From the NCBI RefSeq assembly GCF_964355755.1, contig NC_092674.1, positions 2,418,001 through 2,482,000 on the forward strand: DNA of 64,000 nucleotides, read 5' to 3'. Made by a program: the position numbers and the translations under genes. How positions within the stretch are numbered: the first letter of the stretch is position 1; each line of letters begins with the position of its first letter. Origin of the DNA: Antedon mediterranea (lineage: Eukaryota > Animalia > Echinodermata). Positions 1-64,000 of this stretch are shown piece after piece. Under the pieces are notes generated by a model. That model worked only from the letters and a program-made list of their open reading frames with translations. It did no database searches and was not told the DNA's origin.

Positions 1-2399
1 AGTTTACACAGACGAGCGGTAACGGTAAGCGGAAAACCGCGTAGCTTGTCCCCTCGTAGAATCTGTATCGGAACCCGTCCATTGTGTGTAAATGGTTATA
101 ACATACATTCTATATTATTAACGTTACTGGTCGTCTGTGTAAATTGGCCTTTAGTTAGGGGAAAACTAATGAGGGAAAACAATGAACACAAAACCACGGA
201 CCCTGCACAAAACCAATCTGTTCAGGGAGAAATATTAATGATCTATTAGTCAATGGGTCCCGAGGGCCGAAGGCCCTTTAATATAGAGGTTATACTGCAT
301 TACTGTAAAGATATCATTGTGGAAATGTCATCATGGTAATTACTGTAACAAGCGTTTTTTTATCCGTCTTACTAATCATTAAATCATCGTAAATAACCTT
401 GTTACAGAACAAAATAATAAATATTAACTGTAAAATAGCGTGACATTATAATAAGGTGATTCCACCACCCGCCGCCCGCGCAACCATGCATAACGGAACA
501 CTCAACACAATCACTTCCGCAAAATAACACCTTACAGCAAACGTATATTACTTATAGTTTCCTCAGTTATATAACAAACTACAAGTATGTACTACTCATG
601 CATAGTAATACAATTGTCCAATATATATTTAAGGGTTCGTAATGCAAGGTCCATTTGAATGTGACGTCACGATGAAGCACGTGACCTCAGGTAAATTAAT
701 CAAGATCGTATATCACCAGTTGTTGATATTAATAACAAGGTTGTAATATTTGTGAAAACATTAGTAGATCTATCTTGTGGTTATTATTGTTTATGATGGA
801 TTCTGGTGGTAAGGACAATGACGTCACATTTACTACTAAAGCAAGGACGTATGACCAATTGAAGTTGACCAATCACAAGCGATAATCAATCGCTTGTAAT
901 TGGTCAATTTACTTGGTGCGCTAAGGTATCTTTGCGTTGCTGCACAGGGAACCAACATTAATAATCAATTTTACACGTTATCTTAAATAATATAGACTTA
1001 TTCTAATAACAATTATTATATAACATCTAAAATAGATTCCTGTCATTTGATTGGACGATTGTGGGTCACATGGCGTGCAATAGTACGCACTATTAAACGA
1101 TAGTTTAATAGTTTTTTTTAAACATTTTGTTGCGCCTTGTTGAAATATAACCATTCATTCAACTCATGCCATTATTTTTGTACTATTACACTCATAAACA
1201 TTCACTATTTGTATATTATGAAATACCGTAGATAATATAATACCAAAATAATATATACATATAAAAATAAATTTAATAGAATATGATATAATTATTAAGT
1301 ATGATAATATCTATGCAGAGAGTTTGCAATGATCATATTGTTGTTCATACTTTTGGTTTAAAAAGTATAATCCTGGCCTAGACTTCAAACAATAATTAAC
1401 ACGACCACAAAATAAAGATCACGGCCAAGGTTTAGATGATACAAATATTAATATAAAAATGATAACAAACAACAACGGAAATGCGTCATTCACTTTTAAC
1501 TCATGTTAAACCATTGCGATGACGTATAAGCGTTATTGACGTCACATGGTTTGCGCCAATAATACATCTTTTCATAAAATAAAAATCCGAGATACAAATA
1601 TTTTAAAGTACTGTTTTGTTACCTTGTTGAAATGGGTGGAATATACCTTTACATGGATTACTCCATTTTTTGTAATTTTCCTCCCTGGTTTATACATTCT
1701 TTCGTAAAAATACACTATATTGTATAGATCTAGTTTGTACTGTTAATATGCAATTACAGCTCCTAATATACATATATTTAAAAAAATTATAAATGACCAA
1801 AGATAAAATATACTTGAAACTCTATATTTTTCATGAAATCTTTTTTTTTTTTTTTTTTGTACTGTAAATTATAACTTGTGTAATAGTATAAATAGTTTTG
1901 TAGTAAGTAACGACCTTGTGAAAAACACCAATATGGTGATTCAAGTGTTGCATCCGTTTTTAAATAAAGTTGTTATTATTATTATTATTATTATTGTTAA
2001 TATTAAAATTGTTTTTTTTTTCATTAAATGAAGTAGGGGTTCTAGACCATATTTCTAATTAATATTAGCAAAAAAAGATAATTATTTTGGCACAAATGGA
2101 ATTTCAGACGTAACTGTGCTCACAAATACGTATACGGGTGGACTACTAATAAACACAACACAATAAGTAGTCAGACTTTGGGCAAGTCTAGAAGAAGAAA
2201 TGTGGAGATGAAACGTGCGAACATGTTGAACAAACGAAAACAATTATGCCTATACAAACAAACAACACAAATGAAACCAGTAAATTGATAACAATCATCG
2301 GAAACGTAAAAAACGTATACAAAACAATGACGACTGTTTGTATGATGAATAAAATGATCTGTTTGTACGTGGTTGTGATAAACAAACAGACAATAAGTA

Positions 2400-2549
2400 A
2401 AGCTCTGTCTACAAACACTATCAAAATTTATGTGACATAAAAATGTGATGTGCCGACATAATGGACATGATGATGTCATATCACTACTATATTTGGGAAT
2501 ATCACTACCATATTAGGGCACGTCACACTAGTTTGATAGTGTAGACAGA
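2400..2549. mobile_element. MITE family A (PIF/Harbinger Tourist-like), copy
   Basis: TIR AGCTCTGTCTACACTATCAAA...TTTGATAGTGTAGACAGA(GCT), usually flanked by TAA/TTA, with internal ~20-bp AAATATGGTAGTGATATGCC-type repeats. About 11 copies in the window. Confidence 0.75.
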
Positions 2550-4410
2550 ATGTGAGGTGAATTGGGCGGTGAAATTATTGGTTGATTGTCTGCGTATTTT
2601 TTTTTTACCGCCACCCGCCATGTCGTCATAATTTAACTTTCTCTTCTCAAGTTCATCCGTCGTCTGTCTGAAGCAGTCAGCCGGGAGTAAGCCATCGATG
2701 GTAATCCTTACAAGCAGTACTAAGACCTTGACCCGTTGTTTTTAACTCTATGGGGACGAGGTGGGCGGTTTAATTTTGACTTGACTGGTCATCTGCTTGG
2801 CTAGGCGAGACATAACACCACAATTTCACAAATCCCCTTAAAACAGATCCTCTAGGCCCTAAACTTCGTCAATCTAACGTTTCCTCACAGATGCCAAGGG
2901 ACGCCCTAGCCTTTGTATGATCTAACCCGCTAACTTCTCAAAACCACAGGTAGCCTATTTTGGTTATGTCTAGTCTATCGTATATTTTCGTCTTTTATTG
3001 TCACAATGGTTTCGATTTTTGAGGTCCAGACAAATTTCTTAATATTATTTAGCTGAAATGAGATATGTAAACACAATCTCTATTTCGAAACACTTTCTCA
3101 ACAGTTTATTCCGCTATCAAATTGAACTACCTCTTATAAACCTGAGATAAAAATAATATGTGATAGGACGCGACAGTTAGGAAGAAATCCGTCGCTCTTC
3201 GTTCCCATTGGACGCAACTCAAGCGCGTACGTAAGCGCAACGCAAGTAACTTGACCAATTAACATGGATGCGAAAGTAAAATGCGTAGACACAATATACT
3301 GTACTTTTATATATATATAGAATATATAGGCCTAAGCTTTAGATAAAGGTAAAGAAATATAACCATTTAGTTATACCATAGGCGCTCCTACGTTATGCCA
3401 AACGCCTTTTTATAATATGCGCGTGCGCGCGTGAGTGGTTTGTGACCATGAAAGGGGTGGTGAGAGGGAGAGTAGATATTGAGGGTATACTTAACCTCCT
3501 TTTGCAAGCTATTGTTACATTAGCCTCTGGCCATGGCGTATTGTCAAATCCTCAAATTATGACGTCACGAGATATACACATTCATTAATATCAACACACG
3601 CCTATAGTAATTGTTGTGGTTCACAAATTAATATAAATAATTAATAATAAACAAAATATAAACACTTCATGCATCATATTATGCTGAATGGGTTAACACC
3701 CATATTTTTTAGTCATATCTCACGTACTCCATTGTTGCTATACTACATATTAGGATGGATAAAAAAACCTCCAAAGACTGACATCTTCAAATTCACTTAA
3801 TATTTTTTCACTTTACCATATTTAGCATGCACGGTGTAATTTCATAAACTGCATTTTTTGATTAATAGAAAAAAATGGTAGATTTAAATTGTGGTTTTAA
3901 AAGACATCCTCGATCAAACACTGATTGACATCATAGTGTTGTGGGAAAATAATTATTATACATATTATCTGTTATTTTAACATGGCAATTGCCGGACTGT
4001 GCCGGACAAGTGTCGTCTACCTGACGTAGGCCGTACATACATTATTCGGTGTTACCCAGGGATATCTGGTTCTGGCATGATCAGGCGGATCTCACATAGA
4101 ACGTATGTTTAATACATTTTATGACAGGATGTAAAAAAAAGTTTAATGGTAGTTGTGAAATCCAAAATACTAAAATAACGCTGCTGAAATAAATGATAAA
4201 TAAGCATATTCGCGAAAACGCTAGAAATCGTACAGTTTCATCACGTATATATTTATATAACTATTTACCATGGTAAACAAATCTAACGAGTGACGTAATG
4301 CCGATTCCATTCTTCTACTTCATGGGGTTTACTATTATACTGTTATACATTCGCGTCATTTCGAGATACCGTCTGTAATGTTATATAACTAACATTCACA
4401 ATAACATGTG

Positions 4411-4752
4411 TTAAAGATGTATTGTCCCTCTGGAAAAATATTTCTCACAATTATTTTTTTTATATGCCATTTTAATGTCATCTAATAATTATCCACTTTG
4501 ACCAAAAATTGGATTGAAAAAAAAATGATATACCTGAAAAAAGTGTAATTTAAAGCAAAAAATAGTCAAATTGGCTACCAGCCAATGGGTTTTGGTTGAA
4601 TTTTAAAACCAGTTATTTTGTAAATTTATAAGTGAAAACAATGTTTTTCTATAAAAGAGATTTACTCTAACTACAAAGTAACCTATTCAAAGTCTGATTT
4701 AATTAATTTACATTTTTCATGTTTTGGGGGGACAATAGGCCAACATCTTTAA
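4411..4752. mobile_element. MITE family B (Kolobok-like, TTAA target), copy
   Basis: TTAA-AGATGTATTGTCCC...GGGGACAAT..ACATCT-TTAA termini; internal sequence shared with the copies at 20633, 25567, 30437 and 39509. Confidence 0.75.
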
Positions 4753-5296
4753 CTTTTCGTTCAACATTTTAAACTTAGCTGTGGGTAAATAATAGTAACA
4801 CTTAGGTATGTGAACGTTACCATAGGTCTACAAAAAAAGGAACCATTGAAAGAAAGTGATACGTCTTGAAATAAGGGGAGGGAGGGGGGGGGGTGTACGC
4901 ACTCGAAAGGGGAGACAAAAGTCGGAGTTAGTATACTTGTAATATGATGTCGATAACGAGGTAAAAATAATTGAAGCTGAGTCATGTCGTGGTATGGTGC
5001 CACCGACCGAGGTAGGATGTGATATGGCACCGTGACACGATATGACTGATGTGATGAGGAATTACGTTAGCTAAATAAATAATAACACAATTGAATCAAA
5101 ACATTTGCAGTTTTAATGTATTTTTATCAAAGGTACCCTCCCTATCCTATTTGTAATTTGTTGTTATCGATAAAAATTGTAAAATACCCTGTAACTATAC
5201 GCCAAATTACTGGCCTAATATTTAAATTGTCATAAATGTCTGTGAATCAGAAAGAAAAAGATAACAATTAATTGCAATTAAAGCTTCAGCTTGGAT

Positions 5297-5567
5297 AAGC
5301 TTAGTTCTCACTAGGACGCAACGCAAGCGAGTTGACAAATGACAAGCAACAATTCGAATAATCATCGCTTGTGATTGGTCAAATCCCTGAAGCTTGGTTC
5401 TCACTAGCGACGCAACGTAAGAAAATGCCCTTCTAGTCATTGTGTTTGCCCCCGCCTGCGTGAAATCAAACCTATGATGTTTGCAGCATTATTGCGTCGT
5501 CGGTTCCCACCGATTACGTAATACATCACTTTACGTTGCGTCGCTGTGTTGCCTCTAACCACGCATT
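5297..5567. mobile_element. MITE family C fragments (AAGCTTGGTTCCCACTAG termini)
   Basis: AAGCTT(G/A)GTTCTCACTAG..ACGCAACGCAAG..TTGAC(C)AATGACAAGC motifs also seen at about 836-957, 3200-3265, 6380-6517 and 62836-62940. Confidence 0.6.
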
Positions 5568-5568
5568 A

Positions 5569-5704
5569 AGCGCTGTCTACACCGTCGAACTAGTTGAAAA
5601 AACAAGTGTGATGTGTCCATATATGGTAGTGATGTGACATCATCATGTCTCTATATGGGCACATCACATTTGTCACATAAAGTTTGATAGTGTAGACAGA
5701 GCTT
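5569..5704. mobile_element. MITE family A copy
   Basis: GCTGTCTACAC...GTTTGATAGTGTAGACAGAGCT termini. Confidence 0.75.
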
Positions 5705-6379
5705 TAGGCGTTAGGACGATTACACATAATTCAAAGTACTACCGCAGTACGATAGCTACTACCGCAGTATATTCGTGACAAATTCTTTGAATTGAATGCT
5801 TGAATTGTCATCAGCAGAGAGCAAACCCCATACTCTATGCTACTATAGGGTGTTGCACAATGATCAGCTGACCATCGACTGATGGGCCCATGATCAGTTT
5901 TGTTTACGTGCAGGATATGATGAGGAAGATGAAACCCGTTAATAGGTGGTTCGACAAGAAAATAATACTGTGGAACCGGTTACATAATATTTTAAAAAGC
6001 CATCGATAATATATTATTCCAGGCTTGTGCAAGGAATGAGTAAATAGTCGTTTAAAATTATCATCAGACCACCACATGACATGTAGGCCTATACCATTCC
6101 ATGTGACCGTGTATCATCATTTTATGTAATTTATTGGGGGGGGGGGGGGCAAGTTAACCTTTGTGATTTTTTACTTTTTACTGTTGTTGACATGACGTAA
6201 ATTTCAAACCAGCAGCGAACTGCGTCGTTATTTTGTTTTATTTATTTCAATCTCCATAGAAAAAAAAATTAGAATTTGCAACATGATGATATATTAATCA
6301 ATCATTTTACGTAGTATAGATCATTACCGGTATTTTATTCGCCGATCTTTGCGACATTACTCTAGACAAAAGGATTGTT

Positions 6380-6517
6380 AAAGCTTGGTTCCCACTAGTA
6401 CGCAACACAAGCGAGTTGACCAATGACAAGCACCAGTTAGAATAATATATCGCTGATTGGTCTACTTGCGTTGCGCTTGCGCCCTTACTTTGCGTGCTCT
6501 AGTATAAAACCAAGCTT
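6380..6517. mobile_element. MITE family C copy
   Basis: AAGCTTGGTTCCCACTAG ... CTAGTATAAAACCAAGCTT inverted termini; internal TTGACCAAT/ATTGGTC inverted pair. Confidence 0.65.
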
Positions 6518-6520
6518 TTA

Positions 6521-6762
6521 TCGCACGAACGTTCGGCGTATGTCCTTGCGTTGCGTCCTAGTGGGCACCAAGCTTAATTCAATCGTACGAACGTTCGGCG
6601 CATGTCCTTGCGTTGCGTCCTAGTGGGAACCAAGTTTAATTCAAACGTACGAACGTTCAGCGCATGTCCTTGCGTTGTGTCCTAGTGGGAACCAAGCTTA
6701 ATTAAATCGTATCAACGTTCAGCGCATGTTCTTGCGTTGCGTCCTAGTTGGAACCAAACTTT
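6521..6762. repeat. Tandem array, 4 x 62 bp, derived from the right end of MITE family C
   Basis: Unit TCGTACGAACGTTCGGCGCATGTCCTTGCGTTGCGTCCTAGTGGGAACCAAGCTTAATTCAA starting at 6521, 6583, 6645 and 6707. Confidence 0.9.
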
Positions 6763-7346
6763 AGTAAACACGAAATCAAAAAGCTGACGTATGGGACTGT
6801 TTGTTCGTTTTTAAACGGCGATGACACCCACTATTATGTCAAGAGCAAAAAATTGGCACCAGTTACACAGTTTGTAACTAACCAATGACGTTCCTGCTGC
6901 GGAGGAACAGTGGGGCTATTAACCGGTACACAATACAGTATAGGTCTATATGCAGAAATAACAATAAAATAAATAAACAATTATTATTTATTGGTATTTC
7001 CTTGTATGCTTATGCTTATTTTTCTAAACCATATCCAAAATTAAATATGATCATTGTTGTGCAAGATATGTAATTATTAATTTCTAATAATCGTGACCAC
7101 CAAACCAGAAATGAATGTTCCTCTACAGACTTTAAATGACGATTAGGTATTTTAAACCAATCAAATAAACAGTACTGTTGCCACACACTTATGTGTGAAA
7201 CCAACTCATCAGATATTAAATAAACAGTATTGCCACATACTGTGAAACCACTTTTTGGTTTTTATGTAGTCTATAGGTTAATACTTTACAGATTGAGTTT
7301 AAAAACTGGTACAGTAGAACGGAACTACTCCTTTGGGACACTCATA

Positions 7347-7503
7347 AGCTCTGCCTACACTATCAAACTTTATGACAAAAAGTGTGATGTGCCCAATGGT
7401 AGTGATATGGTTAAATATGGTAGTGATATGATAAATCATCATGTACATATTTGGACACATCAAACTTTTTTTGTCAAACTAATTTGATAGTGTAGACAGA
7501 GAT
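7347..7503. mobile_element. MITE family A copy
   Basis: AGCTCTGCCTACACTATCAAAC...TTTGATAGTGTAGACAGAG. Confidence 0.75.
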
Positions 7504-8868
7504 TTATTAGGGGACACTTGCCCGTGAAAGAAACATACAAGGGGGATATGAGAAGCATGAGGGAAATGAATAGCCAATATTCAGGGGACACCACCCCTAT
7601 TAAAGAGACCTATGGGACTTTTTGTGGTGTTAGCTCATTAAACAATTCTGGAAACGCCCTGTAAAGACAACAGAAGAGGAACAACATACCATTGTGCTTG
7701 TTTGTAGATAGCAAACATATTTTATTTACCAAATACATTTATTTTCCTCTTTATATACACTCATCCATACAATTAGTTTTAAATAAAAAAGTATATAAAA
7801 ATAAATATAAATTGCTTATTTATTTAAATTATTGCAGAAATTTTAGTTTAGTGAAAGTTTCAAAGAGTGATTGTTGAAGAAAAGTTTAATATAAAATTTA
7901 AAATTTATTCTTTGGTATTTTCAAAGGTTCATAATTGAAAACCTTTTTAAATATCTTTCTAAATTGAATATTATTTACATAGTTTAATTTAGCACTACAA
8001 AATTAAATACCACATTAATTGTGGAATATACTTTAGCACCAACAATGGTGTGAAATTCTCAATATTACATAATAATCACCTTTTGCACTAAGCACTCTTT
8101 GCTTATGCGCCCCATTCTACAGAGCATTCAAAACCAAAAGCAACACTGAACTTGTTATTATTTGATAACGTCGTGAGGTGGTTTCCCGAAGGATCGTAAA
8201 ATCAAAACGGTACTGGGTATGACCAACTAGCGTTCTTGTCACCAACTAGTCATCCATTCATAGAAGTACTGATGTAGTAGCCTATCTGTACGGTGACCAT
8301 AGAATGTGACCCGAGACATGACTAACTACGACTTTTAGTTGATAGAAGATTGAAAAAATGTTGATATTGAGAATTGAAAGATATCTCTTCCTATTGTATT
8401 GCAATTGTACAAATAAAAAAGTATCTACAATCGTGATATCAAAGGCTTGTAAGAAGGTATGAATATCGGACTAGCTCTATGAGCAATTCAGTACAGCTTA
8501 AAAAAGATACCATTATTTAGATTTAAAACAAACTAGAAATTGGAAGATACAGTTAATTATACAAGATACCCTATATAAATAAATAGTGTATTAAACTTAT
8601 TATTAAATTTTGCACATTCAAATCTTTTACAATCAATTCAAATATAATATTGAATAATTTTCTATATACAATTATGTACCAAAAACAAATAAATATTAAA
8701 AAAATATATATATATTTTTAATATCTTACTCTTTTATTAATTTAATATTATTGTAAATCATGGCAAAAGGCTGGATATAAATTCTTAGCAATAATTATAT
8801 TACATGAAATATTAAAATATTTTTACAGTAGAAAAATAGAATTGCCTGCTTAGCATGTATGATATGTA

Positions 8869-10782
8869 TCAATCACTTAGCTCTTGTTTAATTACTTTGG
8901 AATGTTCCGACGAAAGAGATGCGGAAACCGAGGTCAAAGGTCTAAACCCTGAGGAAGACGGAATAACTACATCTGTTCTTGGTATTGGAATGCTATCTAA
9001 CTTGTATGCGACGTTATTTGAATCTGGAAATTCGCTCTTAACTCTGGGTACAGTATCTTGCGCTGACGTGCTTCTGCTCGGAAGAGCAAATCCAAAACTT
9101 GTCGGGAACGGGTAGGTGAAAGTGTTTAACGGTTGGTTGATTTGTGTTAAGTTGGTTGTCGCTTGCGAAGTGAATACTGCCGGTACAGTAGCCGAAGTAT
9201 CAAGTTTAGAAAAGTTATGAGTTTTTATGTGTCGACTTAAACTATTAGGGTGAGCAAATTTCGCGGGACATTTACTACATTGGTATTGTTCTATTGTATT
9301 TTCTGCTCCGTCAATTCCTCGCTTAGGTTCATGCGTTTTCATGTGACGTCCAAGATGGTGAGACCGCGAAAACGCAGCCCCGCATTTTCCACAGCAGTAT
9401 GGCTTTTCACCAGTGTGCGTTCTCACATGTATTACGAGATGATGTTTACGACTGAACATATCACCACATTCACGGCAAATAAAAGGTTTCTCACCTGTGT
9501 GTACTCGCATATGATTGGTCAAGATACACTTACGGGCAAAACGTGCCCCGCATTCCTGACACTGGAACGGTTTCTCTCCAGTGTGTGATCGCATATGGCG
9601 AACAACATGGTGACGATGTTTGAACATTACGTTACACAGTTGACATTGATACATTTTCCCGGATTCAGTGTTTTGAACGTTAACAGTAACGGGTGCGGCT
9701 TTTACTCCGTTACCTAATACCGCTCGTGGGTAAATCTTTGTGGTGTTTGGATTTTGTATGTTGTCCTGCCACTTACTGTCATGTGCTTGGCTTTTCACCA
9801 TCGCGTTAATATTATGAGTGTAAATTTCTTTCAAACGATTTAAGTCCATATACATTAATTGAGTTTGTTGCGGGACAGGTTCCTCCGTTGTTAAAGCTTG
9901 GAATTTTTCGGTAAAACTTGTATGACTATTGGGCGTCAAAGGCATAGTGGTTGGTGACAAAGGGGTGCTAGATCTGGATAAAGTGCTATTTGTTGGGGAC
10001 GGAGTTTTCCTTGAAATTGACAAATCTAGTGCATGCTCTGCTTCCTGGCTTTCCCTAGCTGACGTTATATCTACCGTTCTATTTGGTTCTCCTTCTTTAC
10101 AATGTACTTTCATTCCTTTTGGTAAATCAGTCTCGTTTTCATGTCTTTTTGCATGATTTATATGTAAATCCTTATCAGTGTATATATGTTTAGTCCATTG
10201 TGACATAACAGGGCTACTATGAACGGGAACAGAATGCGTTACTGCCGTTGATTTCAGCTGTGTTGTATTCAAATGGTCCGTAGTTTCTTTCACGTGCATA
10301 TGGAGTTCACTCTGTTGATAACCCTTGCTAGGCGCCCATTGAATTATAGCAGGCCTAGACATAGCTTCAGAATCAGTTTTAGCAATCCTGTTAGCATTTT
10401 CAGCTTCAAATCTATACTTAATTAATTTTTTACTTGCCATTGGTATGTCCGGACTGGGTACTTGAGGTCTGTCTATATCTGGTACAAGAGAAGCAGCTCG
10501 ACTCTGTATAAACGTAGTAGATTCATCCTGTTGTTTTAATTCAGATGGTAAAGGATCGTAGAATGATTCGGACCCAGTTTGGTCTTGCTTAGGAGGGTCT
10601 TCCATGACTGCCACAGGACACATTGAACAAGTTTCTTGAAGACAAGTATCTCTTGTCATTTCTACTTCACTCACAATCCTAAACTGTATGTCATTAGTAC
10701 AACTAGTTTTATAAGTGGACTGTTCCATTATATCCTGCTGTAAATGATCGCGATTGGTTGAGAAGGCCTCTATTCCACCTAC
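8869..10782 (-). CDS. C2H2 zinc-finger transcription factor (5 fingers), large terminal coding exon
   Basis: 619-aa ORF from Met at 10728. The frame stays open upstream to a splice acceptor (TATATAG|) at 10782/10783. Four tandem CxxC-x12-HxxxH fingers with TGEKP linkers, a fifth isolated finger, and an ALDLS motif resembling the CtBP-binding PxDLS. Confidence 0.88.
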   Translation of the reverse strand, partial: VGGIEAFSTNRDHLQQDIMEQSTYKTSCTNDIQFRIVSEVEMTRDTCLQETCSMCPVAVMEDPPKQDQTGSESFYDPLPSELKQQDESTTFIQSRAASLVPDIDRPQVPSPDIPMASKKLIKYRFEAENANRIAKTDSEAMSRPAIIQWAPSKGYQQSELHMHVKETTDHLNTTQLKSTAVTHSVPVHSSPVMSQWTKHIYTDKDLHINHAKRHENETDLPKGMKVHCKEGEPNRTVDITSARESQEAEHALDLSISRKTPSPTNSTLSRSSTPLSPTTMPLTPNSHTSFTEKFQALTTEEPVPQQTQLMYMDLNRLKEIYTHNINAMVKSQAHDSKWQDNIQNPNTTKIYPRAVLGNGVKAAPVTVNVQNTESGKMYQCQLCNVMFKHRHHVVRHMRSHTGEKPFQCQECGARFARKCILTNHMRVHTGEKPFICRECGDMFSRKHHLVIHVRTHTGEKPYCCGKCGAAFSRSHHLGRHMKTHEPKRGIDGAENTIEQYQCSKCPAKFAHPNSLSRHIKTHNFSKLDTSATVPAVFTSQATTNLTQINQPLNTFTYPFPTSFGFALPSRSTSAQDTVPRVKSEFPDSNNVAYKLDSIPIPRTDVVIPSSSGFRPLTSVSASLSSEHSKVIKQELSD

Positions 10783-12739
10783 CTATATAGTATGATAATA
10801 AAGACAAGTGGTTCATTGGTGATTCACTACAGGTATACAGTTATCAAGTTCAATGACTAAATTTAATTATTTGAGTGGGTATACATACACCCCCTCTATT
10901 TTAAAGTGAAATACATTGAGAATTGTTGTGAGTAATTTTATGTAAGTGTGATTACATAACAGCTATTCCAATTCTATGTTATTTCATAATGCAATGTATT
11001 TATATATCTGTTTGTTTGCCATGACTAAAACACACATAAGGTCAGATACTGATTGTCAAGAAATAGCTATTAAAATTATTACTGTATATTATGAAATAAT
11101 AAATAATCTTGATAGTATACTTTTCAAGAATTGTTTTCATAGTTTTTTACCAATAAATTTAAAAATAAGACATGAAAACTTCTCTGACTTAATTTATTTC
11201 ACAATGTATATTTTGAATTAAATTAAAAGTTGTTTATTTACTGTAATGCATAAATTGCCTCCAGAATCTGTTTTGGCTTTTGGTAATTCTTACTCCTTGT
11301 TATTATTATCAGTGACCAAATAAATATTATTAAACATTAATTAAAAATTATCTAGCTATACCCAAATTATTATTGAATTAAATTGATCACTTTATTTCAG
11401 AATAAATATTCCATATATACAAAAAAAATTAATACAAAACGGAAAATCACACTAAAATATGCAAGTGTTACTTAAGTCAATAAATATTGACAAATTTATA
11501 TAATTATTATTATAATACCCACTCATTTTACTTGAATGAATACTTATTACCATATTAGTAGATTTTGAAATAAAATTCCACTTTATATTTAGGTAAATGT
11601 ACTCACTGTTTAGTTATACCCACTGGTTTTACTTGAATTAATGTAAATTACCTTGAGAATGGTATTGTATTAATATTAGAACATGACTTTGCCAAAAACA
11701 ACTTTTAATGTAACCCCACCCAAAAAGATCTTTTCATTTTTAATCAAGCATAAAAGAAAATGCTCAAATAGGTGGGAACTGTATAAAGTCTGCACAAAGG
11801 TGAATAATACGCTTGAGTGAACAGCAAATAAAAGGATCTTACAATTGAATTACACAGCAGAAAACTGTAGGAGGCAATGTTGGTGGGTGGGTGGGTGGAG
11901 TATTAAGTTTGTGTCTTTGTTTAACCATGTCAACAAACTATTGTATTCGGACAATCTTATCTTTCAAGGGCTTAGGGGAGATTCAAGTATAGTACTGTAC
12001 ATGTATGTACTTGTTCTTATGTGGGCTTTTTATAAGTTCAATGGAATAGCAAAATAAAACAAAGCATAACTCAATGCCTGCTATTATTATCAATTTCATT
12101 TTGTCGCAATCAAATAATATTTGTTTACTTTTCATCCAGGCGTATACTAGAAAACTGTGCGAAGGTCACTATATGGCGGTGACTTTAAATACTATTACTC
12201 AATATTTTTTAATTTATTGGCAACCCCCCAAGAAGTTAGTACCAGTACTGTACCTTGTTCATTCCCTTATCAAGTGGAGACACATGACTTTTTCTGATTA
12301 TTTAAATGTTTTAAAAGGAAATAGTGTATTCTGTAAAAAAAACCATTCAATTCACCCAAAAAATGTCGTTGTCATTTGTCAAAATTTTAAACCAAGCTAC
12401 TGTACCAAAAAATGAAAATGATGGTTAAAATATCAGCATTCAAACAAATTAAAATATTGATATATTTGTTTAACAAAAACACTTTAATTAATACGCTTTC
12501 CAAAAGTGAAAAAAAAAAACATACCTGTTCATTTGAAATGCATTGACTTGCATATATAGAAACTGTCACTAGAAAGACTGGATTGTATCATATGCTACAG
12601 TGGATAAGAAGAATAATCGTGTAGTGTCTCACTGCATCAGGTAGTCTCTGTATCATGTGTGTGTAAACTTCCATCGTGTGGCTATTTATACATACAAAGT
12701 TTCACCTCTCTGATAAAAAAGGAAATGGAACTAAAGTCA

Positions 12740-12968
12740 GTTAGACTAAGCTAACACGGTGACGACTAAATCCAGGCTAACCCTCGACGTAGTGTTCCAC
12801 CCAACTTGGTTTGAGTGGGTGGGATTTGCACTCAGCAATGGGCCGGTTGAGCGTCTCTTAAATCGGTCTAGACAGCGGGAAATCACGTTTTAAATACTAC
12901 AATTAGGTCAAAGAATCCCCTCAGGATGTGAACAGTACTTTTAACATTTGATTTGATTTGATTTGATT
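12740..12968 (+). mobile_element. SINE-like element 3' part with (ATTTG)n tail
   Basis: GC-richer block ending in ATTTGATTTGATTTGATTTGATTT; family not identified. Confidence 0.35.
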
Positions 12969-15725
12969 TAAGCTGCAGTAACATTTGCACAGATGCAATG
13001 CTTCATACAGCTGTCAATCAATCAATCAATCACCTGAAATGATTTGTATTGATAATTAGCTACTTAACTACTTTAATGACACTATCCCTACAATTGTTGA
13101 TGTTTTGTAAAAATAATAATTATATTACTTTAAAAACATTAAACGGTCATTCCTCGTCTTGTCTGAAAAGTTAAGATTCTTCCATTTGGCTTTCACGATC
13201 GATCGCAAGTAGGTGAATCACAGAAGAAAACGAAAATATCAATCCGTGTGCAATGCATGCTGGTATTTATAGCAGGCCGCTTAAATTATTAATTTTTTTA
13301 CATTTTTACAGTTCAAAGATGAAAATAAATTATCGCAATGCAATAGGCCCATATAGTATTTAATTTTACATAAAGTGTAGTTTGTGATTGAAAAAATGTA
13401 GGGAACAATTATGATTATAAAATGATTATGATATACTAGTATATTCCATTACAATGATTATTGACAGCAGAGCATTATTAAAAACAAATTTACATCTATG
13501 AAGCCAATTTGGTAAAATATGCATTAGATTACTATATATTTACCCATCCCTTTGACATAATTCCCACTTTTTTTTACTGTCAATATCCTTCCAGGCTCTA
13601 ATGGAACAAGATATAGATATTATTCTAATAATAATATAATATAGATACTATTCTAATAATCAGCCTGTAGTAGTACAAAATACAAAGCATCATAGCAACA
13701 TTATGTATTCAAAGAATTAAAGAAATGAGTGCCATATACCTGTATGTATCATTTTAGGCCAGTATTTTGTTTGATAAAGTCCCTAATACTTTAATTAAAA
13801 ACAAATAATATTCATTTCCCAATAGAATTATGAAAATATACAGTAAAATTAGATTGTATAAGAAAATTAACAGCAACACACCACAAAATGAAATGATGTT
13901 AGATAAAGTTAAAAGTTAAAAACACCAGAAAATATACTTTATTGAAAATAGTAATATTAAAATAAATAATTTAAGAACTTGCTTAGAATATTGATATTTC
14001 TATAGTAAGTGATTTTAAAATGTATATATTTTTAAAAATTTATTTTTATTAATTCAATTTTCTGCCATAAAAGAAGACAAAACAAATATAATAATAATAA
14101 TAATAAATGAAAACTTATATAGCGCCGGTATCCTCCACCCATGTGGCGCTCATGGCGCTTTGTGCATTAACAACGTGCGAGAACATCAGCGAATAGCGAC
14201 GTCTTTAGGTTGGTCTTGAAACTGTTTAGACTAGTTGAGCATTTAACTGTTGCTGGTAAGCTGTTCCATACACTTGCGGCCGCAACGTAAAAAGATCTCT
14301 GACCCCACTGATTTTTCGCTCTACGCTCTTGAAGAAGGTTTTGTGACAATGATCGTAGGCCTCTGCGGGATGATTCGTAACAATCCATAAGGTCAGATAA
14401 ATAAGCAGGAGCACTGTCATTTAGGATCTTGAATACAAACAACGCAAGTTTGTACTTAATACGTTGTTGAACAGGCAACCAATGCAAATCCATCAGGACA
14501 GGAGTTATGTGAGCGTTTTATTTTGTATAAGTTACAATTCTAGCTGCCATATTTTGCAAGCGCTGCAAACGTTGTATTTGAGATTTTGGTATGCCAAACA
14601 ACAAGGCATTACCAATGTCAATTTTAGAAGTGACAAATGAGTGTACAATCAATTCAGCTGTTTTCTTGTTAAGATTACCGCGAATACGACCAAGGTTCCT
14701 AATCGATATGCATGCTGCTTTGGATACAGTTGTTATTTGTGCTTCCATAGTGAGATTACTATCCAGCATGATTCCCAGATTCCGGACCACCGATGAGGGA
14801 GCGATGTTAGAGTTTCCGATTCTGATATGTGTGATGTTGATTTTGGAGATGTTACATTTAGACCCGACGATAATAAACTCTGTCTTTCCATCATTCAACT
14901 TTAGGTAATTTGTTGTCATCCAATTGCGAACATCTTCTATACAGGCTTCCATCTTACTGATTGCTGCAGCAACATCCCTTTGCACTGGATTTACTGACAC
15001 ATAAATCTGTGTATCATCTGCATAGAAATGGAAATGTAGACCGTGTTTGCGAATAATGTCACCAAGGGGAAGCGTATAAATGGAAAACTGGCCAGGCCCA
15101 ATTACTGACCCCTGTGGTACACCATATTCCAGGCAAGCTTCATCTGAGAATGCATCATTGATACAGACTAGCTGACGTCTTCCTGTAAGATATGACTGGA
15201 ACCAGTTAAGAGCAACACCATTTATGCCAATGCGATTTCTCAGACGGGTTATCAGTCTTTGGTGATCAACTGTATCAAACGCTGCTGACAAATCCAACAA
15301 CACCAATAGCGTTATTTTCCCATCATTCATTCCTTGTAACAAATCATTCTGTACCTTTAAAAGGGAACTCTCCGTGCTATGACATGCACGATATGCCGAC
15401 TGGTAATTCTCATTTAAATTATGCTTTTGAAGATATGGAGTAATGCGTGATGTCACTACACGCTCCAGAGTCTTTCCAAGAAAAGAAAGATTCGACACCG
15501 GGCGGTAATTTTTCAGCGTGTTATGATCCAAGTTTTGCTTTTTTATTAAAGGACGAACGTGAGCAATTTTCAGTTCATCTGGCACTATGCCGGTATTTAG
15601 AGAATGGTTAATGATTTCCGTTATTATTGGAACGACTGCGTCTATACACTTCTTCAGTATAGAAGTAGGAACTGGATCTAACCTGCATGATTTTGTTGGT
15701 GATTTCATCAGAATGTTGCGGATCT

Positions 15726-18029
15726 CAGGGCCGTAGCCAGGATCTGTCAAGGGGGGGTTCGGACACTAAATATTTGGGTCAACCCCCCCCCCTCCCCCAG
15801 CCTGATGCGAAGCGAATTTTGTTAAATGACACCCCTAGATGGCCGGAAAAGACACTCTCGTGCAGCATGCTATATAACCAATGAGCAAAAAGATCGTACT
15901 TTTTTCCTCCTCCTCAAACACGTCGATAATTTAAATGACGATAACTATTTGTTGCCGTATGTTAGATGCGCGTGCTCTGTGCGGAACCGCCGATTGTTTG
16001 ATCATTTACTCCGTATTTTGTTTTGCGTTCAAGTTCAATGCGAACGTATATCTAGGAGCAGCCCCGAAAAAAGCACACTGGGTGAAGGCAAATGCTATTT
16101 GCTAGCTCTATCTATAATATTTATTTACAGCAATTTGTTGAGGAATATAAATATGTAAATAGGTGATATTGATACATTTTAGTACGTATCGGCTGGTGGT
16201 CTAGAAAAAAATAATCGGATGCCATAATGTGAACTACAGTACTTGATACCATAGATATTATAGTGTAAAATATTAATATTCACTATCCTCTATGATACAT
16301 TATACTTCATAGTCGCACATAAATACTGATGTACGTCGGAAGGCTATACATTATGCATGCTGCCTGACTGCCAGTGATCTAAACAATAGGTACGCAGTTG
16401 TCTGGCGGTGTCCTTTGTACGAATCGTTCGTGCGCCAGCTCGCTATGAGACGCGTCAATATCATGTTACATGCAGGGACCAAACCAGGGGTGGCACCAGG
16501 ATCTTCCCGACGCGGGTGCTACATTCCCCGACGAGGGGGCTATGCGAGCGAAGCGAGCATCACTAGGCTGGGGCCAGGGGCCGCCAAGGGCCCCCGGTGG
16601 GGGTCGAGGGAGGGGGGGCGAAGCCCCCGGAAGCAACGCGTTCTAGCGTCATTTGAGGTCATTTTAATCAGATTTAGGGTAGCCATTTTTTCCATTTTTT
16701 ATAATGCATAAGGCCTAAATAAAATACTGCGTGCAAAAAAACGATGCGCGATGACTGTTTCAATCCATATTTTTCAATTTAAAAAATAAAAGTTGAAAGA
16801 AAATTTAGAAAAATAGAGTTGGAGGTCCCGGAAATTGGAGTTATTATACTTCAAAACATGAAACAAAATAAAAAAGTCCCTATCATGGTTGTGACTGAGC
16901 TAAGAAATGTTTGAAAAATAGAGATGTTAGGTCCCGGAAAATGCACTTCTTGTACTTCGAAATATGACCAGCTTTATTGTTGGGGCTGAGCTAAGAAAAT
17001 GTTTAAAACTAGAGGCTGCAGGTCTTCAAAAAATTGCATTTTATACTTTGTAAACATCAGGCCTAGAGGCTTAAAAAACGCAAGCGTAGACCTTTTTCAG
17101 TCGGGGAAATAAGTTTATTCCTCCCAAGTGTATGGGTGCGTACCATCTGGACCTCCGAGTGGTGAGAAATTCATGACATACAGGACATTGTAATATAAAA
17201 TAAGATGTTGGCTAAGCGAAAATGGCATGTTTTTTTGTTTAGTAAATGGATGAAAAATTTATTTTAGGTGCCCCACGGTACTGTATATTATATTCCCCGA
17301 CAAAAGTACCCGTGTTCCCTTCGGTATTTCCCTTCGGTAACCGTCGGTAAACTTCGCCTGGAAAATAACTACATTACACATTTTGGTCCCTGGATGGAAC
17401 TTGATATCACGCGTCTCGACCCAACGTTGAATGATTCGTACAAAGGGATACCGCCAGACAAGTGCGTACCTAGCTAATGTTTAGTAGTAAGTTAGATCTA
17501 TATAATCTATTCTATATAATGAATGCATAAAAGTGCATAATAGCCCTCTGACGTACTCTCACGGTCAATGGAACGTCGTGGTTTTCTAGGCGCTGAAGCT
17601 GTATGAAGTGAACGCGAACGTTTTTTACTGTATATTATATTCCCCGACAAAAAGTAGGGGGGGGGGGGAATCTAGGCTCCCCGACGAGAGGGCTAGAGTA
17701 GCCCTCCCCCCCCCCCCCCCGCTGGCGCCACCACTTATTTATTTTTCAGGTTAAAATCGGCAATTCATTTGCAGCTTTTAGAAATTTACAGACACGTATC
17801 ACTAGTTGACGCTCATACAGAGAAGAAGGTTTACGAACAAGTTTACGAATTTTTCAATTTACAAACAACTTTTTGTACTGTGGGGCACGTACAGTATTTG
17901 GAGGATTTTTGGAGATGAGGGTGAGGTATTGGGCATGTCGGGGATGGGGGTTCGCAGTTGGTTAAGGGGGGTTCGCTGTAAAGGGGGGGTTCGCCCGAAC
18001 CATAAAAATCCCCCCTGGCTACGGGCCTG
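15726..18029. mobile_element. Non-autonomous TIR DNA element inserted in the L2 ORF2
   Basis: TIR CAGGGCCGTAGCCAGG (15726) / CCTGGCTACGGGCCTG (ends 18029). Removing it rejoins ORF2 (PASQDE|IRNILMKSP). Flanks GATCT/CATCT suggest an imperfect 5-bp TSD. Confidence 0.85.
16485..17735. mobile_element. Second TIR element nested inside the first
   Basis: Termini CAGGGGTGGCACCAG / CTGGCGCCACCACT; repeated subterminal TCCCCGAC motifs; no ORF of note. Confidence 0.7.
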
Positions 18030-20632
18030 CATCTCATCTTGAGATGCTGGTGTAAATGTTGTGAGATGCTGATGAACAGCTGTCACAGGCTCATTAAATG
18101 ACATGTCATCAATCTTGAAGTCGTCTCTGATGATCTTGATCTTGTCTGTGAAAAACTGACAGAACCTGTTCACAAGATCTAAGTCAGAAAGACTATCTGG
18201 GAGAGGTGATACCTGGCGATGATGAAGGAGTTGGTTAACAATTTTAAAAAGTCCTTTCTGATCTGCTGCATGTTCTTCACACAAGCCAATGTAGTAGTTG
18301 GCCTTTGCCTTTCTTACCATGGAATTTACATTCCTCTTCTGTGCAATGTAAGCTTGACGATCTATTTCCAGATGAGAGATTCTCCATTTCTTTTCAAGCT
18401 TACGCTTTGTTCTTTTCTCAGCATAGATGTCACTGTTATACCAACTAGTGTTTGGTCGGACCTTTACTGTTCTCTTTTTCGGTGGTGCGTGTTTGTCAAG
18501 AAGTTCACTCAAAGTGGTGACATATAGTCGTACTTTACTTGATAAATCAAGATTTGAGAGCGAAGTTCCGAGATCAGACTGTGTGATATCTTTACATAAT
18601 GTCTCAAAATTTATAGCATTCCAATGACGAGTTTCGATGGATTTAGTGATTACGGGTGGCTTCTTGATAAGGAGATTACATGTGATTGCATAGTGATCTG
18701 ATATACCATCAATGACATTAAGGTTTGAGAAAACAGGAGGATCAGATGAACGAGTGATCAGCAAGTCTAATGTATGACCATGTCGGTGTGTAGGTGTAGA
18801 CACATGCTGTTGAAGACTGCTTGCTACAAGTAGATTCCGAAAATGAATTGCATCTGCATCATTTGGCATATCCACATGGATGTTAAAGTCTCCAACGAAT
18901 AGTATGGGAGCCGGCTTCAATACATAGTGATCAACCAAAGTTGAGAATTCTTCAGTGAAAACATTTAGACTGCAACCAGTTGATTTGCTTTGAGGACGAT
19001 ATACTGCTACGAGGAAAACTGAGGATGCATTGCTGACTATTTCCACATTTAGCAGTTCAAATGATTTTGGTAATAATCCCGTGTCATAACATTTAACCGC
19101 TATGCTTTCCTTGTAAAGAAGTGCAACTCCACCACCTCTTTTAGTACCAGCACGGGGAGCATGTTTGAGAGAGTATCCGTTGGGTGTAATATTTCCTATA
19201 ACTGATGTGTCTTCTGGTTTAAGCCACGTTTCCGAAAGGGCAACAACATCCAGATTATGTTCGATAACGAAATCCACAAATTCTGTTGTTTTGTTCCGAA
19301 CGGATCTTGTATTAATACTGCAAAATTTAATATTGTTTTTAGATAAGAGAGAGTTTGATGATAAGTCCGGAAATGATAGATTGTTTTTAGTGTGTTTGTC
19401 ACGCCCAGCTCTTGTACCACGCCTGGTTTTTCTTTTTGGCCTCCTTGGTAAAAGGCAAGGAAAGACCAAACAGGCGCTAAACACCTATGTTGGTTGGTCA
19501 ATCCAGAACAGAGCACAGAAATAAACAAACAAAAAATTTACATTCTACAATTAAAGCATCTATAAGAAAGAAAATTATTAGCAATCACCTTTTGTGCATT
19601 GAAACTTTTGGAACACTTAAAAATATTTCTCTAGATCAAGATAATTTGCATTAGTTCTAATTTTAATTCCAAAAATGTGCATAATGAAATTGAAAATAAC
19701 TGAGCAGAACAAGGAAATGCAAAAGATTTCAATATGAAATGATTATGATCCATTCTATTGAAAAGAATTTATCAAACGATTATGCGTGCGGCATAATAAT
19801 CGCACGCTACTATTGACACATTTTAAAATTTTTATTTGAACAATATTTAATAAGGGCGATCCATCCAGCATCAGCTGATCGTTAGGGACCCTCAAACAAT
19901 ACAAACGCTAAATACAAAATAAACGATAAAAATACAAAACATCTGTTTGTTTTATAGAAATGGGAATCCCCAAAACTTACATCAGCTTTAATATCGAAAC
20001 CACAATATCGACGATACTCGGAACTAATCCAATAGTTCATCTTAATATCATTTAATAACCGGCAGTGAACAGTAGTATCATATTTAATAAACAATAAAAC
20101 TAAACAACAACAAAAGAAATGTAAATAAAGAAAATGGTAATTATAAATATCAAACAATTTAGAGAATACATTTATACTTTCAACATATTAATATGTCCAT
20201 GCTTTCAATATATCATAAACAATCAACGTAATTTAAAGTGCCGCGGTGTAATAACAACCGTAGGATCAGCACTTTGCTATGCTTTCCTAATTAGTACCGT
20301 AATAGCGACATAATGACATAATGACTTAAGTATTAATCGCACTGAACTTAATTTGGGTCACTGGCTAAATTGGCGTTAAAAAAAGTCCAACCCAAAAGCT
20401 GGCTACAATTCCATAACTGATTGCCAAGTAGATTAAACTAACTTAAAAGAAAGTAAAAAGACCACAAAATACGGACAAAAATGATACAGTATGACTTGAA
20501 AACAGTATTAATTACACTGGCCCACTTGAGGCACATCCGGCCCACGACAGGAATAAATGGCACAAAATAGTAGAAGACGCTATGTCTAACGACGATGATG
20601 CATGCTAATAATATAAAACTCCAATACTGCTG

Positions 20633-20978
20633 TTAAAGATGTATTGTCCCCTAAATAAAAACATGAAAACTGAAGATTAATTAAATCAGACATTGAATAG
20701 GTTATTTTGTAGTTTTAATAAAGTTAATCCCCTTTGGTAAAAAACAAACAACTCAAAATAATGTTTTCTTATATAAAATGACAAAATAAATGGTAAAATT
20801 CAACCAAACACCCATTGGCTGGCAGCCAATTTGACTATTTTTTTCTCTTTAAATTACAGTATTTTCAGGAAAATATTTATTTTTTCGATTCAATTTTTGT
20901 TCAAAGTGGATAACTATTATATTTTCAACAAAAAAGTTTTGAATTGTTTTTTTTTTCAGGGGGACAATAAATCCTTAA
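20633..20978. mobile_element. MITE family B copy (opposite orientation to 4411)
   Basis: TTAAAGATGTATTGTCCCC...GGGGACAATAAATCCTTAA. Confidence 0.8.
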
Positions 20979-21861
20979 ATCTCAAATCTTACATGACCAC
21001 CCTCACCTGAAATTTTCTATTGCATTAGCCTAAAGGTGGATATAAGCGCCGCAATGATCACCAAACTGGTTGAAGCCACTGCGATTATACACATAATGAG
21101 ACACAAATAATCTAGGCCTTACAAGCAAGTAAAATACATTAAATATTCCTACTTGAAAGTTATGCAACGTAGATAGCCTGTCTTTGTTATTAGTTTGAGT
21201 AGTTTATCAAATAAACATAGTCAAAAGTTCTGTGTACTTTGTTTGTACTTTTTATAAAAATACACGTCCAAATAAGAAATACTGTAGCAGCATTTCCTGA
21301 TCAGTATAATGAGCTTTTTGATGACAAAATAATATTTTGTCACAAACAGGATGACATGACTTTTTTATTTGTGTTATTGCAATGTCTCTGATAATAAGGC
21401 CTGATGATAAGTATCGTAATATAATTATGCATTCATATAATTTATAGGTCCATGGTATAATTACATTGAACAAACAACATTCAATATCAAAGGAAATACT
21501 GATCAAAAGTCCCTAAAAATTGTTCAAACAAAAGTAAAGTAGGGGGAATAGGGATGGGGACATGTAAATAGTAATGGATGATTTGTTCCCCTTTTTATAC
21601 CGTAAAAAAGATAATGACACGGCACTTTCTCATGAAACAAATGAAGGGCAATATGCTAAACACGAGGGACAACCATTGTTTAGTGGACATCCCAATTATT
21701 AAGGGACATTTTGACTGGTCCAAAAGGTGTCCCTTAATAGGGATTATTATTATTATTATCATGTTCAATCTTTTTGAATAACTTATCGCAAATTATTTTG
21801 AAGAATTGTTGACAATTACTGTAAGTGTAATCAGTTTGGATTACTGATTTGAAATACTAGC

Positions 21862-22036
21862 AGCTTTGTCTACACAGCTATGAAACTAGTTTGTGTGATG
21901 TACCAAAATATGGTAGTGATATGCCCAAATATGGTAGTGATATGCTTAAATATGGTAGTGATATGACATCATCATGTCCATATATGGGCACATCACATTT
22001 TTTGTCACATAAAGTTTAGATAATGTAGACAGGGCT
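21862..22036. mobile_element. MITE family A copy
   Basis: Family TIRs plus three internal AAATATGGTAGTGATATG units. Confidence 0.75.
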
Positions 22037-22857
22037 TAAGGGGAACACCCTTTAGAGCTATTTCTTGAGTAACTGTGCTATATAGCATTGCAAAACCGTA
22101 AAATACTGTATATTATGTAATGATAACCTTGGAATAATATATTAAAGAATTGTTGAAAATTACCCAATAATCAGTTTGACAATGATAAATGAACACCATC
22201 CTGGTGGTATAAATATTGGTATGCGTCAACTGATGATGATGATGATGATGATATAAAACACATTCCTAATCATTTATATTGTCATTTCCAGGAATTATTC
22301 ACAATACAAATAATAATAACTATGCACAAATTTAGCAATAGGCCTTCAGTAAAACATATTTACAGGTATGGTATAAAAGTGGAAATTACCTTTTCTGCGA
22401 AGTATTTGTATAGATTCAATTTAGTTTCATAATTACCATTTGTATTGGCTGATTAAACAGAATTTCCAAGTAAGCTAATCAAAGGATAAACCAATTGTCG
22501 CGTTTGTGAAAGACAACAATTAGTATTACCGACATTTGTTAACGGTGAATAACAACTAGATTACCATATAAGCACTTTAAAATGATTTTTTCTATTTCTG
22601 AAACATCATACCATATCAGGGAGGTCCCTGATCATACCGGGGGATGATCCAATAACGATAGAAACATTGATTCTGTCTTATTTGAATTTGGAGTTAGTTT
22701 GTTCAATAGGCCTGGTTATTTTGTCATAATTTTTTGAAAATATTTTTGTCATGAAATGAAATTGTTCCATGTGACAACATTCACAGTTTCTTTAAAGTTT
22801 TTTATTTAAAGTTTTTGAGAAATCAATTTTTTATTTTATATTGTATAAGTATCTTTA

Positions 22858-22985
22858 TGCTTCAGTCTACACTATCAAACATTTTTTATGTCCACACATA
22901 TGGACATGATGATATAACTACTATATTTAAGCATATCACTACCATATTTAGGCACATCACACTTTGTGATAGAGTAGACAGAGCT
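22858..22985. mobile_element. MITE family A copy
   Basis: GTCTACACTATCAAAC...GATAGAGTAGACAGAGCT. Confidence 0.7.
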
Positions 22986-23814
22986 TTACAACAAATTTCA
23001 ATTTAGTAATTAGTGTAATATCAACTTTATTCATTATAAAACTTTTATTCATCTTAAAAATGTTTTATAAAAAGACTTTCCAGAAATCAGTGTGTCTCTA
23101 TGTTGTAAAGTAGATAGACTCTCTCCAAATACCACAGCTCTAACTGGTTCCAAACTATTATTAAATACTAAACACATTTGGAATACAAGGGTTCCACATT
23201 TTTGTTAGATACTAAGAATTTCTGGAAAACCAGACTTTATTAGGACAACCCAAGGGTGTCTGTGTTAGGAGAGTAATTGACTGTAGTATGATTGCTAAAG
23301 TTGTAAAGAATGTTAAAATAGAAATTAAATCATAAAGATCTAAAAATAAATCTGAATGTGTAATTGATACAACAAGTAATTAATTATAACTTGATCCATA
23401 GGATTGGAGATTTGAGATATAATTTGCCAGACAACGTAACAAGGAATCATTGCCAAGACAGTGGGCTACTGTACGCGGAATTAAGGAAAACTTCTAGACT
23501 TAATGCGGTGAAATAGCGTTGTGTTGTTCATAATTGCTCAAACACTTTCTCTATACACATATTGTTGATAGATACAATGTACATACTCTTATGTCTGGAT
23601 GGCTTTTCTTTCATTAGTATAATACTTTTTTTTATTGTTTTATAGATACTAGTGTACTGTCCCAATTGATATTGTTTCCTAATTGAATATTTCCCATATA
23701 GTATAATACGTATTTTGTCAAATACAATAGACACTAACTTTCCTAATATGTTTTCAATAATAGACAAAACAGAGGGTACTGTATAATCACTTCTTTTTAT
23801 TCTTCTATTATTCA

Positions 23815-23979
23815 GCTCTATATATATGCCTAATTATGGTAGTGATATGTCCAAATATGGTAGTGATATGACATCATCATGTCCAAATATGGTAGTGACT
23901 GTGATATGACATCATCATGTCCATATATGGGCACATCACATTTTTTTGTCACATAAAATTTGATAGTGTAGACAAGGCA
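23815..23979. mobile_element. MITE family A copy (left end partly deleted)
   Basis: Internal ATATGGTAGTGATATG repeats and right TIR TTTGATAGTGTAGAC. Confidence 0.65.
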
Positions 23980-25295
23980 TTAATAATATCCTGAATAGAT
24001 TAGTGAGACAAATATTCAAAAAACTTTCCAATTCAGTATAAAATGTTTGAACGTCTTATCATATTTTAAATGTATTTTAATATCTTTTCTTATCTTCGCA
24101 AGGAAATAATTTTTGAAAATTAATTTTAGAAGTATTTTAATATCTTCTTTTCGCAAGAAAAACAATTTTTGAATATTTTACATTTTTTACAAACCAAGAT
24201 CTATATTATAATTATTACCAAAGGATATATAATGCCATCCTTATTAATGTGGGGCCTAAATTTATGAAAGATAAACTCATTTGATGAAGGGCTGATCTGG
24301 TACAAAACATTCAAAACACACAAAGTCATCATCTTTTCAATCAAATATAATTCTGGGTGTAAATGTCAGTTATCCTGAAATAGTTCCAAAAGTTTTATTT
24401 ATAGATTTGACATTTAACAAAAGTGACATATTTTTGCACAATATGATAAAACTGAAAAAAAAACTGAATTAGATAATACAATACGTACTAATTGGTACTC
24501 CAAACGACTCTATTATCATTTACTACGTACCTCGGAATAACAAACATTGTTTCCATAAATAATATGAAAAAACGCACAATGGTTTCCAACTTGGCTACAA
24601 TAGACTAGCTTAGTAGGGTATCCAAAAGGGGGCTTTCCCTAAAAGTAAAATTTCCTTAAAGTGTAAAATGACCATGCTAAAACTGTAAAAACAGACGTCC
24701 AGCGCATGACGGAAATTTTTTTTGCGTACATATCATCTACAAATGTTCATCAATGCGACAGTAATAAATTTTATCATTATCTGTACAAATTTATTTTAAT
24801 AATTAACAATTATATTTAACTAGTGGTATACTATAGTTAGAAAAAGAGGAAAGTGTATCGTCCATTTTTGTAAGAATTTTCTGTAAGATGCATTCTAGAC
24901 ATTCACTGACCCAGTTTCTTTTATAAATTGACTAGTTCAGCAGTGCACCATACACGTACACCTGCCCTACAATATGGAGCTTTCGTTTCCCAACAACCTA
25001 CTGTAGGGACCAGTTATGTAAAAAAGTGCATTCTAACCATTGAGACAATGCAGATAAGCAGATTTTTGGTCGACACTATCTAGGTCATAGGTCAAATTGA
25101 AATCTCCCTATTAAAGCAAGGGGACACCCCTTTGTATGACCCCCTTACCTGAGGGGTAATGCAACTCGCTGTCATTCTGATCACTCTATGTTTAGAAAAT
25201 GTTATGGGGCTAAAAAAAAAGTTTTTCTCTTGTTTCCAATTGAAAACGAGGTAGTTAAAAGAGTTGTTATAGTCTATTTTTACCATACAATGAAA

Positions 25296-25370
25296 GCCAC
25301 TCTCAGTGGTGTAATGGTTAGAACATATGCATATCAAGCAGAAGATTCCGGTTTTGAATCTCGATTGGGC
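25296..25370 (+). pseudogene. tRNA-derived SINE head or tRNA pseudogene
   Basis: A-box-like TGGTGTAATGGTTAG and B-box-like GGTTTTGAATCTCG at tRNA spacing; stems imperfect. Confidence 0.5.
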
Positions 25371-25566
25371 TGGCTTTCCTCACATATTTTCAAACATTCA
25401 CCATTTATAATTTTGTAGTAGTGGTTAGAGCATGGACCTATAAATTAGTAGGTCCATGGTTCGAGCTTACTCTGTGCCTGTAAATTTATATTTAATTTTA
25501 AAAAAATGTATAATCCTTAATGTGATAATATAATCTTTAATGATATTATTGTATAATGTTTTAATG

Positions 25567-25916
25567 TTAAAGATGTCCCCCTGAAAAAAATATTTTTTTT
25601 ACATTTTTTTGTTGAATATGCCAATTTAATGTCACATAATAAATTAATAGTTATTCACTTTTGACAAAAAAAAAAGTATTTACTTGGAAAAACTGTAATT
25701 TTAAGCAAAAATAGTGAAATTGCAACCAGCCAATGGGTTTTTGGTTGATTTTAACCATTTATTTTGTCATTTTATAACTGAAAACATTATTTTTTTGTGT
25801 TTTTTTTTCTACAGAAGTGATTAACTTTGTTAAAACTACAAAATGGACTACCGTACTCAAAGTCTGATTTGAATAATCTTAATATTTCATGTTTTTGGGG
25901 GACAATACATCTTTAA
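25567..25916. mobile_element. MITE family B copy
   Basis: TTAAAGATGTCCCC...GGGGACAATACATCTTTAA. Confidence 0.8.
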
Positions 25917-27477
25917 TAGCAGTATATGATTATTATTATGATTTATTATATACATTATAATGAAAGTTATCAGGAAGAAATTGAACCCTGAAACACATTA
26001 TAACACCTTATAATGTTACAATAATGTGCTGCTATCATTTCCTTAATGACTTTATGTTGAATACTATTACCGTACTAGGTGAGCATTGCCATCACCTGTT
26101 ATTTTTCCCTTTTTAAAAGTTAAATGACAAGCAATTCAAAGTAATACTTTAATACAAGGGTTCAAGGTATGCTTCGTAAATACAGCCATGCTTCCGTTTT
26201 GATTTTTGTTTTGTCTTTTCGTGATACTGTTTACATACATTGAGTGGTAGACACTCTGCTACCCCCATTTGTTTTTATCATATTTAAAATGGTATTAATT
26301 AATTAACCTATTATTATTATTATTATAAGCTAAGCCATGTCATGGTCATAATATTTCGATTTTGGATTACCTTTTAGTTGTTTAAGTACTGACGAGACAG
26401 GTTTCGCCTTCTATTTTGGTGGCCCTATCAAGAGTTTATTTATTTTCTTGTTCTAAATATTCAATTTATGTTATTTGTTGATGAATAAATGTACCGGTAG
26501 TAACAAACAAAATTATGAACCTACTTTCTACTTTTCGGTATTTAAAAACAAAAATTGTTATCTAATATCTAATTTTTCAGAGTATTAATCTAAAGATCTC
26601 CCCAACCCTGATTAAAAAATCCTGGATCCCCCCTCCAACCTGACTAGAACCTTCTCTGCAAGTCTTTACACCATTGTTTTAACCTTGTTATTACACATTA
26701 CATTACAGAATTTGGGAACTTTTTTTAACCTTTGAATTCTAAATGAGTTTCCGTTCTGGTTTTTATAACTGGACGTTTGATCCATGTTCACTGAAGCAAA
26801 TCAAAATTTTTAAAAACTTGAGCTTATCCCAAGGCCTTGAGTGGGTGTGATCAGGATACACAAAGTTCCGACATTGGAACCCAAATTTGGATAAATTTCT
26901 GATCCAGGAACTATAACTGGTCAATAGATAGACAAATTTACTGAGTATGAGCTTATCAGTGGTGGCTGAGGCATCAATTGTTGTTAACGCTGAATTTGAC
27001 AGGGAAATTAGTAGAAATTGAGCAGAACGGTGTCACTCATTTAGTGGGCGGACTTTAATTAAGTGTCCATAGCTACTTAGTATATGAACTTTATACATAA
27101 TAATATATAGGTCATGTACTTTTGACCATTTTCAATTGATATTAGATGGTTAATTTAAAATATACCGTGGTAGTTTTAATAGATTAGAATGCATTCATAT
27201 GTAAATAAAAGAAACAAAATAAGTATATAATATATAAATAAAATAAAATATACTCTGTTTGTACAATGTTTTTGTTGTTAAAGTTTCTTAAGGCAGAAGC
27301 ATACAATTCAATACAGTAGTATGAATTCAAAACCGCAACTTGAACTTTTATACATAAAAATAAGGCTAACAATGTTATGCGCCAATACTATAGACACCCG
27401 ATTAGTTAAGACCACTCTCAATAAAATATAATAAATAGATAAAACAGCTTTTAGTTAGTATAGATTGACAAAAGCTT

Positions 27478-27867
27478 AAGCTGTCTACACTATCAAACTA
27501 GTTTGACAAAAAACTGTGATGTGCCCAAATACGGTATTGATATAGTATGCCCAAATATTTATTTATTTTATTTATTTTATTTTATATATTTAGGCAAATT
27601 GCCAAGGATAACCATAAGCAAATTCAATCACTATCCTTCTTAAAGGTGGCAATCCGTTCACGAGACAAACATATACACACAATGCTCTACATAAACAAAG
27701 TCTTTATTACAAGTCTTTGGTAATGATATGACATCATCATGTCCGTATATGGGCACATTTTTTTGTCACATCAAGTTTCAATCAATACCAACTTTATTCC
27801 CATCATACATAAATAAATAGTACAATAAATGCAAGGAGCCAAAAAGTTTGATAGTGTAGACAGAGCT
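27478..27867. mobile_element. MITE family A copy carrying internal insertions
   Basis: Both TIRs present but separated by extra sequence at about 27556-27716 and 27778-27845. Confidence 0.65.
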
Positions 27868-27979
27868 TTAGATAATATGAACTCATATTGATCTTTTGTT
27901 TTTTCCGAAGTACTACTAGAATATTAGGCAACTATTGAAACATGCTTGGATAATGTACATGAGTAGGTGAATTGTTGGA

Positions 27980-28183
27980 AAGTGGTGTAACACAGAAGCT
28001 TGAGACCCCTGGTTTAGAAACGCTGGAGTGGTCCTCTTACGGTGGAGGAATTGGGCGTTTTCAGCCTTTTCCAAAATATTTTAAAGCCTTTTTTTCCTCT
28101 GATCCCTGCCCAGGGGCCCCCGCAAGCTTCAGGGCCCCTCGGTTTAGCCAGTAAGTGCTACTGTAATAGCTGTTACGCCACTG
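27980..28183. mobile_element. hAT-like MITE
   Basis: Termini AAGTGGTGTAAC / GTTACGCCACTG; 8-bp flanks TTGTTGGA / CTGTTGGA (one mismatch). Confidence 0.65.
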
Positions 28184-29330
28184 CTGTTGGACTTGATATC
28201 TGCGTAATCTAGTGATGTGCCACATGGAAACAAGATATCTCTATTTCGTTAATTTAATGATAATTTTAATAACAGTACAAAATGTTGTCAAAAAGGTGTT
28301 TAATTAGGGTGGGTAGAAAATGTAAACTTGGAGGACATTAGCCTTACAAGAAACCTCAAAGGAATATCAGTGGGCTTACTGATGGTATTTATGCATGTCT
28401 GAAGTGTATTTATCGCCCACACTAAAGGAAATAAAGAACTATCAGTAAAGAGTCAAGTGGAATTAAAAGTTGCAGGGGATAGCCCACAATTCAATTAGAA
28501 ATAGTATCATCATTCTAATTATGAACCCCTCAGTTCAGTTCAGTTTTATTTGGTTCACTCAAAAATACAAAGACAAACATAACATAGAAAAAAGCACAAG
28601 ATAGCAATATTGATAGAATGAACTGAGGAATAAGAAAGTTTAAAAGAAAACTTATTTCCATTGGGGTCCTCAGATGTACTCCTGTTGATTGGAAACTTTC
28701 ACAACATGTTAAATAATATTATTTCTATGCATAAATAAGAGATTTTAGTCGTTATCATTTTGTTTCATTAGACAAACCATGCTTCAAACTCCAAACAAAG
28801 ACTAATACTATTAGGCCTACTGCACATTAATAATACAATAGTGTGGTTGTAAATTGCAAACTTTCCCAATTGAGAACTCTGTTTTAAGTTATGTACGCAA
28901 GTAGAGTAAGAAGCTGAACAAAGCAATAATTGCTTTGTGGTAGTCCCATAAGGTTATAGTATAGAAAAAAATATTCATTTCATAGACATTTAAACCCGTT
29001 TTTTGCGTGGGTAGTGTGTTATATCGAGATAAACAGCCATACTTTACTTATCTGCCGACATCTGTGGCGTGTCTAATACAAACCGGGGTTCAGAAGGGTT
29101 AACACGAGGGCGTGTAGTAGGACGACAGTTAAATAGTAACTCTCTAAATTCCGTGCTTCAGACAATGTTGGTCAAAGTGTCTGAGGTTCTTTTTAAACAT
29201 CAATTACAGATAATAAGCTCAATTGGTCAGTTTTTAAATAAGAACAACTATTTTGGGCGTTGCATTTCACCTGTCTTAGGTGGTATTTCCTTGACTGTCA
29301 AACAACTTTAGGTCGAAATGTTAAACTAGA

Positions 29331-30035
29331 TTTAGTAACGTTTGTTTAAGAAACAAGTTTTTAAAGTGAATGTGGTCAGGGAACAAAGATTGATTTGTCT
29401 AAATTCTAAATCATGCACTCTCGCACCTCTCCCTCTTTTAGGTAAACAGAACTACAGTAGGCTGGTATACAGTAATATTATTTTTTTCTTTTTTCAGAAG
29501 TTAGGAATTACTGTAAATTGAATTTATTGAATTGAAGATGTCTCATTGGTTAGTAAGACACCATTTTTATTTGAGCTCCTGTGAGACTGTTCCGAAGATC
29601 GCTCTCACGTAAGATCTCTTCAACGAAGCGGTGAAAATGGTTTTTCTGCATCATCTTCATTTTGTTGGTTAGTTTTAGGATATTTCATGGCGCTTTTTTT
29701 GAGTGAAGCAATTCAAAACAATTGCATATAAGGCTTTAATATTCTGAGGGTGCATGATTTAGAATTTAGACACATTTTTGTCTTAAAATCTGTCACAAAT
29801 GTTCTGGTAATATGCTAATTATATTTGTTTGTTATTTGCTAATTTGGCAAACTACGTTATGCTCGGTGAATTAATAAAACAGTTGAATTAAAAGAACCGT
29901 GTTGACAAGTCACACTTGTAATATGGTGTCAGAATAATGGAGATTCTCAAAATGGAATCGTTAAAATTTAAGTCTAATTGTTCCCTGACCATATTCACTT
30001 GGTAAAAACTTGTTTCTTGAACAAACGTTACTAAA
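29331..30035. mobile_element. Non-autonomous element with long (~55 bp) inverted repeats
   Basis: TTTAGTAACGTTTGTTTAAGAAACAAGTTTTT..GAATGTGGTCAGGGAACAA (29331) is inverted at 29978-30035; second internal inverted pair at about 29396-29420 / 29748-29772. Confidence 0.7.
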
Positions 30036-30436
30036 CATAAAACATTTAAAAATACAGGTATACAGCTGAGTGTTAGTAAGAAAATGGGCATAAGACCAAC
30101 AATCACAAGCAATGGGGCAAAATATCAAGTATTTCCAGGTATCAACGCTCCCAAGTCATATGTGAGTTACTGTCAAACAAAGATAGGTTCAATAGTGCAA
30201 TAAAATACATTAATAATTGCCACAACACAAATATTCATTTCTAGGAAATCACCTGCCTGTAGGTCACTGGTGGTACAATTACATACAGTGTCATGTTGTG
30301 CAATACCTTTTAGTGGAATATTCAAGAACACAGTATATTCGTTCTAATAAACTTTGTTTGGTATACTTACTTTTTGTTATATAAGCATTGTCACTTAAAC
30401 TTGATATTAATTTAAATGCAAACTTAAAAATGAAGT

Positions 30437-30779
30437 TTAAAGATGTACTGTGCAGTATTGTCATCCTGAAAAAAATAATTTTTGTTGTTGAATATGCCAT
30501 TCTAATGTCACATAATAGTTATCCACTTTGAACAAAAATTGAATCAAAACATTTTTATTTACCTAAAAAAGCTGTAATTTAAAGCAAAAATAGTCAAATT
30601 GGCTGCCAGCCAATGGGTTTTTGGTTGAATTTAACCATTTATTTTGACATTTTATGAGAAAACATAATTTCTTTTGTTTTTTGTTTCTTTTTTTTATTAA
30701 AACTACAAAATAACCTATTCAAAGTCTGATTTAATTAATCTTAATTGTTCATATTTTTTGGGTGACAATACATCTTTAA
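30437..30779. mobile_element. MITE family B copy
   Basis: TTAAAGATGTA...GACAATACATCTTTAA. Confidence 0.8.
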
Positions 30780-31080
30780 CCTTTTGAAAATAAATAGAAA
30801 TGTAAATATCTTAAATTTATTTCTGATTGTTTTTTATAGATCTGTTTGAAATTGTTCTATAGATACTGTATATAGTTCCTTTTTTTTATTTTGAAAGAAG
30901 AGACTAAACTTATAAAAAAAACTGATGACACAAGCCGTGACATCATCATTTTCGTAACTCGGACATGATTACTCCGTAAAAATATTAAAATAGATTAAAT
31001 CTTTTTTAATAACATTAGTTAATGTTACATCGGGTGTACCTGAAACCTATCAGAGTTATATCAGACTTACACAGAGGAAT

Positions 31081-31231
31081 AAGCTCTGTCTACATTATCA
31101 AACTAGTTTGAAAAAAAAGTGTGATGTGCCCAAATATGGTAGTGATATACTTAAATATGGTAGTGATATGACATCATGTCCATGGGCACATCACTTTGTC
31201 ACATAAAGTTTGATAGAGTGTAGACAGAGCT
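31081..31231. mobile_element. MITE family A copy
   Basis: AAGCTCTGTCTACATTATCAAAC...GTGTAGACAGAGCT. Confidence 0.75.
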
Positions 31232-32356
31232 AATTTAGACACAACTCAGATAATGATTCGAATCAGCATACTCCGTCCATCTTGTCTGTGTTATTGTATT
31301 TATATTGTGAACTGTTGTATTTTATAGAAATAAAGAAATGAGTTACATAATTTTGTTCTGTTGCCAATACTTAAGTAACAATAAAGGTTTGACCCTTTAA
31401 TACTATGATCCTGAAGTATAAGCTGTAATAAAGTAGTTTGATTGGCTTATGCGTGTCCTTGAGTAACGTGACTGGTTGATGATAGAGTTCATCCAACTCT
31501 TGTAACTTTAGAGGGGGTACAATTATTGCACAATGTTCTCGGTAAACAGACATTTACAAGCCACCCTTTGGTATAAATTCCCAAAAATGTATTGTCAAAT
31601 TATGATGAATATTTAATGATTTAAGATAAATAAAATCAAACTGTGAATTGGCAATTTTGTGGTTTTATTAAAGGTATTCACATTGGCCTAAAACACTAAA
31701 TGAAAAGAAACTAAATAAACAGAATTTAACCATAATCCTGTTATTTACCAGACAATTGGCTTCCACTTGACTTTTCTTTCTTTAAATTAAAGTTTATTGG
31801 GTATTTTTTTCAATACAATTATTGGTCAAAGTGAATAATATAATATTTAAAATGGCCTATTTAACACAATTTTTAAGAATTATTTTTTCAGGGAAAAATC
31901 TTTTATTATAAAGAGATAAGAAGAGTAAATAAACATATTATAAGTAAATACTAAAATGGCCAAAATTAATATTTTATAAGTTTATAAAACAATTGTTTTA
32001 ATATTCAGTAGGTCTGCAATGACTGCCTACTGTATGTTTGTATATAAATAATAGCAATCAGGATATTTAAGTTAAAAGTGGCAAGGAATAAATTATACTT
32101 TGTGGTTAAAAATTGATTACTGAAATTGATCCACCAAAAAAAATAATTAATCCGGCTAGGATAGGGAAAAAAGTAAAATATTGAGGAAATAGGGAAAGTA
32201 ATCAGGAAGTTAAAGATTGGGAAAGCAGAAAATAAAAAACCAAAATAGGATGTTGTGGTTTACGAAAAAATAAAAAAAATTGAAACATCAAAAAATGATG
32301 AGTTCACAGACCTAAAACCATTTTTTATTAAAAAAAAAATAATGATGTTCAAACTA

Positions 32357-32388
<32 letters not shown>

Positions 32389-33600
32389 CTTTATTTTAAC
32401 ACGGAAAAGCTTGTGTCACCATAAAGGTGTTCTTCTACAAGGCCGTGATCAACTAACAGTAGTACATTACACATTTAAAAATAACAAATTTTTAAAAATA
32501 ACAAATTTTAAAAATAACAAATTTTAAAAATAACAAATTAGAGAACAAAAATATATGAACAGAAACCTTAATTACATTTGTGATAAGAGTACAAAATAAA
32601 TAATAAATCACACCAATAATTTTTTGAAAGTATTCAAATTTGTGGCATTTTGCATTGGTTTTTTTAGAGTATTCCATAAACTAGCACCATGATATGAAAA
32701 ACTTTTTTTTTTATATTCTGTTTTGGGTTTATTCAATTTTAATACATCCTTTGATCTTGTATTGTATGTGTCTAGTTTGGGTGTAAATAGTTCGTTTAGA
32801 TATGGTGGTGCTTGATTATGGAATATTTTATATAACATTTTGGCTTCATTATTATGTAGTTGAGTATTAAGATTTATCCAGTTTAAGTTTTGCAGGGCTT
32901 GTGTACTTGAGTCGTATTTCCTTGTTTTTGTAATAATTTTGGCTGCTCTGTTTTGTAGCATTTGTAGTTTATTAGTATTTTTTTTATTTGATCTGCCCCA
33001 CACAATATTACAATAGTAAAACTGTGGAGAGATAATACTATTATACATTAAGCAAGATACATGTTTTGGGACGAGATTTGAAGATTTTTTTAAGTAGTAC
33101 AAGCCTGGCAATACTTTACTTTTAACATTATCTATTTGTTTATCCCACAGTAAATATTCATCAATAACAACACCTAGATGTTTACAGCTTTTTACTCTTT
33201 GTAGCCGAACATTGTCTATGTTTAAATTTAGATCAATGTTTGCTAATTTTGCAAGCCTTTGTTGTGTTCCTATAAACATACACTGAGTTTTATTTACATT
33301 TAGACTAAGCTTGTTACTTGCTAGCCATGATTTGATTTTTTTTAAATCTTCATTAATTTTTGCAAGTACTTCATTTATATCAGAAGATGCAAAGTAAAGA
33401 GCTGTATCATCTGCATACATACTAATCTGTACACTATTTACATGCTTTGGTAGATCATTTACATAAAGTATAAATAAGAGTGGTCCCAAAATTGATCCTT
33501 GGGGGATTCCACAATTACTATAGCATTTATCTGATCGGACACCATTTACTTGTGTTAAGTGCGTACGATCACAAAGATAGTCTTTAAACCAATTTAATAC
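32357..33600 (-). mobile_element. 5'-truncated LINE (CR1-group, L2/Crack/Daphne-like), RT C-terminal half
   Basis: GIPQGSILGPLLF, MYADDT, KHLGV and FSYHGASLWN motifs; (ATT)n tail at about 32357-32385; 16-bp unit x4 in the 3' UTR (about 32474-32539). Confidence 0.88.
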
Positions 33601-36600
33601 AGTTTAATATACAGTTTAAAGAATTTAACATTGAAATTTTGGAAAATAACAACATATTGAGGCTTGTAATATTTATTTATTTTATTCAATCGAAACCAAC
33701 AGCAATAATTACTGCCACTAATAGGTTTGATACTAACAAAGCCAGGACTGTTTAAAGCACCTTCTCTCGTCCAGTACCCACCTTGACTAGCACAGAGATT
33801 ATCTCTATGGTGCTAGCATGGCCAAATTAATAATCATCATGCCGTGGATGTACTGTAGTGAACTAATAGTAATGAACAGTTTTAGCTTTGAACTAGATGT
33901 CGGTCTTGTTAAATTCTACGCAAGCACTAACGAGGGAAAGTGCTTCTCAACAGATAACCAAGAACACAATATGAGGGCCTGCTTCTTCTGTAAAGGCTTA
34001 CCGGGGTTAAATTCCACATGAATTGCGTATTTTGGCTTGTTTGTATAGTTTTTAAAGTACAATACTGATGGAATGTATTTCAATCTTTTGTATTAAATGT
34101 CAAAATGTAATTCTATAACATTTGTGTCCTGTTTATTGTGAAAGGTATAAATGTTTCAATGGCTACAATGTTAATTTATGCCTCATTTGAATTCGAAGAA
34201 CGAATACTGCAGATTTGATTTAATAACTATATTGTCAATGATTTTAAGAAACAAAAGAAAATAAAATGCTGAAGTCATTGTATCCGTGAATGTATAAGAC
34301 AAAGGACAAAAGCTTTGGTGGTCATATTTGAAGGATTTAGGATGTAGTTTTTACATCCTAAATAATGTTGGTTTTTGCTTAGCAACAAGGAGTTATCATA
34401 CCTTTAACCTTATACATTAATGTTTTTTGTTTTTTTTCATATGCCTTTCTGTATGTTTAAATTTTATGTCATAGTTTTGCTGTGAATTTGTCTACTTTTG
34501 AACTCTTTTTGTACATTTTTTATACCTGAAAAGTAAATTAAAATCAGCAGTGGCTGCATTAATAGCTAAGAGTGCTCACTGGCAACCCCAAGGCAGTTTA
34601 CGGGGCCTGAGAAAAAAAAAACGCCCAAAAACTGGCACCAAAATATGTCGAAAAGAGCTCTGTGCTCTCAGTAATTAAATTTGACAATACACAATAAATC
34701 AATTAATTATTACCATAATGACAACAAAATTGAGTCAAAAGTTAAGGCTAAAAAAATAAAGACAATGATTTCCTTTTTAGTTGTTCCAAGGTTTTCTAAA
34801 CTAAAAGGAATGATGTTTTGGTTTTGATAAAATGCTAAAACACAATGGACTGCTGGACATTCTTGGGCCTTTGCTCACAATGTCCACTTTAGAGTTCAAT
34901 AACCTTATGGCTTCCTGGACATCCAGTTTCAAAGACTTGACCATTACCTTATATGCATCCTTTATTCTTAAATAAATGACTTTTGCTAAAAATAGTTTCC
35001 CAGGGATGTAAAAACAATGAATTGCTTCGTTTGGTAATATTTGATTTTGAATACTATTTCAGATTATTTAAAGGTAAATTTTAGGGATTTTCCCTTTGCC
35101 AGTTAGGGTTTCCCCTTTTAATTTAGGCCAAACACATACCTTTGATTTTTGAAAGTTTTATTATCGACTTCCTCAACGGACGCAAAAAACAAAAAAATTT
35201 TTTAAATAATCAGATATGATGTAATTTTTTATTTAATTAAAGGGACTATTATTCTACTGCAGTAACAGACTTTTTATGTAATTTATATCTAGTAAGCTTT
35301 TCTGAAATTGAGAGTGACTGACTCATAAACTTTGTAAACAAAATATAACCAACTGTTACTGCAGTAAAAAATGTTACTGCGGTAAATACAATTAGATTAA
35401 TTTTGTTATCCCTTAATCAGACATTTATAGCATAGAAAATATTAGTTCTTGTTCAGTTCTAATCAATTAATTAGACAACATAAATAAAAACTTTATATAT
35501 TATTTTCAAAATTTTTTGAGTATCGACGCCCCTGGATGTTCTGTGCAGAAGGCTGTTTAAGTTACAATTAATTTTGTCGATACATTATTATTAACACACT
35601 CTAATCTTATGATCATAAATTATCAATAGAGGATGTAATATTTTTATGGAAGCGTGCCAGCTGGCTTACGGCCACATGATTTTGACTTTACAAACTGTCG
35701 TCGTATCGTAGGTGTTATTGTCATCGAATGAACATGATCTTATAACGGCAGTAAAATGTTGACTGTATCAATTATATTTTATTTTATCATGCTATATTTA
35801 CGATATATTGCTGGGTCGACTTATGGTGAATTCTTCCATGAACATTGAAGACAATTTTTGAATATCAAAAACCAAAATTGCCTAAATACTACCAGCGATA
35901 AATTTGTACATAATTATATAAAATACAAACCGGACGCCAAAAGACCTGAAACAATTTCAACACAAAATTTGTCTTAAGTTTCCAAGATCCATTTCTAAAA
36001 ACGCGTTATGAAAACCGGAGTTGTGATTTTTAATGGTTTTGAGTGGTATCATATTGACTTAAAATTTAAACTTTGAAAGTAAAGAGGATTTTGGTTTTTT
36101 TATAAAAAGTTCTCAAAGTACTTTACGAATCAGCAGAGATCAGTGTAGTGGTCAGTTATGAAACAAAGCACAGTTGAAGACGTTTGTTCTCCCAAAAACA
36201 TGAATAATAAAATCATACATAGAATAGATTATTTTGTAGTTTTAATATAGTTATTCACTTCTTTTGTTCAATTCAATTTTTAGTGAAAGTAAGTGACATT
36301 AAAATGGCGTAATCAACATCAATTTTTTTAAGAATTATTTTTTTCAGTTAATTTTTTCAATTGTGTATATCTTTAAAACAGTGCTACTGTACGTAAAAGC
36401 ATGGAGGGATTCCTTCATGGTCAGAGTGTAACCCTATTGTATGTGCTGTACAGTGGGTAGGTGGTTCACCCCAAATTCCAGGAATGAATTTGACATTTTT
36501 AGAAAAGTTGCAGCAGTGTTCTATTTTAAAACCAAAGATGATTTACATTTGCGCTAGTTTGACAACATTTATAGAGTAAATATTTAAACAGTCAGAATGT

Positions 36601-36713
36601 ACAACTTTTTTAGCCATGTCATAAAAACAAACTTGTACCCTTACAAAGTTCAGAGAACTTCTAGTTGTTAACCTTACTGTACATAGATATTTTTATGTAA
36701 ATAAACTTTTTAT

Positions 36714-37298
36714 TAGTAAAAATGTATGTATGTACAGTAAAAATGTATGTATGTACAGTAAAAATGTATGTTGTACAGTAAAAATGTATATTGTACAGTA
36801 AAAAATGTATGTTGTACAGTAAAAATGTATGTATGTACAGTAAAAATGTATGTATGTACAGTAAAAATGTATGTTGTACAGTAAAAATGTATATTGTACA
36901 GTAAAAAATGTATGTTGTAAAGTAAAAATGTATGTATGTACAGTAAAAATGTATGTTGTACAGTAAAAATGTATGTTGTACAGTAAAAATGTATGTATGT
37001 ACAGTAAAAATGTATGTTGTACAGTAAAAATGTATGTATGTACAGTAAAAATGTATGTTGTACAGTAAAAATGTATGTTGTACAGTAAAAATGTATGTAT
37101 GTACAGTAAAAATGTATGTTGTACAGTAAAAATGTATGTTGTACAGTAAAAATGTATGTTGTACAGTAAAAATGTATGTTGTACAGTAAAAATGTATGTT
37201 GTACAGTAAAAATGTATGTTGTACAGTAAAAATGTATGTTGTACAGTAAAAATGTATGTTGTACAGTAAAAATGTATGTTGTACAGTAAAAATGTATG
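36714..37298. repeat. Minisatellite, 20-21 bp unit GTACAGTAAAAATGTATGT(T/AT)
   Basis: About 28 tandem units; source of the repetitive ORFs 36693-37346 and 36713-37306. Confidence 0.97.
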
Positions 37299-37377
37299 TA
37301 AATCAAAGAGCTGCATAGGCAGGATATAGAAAAAAATCAAGATCAAATAAGTTAAAACTGCCTCAATATAGATTTAT

Positions 37378-37418
37378 TTTTACGACATGTTTCGGGCATA
37401 GCCCATCATCAGGTGAAG
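37378..37418 (-). ncRNA. Minimal type I hammerhead ribozyme motif (Penelope-like element associated)
   Basis: Minus strand reads CTTCAC-CTGATGA-T-GGGC-TAT-GCCC-GAAA-CATGTC-GTAAA: CUGAUGA and GAAA core, 4-bp stem II, palindromic ACAUGU stem III, GUC cleavage triplet; stem I weak. Confidence 0.6.
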
Positions 37419-37549
37419 AGAATTGTAACAAAGATAACATTTATAAGTCACAAAATTACATAATAAAACAAATCAGCCAATCAAAGATGTTAACAAACAA
37501 AAGGCATAGTTATAAAGGCACGCCTCCAAAAGCTGTTTATTTGTAATAA

Positions 37550-38062
37550 GTTACATTGTATTAGAATGGAAGAATTACAAACACTTCAACGTAAACTTAT
37601 TGCAATAAATTGTGTAGATACTTGGGTAAATTTTATTTCTGGTGACCTATCTATTGAGGTTCAATATGTCCTAGGAAGCACGTTATTCCATAAAAATAAC
37701 TCTGACGACATTTATGCTGTATTTGACAGTTATTGTAAAATGTACACAAGCTGTGCTTGGAAATTAAGAAATGCAATTGTATTACAACTTTGAACTGTTT
37801 TATTTTAAAAAAAAGTGTTTTCTTTTCCATTGCTGTTGCAAAATTAGTAGTTGTATTAGTGTAGTTTTAGTTTGTAAATAAGTTTTGTAATAGCGTCGAG
37901 TCAAATTTTATGTCATTATCTCAAATATGTTTTATTTTCGTTTCAGTTTTTATTTTTCATTGTTTTTGTATTGAATTTTGTAATTGGTATGGACGCACCA
38001 TCTACGCATGTGTACCACTGTTAAAAAAGTGTTGTTCCAAATAAATATTATTATTATTATTA
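37550..38062 (+). mobile_element. 3' fragment of an RTE-X-like LINE (related to the 46869-48260 element)
   Basis: Peptide QYVLG...FDSYCKMYTSCAW resembles KYILG...LDSFCKRYLKQAW. The 3' end GGACGCACC..TGTGTACCAC..GTTCCAAATAAAT matches 48198-48260; (ATT)n tail. Confidence 0.65.
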
Positions 38063-38239
38063 TGGGGGTACAAAGCAGGAATGGTTGCTTATAAAGCAGG
38101 AAATTTAAAACAAAGACAAAATCTTCAAGTGTAAATAATTTTTAATATGTGAATGCCTCTGGCAAGATCTAAATTGTACATTTATGCCGGTAGGGGCAAG
38201 AGTGCCAAGCTTTATTCTTTCTTCTATAATTCTACGAAC

Positions 38240-38690
38240 AAATGTATGTATGTACAGTAAAAATGTATGTTGTACAGTATGTATATTGTTTGTACACTTC
38301 AAACAATATATTATTGTTGGGGTCACACTGCCGCCAACTCATTGTACATTGTTATGCATTTCTCACAACAAATAACAGGTATTATATTTGTCTACAAGAA
38401 CATTTTTCTGTAAAAATGTACAACTTTTTTGGCCATGTCATGAAAACAAAGTCATCACCTTACAAATTTCGGGAACTTTTAGTTGTTGAACTTACATAAC
38501 AGACTTTTTTATGTTCAACTTATTATTATTAGTAAAAATGTGTGTAAGTATATTGTTTGTATTGTTGAACACTTCAAACAATATATTATTGTTGGGGTCA
38601 CGCCGCCGACGACTCATTGTACATTGTTATGCATTTCTCACAACAATAACAGGTATTATATATTTGTCTAGAAGAACATTGTTGACAGAA
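38240..38690. repeat. ~290-bp local tandem duplication containing the minisatellite seed unit
   Basis: 38240-38400 recurs at 38530-38690, and 38414-38495 matches 36595-36675. Confidence 0.75.
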
Positions 38691-39508
38691 ACGTAGGCCT
38701 ACTAGTTAGTTTTTGTGAGTGTCACCTTTTTAAAATGTTTCGCATCTTTAAAAAATAAATAGTGATGTTATACAATGGCTTTATCCATTTTATCATGTTG
38801 ATGATAACTATTTTCAAAAGTTATAAAATAAAACCGTAGTAATTGGTAGATAGGTGTAGTGTATCAAGTTCACCAAACAGGCAAAACAGAAAAGAAAAAT
38901 ATATAAAAAAAATTTAATTAAACATTTATAAAGCGCTATATTTACCACCAGAGTCTCACAGCACAACATGAAAAGAATAACTATTGAAATAGGTGAGTTT
39001 TCAGGAGAGATTTGAATTGAAAATTTAAAAAAATAAATACTAAAATAGAACAATGAAACAATACAACAATTGTTTAAAAATAGAGTTAATCAATTCATAG
39101 GCACCTGACTAATAATCTTAATAAAAGTTACTAACAATAGATAACTTGACACAATAGTGTACAAGTCACCACCAGTGTTGTTATTATTATCCCAAACAAT
39201 GTGAGTAAGAGGAGGTTGGTACAGACTTGGTCTGGACAAACACCATGATGAATGCATATTAGTGGTCATGCCTTGATGCCATAATATCCTGTTGAGTTCA
39301 CCAACCCAAGAAACAATGGAGATATTCACTTTCTACTGAGTGAATGATTAGTGAGTCTTCCATATAGAGGTCTTAAAAACAATCCCTGGCTGGTTTATGT
39401 ACATGAGTCCACCTTCCGTCATTTACAAATGTGGTCAGGTGTTTATCTTTTTATAGATATTATGTCTATGATTGTAAAGAGACTTAAATGTACTACGGAG
39501 TGCAAAGT

Positions 39509-39764
39509 TTAAAGATGTATTGTCCCCCAAAAACATGAAAAATGAAGATTAATTAAATCAGAATTTGAATAGGTTATTTTTATTAAATCTCTTCCATAGA
39601 AAAAAGGTTTTCATTTATAAAATGACAAAATAAATGGTTAAATTTAACAACCAAAAACCCACTGGCAGCCAATTCGACTTTTTATTGCTTTCAATTACAA
39701 TTTTTTAATATCAAAGAAAAAAAAAATTAAGAATTATTTTTTCAGGGGGACAATACACCTTTAG
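39509..39764. mobile_element. MITE family B copy (internally deleted)
   Basis: TTAAAGATGTATTGTCCCCC...GGGGGACAATACACCTTTA. Confidence 0.75.
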
Positions 39765-41277
39765 TTTGAATGATTTTTATATAAAATTTTATATGAAAAT
39801 TAATTACTCAGTATTATTTGTTGTTTTATTCTTATATTTTATTATATTCCATTCATGTTTGTGTCTTGTTTCTAAATGTTTATTGTCGTAAGATGTCTTT
39901 ATAAAAAGCTAGATTAATTTTACTGATACAATTTCCCAACATCCTCCCTGTGTTGGGATCTAGCATGTTGAGCAAAGGACTCGGGGAGAAGGCATGGTGT
40001 GGCTGTACTGTTAGTACAGTAAATTCCCTCACCTTTCAATAAAAATGTTTGGGGATGGGGAGAGCTACCCATTGAAAAAAGAAATGCCATAATTTTGGAA
40101 TCTCATAGCCCCTTTGTGTGTGGTGTATAAAATAAAATGCTATGTCACATATATTATTTCCTTCAAGTCCATAATATATTAGTGTAAATTCATTAAATGC
40201 TTCTGTTTATGAACTTACTATTAAATAAAGATATGGTTGGTATTGATGTCTCCCTTTGTGTTTTGTGTATAAAATAAAATGCTATGTCACATAATATTAT
40301 TATTTTTTCCTTTTTTACTATTTTAGTGTAAATTAAATAGCTGATATCATCATGCTATTACTAGTGTTACAAAAGAGTCAACACAGATTGGTACAAATTA
40401 TATATATGCCTATATACAGTAGCATAAATACAATGCAAACAAATTTTTCAATCCGTCACATTGTTTCACAAACACAATGGAATATTCACTCACTGATGAA
40501 TAATCACCACAGTGCCTCCCCACCCAACAAGGAGACTGTTGTCAACAACAATACAACCAACAGTTAGGTAACACCAGTATCAAGACAATGGAACTATATT
40601 TGTCTCTTGGTATGTGCGGTGGGTGTTTTAACCATTGCACAATCAGACAAACTTACTAAAGATAGATTTCCACATTATTGACTGTTTAATTTTAAATAAC
40701 CAGCCAACAGGATCACCTCATGCATCATTCATTCGTACGTACGTGTGAACCAAGTTTACGAGAATGAAAAAAGACTGAATCATCATCTGATGAAGAATGC
40801 GAGAAGAATCTTACAATTGAATTCTCGTACTGTAAAATAATATCTTAAATAAGAAATAATACCTTTCACACCACAACAAGATCTTTGAAGCCATCAGAAA
40901 AACTACATAATCTGTTTTCAAAACAAATAAGCCTAGGGCTAGGCCTAGGCCTACTTATTTTTTTACTGTGTTAAACTTTTTATGCAAATCGCATCGCGTG
41001 TAGTTTGTCAACACATTGAAGTAGAAACTAAAATATGAATCTGTGCGGTTTGTGTGTTTAAAACCAACAGCATAAAAAGTACAAACAAAGCTTTCTTTCA
41101 CCAAAAATATTTGATTCCATTCCGAAAAATTTAAATTATTTTTATTCATAAGTATTTTCTAAAATACCACTATGAAATAAAGCTTCAAGTTTAAAGTCAA
41201 ATCAGTAAATTCAGTTTAGGCGCTAGGCCGCCTATTTCGTTAATTGTTATTGTCTATAAAAAAAAACAAAATTGAAG

Positions 41278-41322
41278 ATGGAGGCAATCGTAAATGACGA
41301 AGCGACAATCTGTGACATAAAA
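41278..41322 (+). CDS. FIS1: Mitochondrial fission 1 protein, coding exon 1
   Basis: MEAIVNDEATICDIK followed by GTACGT donor; resembles the FIS1 N-terminal arm (human MEAVLNELVSVEDLL). Confidence 0.85.
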
Positions 41323-41949
41323 GTACGTCAATATTGCACTATTATTATGTAATTTAAGTGAATTTTAGTTTGTTTTTGTAATAAAAAATGTAATAGATCC
41401 GTTATAACTTTTGTTTGAAGATAAACATCCGACTATGGAGACATTTTCCAGGCTAGGCTCTTTCACTACTTTCCAAAATCAAATCAATTAGCCTAGCTAC
41501 CCTACTAAAAGGGCTAGATTAGGGGGCCAGGGTCCGGGAATGCAGGCCTAGGCGTGCCTAGACTAACTACTATCTAGTTTAGAAGCGCCTAATAATATAG
41601 GACCTAAAGGGGCCTAGCAAGGTAGGCCTATACTAGGGGCCTAGGCTAGTTATACATCTACCAGCCACCAGGCCAGGCCTTATAAACTTATCATGATACT
41701 GTATTAAAATTTTGTTTTTTAAAAGTTTAAAATAAATATAGCCTTAGTTAGGCCCTTTATAGGCCTAGTTAGTAGGCTTAATAATATTATTAGGCTCATG
41801 TATTGTTTGAAGGTTTGCATGGCGAAATCAAATGTTGATATTTAGTTCTGAATGAAAAGAACTGTTGAGTTTCTCGACGTTTTGATCAATATGCTTTGAT
41901 CGTCCTCAAGAGTGAGAAGAAGAAAAATATGGCTATGCACACTTTAGGC

Positions 41950-42919
41950 TAGTCTGGGTTCCAGACGGAGTTTTGTCTTAATATTAGTAAAAAGATAAAT
42001 ATTTTGGCACATATGGCGTTTCATACGTATACTACTTGATTTTGGATACTCCGTCTGGGGAAACACGCACAAGTCACGTGGTTTGACACCAAGAATTCTT
42101 GGTGCATACGATTATCCGGTTGACTAGTTTCAGCTGCATGCGATTGGCTACTCACTCGTACACCGTTTTAATATTCATATTTCAGAATTTCAAAGACTCC
42201 AACAACTAAGATGATGCGCATACGCTATGTTACGTTTAGACAATGTGTACTTGGCCCTTGGGTACATTTATGAAAGTTTCTGAAGGCTAGACATTATTTT
42301 ATATGCCTAGTAGTCTGGTAAACATTTGATGGGATTTTTCCCAAGAACATGAAAACTCGTTTTGATATGATAGGCTAGCTTCTCCGCAAATCAAACATTG
42401 AATGGATCATTTATTACGCGGAGATAATTTTGATTTTATTCCCACCCAGACCCTGTCCTGTTCTGTGTGGTGGTGTAGCCCTGTTGTTGTGTGCCGCCGG
42501 TGGTAGTATGTAGGCCTACTTTATTGGTGTTTTATTTGGCAGGTCATACGTGCGAATTGAGTAGGACCTACGAAAGAGGCCTAGGCCAAGGACTAAACAA
42601 TTAATAAACAAAACAACTTGGCATTACGATTTTATATTTCAACAGTCTCGATCGTACATTCAGCACTGTCGTACCTACTCGATCTTTTTCATTTTGAAAC
42701 AAAATGATCATTGGCTGATTCGAAATCCATATTTACATACCGCCCGCCCCATATAGCCAAATACGGTATGATAAACTACGTCATTCTTATCCGATGTTTG
42801 CGGTCTGCAAATCGATTTCTATACGTGTTTCACAAGTCTGTATTTTCAGACAAAAATCGCGGTCGAAATAAAAAAAAAAAAATAAAAAAAAAAGATAATA
42901 CAGACTTGGGGCAAGTCTA
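41950..42919. mobile_element. Non-autonomous Academ(H)-like DNA element in FIS1 intron 1
   Basis: 5'-TAG...CTA-3' termini, each with a short hairpin (GTCTGG..CCAGAC; AGACTT..AAGTCT); exact 9-bp TSD ACTTTAGGC at 41941-41949 and 42920-42928; related fragment at about 2034-2190. Confidence 0.7.
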
Positions 42920-43016
42920 ACTTTAGGCCAATAATTGCTCTGATTGGAGTAGTCTTGTTAAATGTGCTAGGCCTATGTCGCATGTATATTATTAATATTA
43001 TTAATTAATACTACAG

Positions 43017-43226
43017 AAATGTGAGGCTGTGTATAATGCTGAGTTATCAAAGGGAGTCGTCACAACTACATCACAATTTCAATATGCGTGGTGCTTAGTT
43101 CGTAGCAAATATGCAAATGACATGAAAAAAGGCGTTGCCTTATTGGAAGAGCTGAGCCATGCTGGGCATCCCCAGTTAAAGCGTGATTGTTACTACTACC
43201 TTGCAATAGGAAACTACAGGTTAAAG
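43017..43226 (+). CDS. FIS1: Mitochondrial fission 1 protein, coding exon 2 (TPR helices)
   Basis: CTACAG acceptor; KCEAVYNAELSKG...QFQYAWCLVRSKY...RDCYYYLAIGNYRLK; GT donor, phase 0. Confidence 0.95.
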
Positions 43227-44108
43227 GTCAGCAATGCACTTTAATTTTTTTAAATATGTGCTAAATTATTATTATTGGTGCTCTATCTATATTATAGATA
43301 TATATTATCATATTATAGGCAAATTATGGGTCATTTCGGCCGCTGTTTATCAATGCTTAAACTTTATTTTTACTCACCAATGTCTTTATTGAGTACAAGG
43401 GTTACAGTAGGTCGGTTTACTAACTATCGTCCTTTCCCAGGCCTTGAGGGATGTGTGTTTTTTTTGGTAGGTAAAGTATGGGGCCGAAATAAACAGAGGT
43501 TGATATGCACTAGATGACCAAATTATGTAATGCCGTGTCACACGGTATCATAGGCCATACGCATTATAACTAAACCCAACACAATACAGGTACCACATAC
43601 CAGGGAGTTGTAAACCCCCCTGCACATACTAATGACAATGTATTACATTACAATACTTACTTTATTTTCATATGTGGACATGTGGTGCAGAGATTCAGGT
43701 GGATTCATAGAATACAACTAGGAATTTCTGTGATGTGTCATTTTTATACAATAGCCCTGCAATATATAAATTTCACTTAAATTTTTAAAAATTGTTATTA
43801 TTTTCAAATAGAATACACACAATAAGGACAAATATTTTCACCTACCCATGTCCGGTTTTGCACAATGACAGTTACACGCCATGCATGTGTTCATGTGCGA
43901 CACATTATAACATTTAAATTGTGTGTAAAATCGCTATTACACACATATACATAATAGATACAAATATTGTAAATTGTTAACATATTTTACTGTATTTAAT
44001 TATAACTTTTTCAAGGAATTCAATGAAATATACAATCATAATCAATGAGAAAAAATATCCTAAATTGACATTTTTTATTGTATTTAATTATATAACCTTT
44101 TTTTCCAG

Positions 44109-44214
44109 GAATACACACAAGCATTGAAATATGTTAGGAAAGTTAAAGAAATGGAACCGTCAAATAGACAAGCAATAGACTTAGAATCTCTTATAAAGAA
44201 AAAGATGAATCAAG
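44109..44214 (+). CDS. FIS1: Mitochondrial fission 1 protein, coding exon 3
   Basis: TTTTCCAG acceptor; EYTQALKYVRKVKEMEPSNRQAIDLESLIKKKMNQ; phase-1 GTAAAA donor. Confidence 0.95.
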
Positions 44215-45062
44215 GTAAAATTAGATACAGTTGACTCCCCTAATAACAGACTTTTGGAGGGCAAAAATTCTTGTTTACCATTAAAAACACATGCCGAATA
44301 CCAGACTTTCTGGCCAGCAAAAAGGCGTTTAGTATTGGGGGAGTTGACTCTATTAGTAATCATGAAGGAGGAGGGTCGGGGGAGAGTTAGGGTGAGAGGG
44401 TTTGGAGGACATTATCTTTAGTTCAGCACTTTTACTGTTTTTTAAAGGAGGCAGACTTAATTATGTATTATTATGTGGTAATTATTTTATAAAAGACAAT
44501 GATTGTCATAAAAGATATCAAATTACAGAAAACCAACCAATTACAGTTCATACAGTTTACTCAGTCTTAGCTTGAAATAATCTGTCTCGTTTTTGAATTA
44601 TTATCTTTAAAAAATGTTAGTGACAAACTTGATTGAAAATTAATGGTTAACCACCGTCTACCAGACAGGTGGATGGAGAAGTAATAATGGAAAAACACCA
44701 ATTGTTAATAGTGCACTAGAGTACCTTCATTTACAATGACTCAACATGGTGGTATAAAAACAAAGAGTACCACTTCTCATTATGAACTCTTAGAAAAAGC
44801 CACAAAACTGTTTCAGCCTTTTGTTTTCCAACAAAATATGGGTGGTTATTGAAATCATTGGCTGGTGCCATATACACAGTGTTGTGGTTCAGTTACCACT
44901 ATTGTTAGCTCAGTGGGATGTAAAGAGCAGGAAGAGTCCTTTAACATAAGAAAACCAACATACAAGGCTGTTGAAAACACATTAGCATTGGGAAATAAAA
45001 CTGTTAAAGAGATCACGTTAACTGCGCAGTTACTGCAGTACAGTCAATGCTCCAAAGTGCCT

Positions 45063-45226
45063 TAAGCTCTGTTTACATTATAAAAATTTATGTGATAAAA
45101 AAAATGTGATGTGCCCATATATGGACATGATGATGTCATATCACTACCATATTTGGGCATATCACTACTATATTTGGGCACATCACACTTATTTTGTCAA
45201 ACTATTAAGAAAGTGTAGACAGAGCT
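45063..45226. mobile_element. MITE family A copy (FIS1 intron 3)
   Basis: AAGCTCTGTTTACA...GTGTAGACAGAGCTT. Confidence 0.7.
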
Positions 45227-45589
45227 TTAGAGATCATTTTAAAATTATTATTATTCTACTGTGCAGTTACTTCAGAACAGTCGATGCTCCCAATGCCGGT
45301 CTCTCTTAAAACTGGAAACTCTCCCCAGAATTTTATCTAGGTCCATATGGGCCCAAATTCATTTTTACCATTAAAAACACATTTTGAATACAAGACTTTC
45401 CAGAAAACCTTCGAAGAGATTGACACTGAATAAGCAGTATGTATGATGAAAAAAAAACAACCCTGCTAAATAATTATTACATATTAAAGAGATTAAAAGT
45501 GTAAGCAAAATGTTATTACTGCAGTAACTGCAGTAGATTCTTCTTCAAATTATTCATACAATGATTTGTATTAATGTTTAATATTGCAG

Positions 45590-45678
45590 AAGGACTTGTA
45601 GGGATGGCTATTGTAGGAGGTGCAGCTTTAGCTATTAGTGGCCTCATAGGAGCTGGCATTGCACTATCAAAGAAATAA
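45590..45678 (+). CDS. FIS1: Mitochondrial fission 1 protein, coding exon 4 (tail-anchor TM)
   Basis: (E)GLVGMAIVGGAALAISGLIGAGIALSKK*; joined CDS is 450 nt, 149 aa. Confidence 0.95.
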
Positions 45679-45933
45679 TATTTGCGGTTAAAACGAAAAG
45701 GAAGGGGACAAGTCTTTAAGATAACTTCAGGGTGTTGGTCGCTAATTAGGGTCTTGTTGTCTGCTTTTATATTGTCTTGATCATTTTATGGAAACAACTT
45801 GGATTGCTTACTGTAATGGACCAAGGTAAATGTTAGTATAAATACAGCGGCAACATTTTTTGTAAATAAAATCTTCAAAAATTATTTTGTTGTAGATCCA
45901 TATATGTTAACAATAACTTGGTTGTTGTTTCTA

Positions 45934-46080
45934 AAGCTTTTTCTACACTAAAAGTGTGATGTGCCCAAATATGGTGGTGATATGCCCACATATGGTAGTG
46001 ATATGACATCATTATGTCCATTATATGGGCACACATCACATTTTTCTGTCACATAAAGTTTGATAGTGTAGACAGGGCTT
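45934..46080. mobile_element. MITE family A copy (probably in FIS1 3' UTR)
   Basis: AAGCTTTTCTACAC...TTTGATAGTGTAGACAGGGCTT. Confidence 0.7.
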
Positions 46081-46868
46081 AATAAAAACTTGGGAGTTAT
46101 TTTTGTATAAGTGTCATTTTGTCCTATGAATATTCATGAGATATATATGTTCCTTTTATCATTGTCATGTATTTGTCACTCATATAGTTTTCACTAATTT
46201 CCTTGTAAGAGGAATGTGGTATAGTGATTACTAGAAACTAGAGTGATCAAGCCATTTATGGCATTTAGTTTTTTCATGAGGTATGGCTAAATGCGATAGA
46301 GTAAACAAACCGTATAAGGAACAAAGTCCATTTTATATATTATATCATATTTGTGGAATTATTATTTCCACCAATTTGCTTACTATCTTTTGTTTAAGTG
46401 ATTGTATATAAATAATCATGTATTACTAATTAGAGAAACATTTAATATTCAGAAATAAAAAGTTATATTTGATTTATTGTATAAGTTGTGGAAATGTAAT
46501 TTTATTTAAACATGCTTTAATGTCAAGGTCATCATATTGAATACAATTGAATATGATAAACAACATTTGTTTTTTTTTATTATGTCTTGCTTTAAAACAA
46601 ATACATTCAGTTTGATAGATAAATACAGTGTTCCCCTAAAGTTTGACAAAAAAATATGATGTGCCCATATATGGAAATAATGATGTCATATCAATATTAT
46701 ATTTAGACATAGGCACATCATACTTTTTTGCCAAACTTGTTTGAATATAGTGTAGATGCAAAGCTTAAGAACAATAATATAGGTGGCGCTATAACAAAAT
46801 ATATTGTCATCAGAGTTTGATGGGTGTGAAATAAGTTGATTCATATTAGGTAATAATACAGTAATCAA

Positions 46869-48260
46869 TTTACATATTTCTCGTAAATTAAATGACCATA
46901 TACAAATTGAGAATGTTTTAAAAAAAGGTCAAAGATTAATAGCGTACGTTAAATCAATTATCAGTAGCTTTGATAACTTTAACAGAGTATATTATGGGGA
47001 TACTCTGTGGAGATCGATAGTTCTCCCATCTATCAACTATGGTTGTTCAGTATGGTGCTCTTTAAGTAGAATAGATATAGATAAACTAGAGCGTCTCCAG
47101 CTCCAAATGGCACGTTATATCTTAAAAGCACCTCGAAATACACCTTGTGCCGCCTTATATGGAGAGCTTGGTTGGTCTCCAATTAACGAGATTCATAACG
47201 CTCTTCGTATTAAATACTTCCATAGAATTATAAAGATGGAAAACTATCGATGGCCAAAAATTATGTTTATTGGAATGCTACAACTTAATTGTGAATTTAA
47301 AGACTTAAGGTATAAGTTTCTATCTTGTATAAACGATATTCTCTTGAAGTGTAATTGTGAATCCAAAAATATTTTCACCACTCTCTCAAATTATAAAGAA
47401 GTCTACTTTCCAATTTCTGAAATCTTAAGAAAACTTAACTATATAATGATAGATGAATGGAGAATTGAATTACAAAATAAATCAAGTCTCCACATCTATG
47501 AAACATTAAAATCAAAACCTGGACTTGAAAATTACTTAATTGATAAAACTAATTTTGAAGGTGCTGCATTAAAATTTAAAGCTCGTTCAAATACTCTACC
47601 TTTGAATGATAGAACTGCAAATTGGAATATTGATAATAATAAAAAATGTAAATTGTGCGGTACAAATTTGGACGAAGACATCCATCATTTCATCCTTAAT
47701 TGTCCAGCTTTAAATAATATACGTAATCAGGAATTATTTAATTTATATGTGGATATGTATAGAAATGGCAGCAAAGATATGTTTGATACTTTTTATACTT
47801 CAATCTCCTGAAAATGACAAACTTAAATATATTTTGGGATACTCAGATAATTTAATTGATGAAGAGTGTGAAAATATTTTGGATAGTTTTTGTAAAAGAT
47901 ACCTAAAACAAGCATGGCAATACATTGCTACATTAAGTAAATTGAAAAAAAGTGGGGGTGGGGGGGGGGGGGGGGGGGAGGAGTTGGGGGTTTTTCGTAA
48001 TAAGCTGTGTTTATCAGTTGATTTTATTTTATTTTATACACTTTTACTATATCTTGTTTTGTATTCATTGTGTAAAGTAATGATCTACTGTATGTATCGA
48101 TGTAAATTGGGGGGGGGGGGGGGGTAGGATAGGGGTTGATAGTTGCTTTTGCCTTTTTTTACTTTTCTGTTAATTCTGTTATATTTTATATTGTGAAGGA
48201 TGCACCTTTGTGCTAAGTGTGCCACCGATCTAAAGGTGTAGTTCCAAATAAATAAATAAA
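46869..48260 (+). mobile_element. 5'-truncated RTE-X-like LINE (post-RT region and CCHC zinc knuckle)
   Basis: Frame open from about 46870 (IVLPSINYGCSVW...ALYGELGW...CKLC..EDIHHFILNCP), frameshift near 47800, G-rich 3' UTR, (AATA)n tail, possible AATCAA TSD. Confidence 0.8.
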
Positions 48261-48731
48261 TCAACGGTGTCCATATAAAATACATAAAAATAAATCTAAA
48301 TACACTAATTAATCTGTTATTTATTGATTAAAAGATATTGTTGCTATACTGACATTTTGCATTTTGTTAATACTGCCCTCTATAGTTAAGTTTCACAAGT
48401 ACACTCTACTACAACAAGGAAGAAAAGAAAATAAGCCAACGTGTTCTTAGTTAATATTTTGTTTATACAGGTACGTACACCAATTGTTCTTCCCCTCCCG
48501 TCCCCTTGCCCTCCGTGTGTGACGGAACCAGCTGTATCGTGATTATCGAGGTGAAGTATGGAAGATAAATATCATTTATTCTTGCATTAGCTTTCAAATA
48601 GTCGTATAGCGTAGGTCTTTGTAGTACTACTAGTAGTAGGCCTACTACTGACTCAGGCTCAGCCAGCAGAGGTCAGAATACATTACACATGTCTGTGTGT
48701 GCTGTGTGCACCTGTATATTTGCATATATAA

Positions 48732-49316
48732 TGTAATATAAAGATATACTTTTATATTTAAGAAATTGACCTTTGTATCGGAATTTAAATAGGTTCACAA
48801 ACTTGACCCAGAAAGTCCGAAGGAGAGTTTGTCCAGATGTTTTAATGACCATTTAGTTTATAATAGAATCCCTAAAGAAAACACTTAGCTTAATTTTGTG
48901 ACTTTCCCATCGTTAAAACCAGGAGTGATCGACACTATTTAAGTACAGATTTGACAGTGTCATCCATCACAGAAATACCTTATGACACCGTTAATCACTC
49001 CCACTTAAACACCCCTGGATCAACTTAGGACCAATCGTTACCCTCACAGATGATGTAATGACATTATGCAAATGAACTGAGCCAATATACCCCCAGGTTT
49101 CAGAAGGGCCCAGACACACCTTACAACCACTTCTCCAGAAGCAGACCTACACACACCACACCTCACCGACAGCATCATTGATTGTCCGTTCCTTATCTAT
49201 ACTTATAGTTGTATATTGTACTGAAGTATTATACTGAATAAATAATATATGTGTTACGACAGTCAAGCGAGTCAGAGTCCTTCATTAGTACCTCAACAAC
49301 CCAACATTATATTACA
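48732..49316 (+). repeat. 5' LTR
   Basis: 585 bp; 10-bp terminal inverted repeat TGTAATATAA/TTATATTACA; CCAAT boxes; octamer ATGCAAAT at 49066-49073; AATAAA at 49237. Confidence 0.97.
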
Positions 49317-49440
49317 TAGTGGAAGACCCGAATTTCATAAGGAACGGAGTGAGAAAACAAGAAATAAACACTTAACAAGACACGAAGACGAAGACAAAAA
49401 TAACCATATTTGTTTGAAAGGAGAGAAATTTACTTTGACT

Positions 49441-49645
49441 CAAAAGACAAGCTGAAATTATATTTGAATGAGATCGAGACAAGCAGAAATTTGATCAAAT
49501 TATTACCATTGGATGAAGACAAAAAAGATAATCGAGGAAGACACAAAAGACAAGCTGAAATTATATTTGAATGAAATCGAGACAAGCAGAAATTTTATGA
49601 AATTATAACCATTGGATAAAGACAAAGAAGATAATCGAGGAAGAC
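49441..49645 (+). repeat. Two ~103-bp direct repeats in the retrotransposon 5' leader
   Basis: CAAAAGACAAGCTGAAATTATATTTGAATGA...GATAATCGAGGAAGAC at 49441 and 49544; a second ~52-bp duplication at about 49750-49855. Confidence 0.85.
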
Positions 49646-50031
49646 CCAAGAAGAATCAAAACAGAAGCAAGCGGACAAGAACTGTTTCGTTTAGAGACTT
49701 TCAACTTCACGCCGTTTTTTTTTCGATCGTTTTTTTTAACATTTACCTTTTTTGAACATTGATGAACACCTATCGCATTTTTTTTAATTCGTTGTTTGAA
49801 AATTTGAACATTGATGAGCACCTTTAACATTTCTTTAATTCGTTGTTTGAACATTTAGACATTTTTGAACACTTTTTGCATTCCTTTAATTCATTTTTAA
49901 TTGGATCCGAAGCATTTGGGGTAAGTCAAAACCATTTTGATTTTGATTTGTAACCTTGATTGAAAAAGTGAGAGTTTACATATATATACACTAAATTGTT
50001 TTGATATTTTGATTAATTAATATTATAAAGT

Positions 50032-50997
50032 ATGGTCGACGTTGTTGATAACGAAGTAATTTTAAATGAGCCCGCCAATCCTCACCCCGTGCCCCACCTA
50101 AGACAAACCGATTTCCTTCCCAAAAGATATGACGGTTCCATAACCGATCACGACCAATGTAGTGCACATTACTTATCGTTTACCGACTACCTTGAGGCCC
50201 ACACGTTAGAAAACCCTGTAAACAATGCCCAATTAATTAATGTAATAAGTATTTTTAAACGTAGCCTTCAGGGCCAAGCTAGACTCTGGATTGAGGGAAA
50301 GCAGTTCGATTCACTAGAATCCTTAAAAACCCAATTCATCAACAGGTTTAGTAAAAACAAATCAATCTATGCGCACATAAGAGAATACGATTCAATTACA
50401 TACACCACTGGCGACAACGCCGAAAAGCACTTAACCAAAATCAAACAAGCCGCAGACAGAATTGGATACGCTGACCAGCAGATAAAGAATAAATTTATTT
50501 CGACCCTTCCACCAAAATGTAGAGCAGCTGTAGCCATGTCCACCCCAATCGATGCCACTATTGAAAATATTGTAAATAGCACACAAAATTACCTTGACCT
50601 TTCCGTAGATGATGCCACACGGGAAGTTTCATTCAATATCAATAAGGAAACAGATAGGCCTAATAGTCTCGAATCGCTCCAACATGAGATAAATTCTCTC
50701 AAGTTAGACATGGCCACAACAAAACGATCCCTTAATGATGATACTCGACGCTCACGTTCCCCCACCCGAAATTATATCCCAAGACGAAACCGAAGCCCAA
50801 GCCCATACAAACCCCGATTCCAGACCCCACCGACCCCAAGATATAGACAACCTCCCCCAACCTGTTATTACTGCGGGAAACCAGGCCACATAGCAAGGCA
50901 CTGCCGACAACAAAACCGCTCTTACGGAAACTATCCCCCGCCATACCCATACCAACAGTCAAACAATTACTACCCTAGCCACCAGCAGGATTTTTAA
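50032..50997 (+). CDS. gag: Gag (capsid-like region, RS-rich segment, CCHC knuckle)
   Basis: 321 aa; LQGQARLWIE capsid-like helix; CYYCGKPGHIARHC knuckle. Confidence 0.93.
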   Translation: MVDVVDNEVILNEPANPHPVPHLRQTDFLPKRYDGSITDHDQCSAHYLSFTDYLEAHTLENPVNNAQLINVISIFKRSLQGQARLWIEGKQFDSLESLKTQFINRFSKNKSIYAHIREYDSITYTTGDNAEKHLTKIKQAADRIGYADQQIKNKFISTLPPKCRAAVAMSTPIDATIENIVNSTQNYLDLSVDDATREVSFNINKETDRPNSLESLQHEINSLKLDMATTKRSLNDDTRRSRSPTRNYIPRRNRSPSPYKPRFQTPPTPRYRQPPPTCYYCGKPGHIARHCRQQNRSYGNYPPPYPYQQSNNYYPSHQQDF

Positions 50998-51032
50998 AAA
51001 GGGGACTAGATGCCGCCTATAATCTGGCCCCC
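50988..51032 (+). promoter_or_regulatory. -1 programmed ribosomal frameshift signal
   Basis: Slippery G_GAT_TTT directly before the gag stop, 6-nt spacer, then stem GGGGACTAGAT...ATCTGGCCCCC; pol lies in the -1 frame and is open from this site. Confidence 0.8.
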
Positions 51033-53615
51033 CATACTAAATACGACAATTTTAAGGCAAAATACTTAGGAAATTCAGATAATATTGATTTGTTACTTAA
51101 CGACAGAAATTACGTTAAAGGAAATTTACCAGATGGTAGAAATGTTTTAACTTTATTTGACAGTGGTTCAACTAGAACTATAATCTCACAATCGTACGTT
51201 AATTCCTCACTTTATTTATCGCGTTTAAAGCCAGTTAAAGTGAACACAACCAAATTTCGATTAGGTAACGGTGACTTCTTATATGCCAACCACTTAGTGC
51301 AATTCGAATTAATTATCCAAGGACACAAATTTAAAATTTCAGCATTAATCGTTAAAAATTTGACAGGTATTGACCTGATACTTGGAACCGAAACATTGTC
51401 TGAACTCGACGGTACTTTAAATTTTAAGGAAAACACATTTCGCATTAGACCAAAGATTTTTAGCTTTCGTCCAGTACACAAGATTTTTCTTAAACCCGGT
51501 GATACTAAAACAGTTAAATTAAAAGGAAGGGTTCCCGCCTTTGTACGCAATTCCGATGTTGTTCTACATGCAACCACCCATATTTCAAAACTTTGTCCAT
51601 CAGATATGTTAGTAAAATTACACAGAGGAGAAACCAACATTGATATCACTAACAACACAAACAGAAACGTATCTCTAAATACACATCAACCTATCGCGAG
51701 CCTTCACTTAACCAACCTTGTAACAGTTACTAACGACCTACCAATAGATAGAATAAAGTTGACCAATGACAACGCAAACAAGTACCCACATTTAGAACGT
51801 ACAGACCCATTGCTATCTTTAACCGAGGAAGAAATAATTAGAAACCAAGTTGATTTAACAGACAGCGTTTTAACACATAGAGAAAAAGAAGATTTGTATA
51901 AAACCTTACAACAAAACCGAAACGCATTTTCACTATACGGTGAACTATCTAGCTGCCCAAACTTCAAAGCTGACATACACCTCTCTAACGATGAACCATT
52001 TTTTATTCGCCCATACTTCGCGACAGACAAAGACAAACATGTTATTGAGGCCGAATTGAACAAATTAGTCAAACTAGGAATCTTAGCAGTAGGACACCAA
52101 TCGTATACTTCCCCTGTCCTTCTTGTTTCAAAGAAAAATTCAAAAGATAAAAGAGTTGTCACAGACTTTCGCTATCTAAATTCCAGGATAAAACGTATTA
52201 ATCACCCATTCCCATTATTAGCCGAAACTCTGAAAACAATAGGTAACGCTAATGCACAGATTCTTAGCGTAATTGATTTGAAATCAGCGTTCCACTGTGT
52301 ACCATTAGCCGAACATGCCCAACAATATACAGGTATAGCTTCATATCATGGTGGAAAACATTATTATTATAAGAGATTAGCACAAGGATTAAACGTTTCA
52401 CCAGGTATATTTCAAGCAAAGATTGACGAAATTTTAAATGAAATCCCAAATTCTAGAGAATTCTGTATCGCCCATCATGATGATATTATTTTATTTAGCC
52501 AAGACAAATTTTCTCATAAGCAGCACCTCGTTTCCGTTTTACAAACCCTACAATTAAATGGTTTTAGAATTTGTCCAAAGAAATGTAAGTTATTCAAGAA
52601 TAAAGTGCAATATATGGGACACACCATCCTGATTAATTCTTCAGGACACGCATGTATCACACCATTAGGCGACAGGTGTGCAGCTATCCGAAATTTGCCA
52701 GTCCCACGAACCCATAAAGAAACTAAACGATTTATTGGTGCAGTAAATTATGTATCCCATTTTTTCCCTCAAATACAATCAATTTTACGTCCGTTACACA
52801 CACTCGCAAGCAAACGCCGAAAATTTTGTTGGTCTACTGAACACCAGAAAGCATTTGACGAAATTAAACAATTAATGGTTAAACCACCAACTCTTCAAAT
52901 GCCTAGAAAAGAAGGTAGATTTACGCTATATAGCGACACTTCAAGAACCGCAACAGGTTCATATTTAACACAAACAGTAAACGGTAAAGAACACATAATA
53001 GGTTATTATTCCAAAATCTTACCACAAGCCTGTCAACGATATAGCGTCACAGAACTAGAGTTATTTGGACTTTACATTAACGTTTCAGCATTTCGACACT
53101 TACTAAAGGGTTGCGAATTTGATGCATTCGTAGACCACTCAGCAATTGTACAAATTTGGAATTCAAAAGATCAGCCATGTACACCCCGTTTACAGAAACT
53201 AATATTACGATTGTCCGGATACATTTTCCAAATTGGTTATAAGAAAGGAACTGAATTAGTTTTAGCAGATTTTCTCTCCCGAGCCCCTCGTGATGACGAT
53301 TCCGAAATTGATCAAGTTGTACCCATTGCATTTAATATTACAGAGACTGAATCCTTTAACCCGATTACAAACACATCTACTAGCAGACCAGTAACAAGGT
53401 CATACGCCAAGAAAATGGGAATAAATATACCTGACCTACATAAACCCAAACCCAAACAAACGCCCGTCATTAATCAAAACCCAGTGACAACAAACACGCG
53501 ACCTACACCTCAACCTACCGCTACACCACAAATAATCACGAGACAACAAACAAACGCACATCGATCACCCGTTTATTTTTCCAAGATAAAGGTGGAGAAT
53601 TTGTATTGCAATTAG
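50988..53615 (+). CDS. pol: Pol part 1: aspartic protease, RT, RNase H
   Basis: LFDSGS protease; VTDFRYLN, IDLKSAF, LAQGL and HHDD RT motifs; YSDTS, ELELFG, FVDH and ADFLSR RNase H motifs. Confidence 0.93.
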   Translation, partial: GFLKRGLDAAYNLAPHTKYDNFKAKYLGNSDNIDLLLNDRNYVKGNLPDGRNVLTLFDSGSTRTIISQSYVNSSLYLSRLKPVKVNTTKFRLGNGDFLYANHLVQFELIIQGHKFKISALIVKNLTGIDLILGTETLSELDGTLNFKENTFRIRPKIFSFRPVHKIFLKPGDTKTVKLKGRVPAFVRNSDVVLHATTHISKLCPSDMLVKLHRGETNIDITNNTNRNVSLNTHQPIASLHLTNLVTVTNDLPIDRIKLTNDNANKYPHLERTDPLLSLTEEEIIRNQVDLTDSVLTHREKEDLYKTLQQNRNAFSLYGELSSCPNFKADIHLSNDEPFFIRPYFATDKDKHVIEAELNKLVKLGILAVGHQSYTSPVLLVSKKNSKDKRVVTDFRYLNSRIKRINHPFPLLAETLKTIGNANAQILSVIDLKSAFHCVPLAEHAQQYTGIASYHGGKHYYYKRLAQGLNVSPGIFQAKIDEILNEIPNSREFCIAHHDDIILFSQDKFSHKQHLVSVLQTLQLNGFRICPKKCKLFKNKVQYMGHTILINSSGHACITPLGDRCAAIRNLPVPRTHKETKRFIGAVNYVSHFFPQIQSILRPLHTLASKRRKFCWSTEHQKAFDEIKQLMVKPPTLQMPRKEGRFTLYSDTSRTATGSYLTQTVNGKEHIIGYYSKILPQACQRYSVTELELFGLYINVSAFRHLLKGCEFDAFVDHSAIVQIWNSKDQPCTPRLQKLILRLSGYIFQIGYKKGTELVLADFLSRAPRDDDSEIDQVVPIAFNITETESFNPITNTSTSRPVTRSYAKKMGINIPDLHKPKPKQTPVINQNPVTTNTRPTPQPTATPQIITRQQTNAHRSPVYFSKIKVENLYCN

Positions 53616-55279
53616 CTGTTCCTGAAAACTTAGCAGAGACTGTTATTTCTCAGTATCACGACAATTTGTTAAGTAGCCACCAAGGTACGATGCGTACTTA
53701 CCTTACTATTAGGAAATTATTTTACATGCCTCTTATGTTCGAGAAAGTCAACAATTATACCCAAGCGTGTCTTAGATGTCAACAATTTCGTCCCAAAACC
53801 GATAAATTACGTCCTTTACACGATCGAGTACCAACAACTTACCGTCCCTTTCATACACTCAGTCTAGATTTTAAGAGTATGCCAACTTCACCTTCAGGTT
53901 TTAAACATATTATGGTAGTATGTGATGAGATAACTAGATTTTTGATTTGTGTACCTTTGAAATCCATTGATGCCGAAACAATTTGTGAAGCACTAATTCA
54001 AAAGGTCATCAGTATTTTCGGACCCCCATCTCGTCTTATTTCAGATGCAGCAACCTCCCTTACAGGAAAATTATTAACACTATTATGTAACACCCTTAAT
54101 ATTGATAGGAAAATCATCAGCGTCCACAATCACGGTAGTTTACAAGTTGAACGTCATATCCGCACCGTATCGGACCTGTTAAAGGTCAACCTTAACCAAT
54201 TCGGAACAGATTGGGTTAGATTTGTATCAACAACATGTTATGCTTATAACTCGTTTTCATCCCCACATCTAGGAAACCACTCCCCTTACGAATTAGTTTT
54301 TGGCCGCCAACCTCCAAGTTTGACCTCATTAGCATTTAACCCTATTTCAGGATTGTCTCATTCCTATGAAGAATACTTTGAACACCTCAAGAAGAAATTT
54401 CAAAACATTTCACAGACAATGCTACAATTACAGCGAACACAACAAAACGTCCAAAACTCAAAGATTTCCCAACGCTTAGAAAAAAGTCCAATTTACTCAG
54501 TAGGACAACTCGTATATTTATACAAGCCAACATCATCATCACTAACAGCAAATTCAAAGAAAATCGCCGCAGAATGGGTCGGACCATTAGTAATTCATGA
54601 AGTACTAGACAGAACACACTACATCCTAGCGACGATTAAAGGAGAAATACTTCGCGACGTATTCAATTATAACAGACTGAAACCTTGTTTTATGAGAACA
54701 CCCAAAGAACGCAAAAATTTTACACATCTACAAAAACTTAAACAATTGTTGAATGAACCAACTGATGATAATAACGATAAAATCCAAAACACCATTAATG
54801 TAGTAAATGACGAAACCAATGTTGAATTTGTAGACGAACATGATAGGACACCCACCCAATTGCAATCAGATACCCTTACACATCCAACTAAGATAGAACC
54901 CCTTAACTTGCAACCTTACATTGACTGTGTAGAGAATAACATGGGATTAGCAGCTCCATTCCAAATGAAAGAAGAGCAAATAAAGGAACAAACTAATCTA
55001 ATTATGACAGCACCTAATGATTCAAATATGACATTAAACCGAGGTAGATTTAAAGCAGGACATTTCCAAGTTTTAGTTTCGTATTCTAAACCGACTTCAG
55101 TCAAACGCAACACTGATAAAACAAAACACGAATCTAATGATCGCAAATTTTGGTGGAATATTGACAGATATAACGATACAGATAAATTAATTAAAGAGAT
55201 CATTAATGATAAACAGATACCGATAAGTGGATCGCCAAAACGATTCATAAAACGTTTGTATAATGCAACAAATTACTGA
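53570..55279 (+). CDS. pol: Pol part 2: integrase (HHCC, DDE, GPY/F-like) with long C-terminal extension, in a different frame from part 1
   Basis: YHDNLLSSHQG...CLRC; LSLDF, ISDAA and VERH catalytic triad; WVGPL; frame is -1 relative to PR-RT-RH. Confidence 0.9.
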   Translation, partial: RLFFQDKGGEFVLQLAVPENLAETVISQYHDNLLSSHQGTMRTYLTIRKLFYMPLMFEKVNNYTQACLRCQQFRPKTDKLRPLHDRVPTTYRPFHTLSLDFKSMPTSPSGFKHIMVVCDEITRFLICVPLKSIDAETICEALIQKVISIFGPPSRLISDAATSLTGKLLTLLCNTLNIDRKIISVHNHGSLQVERHIRTVSDLLKVNLNQFGTDWVRFVSTTCYAYNSFSSPHLGNHSPYELVFGRQPPSLTSLAFNPISGLSHSYEEYFEHLKKKFQNISQTMLQLQRTQQNVQNSKISQRLEKSPIYSVGQLVYLYKPTSSSLTANSKKIAAEWVGPLVIHEVLDRTHYILATIKGEILRDVFNYNRLKPCFMRTPKERKNFTHLQKLKQLLNEPTDDNNDKIQNTINVVNDETNVEFVDEHDRTPTQLQSDTLTHPTKIEPLNLQPYIDCVENNMGLAAPFQMKEEQIKEQTNLIMTAPNDSNMTLNRGRFKAGHFQVLVSYSKPTSVKRNTDKTKHESNDRKFWWNIDRYNDTDKLIKEIINDKQIPISGSPKRFIKRLYNATNY

Positions 55280-55964
55280 TTTAAATTTTTTTTGCAAGAT
55301 TATTTTTAAATTACGACATTTGCTAAATGATAGCATAGTCTACGTATTTGATGAGATTTGTTTAGTAATGATGTGATTTCAGTTAAAAGAGAATTGAATT
55401 TATGTTTAAGTATTGATTTTGTAACGAGTTTTTTTTTGATGAAGATTAATTTTGAATTTTTGAATGATCGATATATTGAGATATTGAAAAGAACGACAAT
55501 CATTTTGTAACAAATATTTTGTTGAACCTTTGAGTCGTTAATCTCAAGCATTAATTAATTGATATACAATAACAGGAGATTTTCTTAGTACTTTTAATTG
55601 TAATTTTGTTGACATTGAGTACAAAAGTCGAATTTGTCGATTGATTGAAATCGTAATTACCTGTAAATATAAATGCTTAAATCGATAAAGTTGTGACGAT
55701 AATGATATATTGTGGATAAGTTTGTGTCAACGGGACACACACATTTGTTTCTTTTAAAGTTTTAAGTGATTAAGTTTGATATTTGATTTTAGGCTAATCA
55801 GCCACAGTTTCTTGAATTTTATGTTTCGATTTGATTGATTTATATTTGAAGGCCATTAGAACGCGATAAGTTGTCGCGCTATTTGATATATATTCATTGT
55901 ACATATTCTTTAAGTTCTTTAAATTTGACCAATTGACGTTTGATTAACGCTCGAGGGAGGAGTA

Positions 55965-56050
55965 GAGCCAATTACGAGCTATATATATAAACAACCGGAT
56001 GGGCAGACTATAAATAAGTCACACGAGCGTATCAAATATACAGTATTTAC
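55965..56050 (+). promoter_or_regulatory. Putative internal promoter for the extra ORF
   Basis: GCCAAT (about 55967), TATATATATAAA (about 55980), TATAAATA (56008) and an Inr-like ACAGT about 30 nt downstream (56040). Confidence 0.5.
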
Positions 56051-56215
56051 TGTCGAATTATAAGTTAATTTACTTTTGTGAGATTGTTATAATAGTTGAA
56101 CTTAAAATTTTATTGTTTGAGTTTTATATTGTTTATTTAGTTTAATATTGTTTATTTTAAATACATTTTAATTTTATTTATCGTAATTTTAGTCAATTCC
56201 AAATTTCCCCCTAAA

Positions 56216-57091
56216 ATGGAATCCGAAAAGCTTGACGTTACACAGTTATGCTTAAAACACAAAATTCAAATGACGCCCCTGTCCACAGAATGTGCCCTTA
56301 TAAAGAAGATAATCCTTTACCAAAGCGAACAAAACGTAACCCTCCATATTACCAAAATGATGCCATTTACTTTAGATTCCTTGAAAAGAGTTTTATTATT
56401 CCTTTGCGACATCCGTCCAGCAGACCAACTGACAAACCTCAAATTAAATACCCTTTTACACATTGGCAGTTATTTATGTTGTTTCGACAAAATGTCCTCC
56501 CCCATTATAGATTACATTTGGAAGCATAAGAGTGAACCAGCCCTACTTGACTTTTCCACAATCGACCTTTCCATTAATCTAGACGGCATCGCCACTTGTA
56601 TACCAAACACACATGAATTTCACAGACAACATATTTATTCTATGACCCTCCTGCTCTTAGCAATTACAAAAGACATCAAAGCCCCACAATGCACAGCATT
56701 TTTTTCAAGAGTCCGACAACAAACAGGCATCATACCCCAAGACGAATTAAAACCTAGCGAACACTCACCATTTGGATATGTTGTAACTAAATATAAGAAA
56801 AAACTATATTCGCACATTCGTAACATGCAGTACCTGGAAAATAAATACCAAGATACCCCCTGCCAAATTTGTCAATGTAACCCCGAAATTAAAAACTTTC
56901 ATACTGACTGTACAATCAACAAATGCTGCGGAACATTTTTTCACAAAAATTGCCAACAAATATCCCTCAACAAGAAATACCAATGCTTGAATTGCGGTAT
57001 GGTATATTTGAATGAGATCCCTTACACAACTACCTACATGTTGGACATACCGTGGAGTGCATTCCGTTATTATCGATTATTATATGATTGA
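56216..57091 (+). CDS. Retrotransposon extra ORF: BTB/SKP1-like N-terminus + C4HC3 (RING/PHD-type) zinc finger
   Basis: Intact 291-aa ORF with AAAATGG start context, inside the LTRs. C-terminal CQIC-x17-CC-x4-H-x2-C-x10-CLNC. The N-terminal helix pattern resembles BTB/SKP1 (by eye). Confidence 0.8.
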   Translation: MESEKLDVTQLCLKHKIQMTPLSTECALIKKIILYQSEQNVTLHITKMMPFTLDSLKRVLLFLCDIRPADQLTNLKLNTLLHIGSYLCCFDKMSSPIIDYIWKHKSEPALLDFSTIDLSINLDGIATCIPNTHEFHRQHIYSMTLLLLAITKDIKAPQCTAFFSRVRQQTGIIPQDELKPSEHSPFGYVVTKYKKKLYSHIRNMQYLENKYQDTPCQICQCNPEIKNFHTDCTINKCCGTFFHKNCQQISLNKKYQCLNCGMVYLNEIPYTTTYMLDIPWSAFRYYRLLYD

Positions 57092-57517
57092 TTTCAATTT
57101 ATCCTTTATAAATTTTTTTTTCTATTTCAAATAATTAACGGGAGTCGACTTCTTGACCGATGTTTTTTAGAGAAACCCAACCGTTGTGATGTTTATATTT
57201 CGGTAATCCGAGTGTAGCATGCCTCCAAAGCAACGGACCCACAATTATGTCGATCTTGAAGAACACTTTTGTTTTTTTTATATACATTTTTTGTTTTAAA
57301 TTTTATATAAATTCCGGAATTTTTATACCAAATTCAATTTTAATTTCATTTTTTAAAGAGAGAGAAGAGAGAGAGTGAAAGTGATAAGGTTACACTTCAG
57401 AGTCAATGGTTTTGGCTAACTCAATTTTTGCTTATATGTATAATAATGTTTTTTTCTTTTATATAACTTTAATTTTGCATGCCACTATTATAACCATTTT
57501 TATATGTTAAATAGATT

Positions 57518-57544
57518 AGAAAAAAAAAAAGGGAAACAGAGGGA
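57518..57544 (+). other. Polypurine tract
   Basis: AGAAAAAAAAAAAGGGAAACAGAGGGA abutting the 3' LTR. Confidence 0.9.
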
Positions 57545-58129
57545 TGTAATATAAAGATATACTTTTATATTTAAGAAATTGACCTTTGTATCGGAATTTA
57601 AATAGGTTCACAAACTTGACCCAGAAAGTCCGAAGGAGAGTTTGTCCAGATGTTTTAATGACCATTTAGTTTATAATAGAATCCCTAAAGAAAACACTTA
57701 GCTTAATTTTGTGACTTTCCCATCGTTAAAACCAGGAGTGATCGACACTATTTAAGTACAGATTTGACAGTGTCATCCATCACAGAAATACCTTATGACA
57801 CCGTTAATCACTCCCACTTAAACACCCCTGGATCAACTTAGGACCAATCGTTACCCTCACAGATGATGTAATGACATTATGCAAATGAACTGAGCCAATA
57901 TACCCCCAGGTTTCAGAAGGGCCCAGACACACCTTACAACCACTTCTCCAGAAGCAGACCTACACACACCACACCTCACCGACAGCATCATTGATTGTCC
58001 GTTCCTTATCTATACTTATAGTTGTATATTGTACTGAAGTATTATACTGAATAAATAATATATGTGTTACGACAGTCAAGCGAGTCAGAGTCCTTCATTA
58101 GTACCTCAACAACCCAACATTATATTACA
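57545..58129 (+). repeat. 3' LTR
   Basis: 585 bp; no differences from the 5' LTR found by visual comparison. Confidence 0.97.
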
Positions 58130-58730
58130 ATAATACCATATGTTAATGTTATGCATGTAGGCCCTCCCCCTATCATCATCAATACAGTAGATAGAACCAG
58201 TTGTGCATTTAATATTCAGCAAGCCAGTAGTAGGCTTACTGTAATGTATATCCTAATCTTGTATTAATGAAACCGCCAGTCATTTTGGAATGCCTAAATA
58301 AATTTAGAATTATTCATTATTGTGTGCTAATCTTATCATAATTTCATGATTTTTTTACGAATTTGAGTACCGTCTTTACCATATGTATAATAGCCTCATA
58401 CCCACCCATCCATAGGTTGATTAAAGACCTTTCCCTGAATTGTGCAAATTGTAGTTCAAAAGATAGGATACTAATTTCAATTCGGCACTTAAAATTCCCA
58501 GGCCCTCCCCCCAATCCCTCACCTATTTCATAATCTTGGTTCCGCTTATGAAACTGATAGTAGATGCGAATAGTTGATGATTTTTGTTTTGATTCCCAAG
58601 TATTTTATTTCCATATTCACAGGGTCGTCATTTTGTTTTGATTCCCAAGTATTTATTTCCATATTCACAGGGTCGTCATTCATTGGATTGGACAATTCAT
58701 CCTCCTAAAAAGTAATCCACCTTCAGGATC

Positions 58731-59972
58731 ATGGTACATCAAGTCAAATGCGTTTTTTTGTATTTGCTTTCAGTTTTGTTTACCACTACCATGGCGACTC
58801 AATCCACCTCAAGCTTTGAGAATCTCTCTGATTTAGCAAATTCCAGCAACGAATTCTCGTTGGATTTGTATAAAACGATTTTACCTACCGCCAAAGGTAA
58901 AAATATCTTCTTCTCGCCAGTAAGCATCACAACTGCGCTATCAATGACGTACATGGGTGCACGCGGAGAAACAGCCAATCAAATGCGAGACGTTTTGCAT
59001 TATAACGACATCGATGAGAACAAATTACACCAGTCTTTTTATGAATTGAATGGCCTGCTGTATGGAAGTGAGGAAGCTTATACCTTGAAGTCTGCAAACC
59101 GTTTGTTCACCCATCAAGGCTTCAGTATTCTTGAAGAATATCGCCAGCAAACAAAAGCTCATTATCTGTCCAAGTTGGAAACGCATAATTTCGTCGAAGA
59201 TGGGGCAGGGGCTGTAAACGCCATCAATTCATGGGTTGAAGGTGAAACCAATGGGAAAATTAAAGATTTGTTGAAGGAAATAGATCCATTAACAAGGTTA
59301 ATTCTAGTGAATGCTGTTTATTTCAAGGGGAATTGGTTAAATCAATTTGATATGGAAAATACACACAAAGGGGTTTTCCACGTTTCATCAAATGAGAAAG
59401 TTAACTGTGATTTAATGTTCCAAAAGCGGCACTTTAATATCACATATGATTCTGGTAATAAATGCTTGGTTCTCGATTTACCATATAAAGGCAATGATCT
59501 AAGCATGCTCATTGTGTTGCCTGATGATACCGATGGCTTAGCGCTTTTGGAAAGGAAATTATCGGCTTCTCTTCTGCAATCGTGGACGTCTACATTGCGC
59601 CACGACAAAGTTGAACTATATCTTCCAAAATTCAGTCTTACAGAGGAATTTCAACTAAATGATGTACTGATTAAGATGGGGATGGGTCATTTATTTGACG
59701 AAGTCAAGGCTGATTTGTCTGGTATCTCGACAGCAGATCAGTTACACGTGTCAGAAGTTTTGCATAAAGCGTTTGTTGACGTTAACGAGGAGGGTAGCGA
59801 AGCAGCAGCGGCCACATCTGTAAGATTGAGTACACGCTCTATTGAACGCAACACCCAGTTCAGGGCTGATCATCCATTCTTGTTTATCATACGTGATCGG
59901 CGTACCGAGATGGCGCTGTTTATGGGAAGAATGGCTAAACCTCAAAATACAAGCGACCATGATGAGCTGTAG
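58731..59972 (+). CDS. Inhibitory serpin with signal peptide and C-terminal HDEL (neuroserpin-like secretory-pathway serpin), intronless CDS
   Basis: NIFFSPVS, NAVYFKG, hinge EEGSEAAAAT, FRADHPFLF signature; P1-P1' = R-S; hydrophobic N-terminus; ends HDEL*. Confidence 0.95.
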   Translation: MVHQVKCVFLYLLSVLFTTTMATQSTSSFENLSDLANSSNEFSLDLYKTILPTAKGKNIFFSPVSITTALSMTYMGARGETANQMRDVLHYNDIDENKLHQSFYELNGLLYGSEEAYTLKSANRLFTHQGFSILEEYRQQTKAHYLSKLETHNFVEDGAGAVNAINSWVEGETNGKIKDLLKEIDPLTRLILVNAVYFKGNWLNQFDMENTHKGVFHVSSNEKVNCDLMFQKRHFNITYDSGNKCLVLDLPYKGNDLSMLIVLPDDTDGLALLERKLSASLLQSWTSTLRHDKVELYLPKFSLTEEFQLNDVLIKMGMGHLFDEVKADLSGISTADQLHVSEVLHKAFVDVNEEGSEAAAATSVRLSTRSIERNTQFRADHPFLFIIRDRRTEMALFMGRMAKPQNTSDHDEL

Positions 59973-60599
59973 ATCTATGAATGCTTTAAATATATCTAAA
60001 ATAAATATTAATACTTTGTTTCTTTTTTTTTAAAGAAAGTTGCTTAACACTAATTTTTTAGTCTAAAATCAATTAGAGTTAAATTATTTAATTGCCTGTA
60101 TAGTATATATCTTATTTTATTAGAAGAGAAAATACTGTAGTCATACATTCCAGTTTATACAGATTGCTTCTTTAAGATTCTTTAATTTTTATAATAATAT
60201 TAGAACAAAATATTGTATGTTAATAGTTGACTGATTTTGCATTCAAGTTAATGTATGAAATAAATACAATATTAATATAAATATTTGTAAATTATTTATA
60301 AATTTTGATGATTTATAGGATAAAATATTGTGCTACTAACATGATTATTTTTATGGACAATGCTACTACATTATGGAAAATATATAAATACAGTACTGTA
60401 TAAAAATGATTGCTTGTTTTTATTTAATTGTGTCTGTTGATTGATACTATAAATGCCCACCCATGTATTTTACAAGCTTATAAGTAAATACATTATAATA
60501 GTGAATAATACATAATTAATACATTTCCAGAAATTTTAATTTAACAAGTAAATTTGTTACTATTTCCTGACTGGATGAATCGGATGGATTTTGGTTTTT

Positions 60600-60830
60600 C
60601 TGATTTTTTCTTTTTGCCAATGATTGTTGGCGCTTTAAAAATGCAACGATTGATTGATTAAAACAAAGATCGATATATATATATCGACAAATATCGATCT
60701 TTTTTGATCGATAGAAATAAAAGGTCGGTCGTGTGAGTGCGCTGTTGATTAGTGGTGGTGGTATAAATGTTTTGCTGCTGGGGGCTAAGTTTTGTGACTA
60801 AATAAATTACTTTTACATTTTAAACTAAAG
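60600..60830 (+). promoter_or_regulatory. Putative ZC3H13 promoter and non-coding first exon
   Basis: CCAAT at about 60617, several ATCGAT (DRE-like) motifs at 60668-60712, consensus donor AAG|GTAAGT at 60830/60831. Confidence 0.55.
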
Positions 60831-61255
60831 GTAAGTATAATATATTGTGAATTACATTATACTCATTATTTATTGTGAAACTAAGCTAGCTAAAAGAGTG
60901 TGTACTGTTTATTCCGTTCATTGCTCGGACGGCTTACTATGCTCATGCTAGAGCCTAGGCCTAGAAGATAGAAAGAAGTTAGAGAAGCCTGTTGTCATTG
61001 CATGAATGGGCATGGGACAGGAGTCGTTTCGTCCCTGTTCCATAAATTTGTCTTTAACAACAGACTGAATAATCAAATAGGGTACATAATATTACGTAGG
61101 AATTGAAAACGTCATCGTTGTAATACACGACTATCCCTTATTCTCTTCATGCATTTTGTCAGAATCTGAGGTGGGGTGTGTATTTTAAAACGTGATTTTA
61201 AACCGGTATTTTATAATTTTATTTATTGTTTTGTAGGTCTAAGCAACATTTAACA

Positions 61256-61324
61256 ATGAGAGATAATTCAGAGTCACGCCGCCCTAGTGTTTTTGAACGA
61301 CTTGGTCCAGGGGCAAGCGGAGGG
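61256..61324 (+). CDS. ZC3H13: Zinc finger CCCH domain protein 13 (m6A writer complex adaptor), coding exon 1
   Basis: MRDNSESRRPSVFERLGPG matches the ZC3H13 N-terminal SRRPSVFERLGP motif; acceptor at 61236, GTATGT donor. Confidence 0.9.
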
Positions 61325-61459
61325 GTATGTTGTTTATTTTTTTAAATCATTTTAAATGAAATGACTACACTACTGTTTTTATTGTAGGCCTATATGCTAT
61401 GTTTATATAAACAATGATACAGGATGATACCGTATTAGTAACCATTTTACATTTTACAG

Positions 61460-61554
61460 CGTGATGGAGGTCGGCAGGATAAATGCCGAAACTGGTTAAG
61501 AGATGGGCATTGTGTTTTTGGATCAAAGTGTCATTTTTTGCACGGCCCTTACAG
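61460..61554 (+). CDS. ZC3H13: ZC3H13 coding exon 2 (CCCH finger)
   Basis: CRNWLRDGHCVFGSKCHFLHGP; phases consistent with neighbouring exons. Confidence 0.92.
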
Positions 61555-61655
61555 GTAGGTTCCCTTCTGTAAAAAGCGATGCAATACTATTTGTAATCAT
61601 CAAAAAATAAAAATGAATGTTTTCCATTTTTAAATTCTTTATATTTTGCCCATAG

Positions 61656-61758
61656 ATCTTCAGAAGCCGATTCCGGTGACCTTCGTTTAAGAGTTGAAAG
61701 CAAACGTTCTGAATTAAAAAAGCATGGCTATGATCGATCTAGATCACCTTCCACTAAA
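61656..61758 (+). CDS. ZC3H13: ZC3H13 coding exon 3
   Basis: SGDLRLRVESKR resembles the conserved TGDLRERMKNKR; AG/GT bounded. Confidence 0.88.
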
Positions 61759-62076
61759 GTAAGAATGCAATAAACCATGAAATAAATTATTACATTTATT
61801 GTTTAACTGAATTGCAAGAGGTTTTTCTTATTCTTTATTGCCAATCATAAAACAACAACAAACAAACTACTACAAAGTAAGTAGCAGGAAACACAAAAGG
61901 GAACTAAATCCCTATAACAAGAGTCTGTGAATCCTCTTACCAAGTAACACATTAAGATAAAAAATAGCATTTCAATATATATCAGAAAATATCCACACAA
62001 GAAATATTAAAAAACCATTCATGAAATTACAAAGGTTTTGTAGGAAATACTGAAGAATTTTGAAATTTATTTTCAG

Positions 62077-62227
62077 AGGGAAAAATCTAAAAGGAACAAA
62101 GATAAGGATCCAGATCGACGCAAGAAAAAGAAATCTAAAGATATGGGTTCGATGGTTGTAAAAGGGCTTCCAGTTAGTAGTGAGCATGATGAGGATGGAG
62201 CAGGCTGGGAAAGGTACCCACAACAAG
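62077..62227 (+). CDS. ZC3H13: ZC3H13 coding exon 4
   Basis: TTTCAG acceptor, K/R-rich frame, phase-1 GTATGT donor. Confidence 0.8.
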
Positions 62228-62693
62228 GTATGTCAACAGTACTGTACCTCTTGTAGTTGTAGACACAGGGCTAGAAAATCGCTTATTGAACTACTCACAA
62301 GGTGAGCAAACAAACAAGCAGCAAATTTGTTAATAAATTAATTAATTCTGCAGTTAAGTTGAATTTACAGAAATTGGCAGATCAAGTACATATGCTAGAC
62401 TAAACTATTATTACAACCAGCAAACATTAACTATTTTTGCAATTTGCTAGAAGTTTGTATTCCAATCCCTGACTGACACAAATATTATTTGTATACTATA
62501 TGTACAGTATTTAGCTAAATTCCATGATACAACCCAACATGTGATTCGTATGTGACTACTGTATCATTTAAGAAATATCACATACAACGCTGTAATGATG
62601 TAGCCTAAATGATTTCAATTCTATGATATGTGATACACATGAGCTATGTATTGCAGCATTTGCCTAAATACAGTACTTTGAAATTTGTTTCAG

Positions 62694-62818
62694 ATGACTG
62701 GATAGATCAAGAATCTGAGCATGAACGCGAGTTAGAAAGTCGAAGGCAAGAATTAAAACGTCAACTTGCGCAGATGGAAGAAATTGATAGTGAGAGAGAG
62801 CATATACAACCAGAAAAG
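62694..62818 (+). CDS. ZC3H13: ZC3H13 coding exon 5 (coiled coil)
   Basis: HERELESRRQELKRQLAQMEE resembles the conserved HELSLEMKRQKIQRELMKLEQ; AG/GT bounded. Confidence 0.85.
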
Positions 62819-63357
62819 GTAACCTCTAGTCACCTAAAGCTTGGTTCCCATTGCAACGCCAGCGAGTTGACCAATGACAAGCGACAGTTGGATCAAATCA
62901 CTTACGTGGGAATTGAACTACTGGGAATTGAACCGAGCATTCTGAATAATCATCCACTACAAGCCAATCAAATTACAGCAAATTAATGCTTTACTATCCA
63001 AAAAAGCCAATCAAATTTAGTGATCTACTGTGTTCACTAAACATTTTAATCCTTTCCCTAATGATTTCATGAATAATGGCCGTATTCACCAATCACACTT
63101 CAAGGATAAATTGGTCCTAAATACTAAGTATTTTCATAACGCACACATAGGTAACACATCATAATTATCACAACCATTTGTTTTTATTATTAACTTTTTA
63201 ATATTATTACCTTATTGTTTTTTAATGGCATCTGCTTAAAAGCTTTACTTATTTTGAGTTCCTTTTTCCTAACTTTTTAATGACATTGTTGTGCATATCC
63301 TTACTTTTATGGAATAAATTGATTTTAGATTGATAGATAATGATACCATTTTTGTAG

Positions 63358-63590
63358 TCTTCCAGTGAGAGTAGCTCATCATCAAGCTCAAGTAGCGATA
63401 GTGACAGCACCTCCAGTAGCAGCAGCAGTAGCAGTAGCAGCAGCAGTGAAGAAAGTCTGTCGCGATCTCCGTCACCTGTTAGTCGCAAAACAAAGAAAAA
63501 GAGACTGCTAAAACAGGGTAAACGTGATAAGGCTGCCACCGCGGAAGTAAAGCAGAAGCGTGGAAGATCTCGTGAAAAAAAGTATAAACC
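63358..63590 (+). CDS. ZC3H13: ZC3H13 coding exon 6 (Ser-rich)
   Basis: Poly-Ser tract then RSPSP and K-rich sequence; CC|GTAAGT donor. Confidence 0.82.
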
Positions 63591-63786
63591 GTAAGTTGAT
63601 ATTCCATTTCCTCATGTTTTAACAAATTTTAACGGTTATGGTATTTGTCCTTGAAAATATTATATATATTATTAAGTTGATGTAACGTTACGGCGAGTTT
63701 CGTTGAATTGACTGTTGAATTGACCGTTGAATTGACCGGATTCAAAAATGTTACAGGCAATAAGTAGCATTTCTTTTTATTTACAG

Positions 63787-63990
63787 TGTGAAGGATAAAA
63801 GAATTATTTCACCAGATCAGCCAAAAGGGAAACATAAAGGTCACATAAGTTCAAGTAAACAAGCGTCTTTAGGTCAAAAGTCAAAAGGTCATGATTTAGA
63901 TCAACCAAAGAAAATTAAACACAAAGAAAACAAGAAAAAAGTAGCAAAATTTGAAGGAAAATCAAAAGATTTAGAAAAGAAAAGAAAAAG
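63787..63990 (+). CDS. ZC3H13: ZC3H13 coding exon 7 (gene continues beyond the window)
   Basis: TTACAG acceptor with phase continuity, Lys-rich frame, AG|GTATGA donor. Confidence 0.8.
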
Positions 63991-64000
63991 GTATGAATAA

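What the first reader, a model, noticed from the sequence alone, without database searches (positions are those of the whole stretch)
56216..57091. Gypsy retrotransposon carries a BTB-like + C4HC3 zinc-finger protein in the env slot: candidate TE-encoded E3 ligase or anti-silencing factor
Seen in sequence: an intact 291-aa ORF between the integrase and the PPT of a very young element. It has no signal peptide, TM anchor or furin site, so it is not env. Residues about 13-95 (HKIQMTPLSTECALIKKII...TLHITKMMPFTLDSLKRVLLFLC...LNTLLHIGSYLCC) follow the BTB/POZ-SKP1 pattern (HK..L...S..F..M, ...F..LL.FLY, ..LL..A.YL). The C-terminus has C216-x2-C219...C237C238-x4-H243-x2-C246-x10-C257-x2-C260, a cross-brace C4HC3 layout compatible with a RING variant, or with a PHD finger (using C232, and YxC at the W-x-C position). 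Established: BTB proteins recruit CUL3, SKP1 bridges CUL1, RING fingers recruit E2 enzymes, and PHD fingers read histone H3 tails. Inference: the element encodes an effector that ubiquitinates host silencing factors or reads chromatin, analogous to viral RING ligases. I do not know this architecture from any described Gypsy element.
Basis: partly seen in the sequence, partly recalled or inferred. Interest (0 to 1): 0.9.

Follow-up and report, generated by a model that had tools for sequence, protein, structure and literature searches.

The report
Retrotransposon carries optional RING-finger gene
A freshly inserted jumping gene carries an extra, apparently selected 291-residue gene with no detectable relatives, whose likely RING-type zinc finger suggests it may tag host proteins for destruction, something our literature searches did not find described for this gene slot.

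Summary
The ORF is real. It is 291 codons long and lies between integrase and PPT of a Gypsy element with identical 585-bp LTRs and an empty site in all 4 runs laid. It is not env. Its codon usage is gag-like, unlike two host ORFs, and variants among related copies are enriched for synonymous changes (12 of 24 listed; pN/pS about 0.25-0.40), with none in the zinc ligands. It has no credible homolog in any protein collection searched. The C4HC3 cluster points to the RING clan (ESM features 0.91, FANCL-like spacing), not to PHD or canonical RING-v, but it lacks the usual Trp and Pro. The BTB reading rests on a post hoc motif match (1 of 3000 shuffles); Pfam and a single-sequence AlphaFold model did not support it. 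A distant relative carries a GDSL esterase-like ORF downstream of pol instead. Best reading: an optional cassette encoding a likely RING ligase or adaptor. Activity, expression and target are untested.

The parts
48732..49316 (+). 5' LTR, 585 bp, TG...CA, preceded by the 4-bp target duplication
   Evidence: empty site joined across the element in X1, X4, X6, X9
50032..50997 (+). gag, 321 aa, one CCHC knuckle
   Evidence: zf-CCHC E 1.7e-05; Ty3_capsid weak, E 0.13
50979..53615 (+). pol, first frame: protease, RT, RNase H
53474..55279 (+). pol, second frame: integrase with a long C-terminal extension; this copy lacks about 410 nt near 53569 that other copies hold, so its pol is broken
   Evidence: table 8 (X9 record 27, X4 record 13, X6 record 21)
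55901..57131 (+). approximate limits of the variable ORF3 cassette: other copies leave the window sequence at these points and depth falls between them
   Evidence: tables 2 and 7; table 7
55966..56015 (+). CCAAT-like and TATA-like motifs, a possible internal promoter for ORF3 (inferred; such motifs are common in this AT-rich DNA)
   Evidence: 10 CCAAT-like and 12 TATA-like matches in the whole element
56216..57091 (+). ORF3, 291 aa accessory gene
56216..56545 (+). ORF3 residues 1-110: predicted helical domain with a BTB/SKP1-like motif pattern (unproven)
   Evidence: for; inconclusive
56861..56995 (+). ORF3 residues 216-260: C4HC3 zinc finger, likely an atypical RING
57518..57544 (+). polypurine tract
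57545..58129 (+). 3' LTR, identical to the 5' LTR, followed by the target duplication

Best explanation
ORF3 is an extra 291-codon gene inside a recently inserted Gypsy element, likely carried as an optional cassette by a minority of copies and likely kept by selection, and it likely encodes a RING-type zinc-finger protein that would act in the host ubiquitin system, as a ligase or ligase adaptor, to the element's benefit. Shown: position, intact frame, not env, TE-like codon bias, synonymous excess among listed variants. Inferred, in falling order of support: (1) residues 216-260 fold as an atypical C4HC3 RING of the FANCL/Slx1 spacing type (about 0.75); (2) the finger binds an E2 while the helical residues 1-211 bind a substrate or scaffold (about 0.45 overall); (3) residues 13-105 are a diverged BTB/SKP1 fold that would engage a cullin or self-associate (about 0.4); (4) the target is a host defence or silencing protein (about 0.2, by analogy only). 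It would be expressed from its own promoter or from a spliced subgenomic RNA, and could act in trans from copies such as this one whose pol is broken.
For: Frame far beyond chance. Fourfold-site usage matches gag (chi-square p 0.96) and differs from two host ORFs (p 0.003 and 1e-05). Of 24 listed differences in codons 1-262, 12 are synonymous against 20-29% expected (pN/pS 0.25-0.40, binomial p 0.001-0.02), and none of the 39 listed ORF differences hits a codon of the finger's 11 Cys/His residues. ESM Atlas on residues 205-270: best hits 0.91, and 10 of the ten best family-bearing hits share the RING clan, including listerin (0.87) and FANCL_C (0.86); no PHD row shown. Weak concordant hits: Pfam zf-RING_2 E 0.4; a solved RING domain (2ecm) E 0.27. 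Four residues between ligands 3 and 4 define the FANCL/Slx1 atypical RING subgroup (PMC4726241); ten residues between ligands 6 and 7 is the commonest RING-H2 spacing, and Ile before ligand 2 and Phe before ligand 5 are present (PMC5240574). Viruses encode RING ligases against host defence (PMC5972323), and planarian Burro elements carry ubiquitination-linked domains (PMC6431247).
Against: No hit reaches conventional significance: Pfam RING is far under its cut-off (11.4 of 27.3 bits), and the ESM rows share at most 148 of 256 features where the tool expects 170 or more for true family members; those thresholds were not measured for protein parts. The Trp four residues after ligand 6 and the Pro after ligand 7 are absent (S250, L258), so E2 binding may be weak or missing. 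Slx1's atypical RING showed no SUMO-ligase activity in vitro and serves protein binding. The selection test uses only the 40 best-supported of 90 rows; over all 291 codons the signal weakens (15 synonymous of 39, p 0.006-0.12); variants are not independent; some copies carry frameshifting indels (table 4). ORF3 codon usage differs from pol (p 0.009). Contig depth is a poor copy-number measure by the tool's own warning.
Confidence: 0.45

Rival explanations
1. ORF3 is a non-catalytic binding protein: a RING-like finger and a helical domain that tether element proteins or RNA to a host partner (integration site, particle assembly or transport) without ligase activity.
For: Missing Trp and Pro (criteria); Slx1 precedent for an atypical C4HC3 RING used for binding; helical-repeat-like single-sequence models.
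Against: FANCL, the other member of that spacing class, is an active ligase; Ile218 and Phe242 are retained.
Confidence: 0.27
2. The finger is a PHD that reads histone H3 tails and steers or shields insertions.
For: Ligand 3-4 and 4-5 spacings fit PHD as given in PMC5240574; Tyr two residues before ligand 7; PHD fingers are known TE accessory domains (PMC8557442).
Against: Only 10 residues between ligands 6 and 7 (12 or more for PHD is my recall; pattern failed); no PHD row in ESM or Pfam; FANCL and Slx1 were both first miscalled PHD on the same spacing.
Confidence: 0.12
3. ORF3 is a recently captured host or viral gene fragment drifting neutrally in one sub-lineage.
For: Present in a minority of copies by depth; variable C-terminal tail and some frameshifted copies; ESM look-alikes are mostly small giant-virus RING proteins (not evidence of transfer by the tool's note).
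Against: No credible homolog among 1.84 billion representatives; gag-like codon bias; synonymous excess; present in runs of three organism labels at about 86-99% identity.
Confidence: 0.1
4. ORF3 is an env or FAST-like fusogen.
For: Position in the env slot only.
Against: No hydrophobic segment (best window 1.11), no furin motif, one NxS/T; sORF2/FAST-like proteins are 63-107 aa membrane proteins (PMC11952523).
Confidence: 0.02

Closest known systems
Variable non-env ORF3 of bdelloid LTR retrotransposons (GDSL esterase, DEDDy exonuclease; PMC5408684)
   Same: Family-specific extra ORF downstream of pol, exchangeable and absent from some lineages; a relative of this element (L001) has a GDSL esterase-like ORF downstream of pol.
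   Different: Cargo here is a zinc-finger protein with no detectable homolog; presence seems to vary within one family; the bdelloid ORF3 variation was reported as mostly neutral, whereas listed variants here show a synonymous excess.
Burro/GYPSM1 giant Gypsy elements of planarians (PMC6431247)
   Same: A Gypsy element with domains linked to ubiquitination (MATH/TRAF, BIR, ubiquitin/SUMO-like, an AIR1 motif described as RING zinc-finger).
   Different: Those domains sit mostly in a giant ORF1 polyprotein of a 30-kb element; here a stand-alone 291-aa 3' ORF in a 9.4-kb element; no BTB mentioned in the passages read.
Atypical C4HC3 RING fingers of FANCL and Slx1 (PMC4726241)
   Same: C4HC3 ligand order, four residues between ligands 3 and 4, C-terminal position, look of a PHD by spacing alone.
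   Different: No sequence homology detected; shorter ligand 6-7 span; N-terminal part unrelated by every search run.
Virus-encoded RING ligases (HSV-1 ICP0, KSHV K3/K5, rotavirus NSP1; PMC5972323) and the TE anti-silencing factor VANC (bioRxiv 2024.04.02.587720)
   Same: Functional analogy: a parasite-encoded accessory protein acting on host defence.
   Different: No homology found; activity and target of ORF3 unknown; VANC belongs to DNA transposons.

Membership tests
Ty3/Gypsy LTR retrotransposon | LTRs with TG...CA ends, target duplication, PPT, order protease-RT-RNase H-integrase | tested here: met
Ty3/Gypsy LTR retrotransposon | Autonomous copy with uninterrupted pol | tested here: not met
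   pol split over two frames; about 410 nt missing relative to other copies
env or FAST-like fusogen | Transmembrane segment, cleavage motif | tested here: not met
RING-v (RING-CH) | One residue between ligands 3-4 and seven between 4-5 (PMC5240574) | tested here: not met
   observed 4 and 5, or 5 and 4
Atypical C4HC3 RING (FANCL/Slx1 type) | C4HC3 order with four residues between ligands 3 and 4 | tested here: met
   C232-x4-C237; the supplementary alignment of that paper was not seen
Atypical C4HC3 RING (FANCL/Slx1 type) | Profile or structural match to the RING fold | tested here: inconclusive
   ESM 0.91 RING clan; Pfam E 0.4; AlphaFold left 210-291 under pLDDT 50
RING E3 ligase | Ile/Val before ligand 2 and Phe/Tyr before ligand 5 | tested here: met
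   I218, F242
RING E3 ligase | Trp four residues after ligand 6; Pro after ligand 7 (usual, not universal) | tested here: not met
   S250, L258
RING E3 ligase | E2-dependent ubiquitin transfer | not testable with these tools
   needs an assay
PHD finger | Ligand 3-4 spacing 2-4 and 4-5 spacing 4-5 | tested here: met
   C232-x4-C237-x5-H243
PHD finger | Twelve or more residues between ligands 6 and 7 (recalled, not from a call) | tested here: not met
   ten residues
PHD finger | Profile match or H3 binding | tested here: inconclusive
   no PHD row; binding not testable
   score 50 of 86; 1 of 3000 shuffles, 0 of 32 natural windows; post hoc
BTB/POZ-SKP1 | Pfam profile match | tested here: inconclusive
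   0 families for residues 1-110 at E 10, but filters drop weak matches
BTB/POZ-SKP1 | Three-strand sheet plus five-helix fold | tested here: inconclusive
   single-sequence model, pLDDT 63.7, six helices and no strand; helix spacing fits the motif register, but a model without an alignment cannot decide
BTB/POZ-SKP1 | Cullin binding or dimerisation | not tested
   no complex prediction was obtained

The most novel reading that the evidence does not exclude
An animal Gypsy lineage carries, on an exchangeable cassette with its own promoter, a one-chain BTB/SKP1-plus-RING protein that hijacks or mimics a cullin-RING ligase to degrade host transposon-silencing factors: a retrotransposon counterpart of viral ICP0 or Vif-type antagonists, supplied in trans by a minority of copies to the whole family.
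Probability: 0.15. Interest if true: 0.88.

Novelty: new variant of a known kind. Interest (0 to 1): 0.55.

Why it matters
Animal LTR retrotransposons are mostly thought to evade silencing passively; an element-encoded ubiquitin ligase or adaptor would be an active counter-defence and would name its host target once purified. Extra 3' ORFs are a known class, so the slot is not new. The cargo type, its lack of homologs, its apparent selection and its apparent presence in only part of the family are the new elements. A small soluble ORF is directly testable by ubiquitination assay and pull-down.

Tried and rejected
Homolog searches for ORF3: none at E 0.01 among 273 candidates; none at E 1 among 7 shorter candidates; longer proteins were covered only by the representative library. 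That library gave 1 hit, P0002, rejected because the score is summed over 6 Cys-rich repeats of an unrelated 2683-aa protein with membrane-like segments. No related locus in metagenome or viral contigs. PDB sequences: 3 rows at E up to 10, none credible. NCBIfam 0 families, PHROGs only E 0.029 or weaker. ESM Atlas on the whole protein: no usable hit. Full-length AlphaFold model pLDDT 46.8: Foldseek no match at E 0.001, VIA best Z 6.3 on generic helices. Model of 1-110: Foldseek PDB and viral no match at E 0.001; VIA best Z 6.8 (rmsd 3.3, 84 aligned) on helical repeats, no BTB or SKP1 chain among the 50 rows shown; absence does not exclude the fold. Integrase alignment found no loci in viral or prokaryote genome contigs. 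No RNA holder listed; X4 is only guessed to be RNA and shows the empty site, so it was treated as DNA. No whole genome is held. A homodimer prediction was never run. Earlier-findings look-ups returned nothing. The integrase tree (15 rows) did not resolve the element's position. Literature: searches listed no paper on a RING or BTB ORF3 in an LTR element (0 papers); the library lacks most subscription papers and Repbase Reports.

Full report
Observation. The ORF is at 56216-57091 on the + strand and encodes 291 aa. In 1000 shuffles of the 2.3-kb interval between integrase and LTR the longest ORF was 128 aa. There is no hydrophobic segment and no furin motif, so it is neither env nor a FAST-like protein.

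The element. LTRs at 48732-49316 and 57545-58129 are identical over 585 bp, with a 4-bp target duplication. [quoted passage not shown] All 4 runs laid hold a contig joining the empty site, so the insertion is recent and not fixed. The copy is not intact: pol is split over two frames, and contigs of other copies hold about 410 more letters near 53569 (X9 record 27). The integrase C-terminal part has 7 relatives at E 0.001 or better among 255 candidates; 2 of their 7 clusters have members named from the sea urchins Lytechinus pictus and Strongylocentrotus purpuratus. I infer a marine invertebrate, probably echinoderm, host; this was not established.

Is ORF3 a working gene? Its fourfold-degenerate sites match gag (p 0.96), differ somewhat from pol (p 0.009) and differ from the neighbouring serpin and zinc-finger host ORFs (p 0.003, 1e-05). 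That argues for long residence in the element. ORF3 sequence is present in runs of organisms A, B and C and one unlabelled run at about 86-99% identity; these runs were found with this region, so they cover it by choice. One search showed 40 of 90 difference rows, 39 inside the ORF. In codons 1-262, 12 of 24 are synonymous against 20-29% expected (pN/pS 0.25-0.40, p 0.001-0.02); none falls in a codon of the finger's Cys/His residues. I set codons 263-291 apart because contigs there carry indels; with them included the count is 15 of 39 and p is 0.006-0.12. Most of the 24 come from organism B. A few contigs carry frameshifting indels. For comparison, 13 of 20 listed gag and pol differences are synonymous. 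Purifying selection is likely but rests on a truncated, non-independent list.

Is it family-wide? Probably not. Depth over ORF3 is 0.17-0.26 of the median gag-pol bin and 0.24-0.40 of the lowest bin in the 4 runs. High-depth contigs leave the window sequence at 55901 and rejoin at 57131. The tool warns that summed contig depth is no copy number, so this is a rough guide. What the other copies carry there is unknown: a version under 80% alike, another gene, or nothing. A distant relative, L001 (integrase 54% identical), has a 197-codon frame 446 nt after the pol stop that matches GDSL lipase (E 1.3e-05, under the curated cut-off); its contig ends before a 3' LTR can be seen. L002 ends too soon after pol to tell. 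Variable ORF3 cargo, including GDSL esterases, is described for bdelloid LTR elements (PMC5408684, parts 1-3 of 5 of the text read). CCAAT-like and TATA-like motifs lie just inside the cassette, and a donor-like site lies in the leader; neither is shown to work.

The zinc finger. ESM Atlas features of residues 205-270 return RING-clan clusters only, best 0.91, including listerin and FANCL_C at 0.86-0.87. Pfam and PDB give weak concordant rows. The spacing fails RING-v (PMC5240574, passages). It fits the FANCL/Slx1 atypical RING class, whose members were first mistaken for PHD fingers (PMC4726241, passages; PMC5264512, passages; supplements not seen). Ile218 and Phe242 are present; the usual Trp and Pro are not. 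I put a RING fold at about 0.75 and a role in ubiquitination at about 0.45.

The N-terminal domain. The motifs were picked after seeing the sequence, so the test overstates the case. Pfam finds nothing. The single-sequence model is all helical at pLDDT 63.7, and no structure search gave a clear match. BTB/SKP1 remains open, about 0.4. Residues 134-211 are predicted helical with low confidence and are unassigned.

Mechanism. The most likely reading is an optional accessory protein whose finger recruits an E2 and whose helical part binds a substrate or cullin scaffold, acting in trans for the family. The analogy is to viral RING ligases (PMC5972323, passages) and to TE anti-silencing proteins such as VANC (bioRxiv 2024.04.02.587720, passages). 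Everything after the fold assignment is inference. A non-catalytic adaptor is the main rival (0.27), then PHD (0.12) and neutral cargo (0.10).

Novelty. Extra 3' ORFs in LTR elements are known, PHD fingers occur in several TEs (PMC8557442, passages), and Burro elements carry ubiquitination-linked domains (PMC6431247, passages and section 7). Searches (listings seen) showed no RING or BTB ORF3 in an LTR element; PMC5982828 (passages) proved irrelevant, and PMC11952523 (passages) served for the sORF2 comparison. The library is incomplete.

Noticed in passing
window 54587-55279 (+): Integrase has a C-terminal extension of about 200 aa, conserved at 39-44% in 5 relatives, whose last 119 aa have no Pfam match. 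By eye it has a chromodomain-like spacing (recalled); it could be a targeting domain.
   Followed up: partly
window about 52470-52485 (+): The RT active-site motif reads HHDD instead of the usual YxDD (usual form recalled); L001 has the same and L002 has HYDD.
   Followed up: no
L001:5217-5810 (+): GDSL/SGNH esterase-like ORF downstream of pol in a related Gypsy element, after a short tandem array.
   Followed up: partly
window 49437-49642: Two tandem 103-bp repeats (93% alike) in the 5' leader of the element.
   Followed up: no
window 58731-59972 (+): Single-frame serpin ORF (Pfam E 1.8e-129) starting about 600 bp after the 3' LTR; the unfixed insertion may sit in its upstream region.
   Followed up: no
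window 8869-10782 (-): 637-codon frame with C2H2 zinc-finger repeats, probably a host gene exon (read by eye).
   Followed up: no
window 14518-19484 (-), 32608-33603 (-), 46840-47811 (+): LINE-like endonuclease and RT fragments (by eye; zf-RVT hit for the last).
   Followed up: no
window 36694-37305: Tandem array of 20-21-bp units.
   Followed up: no
window 21916-22003, 23824-23951, 45098-45197, 45945-46033 and others: Dispersed repeats in both orientations with internal 21-bp units, like the ends of non-autonomous DNA transposons.
   Followed up: no
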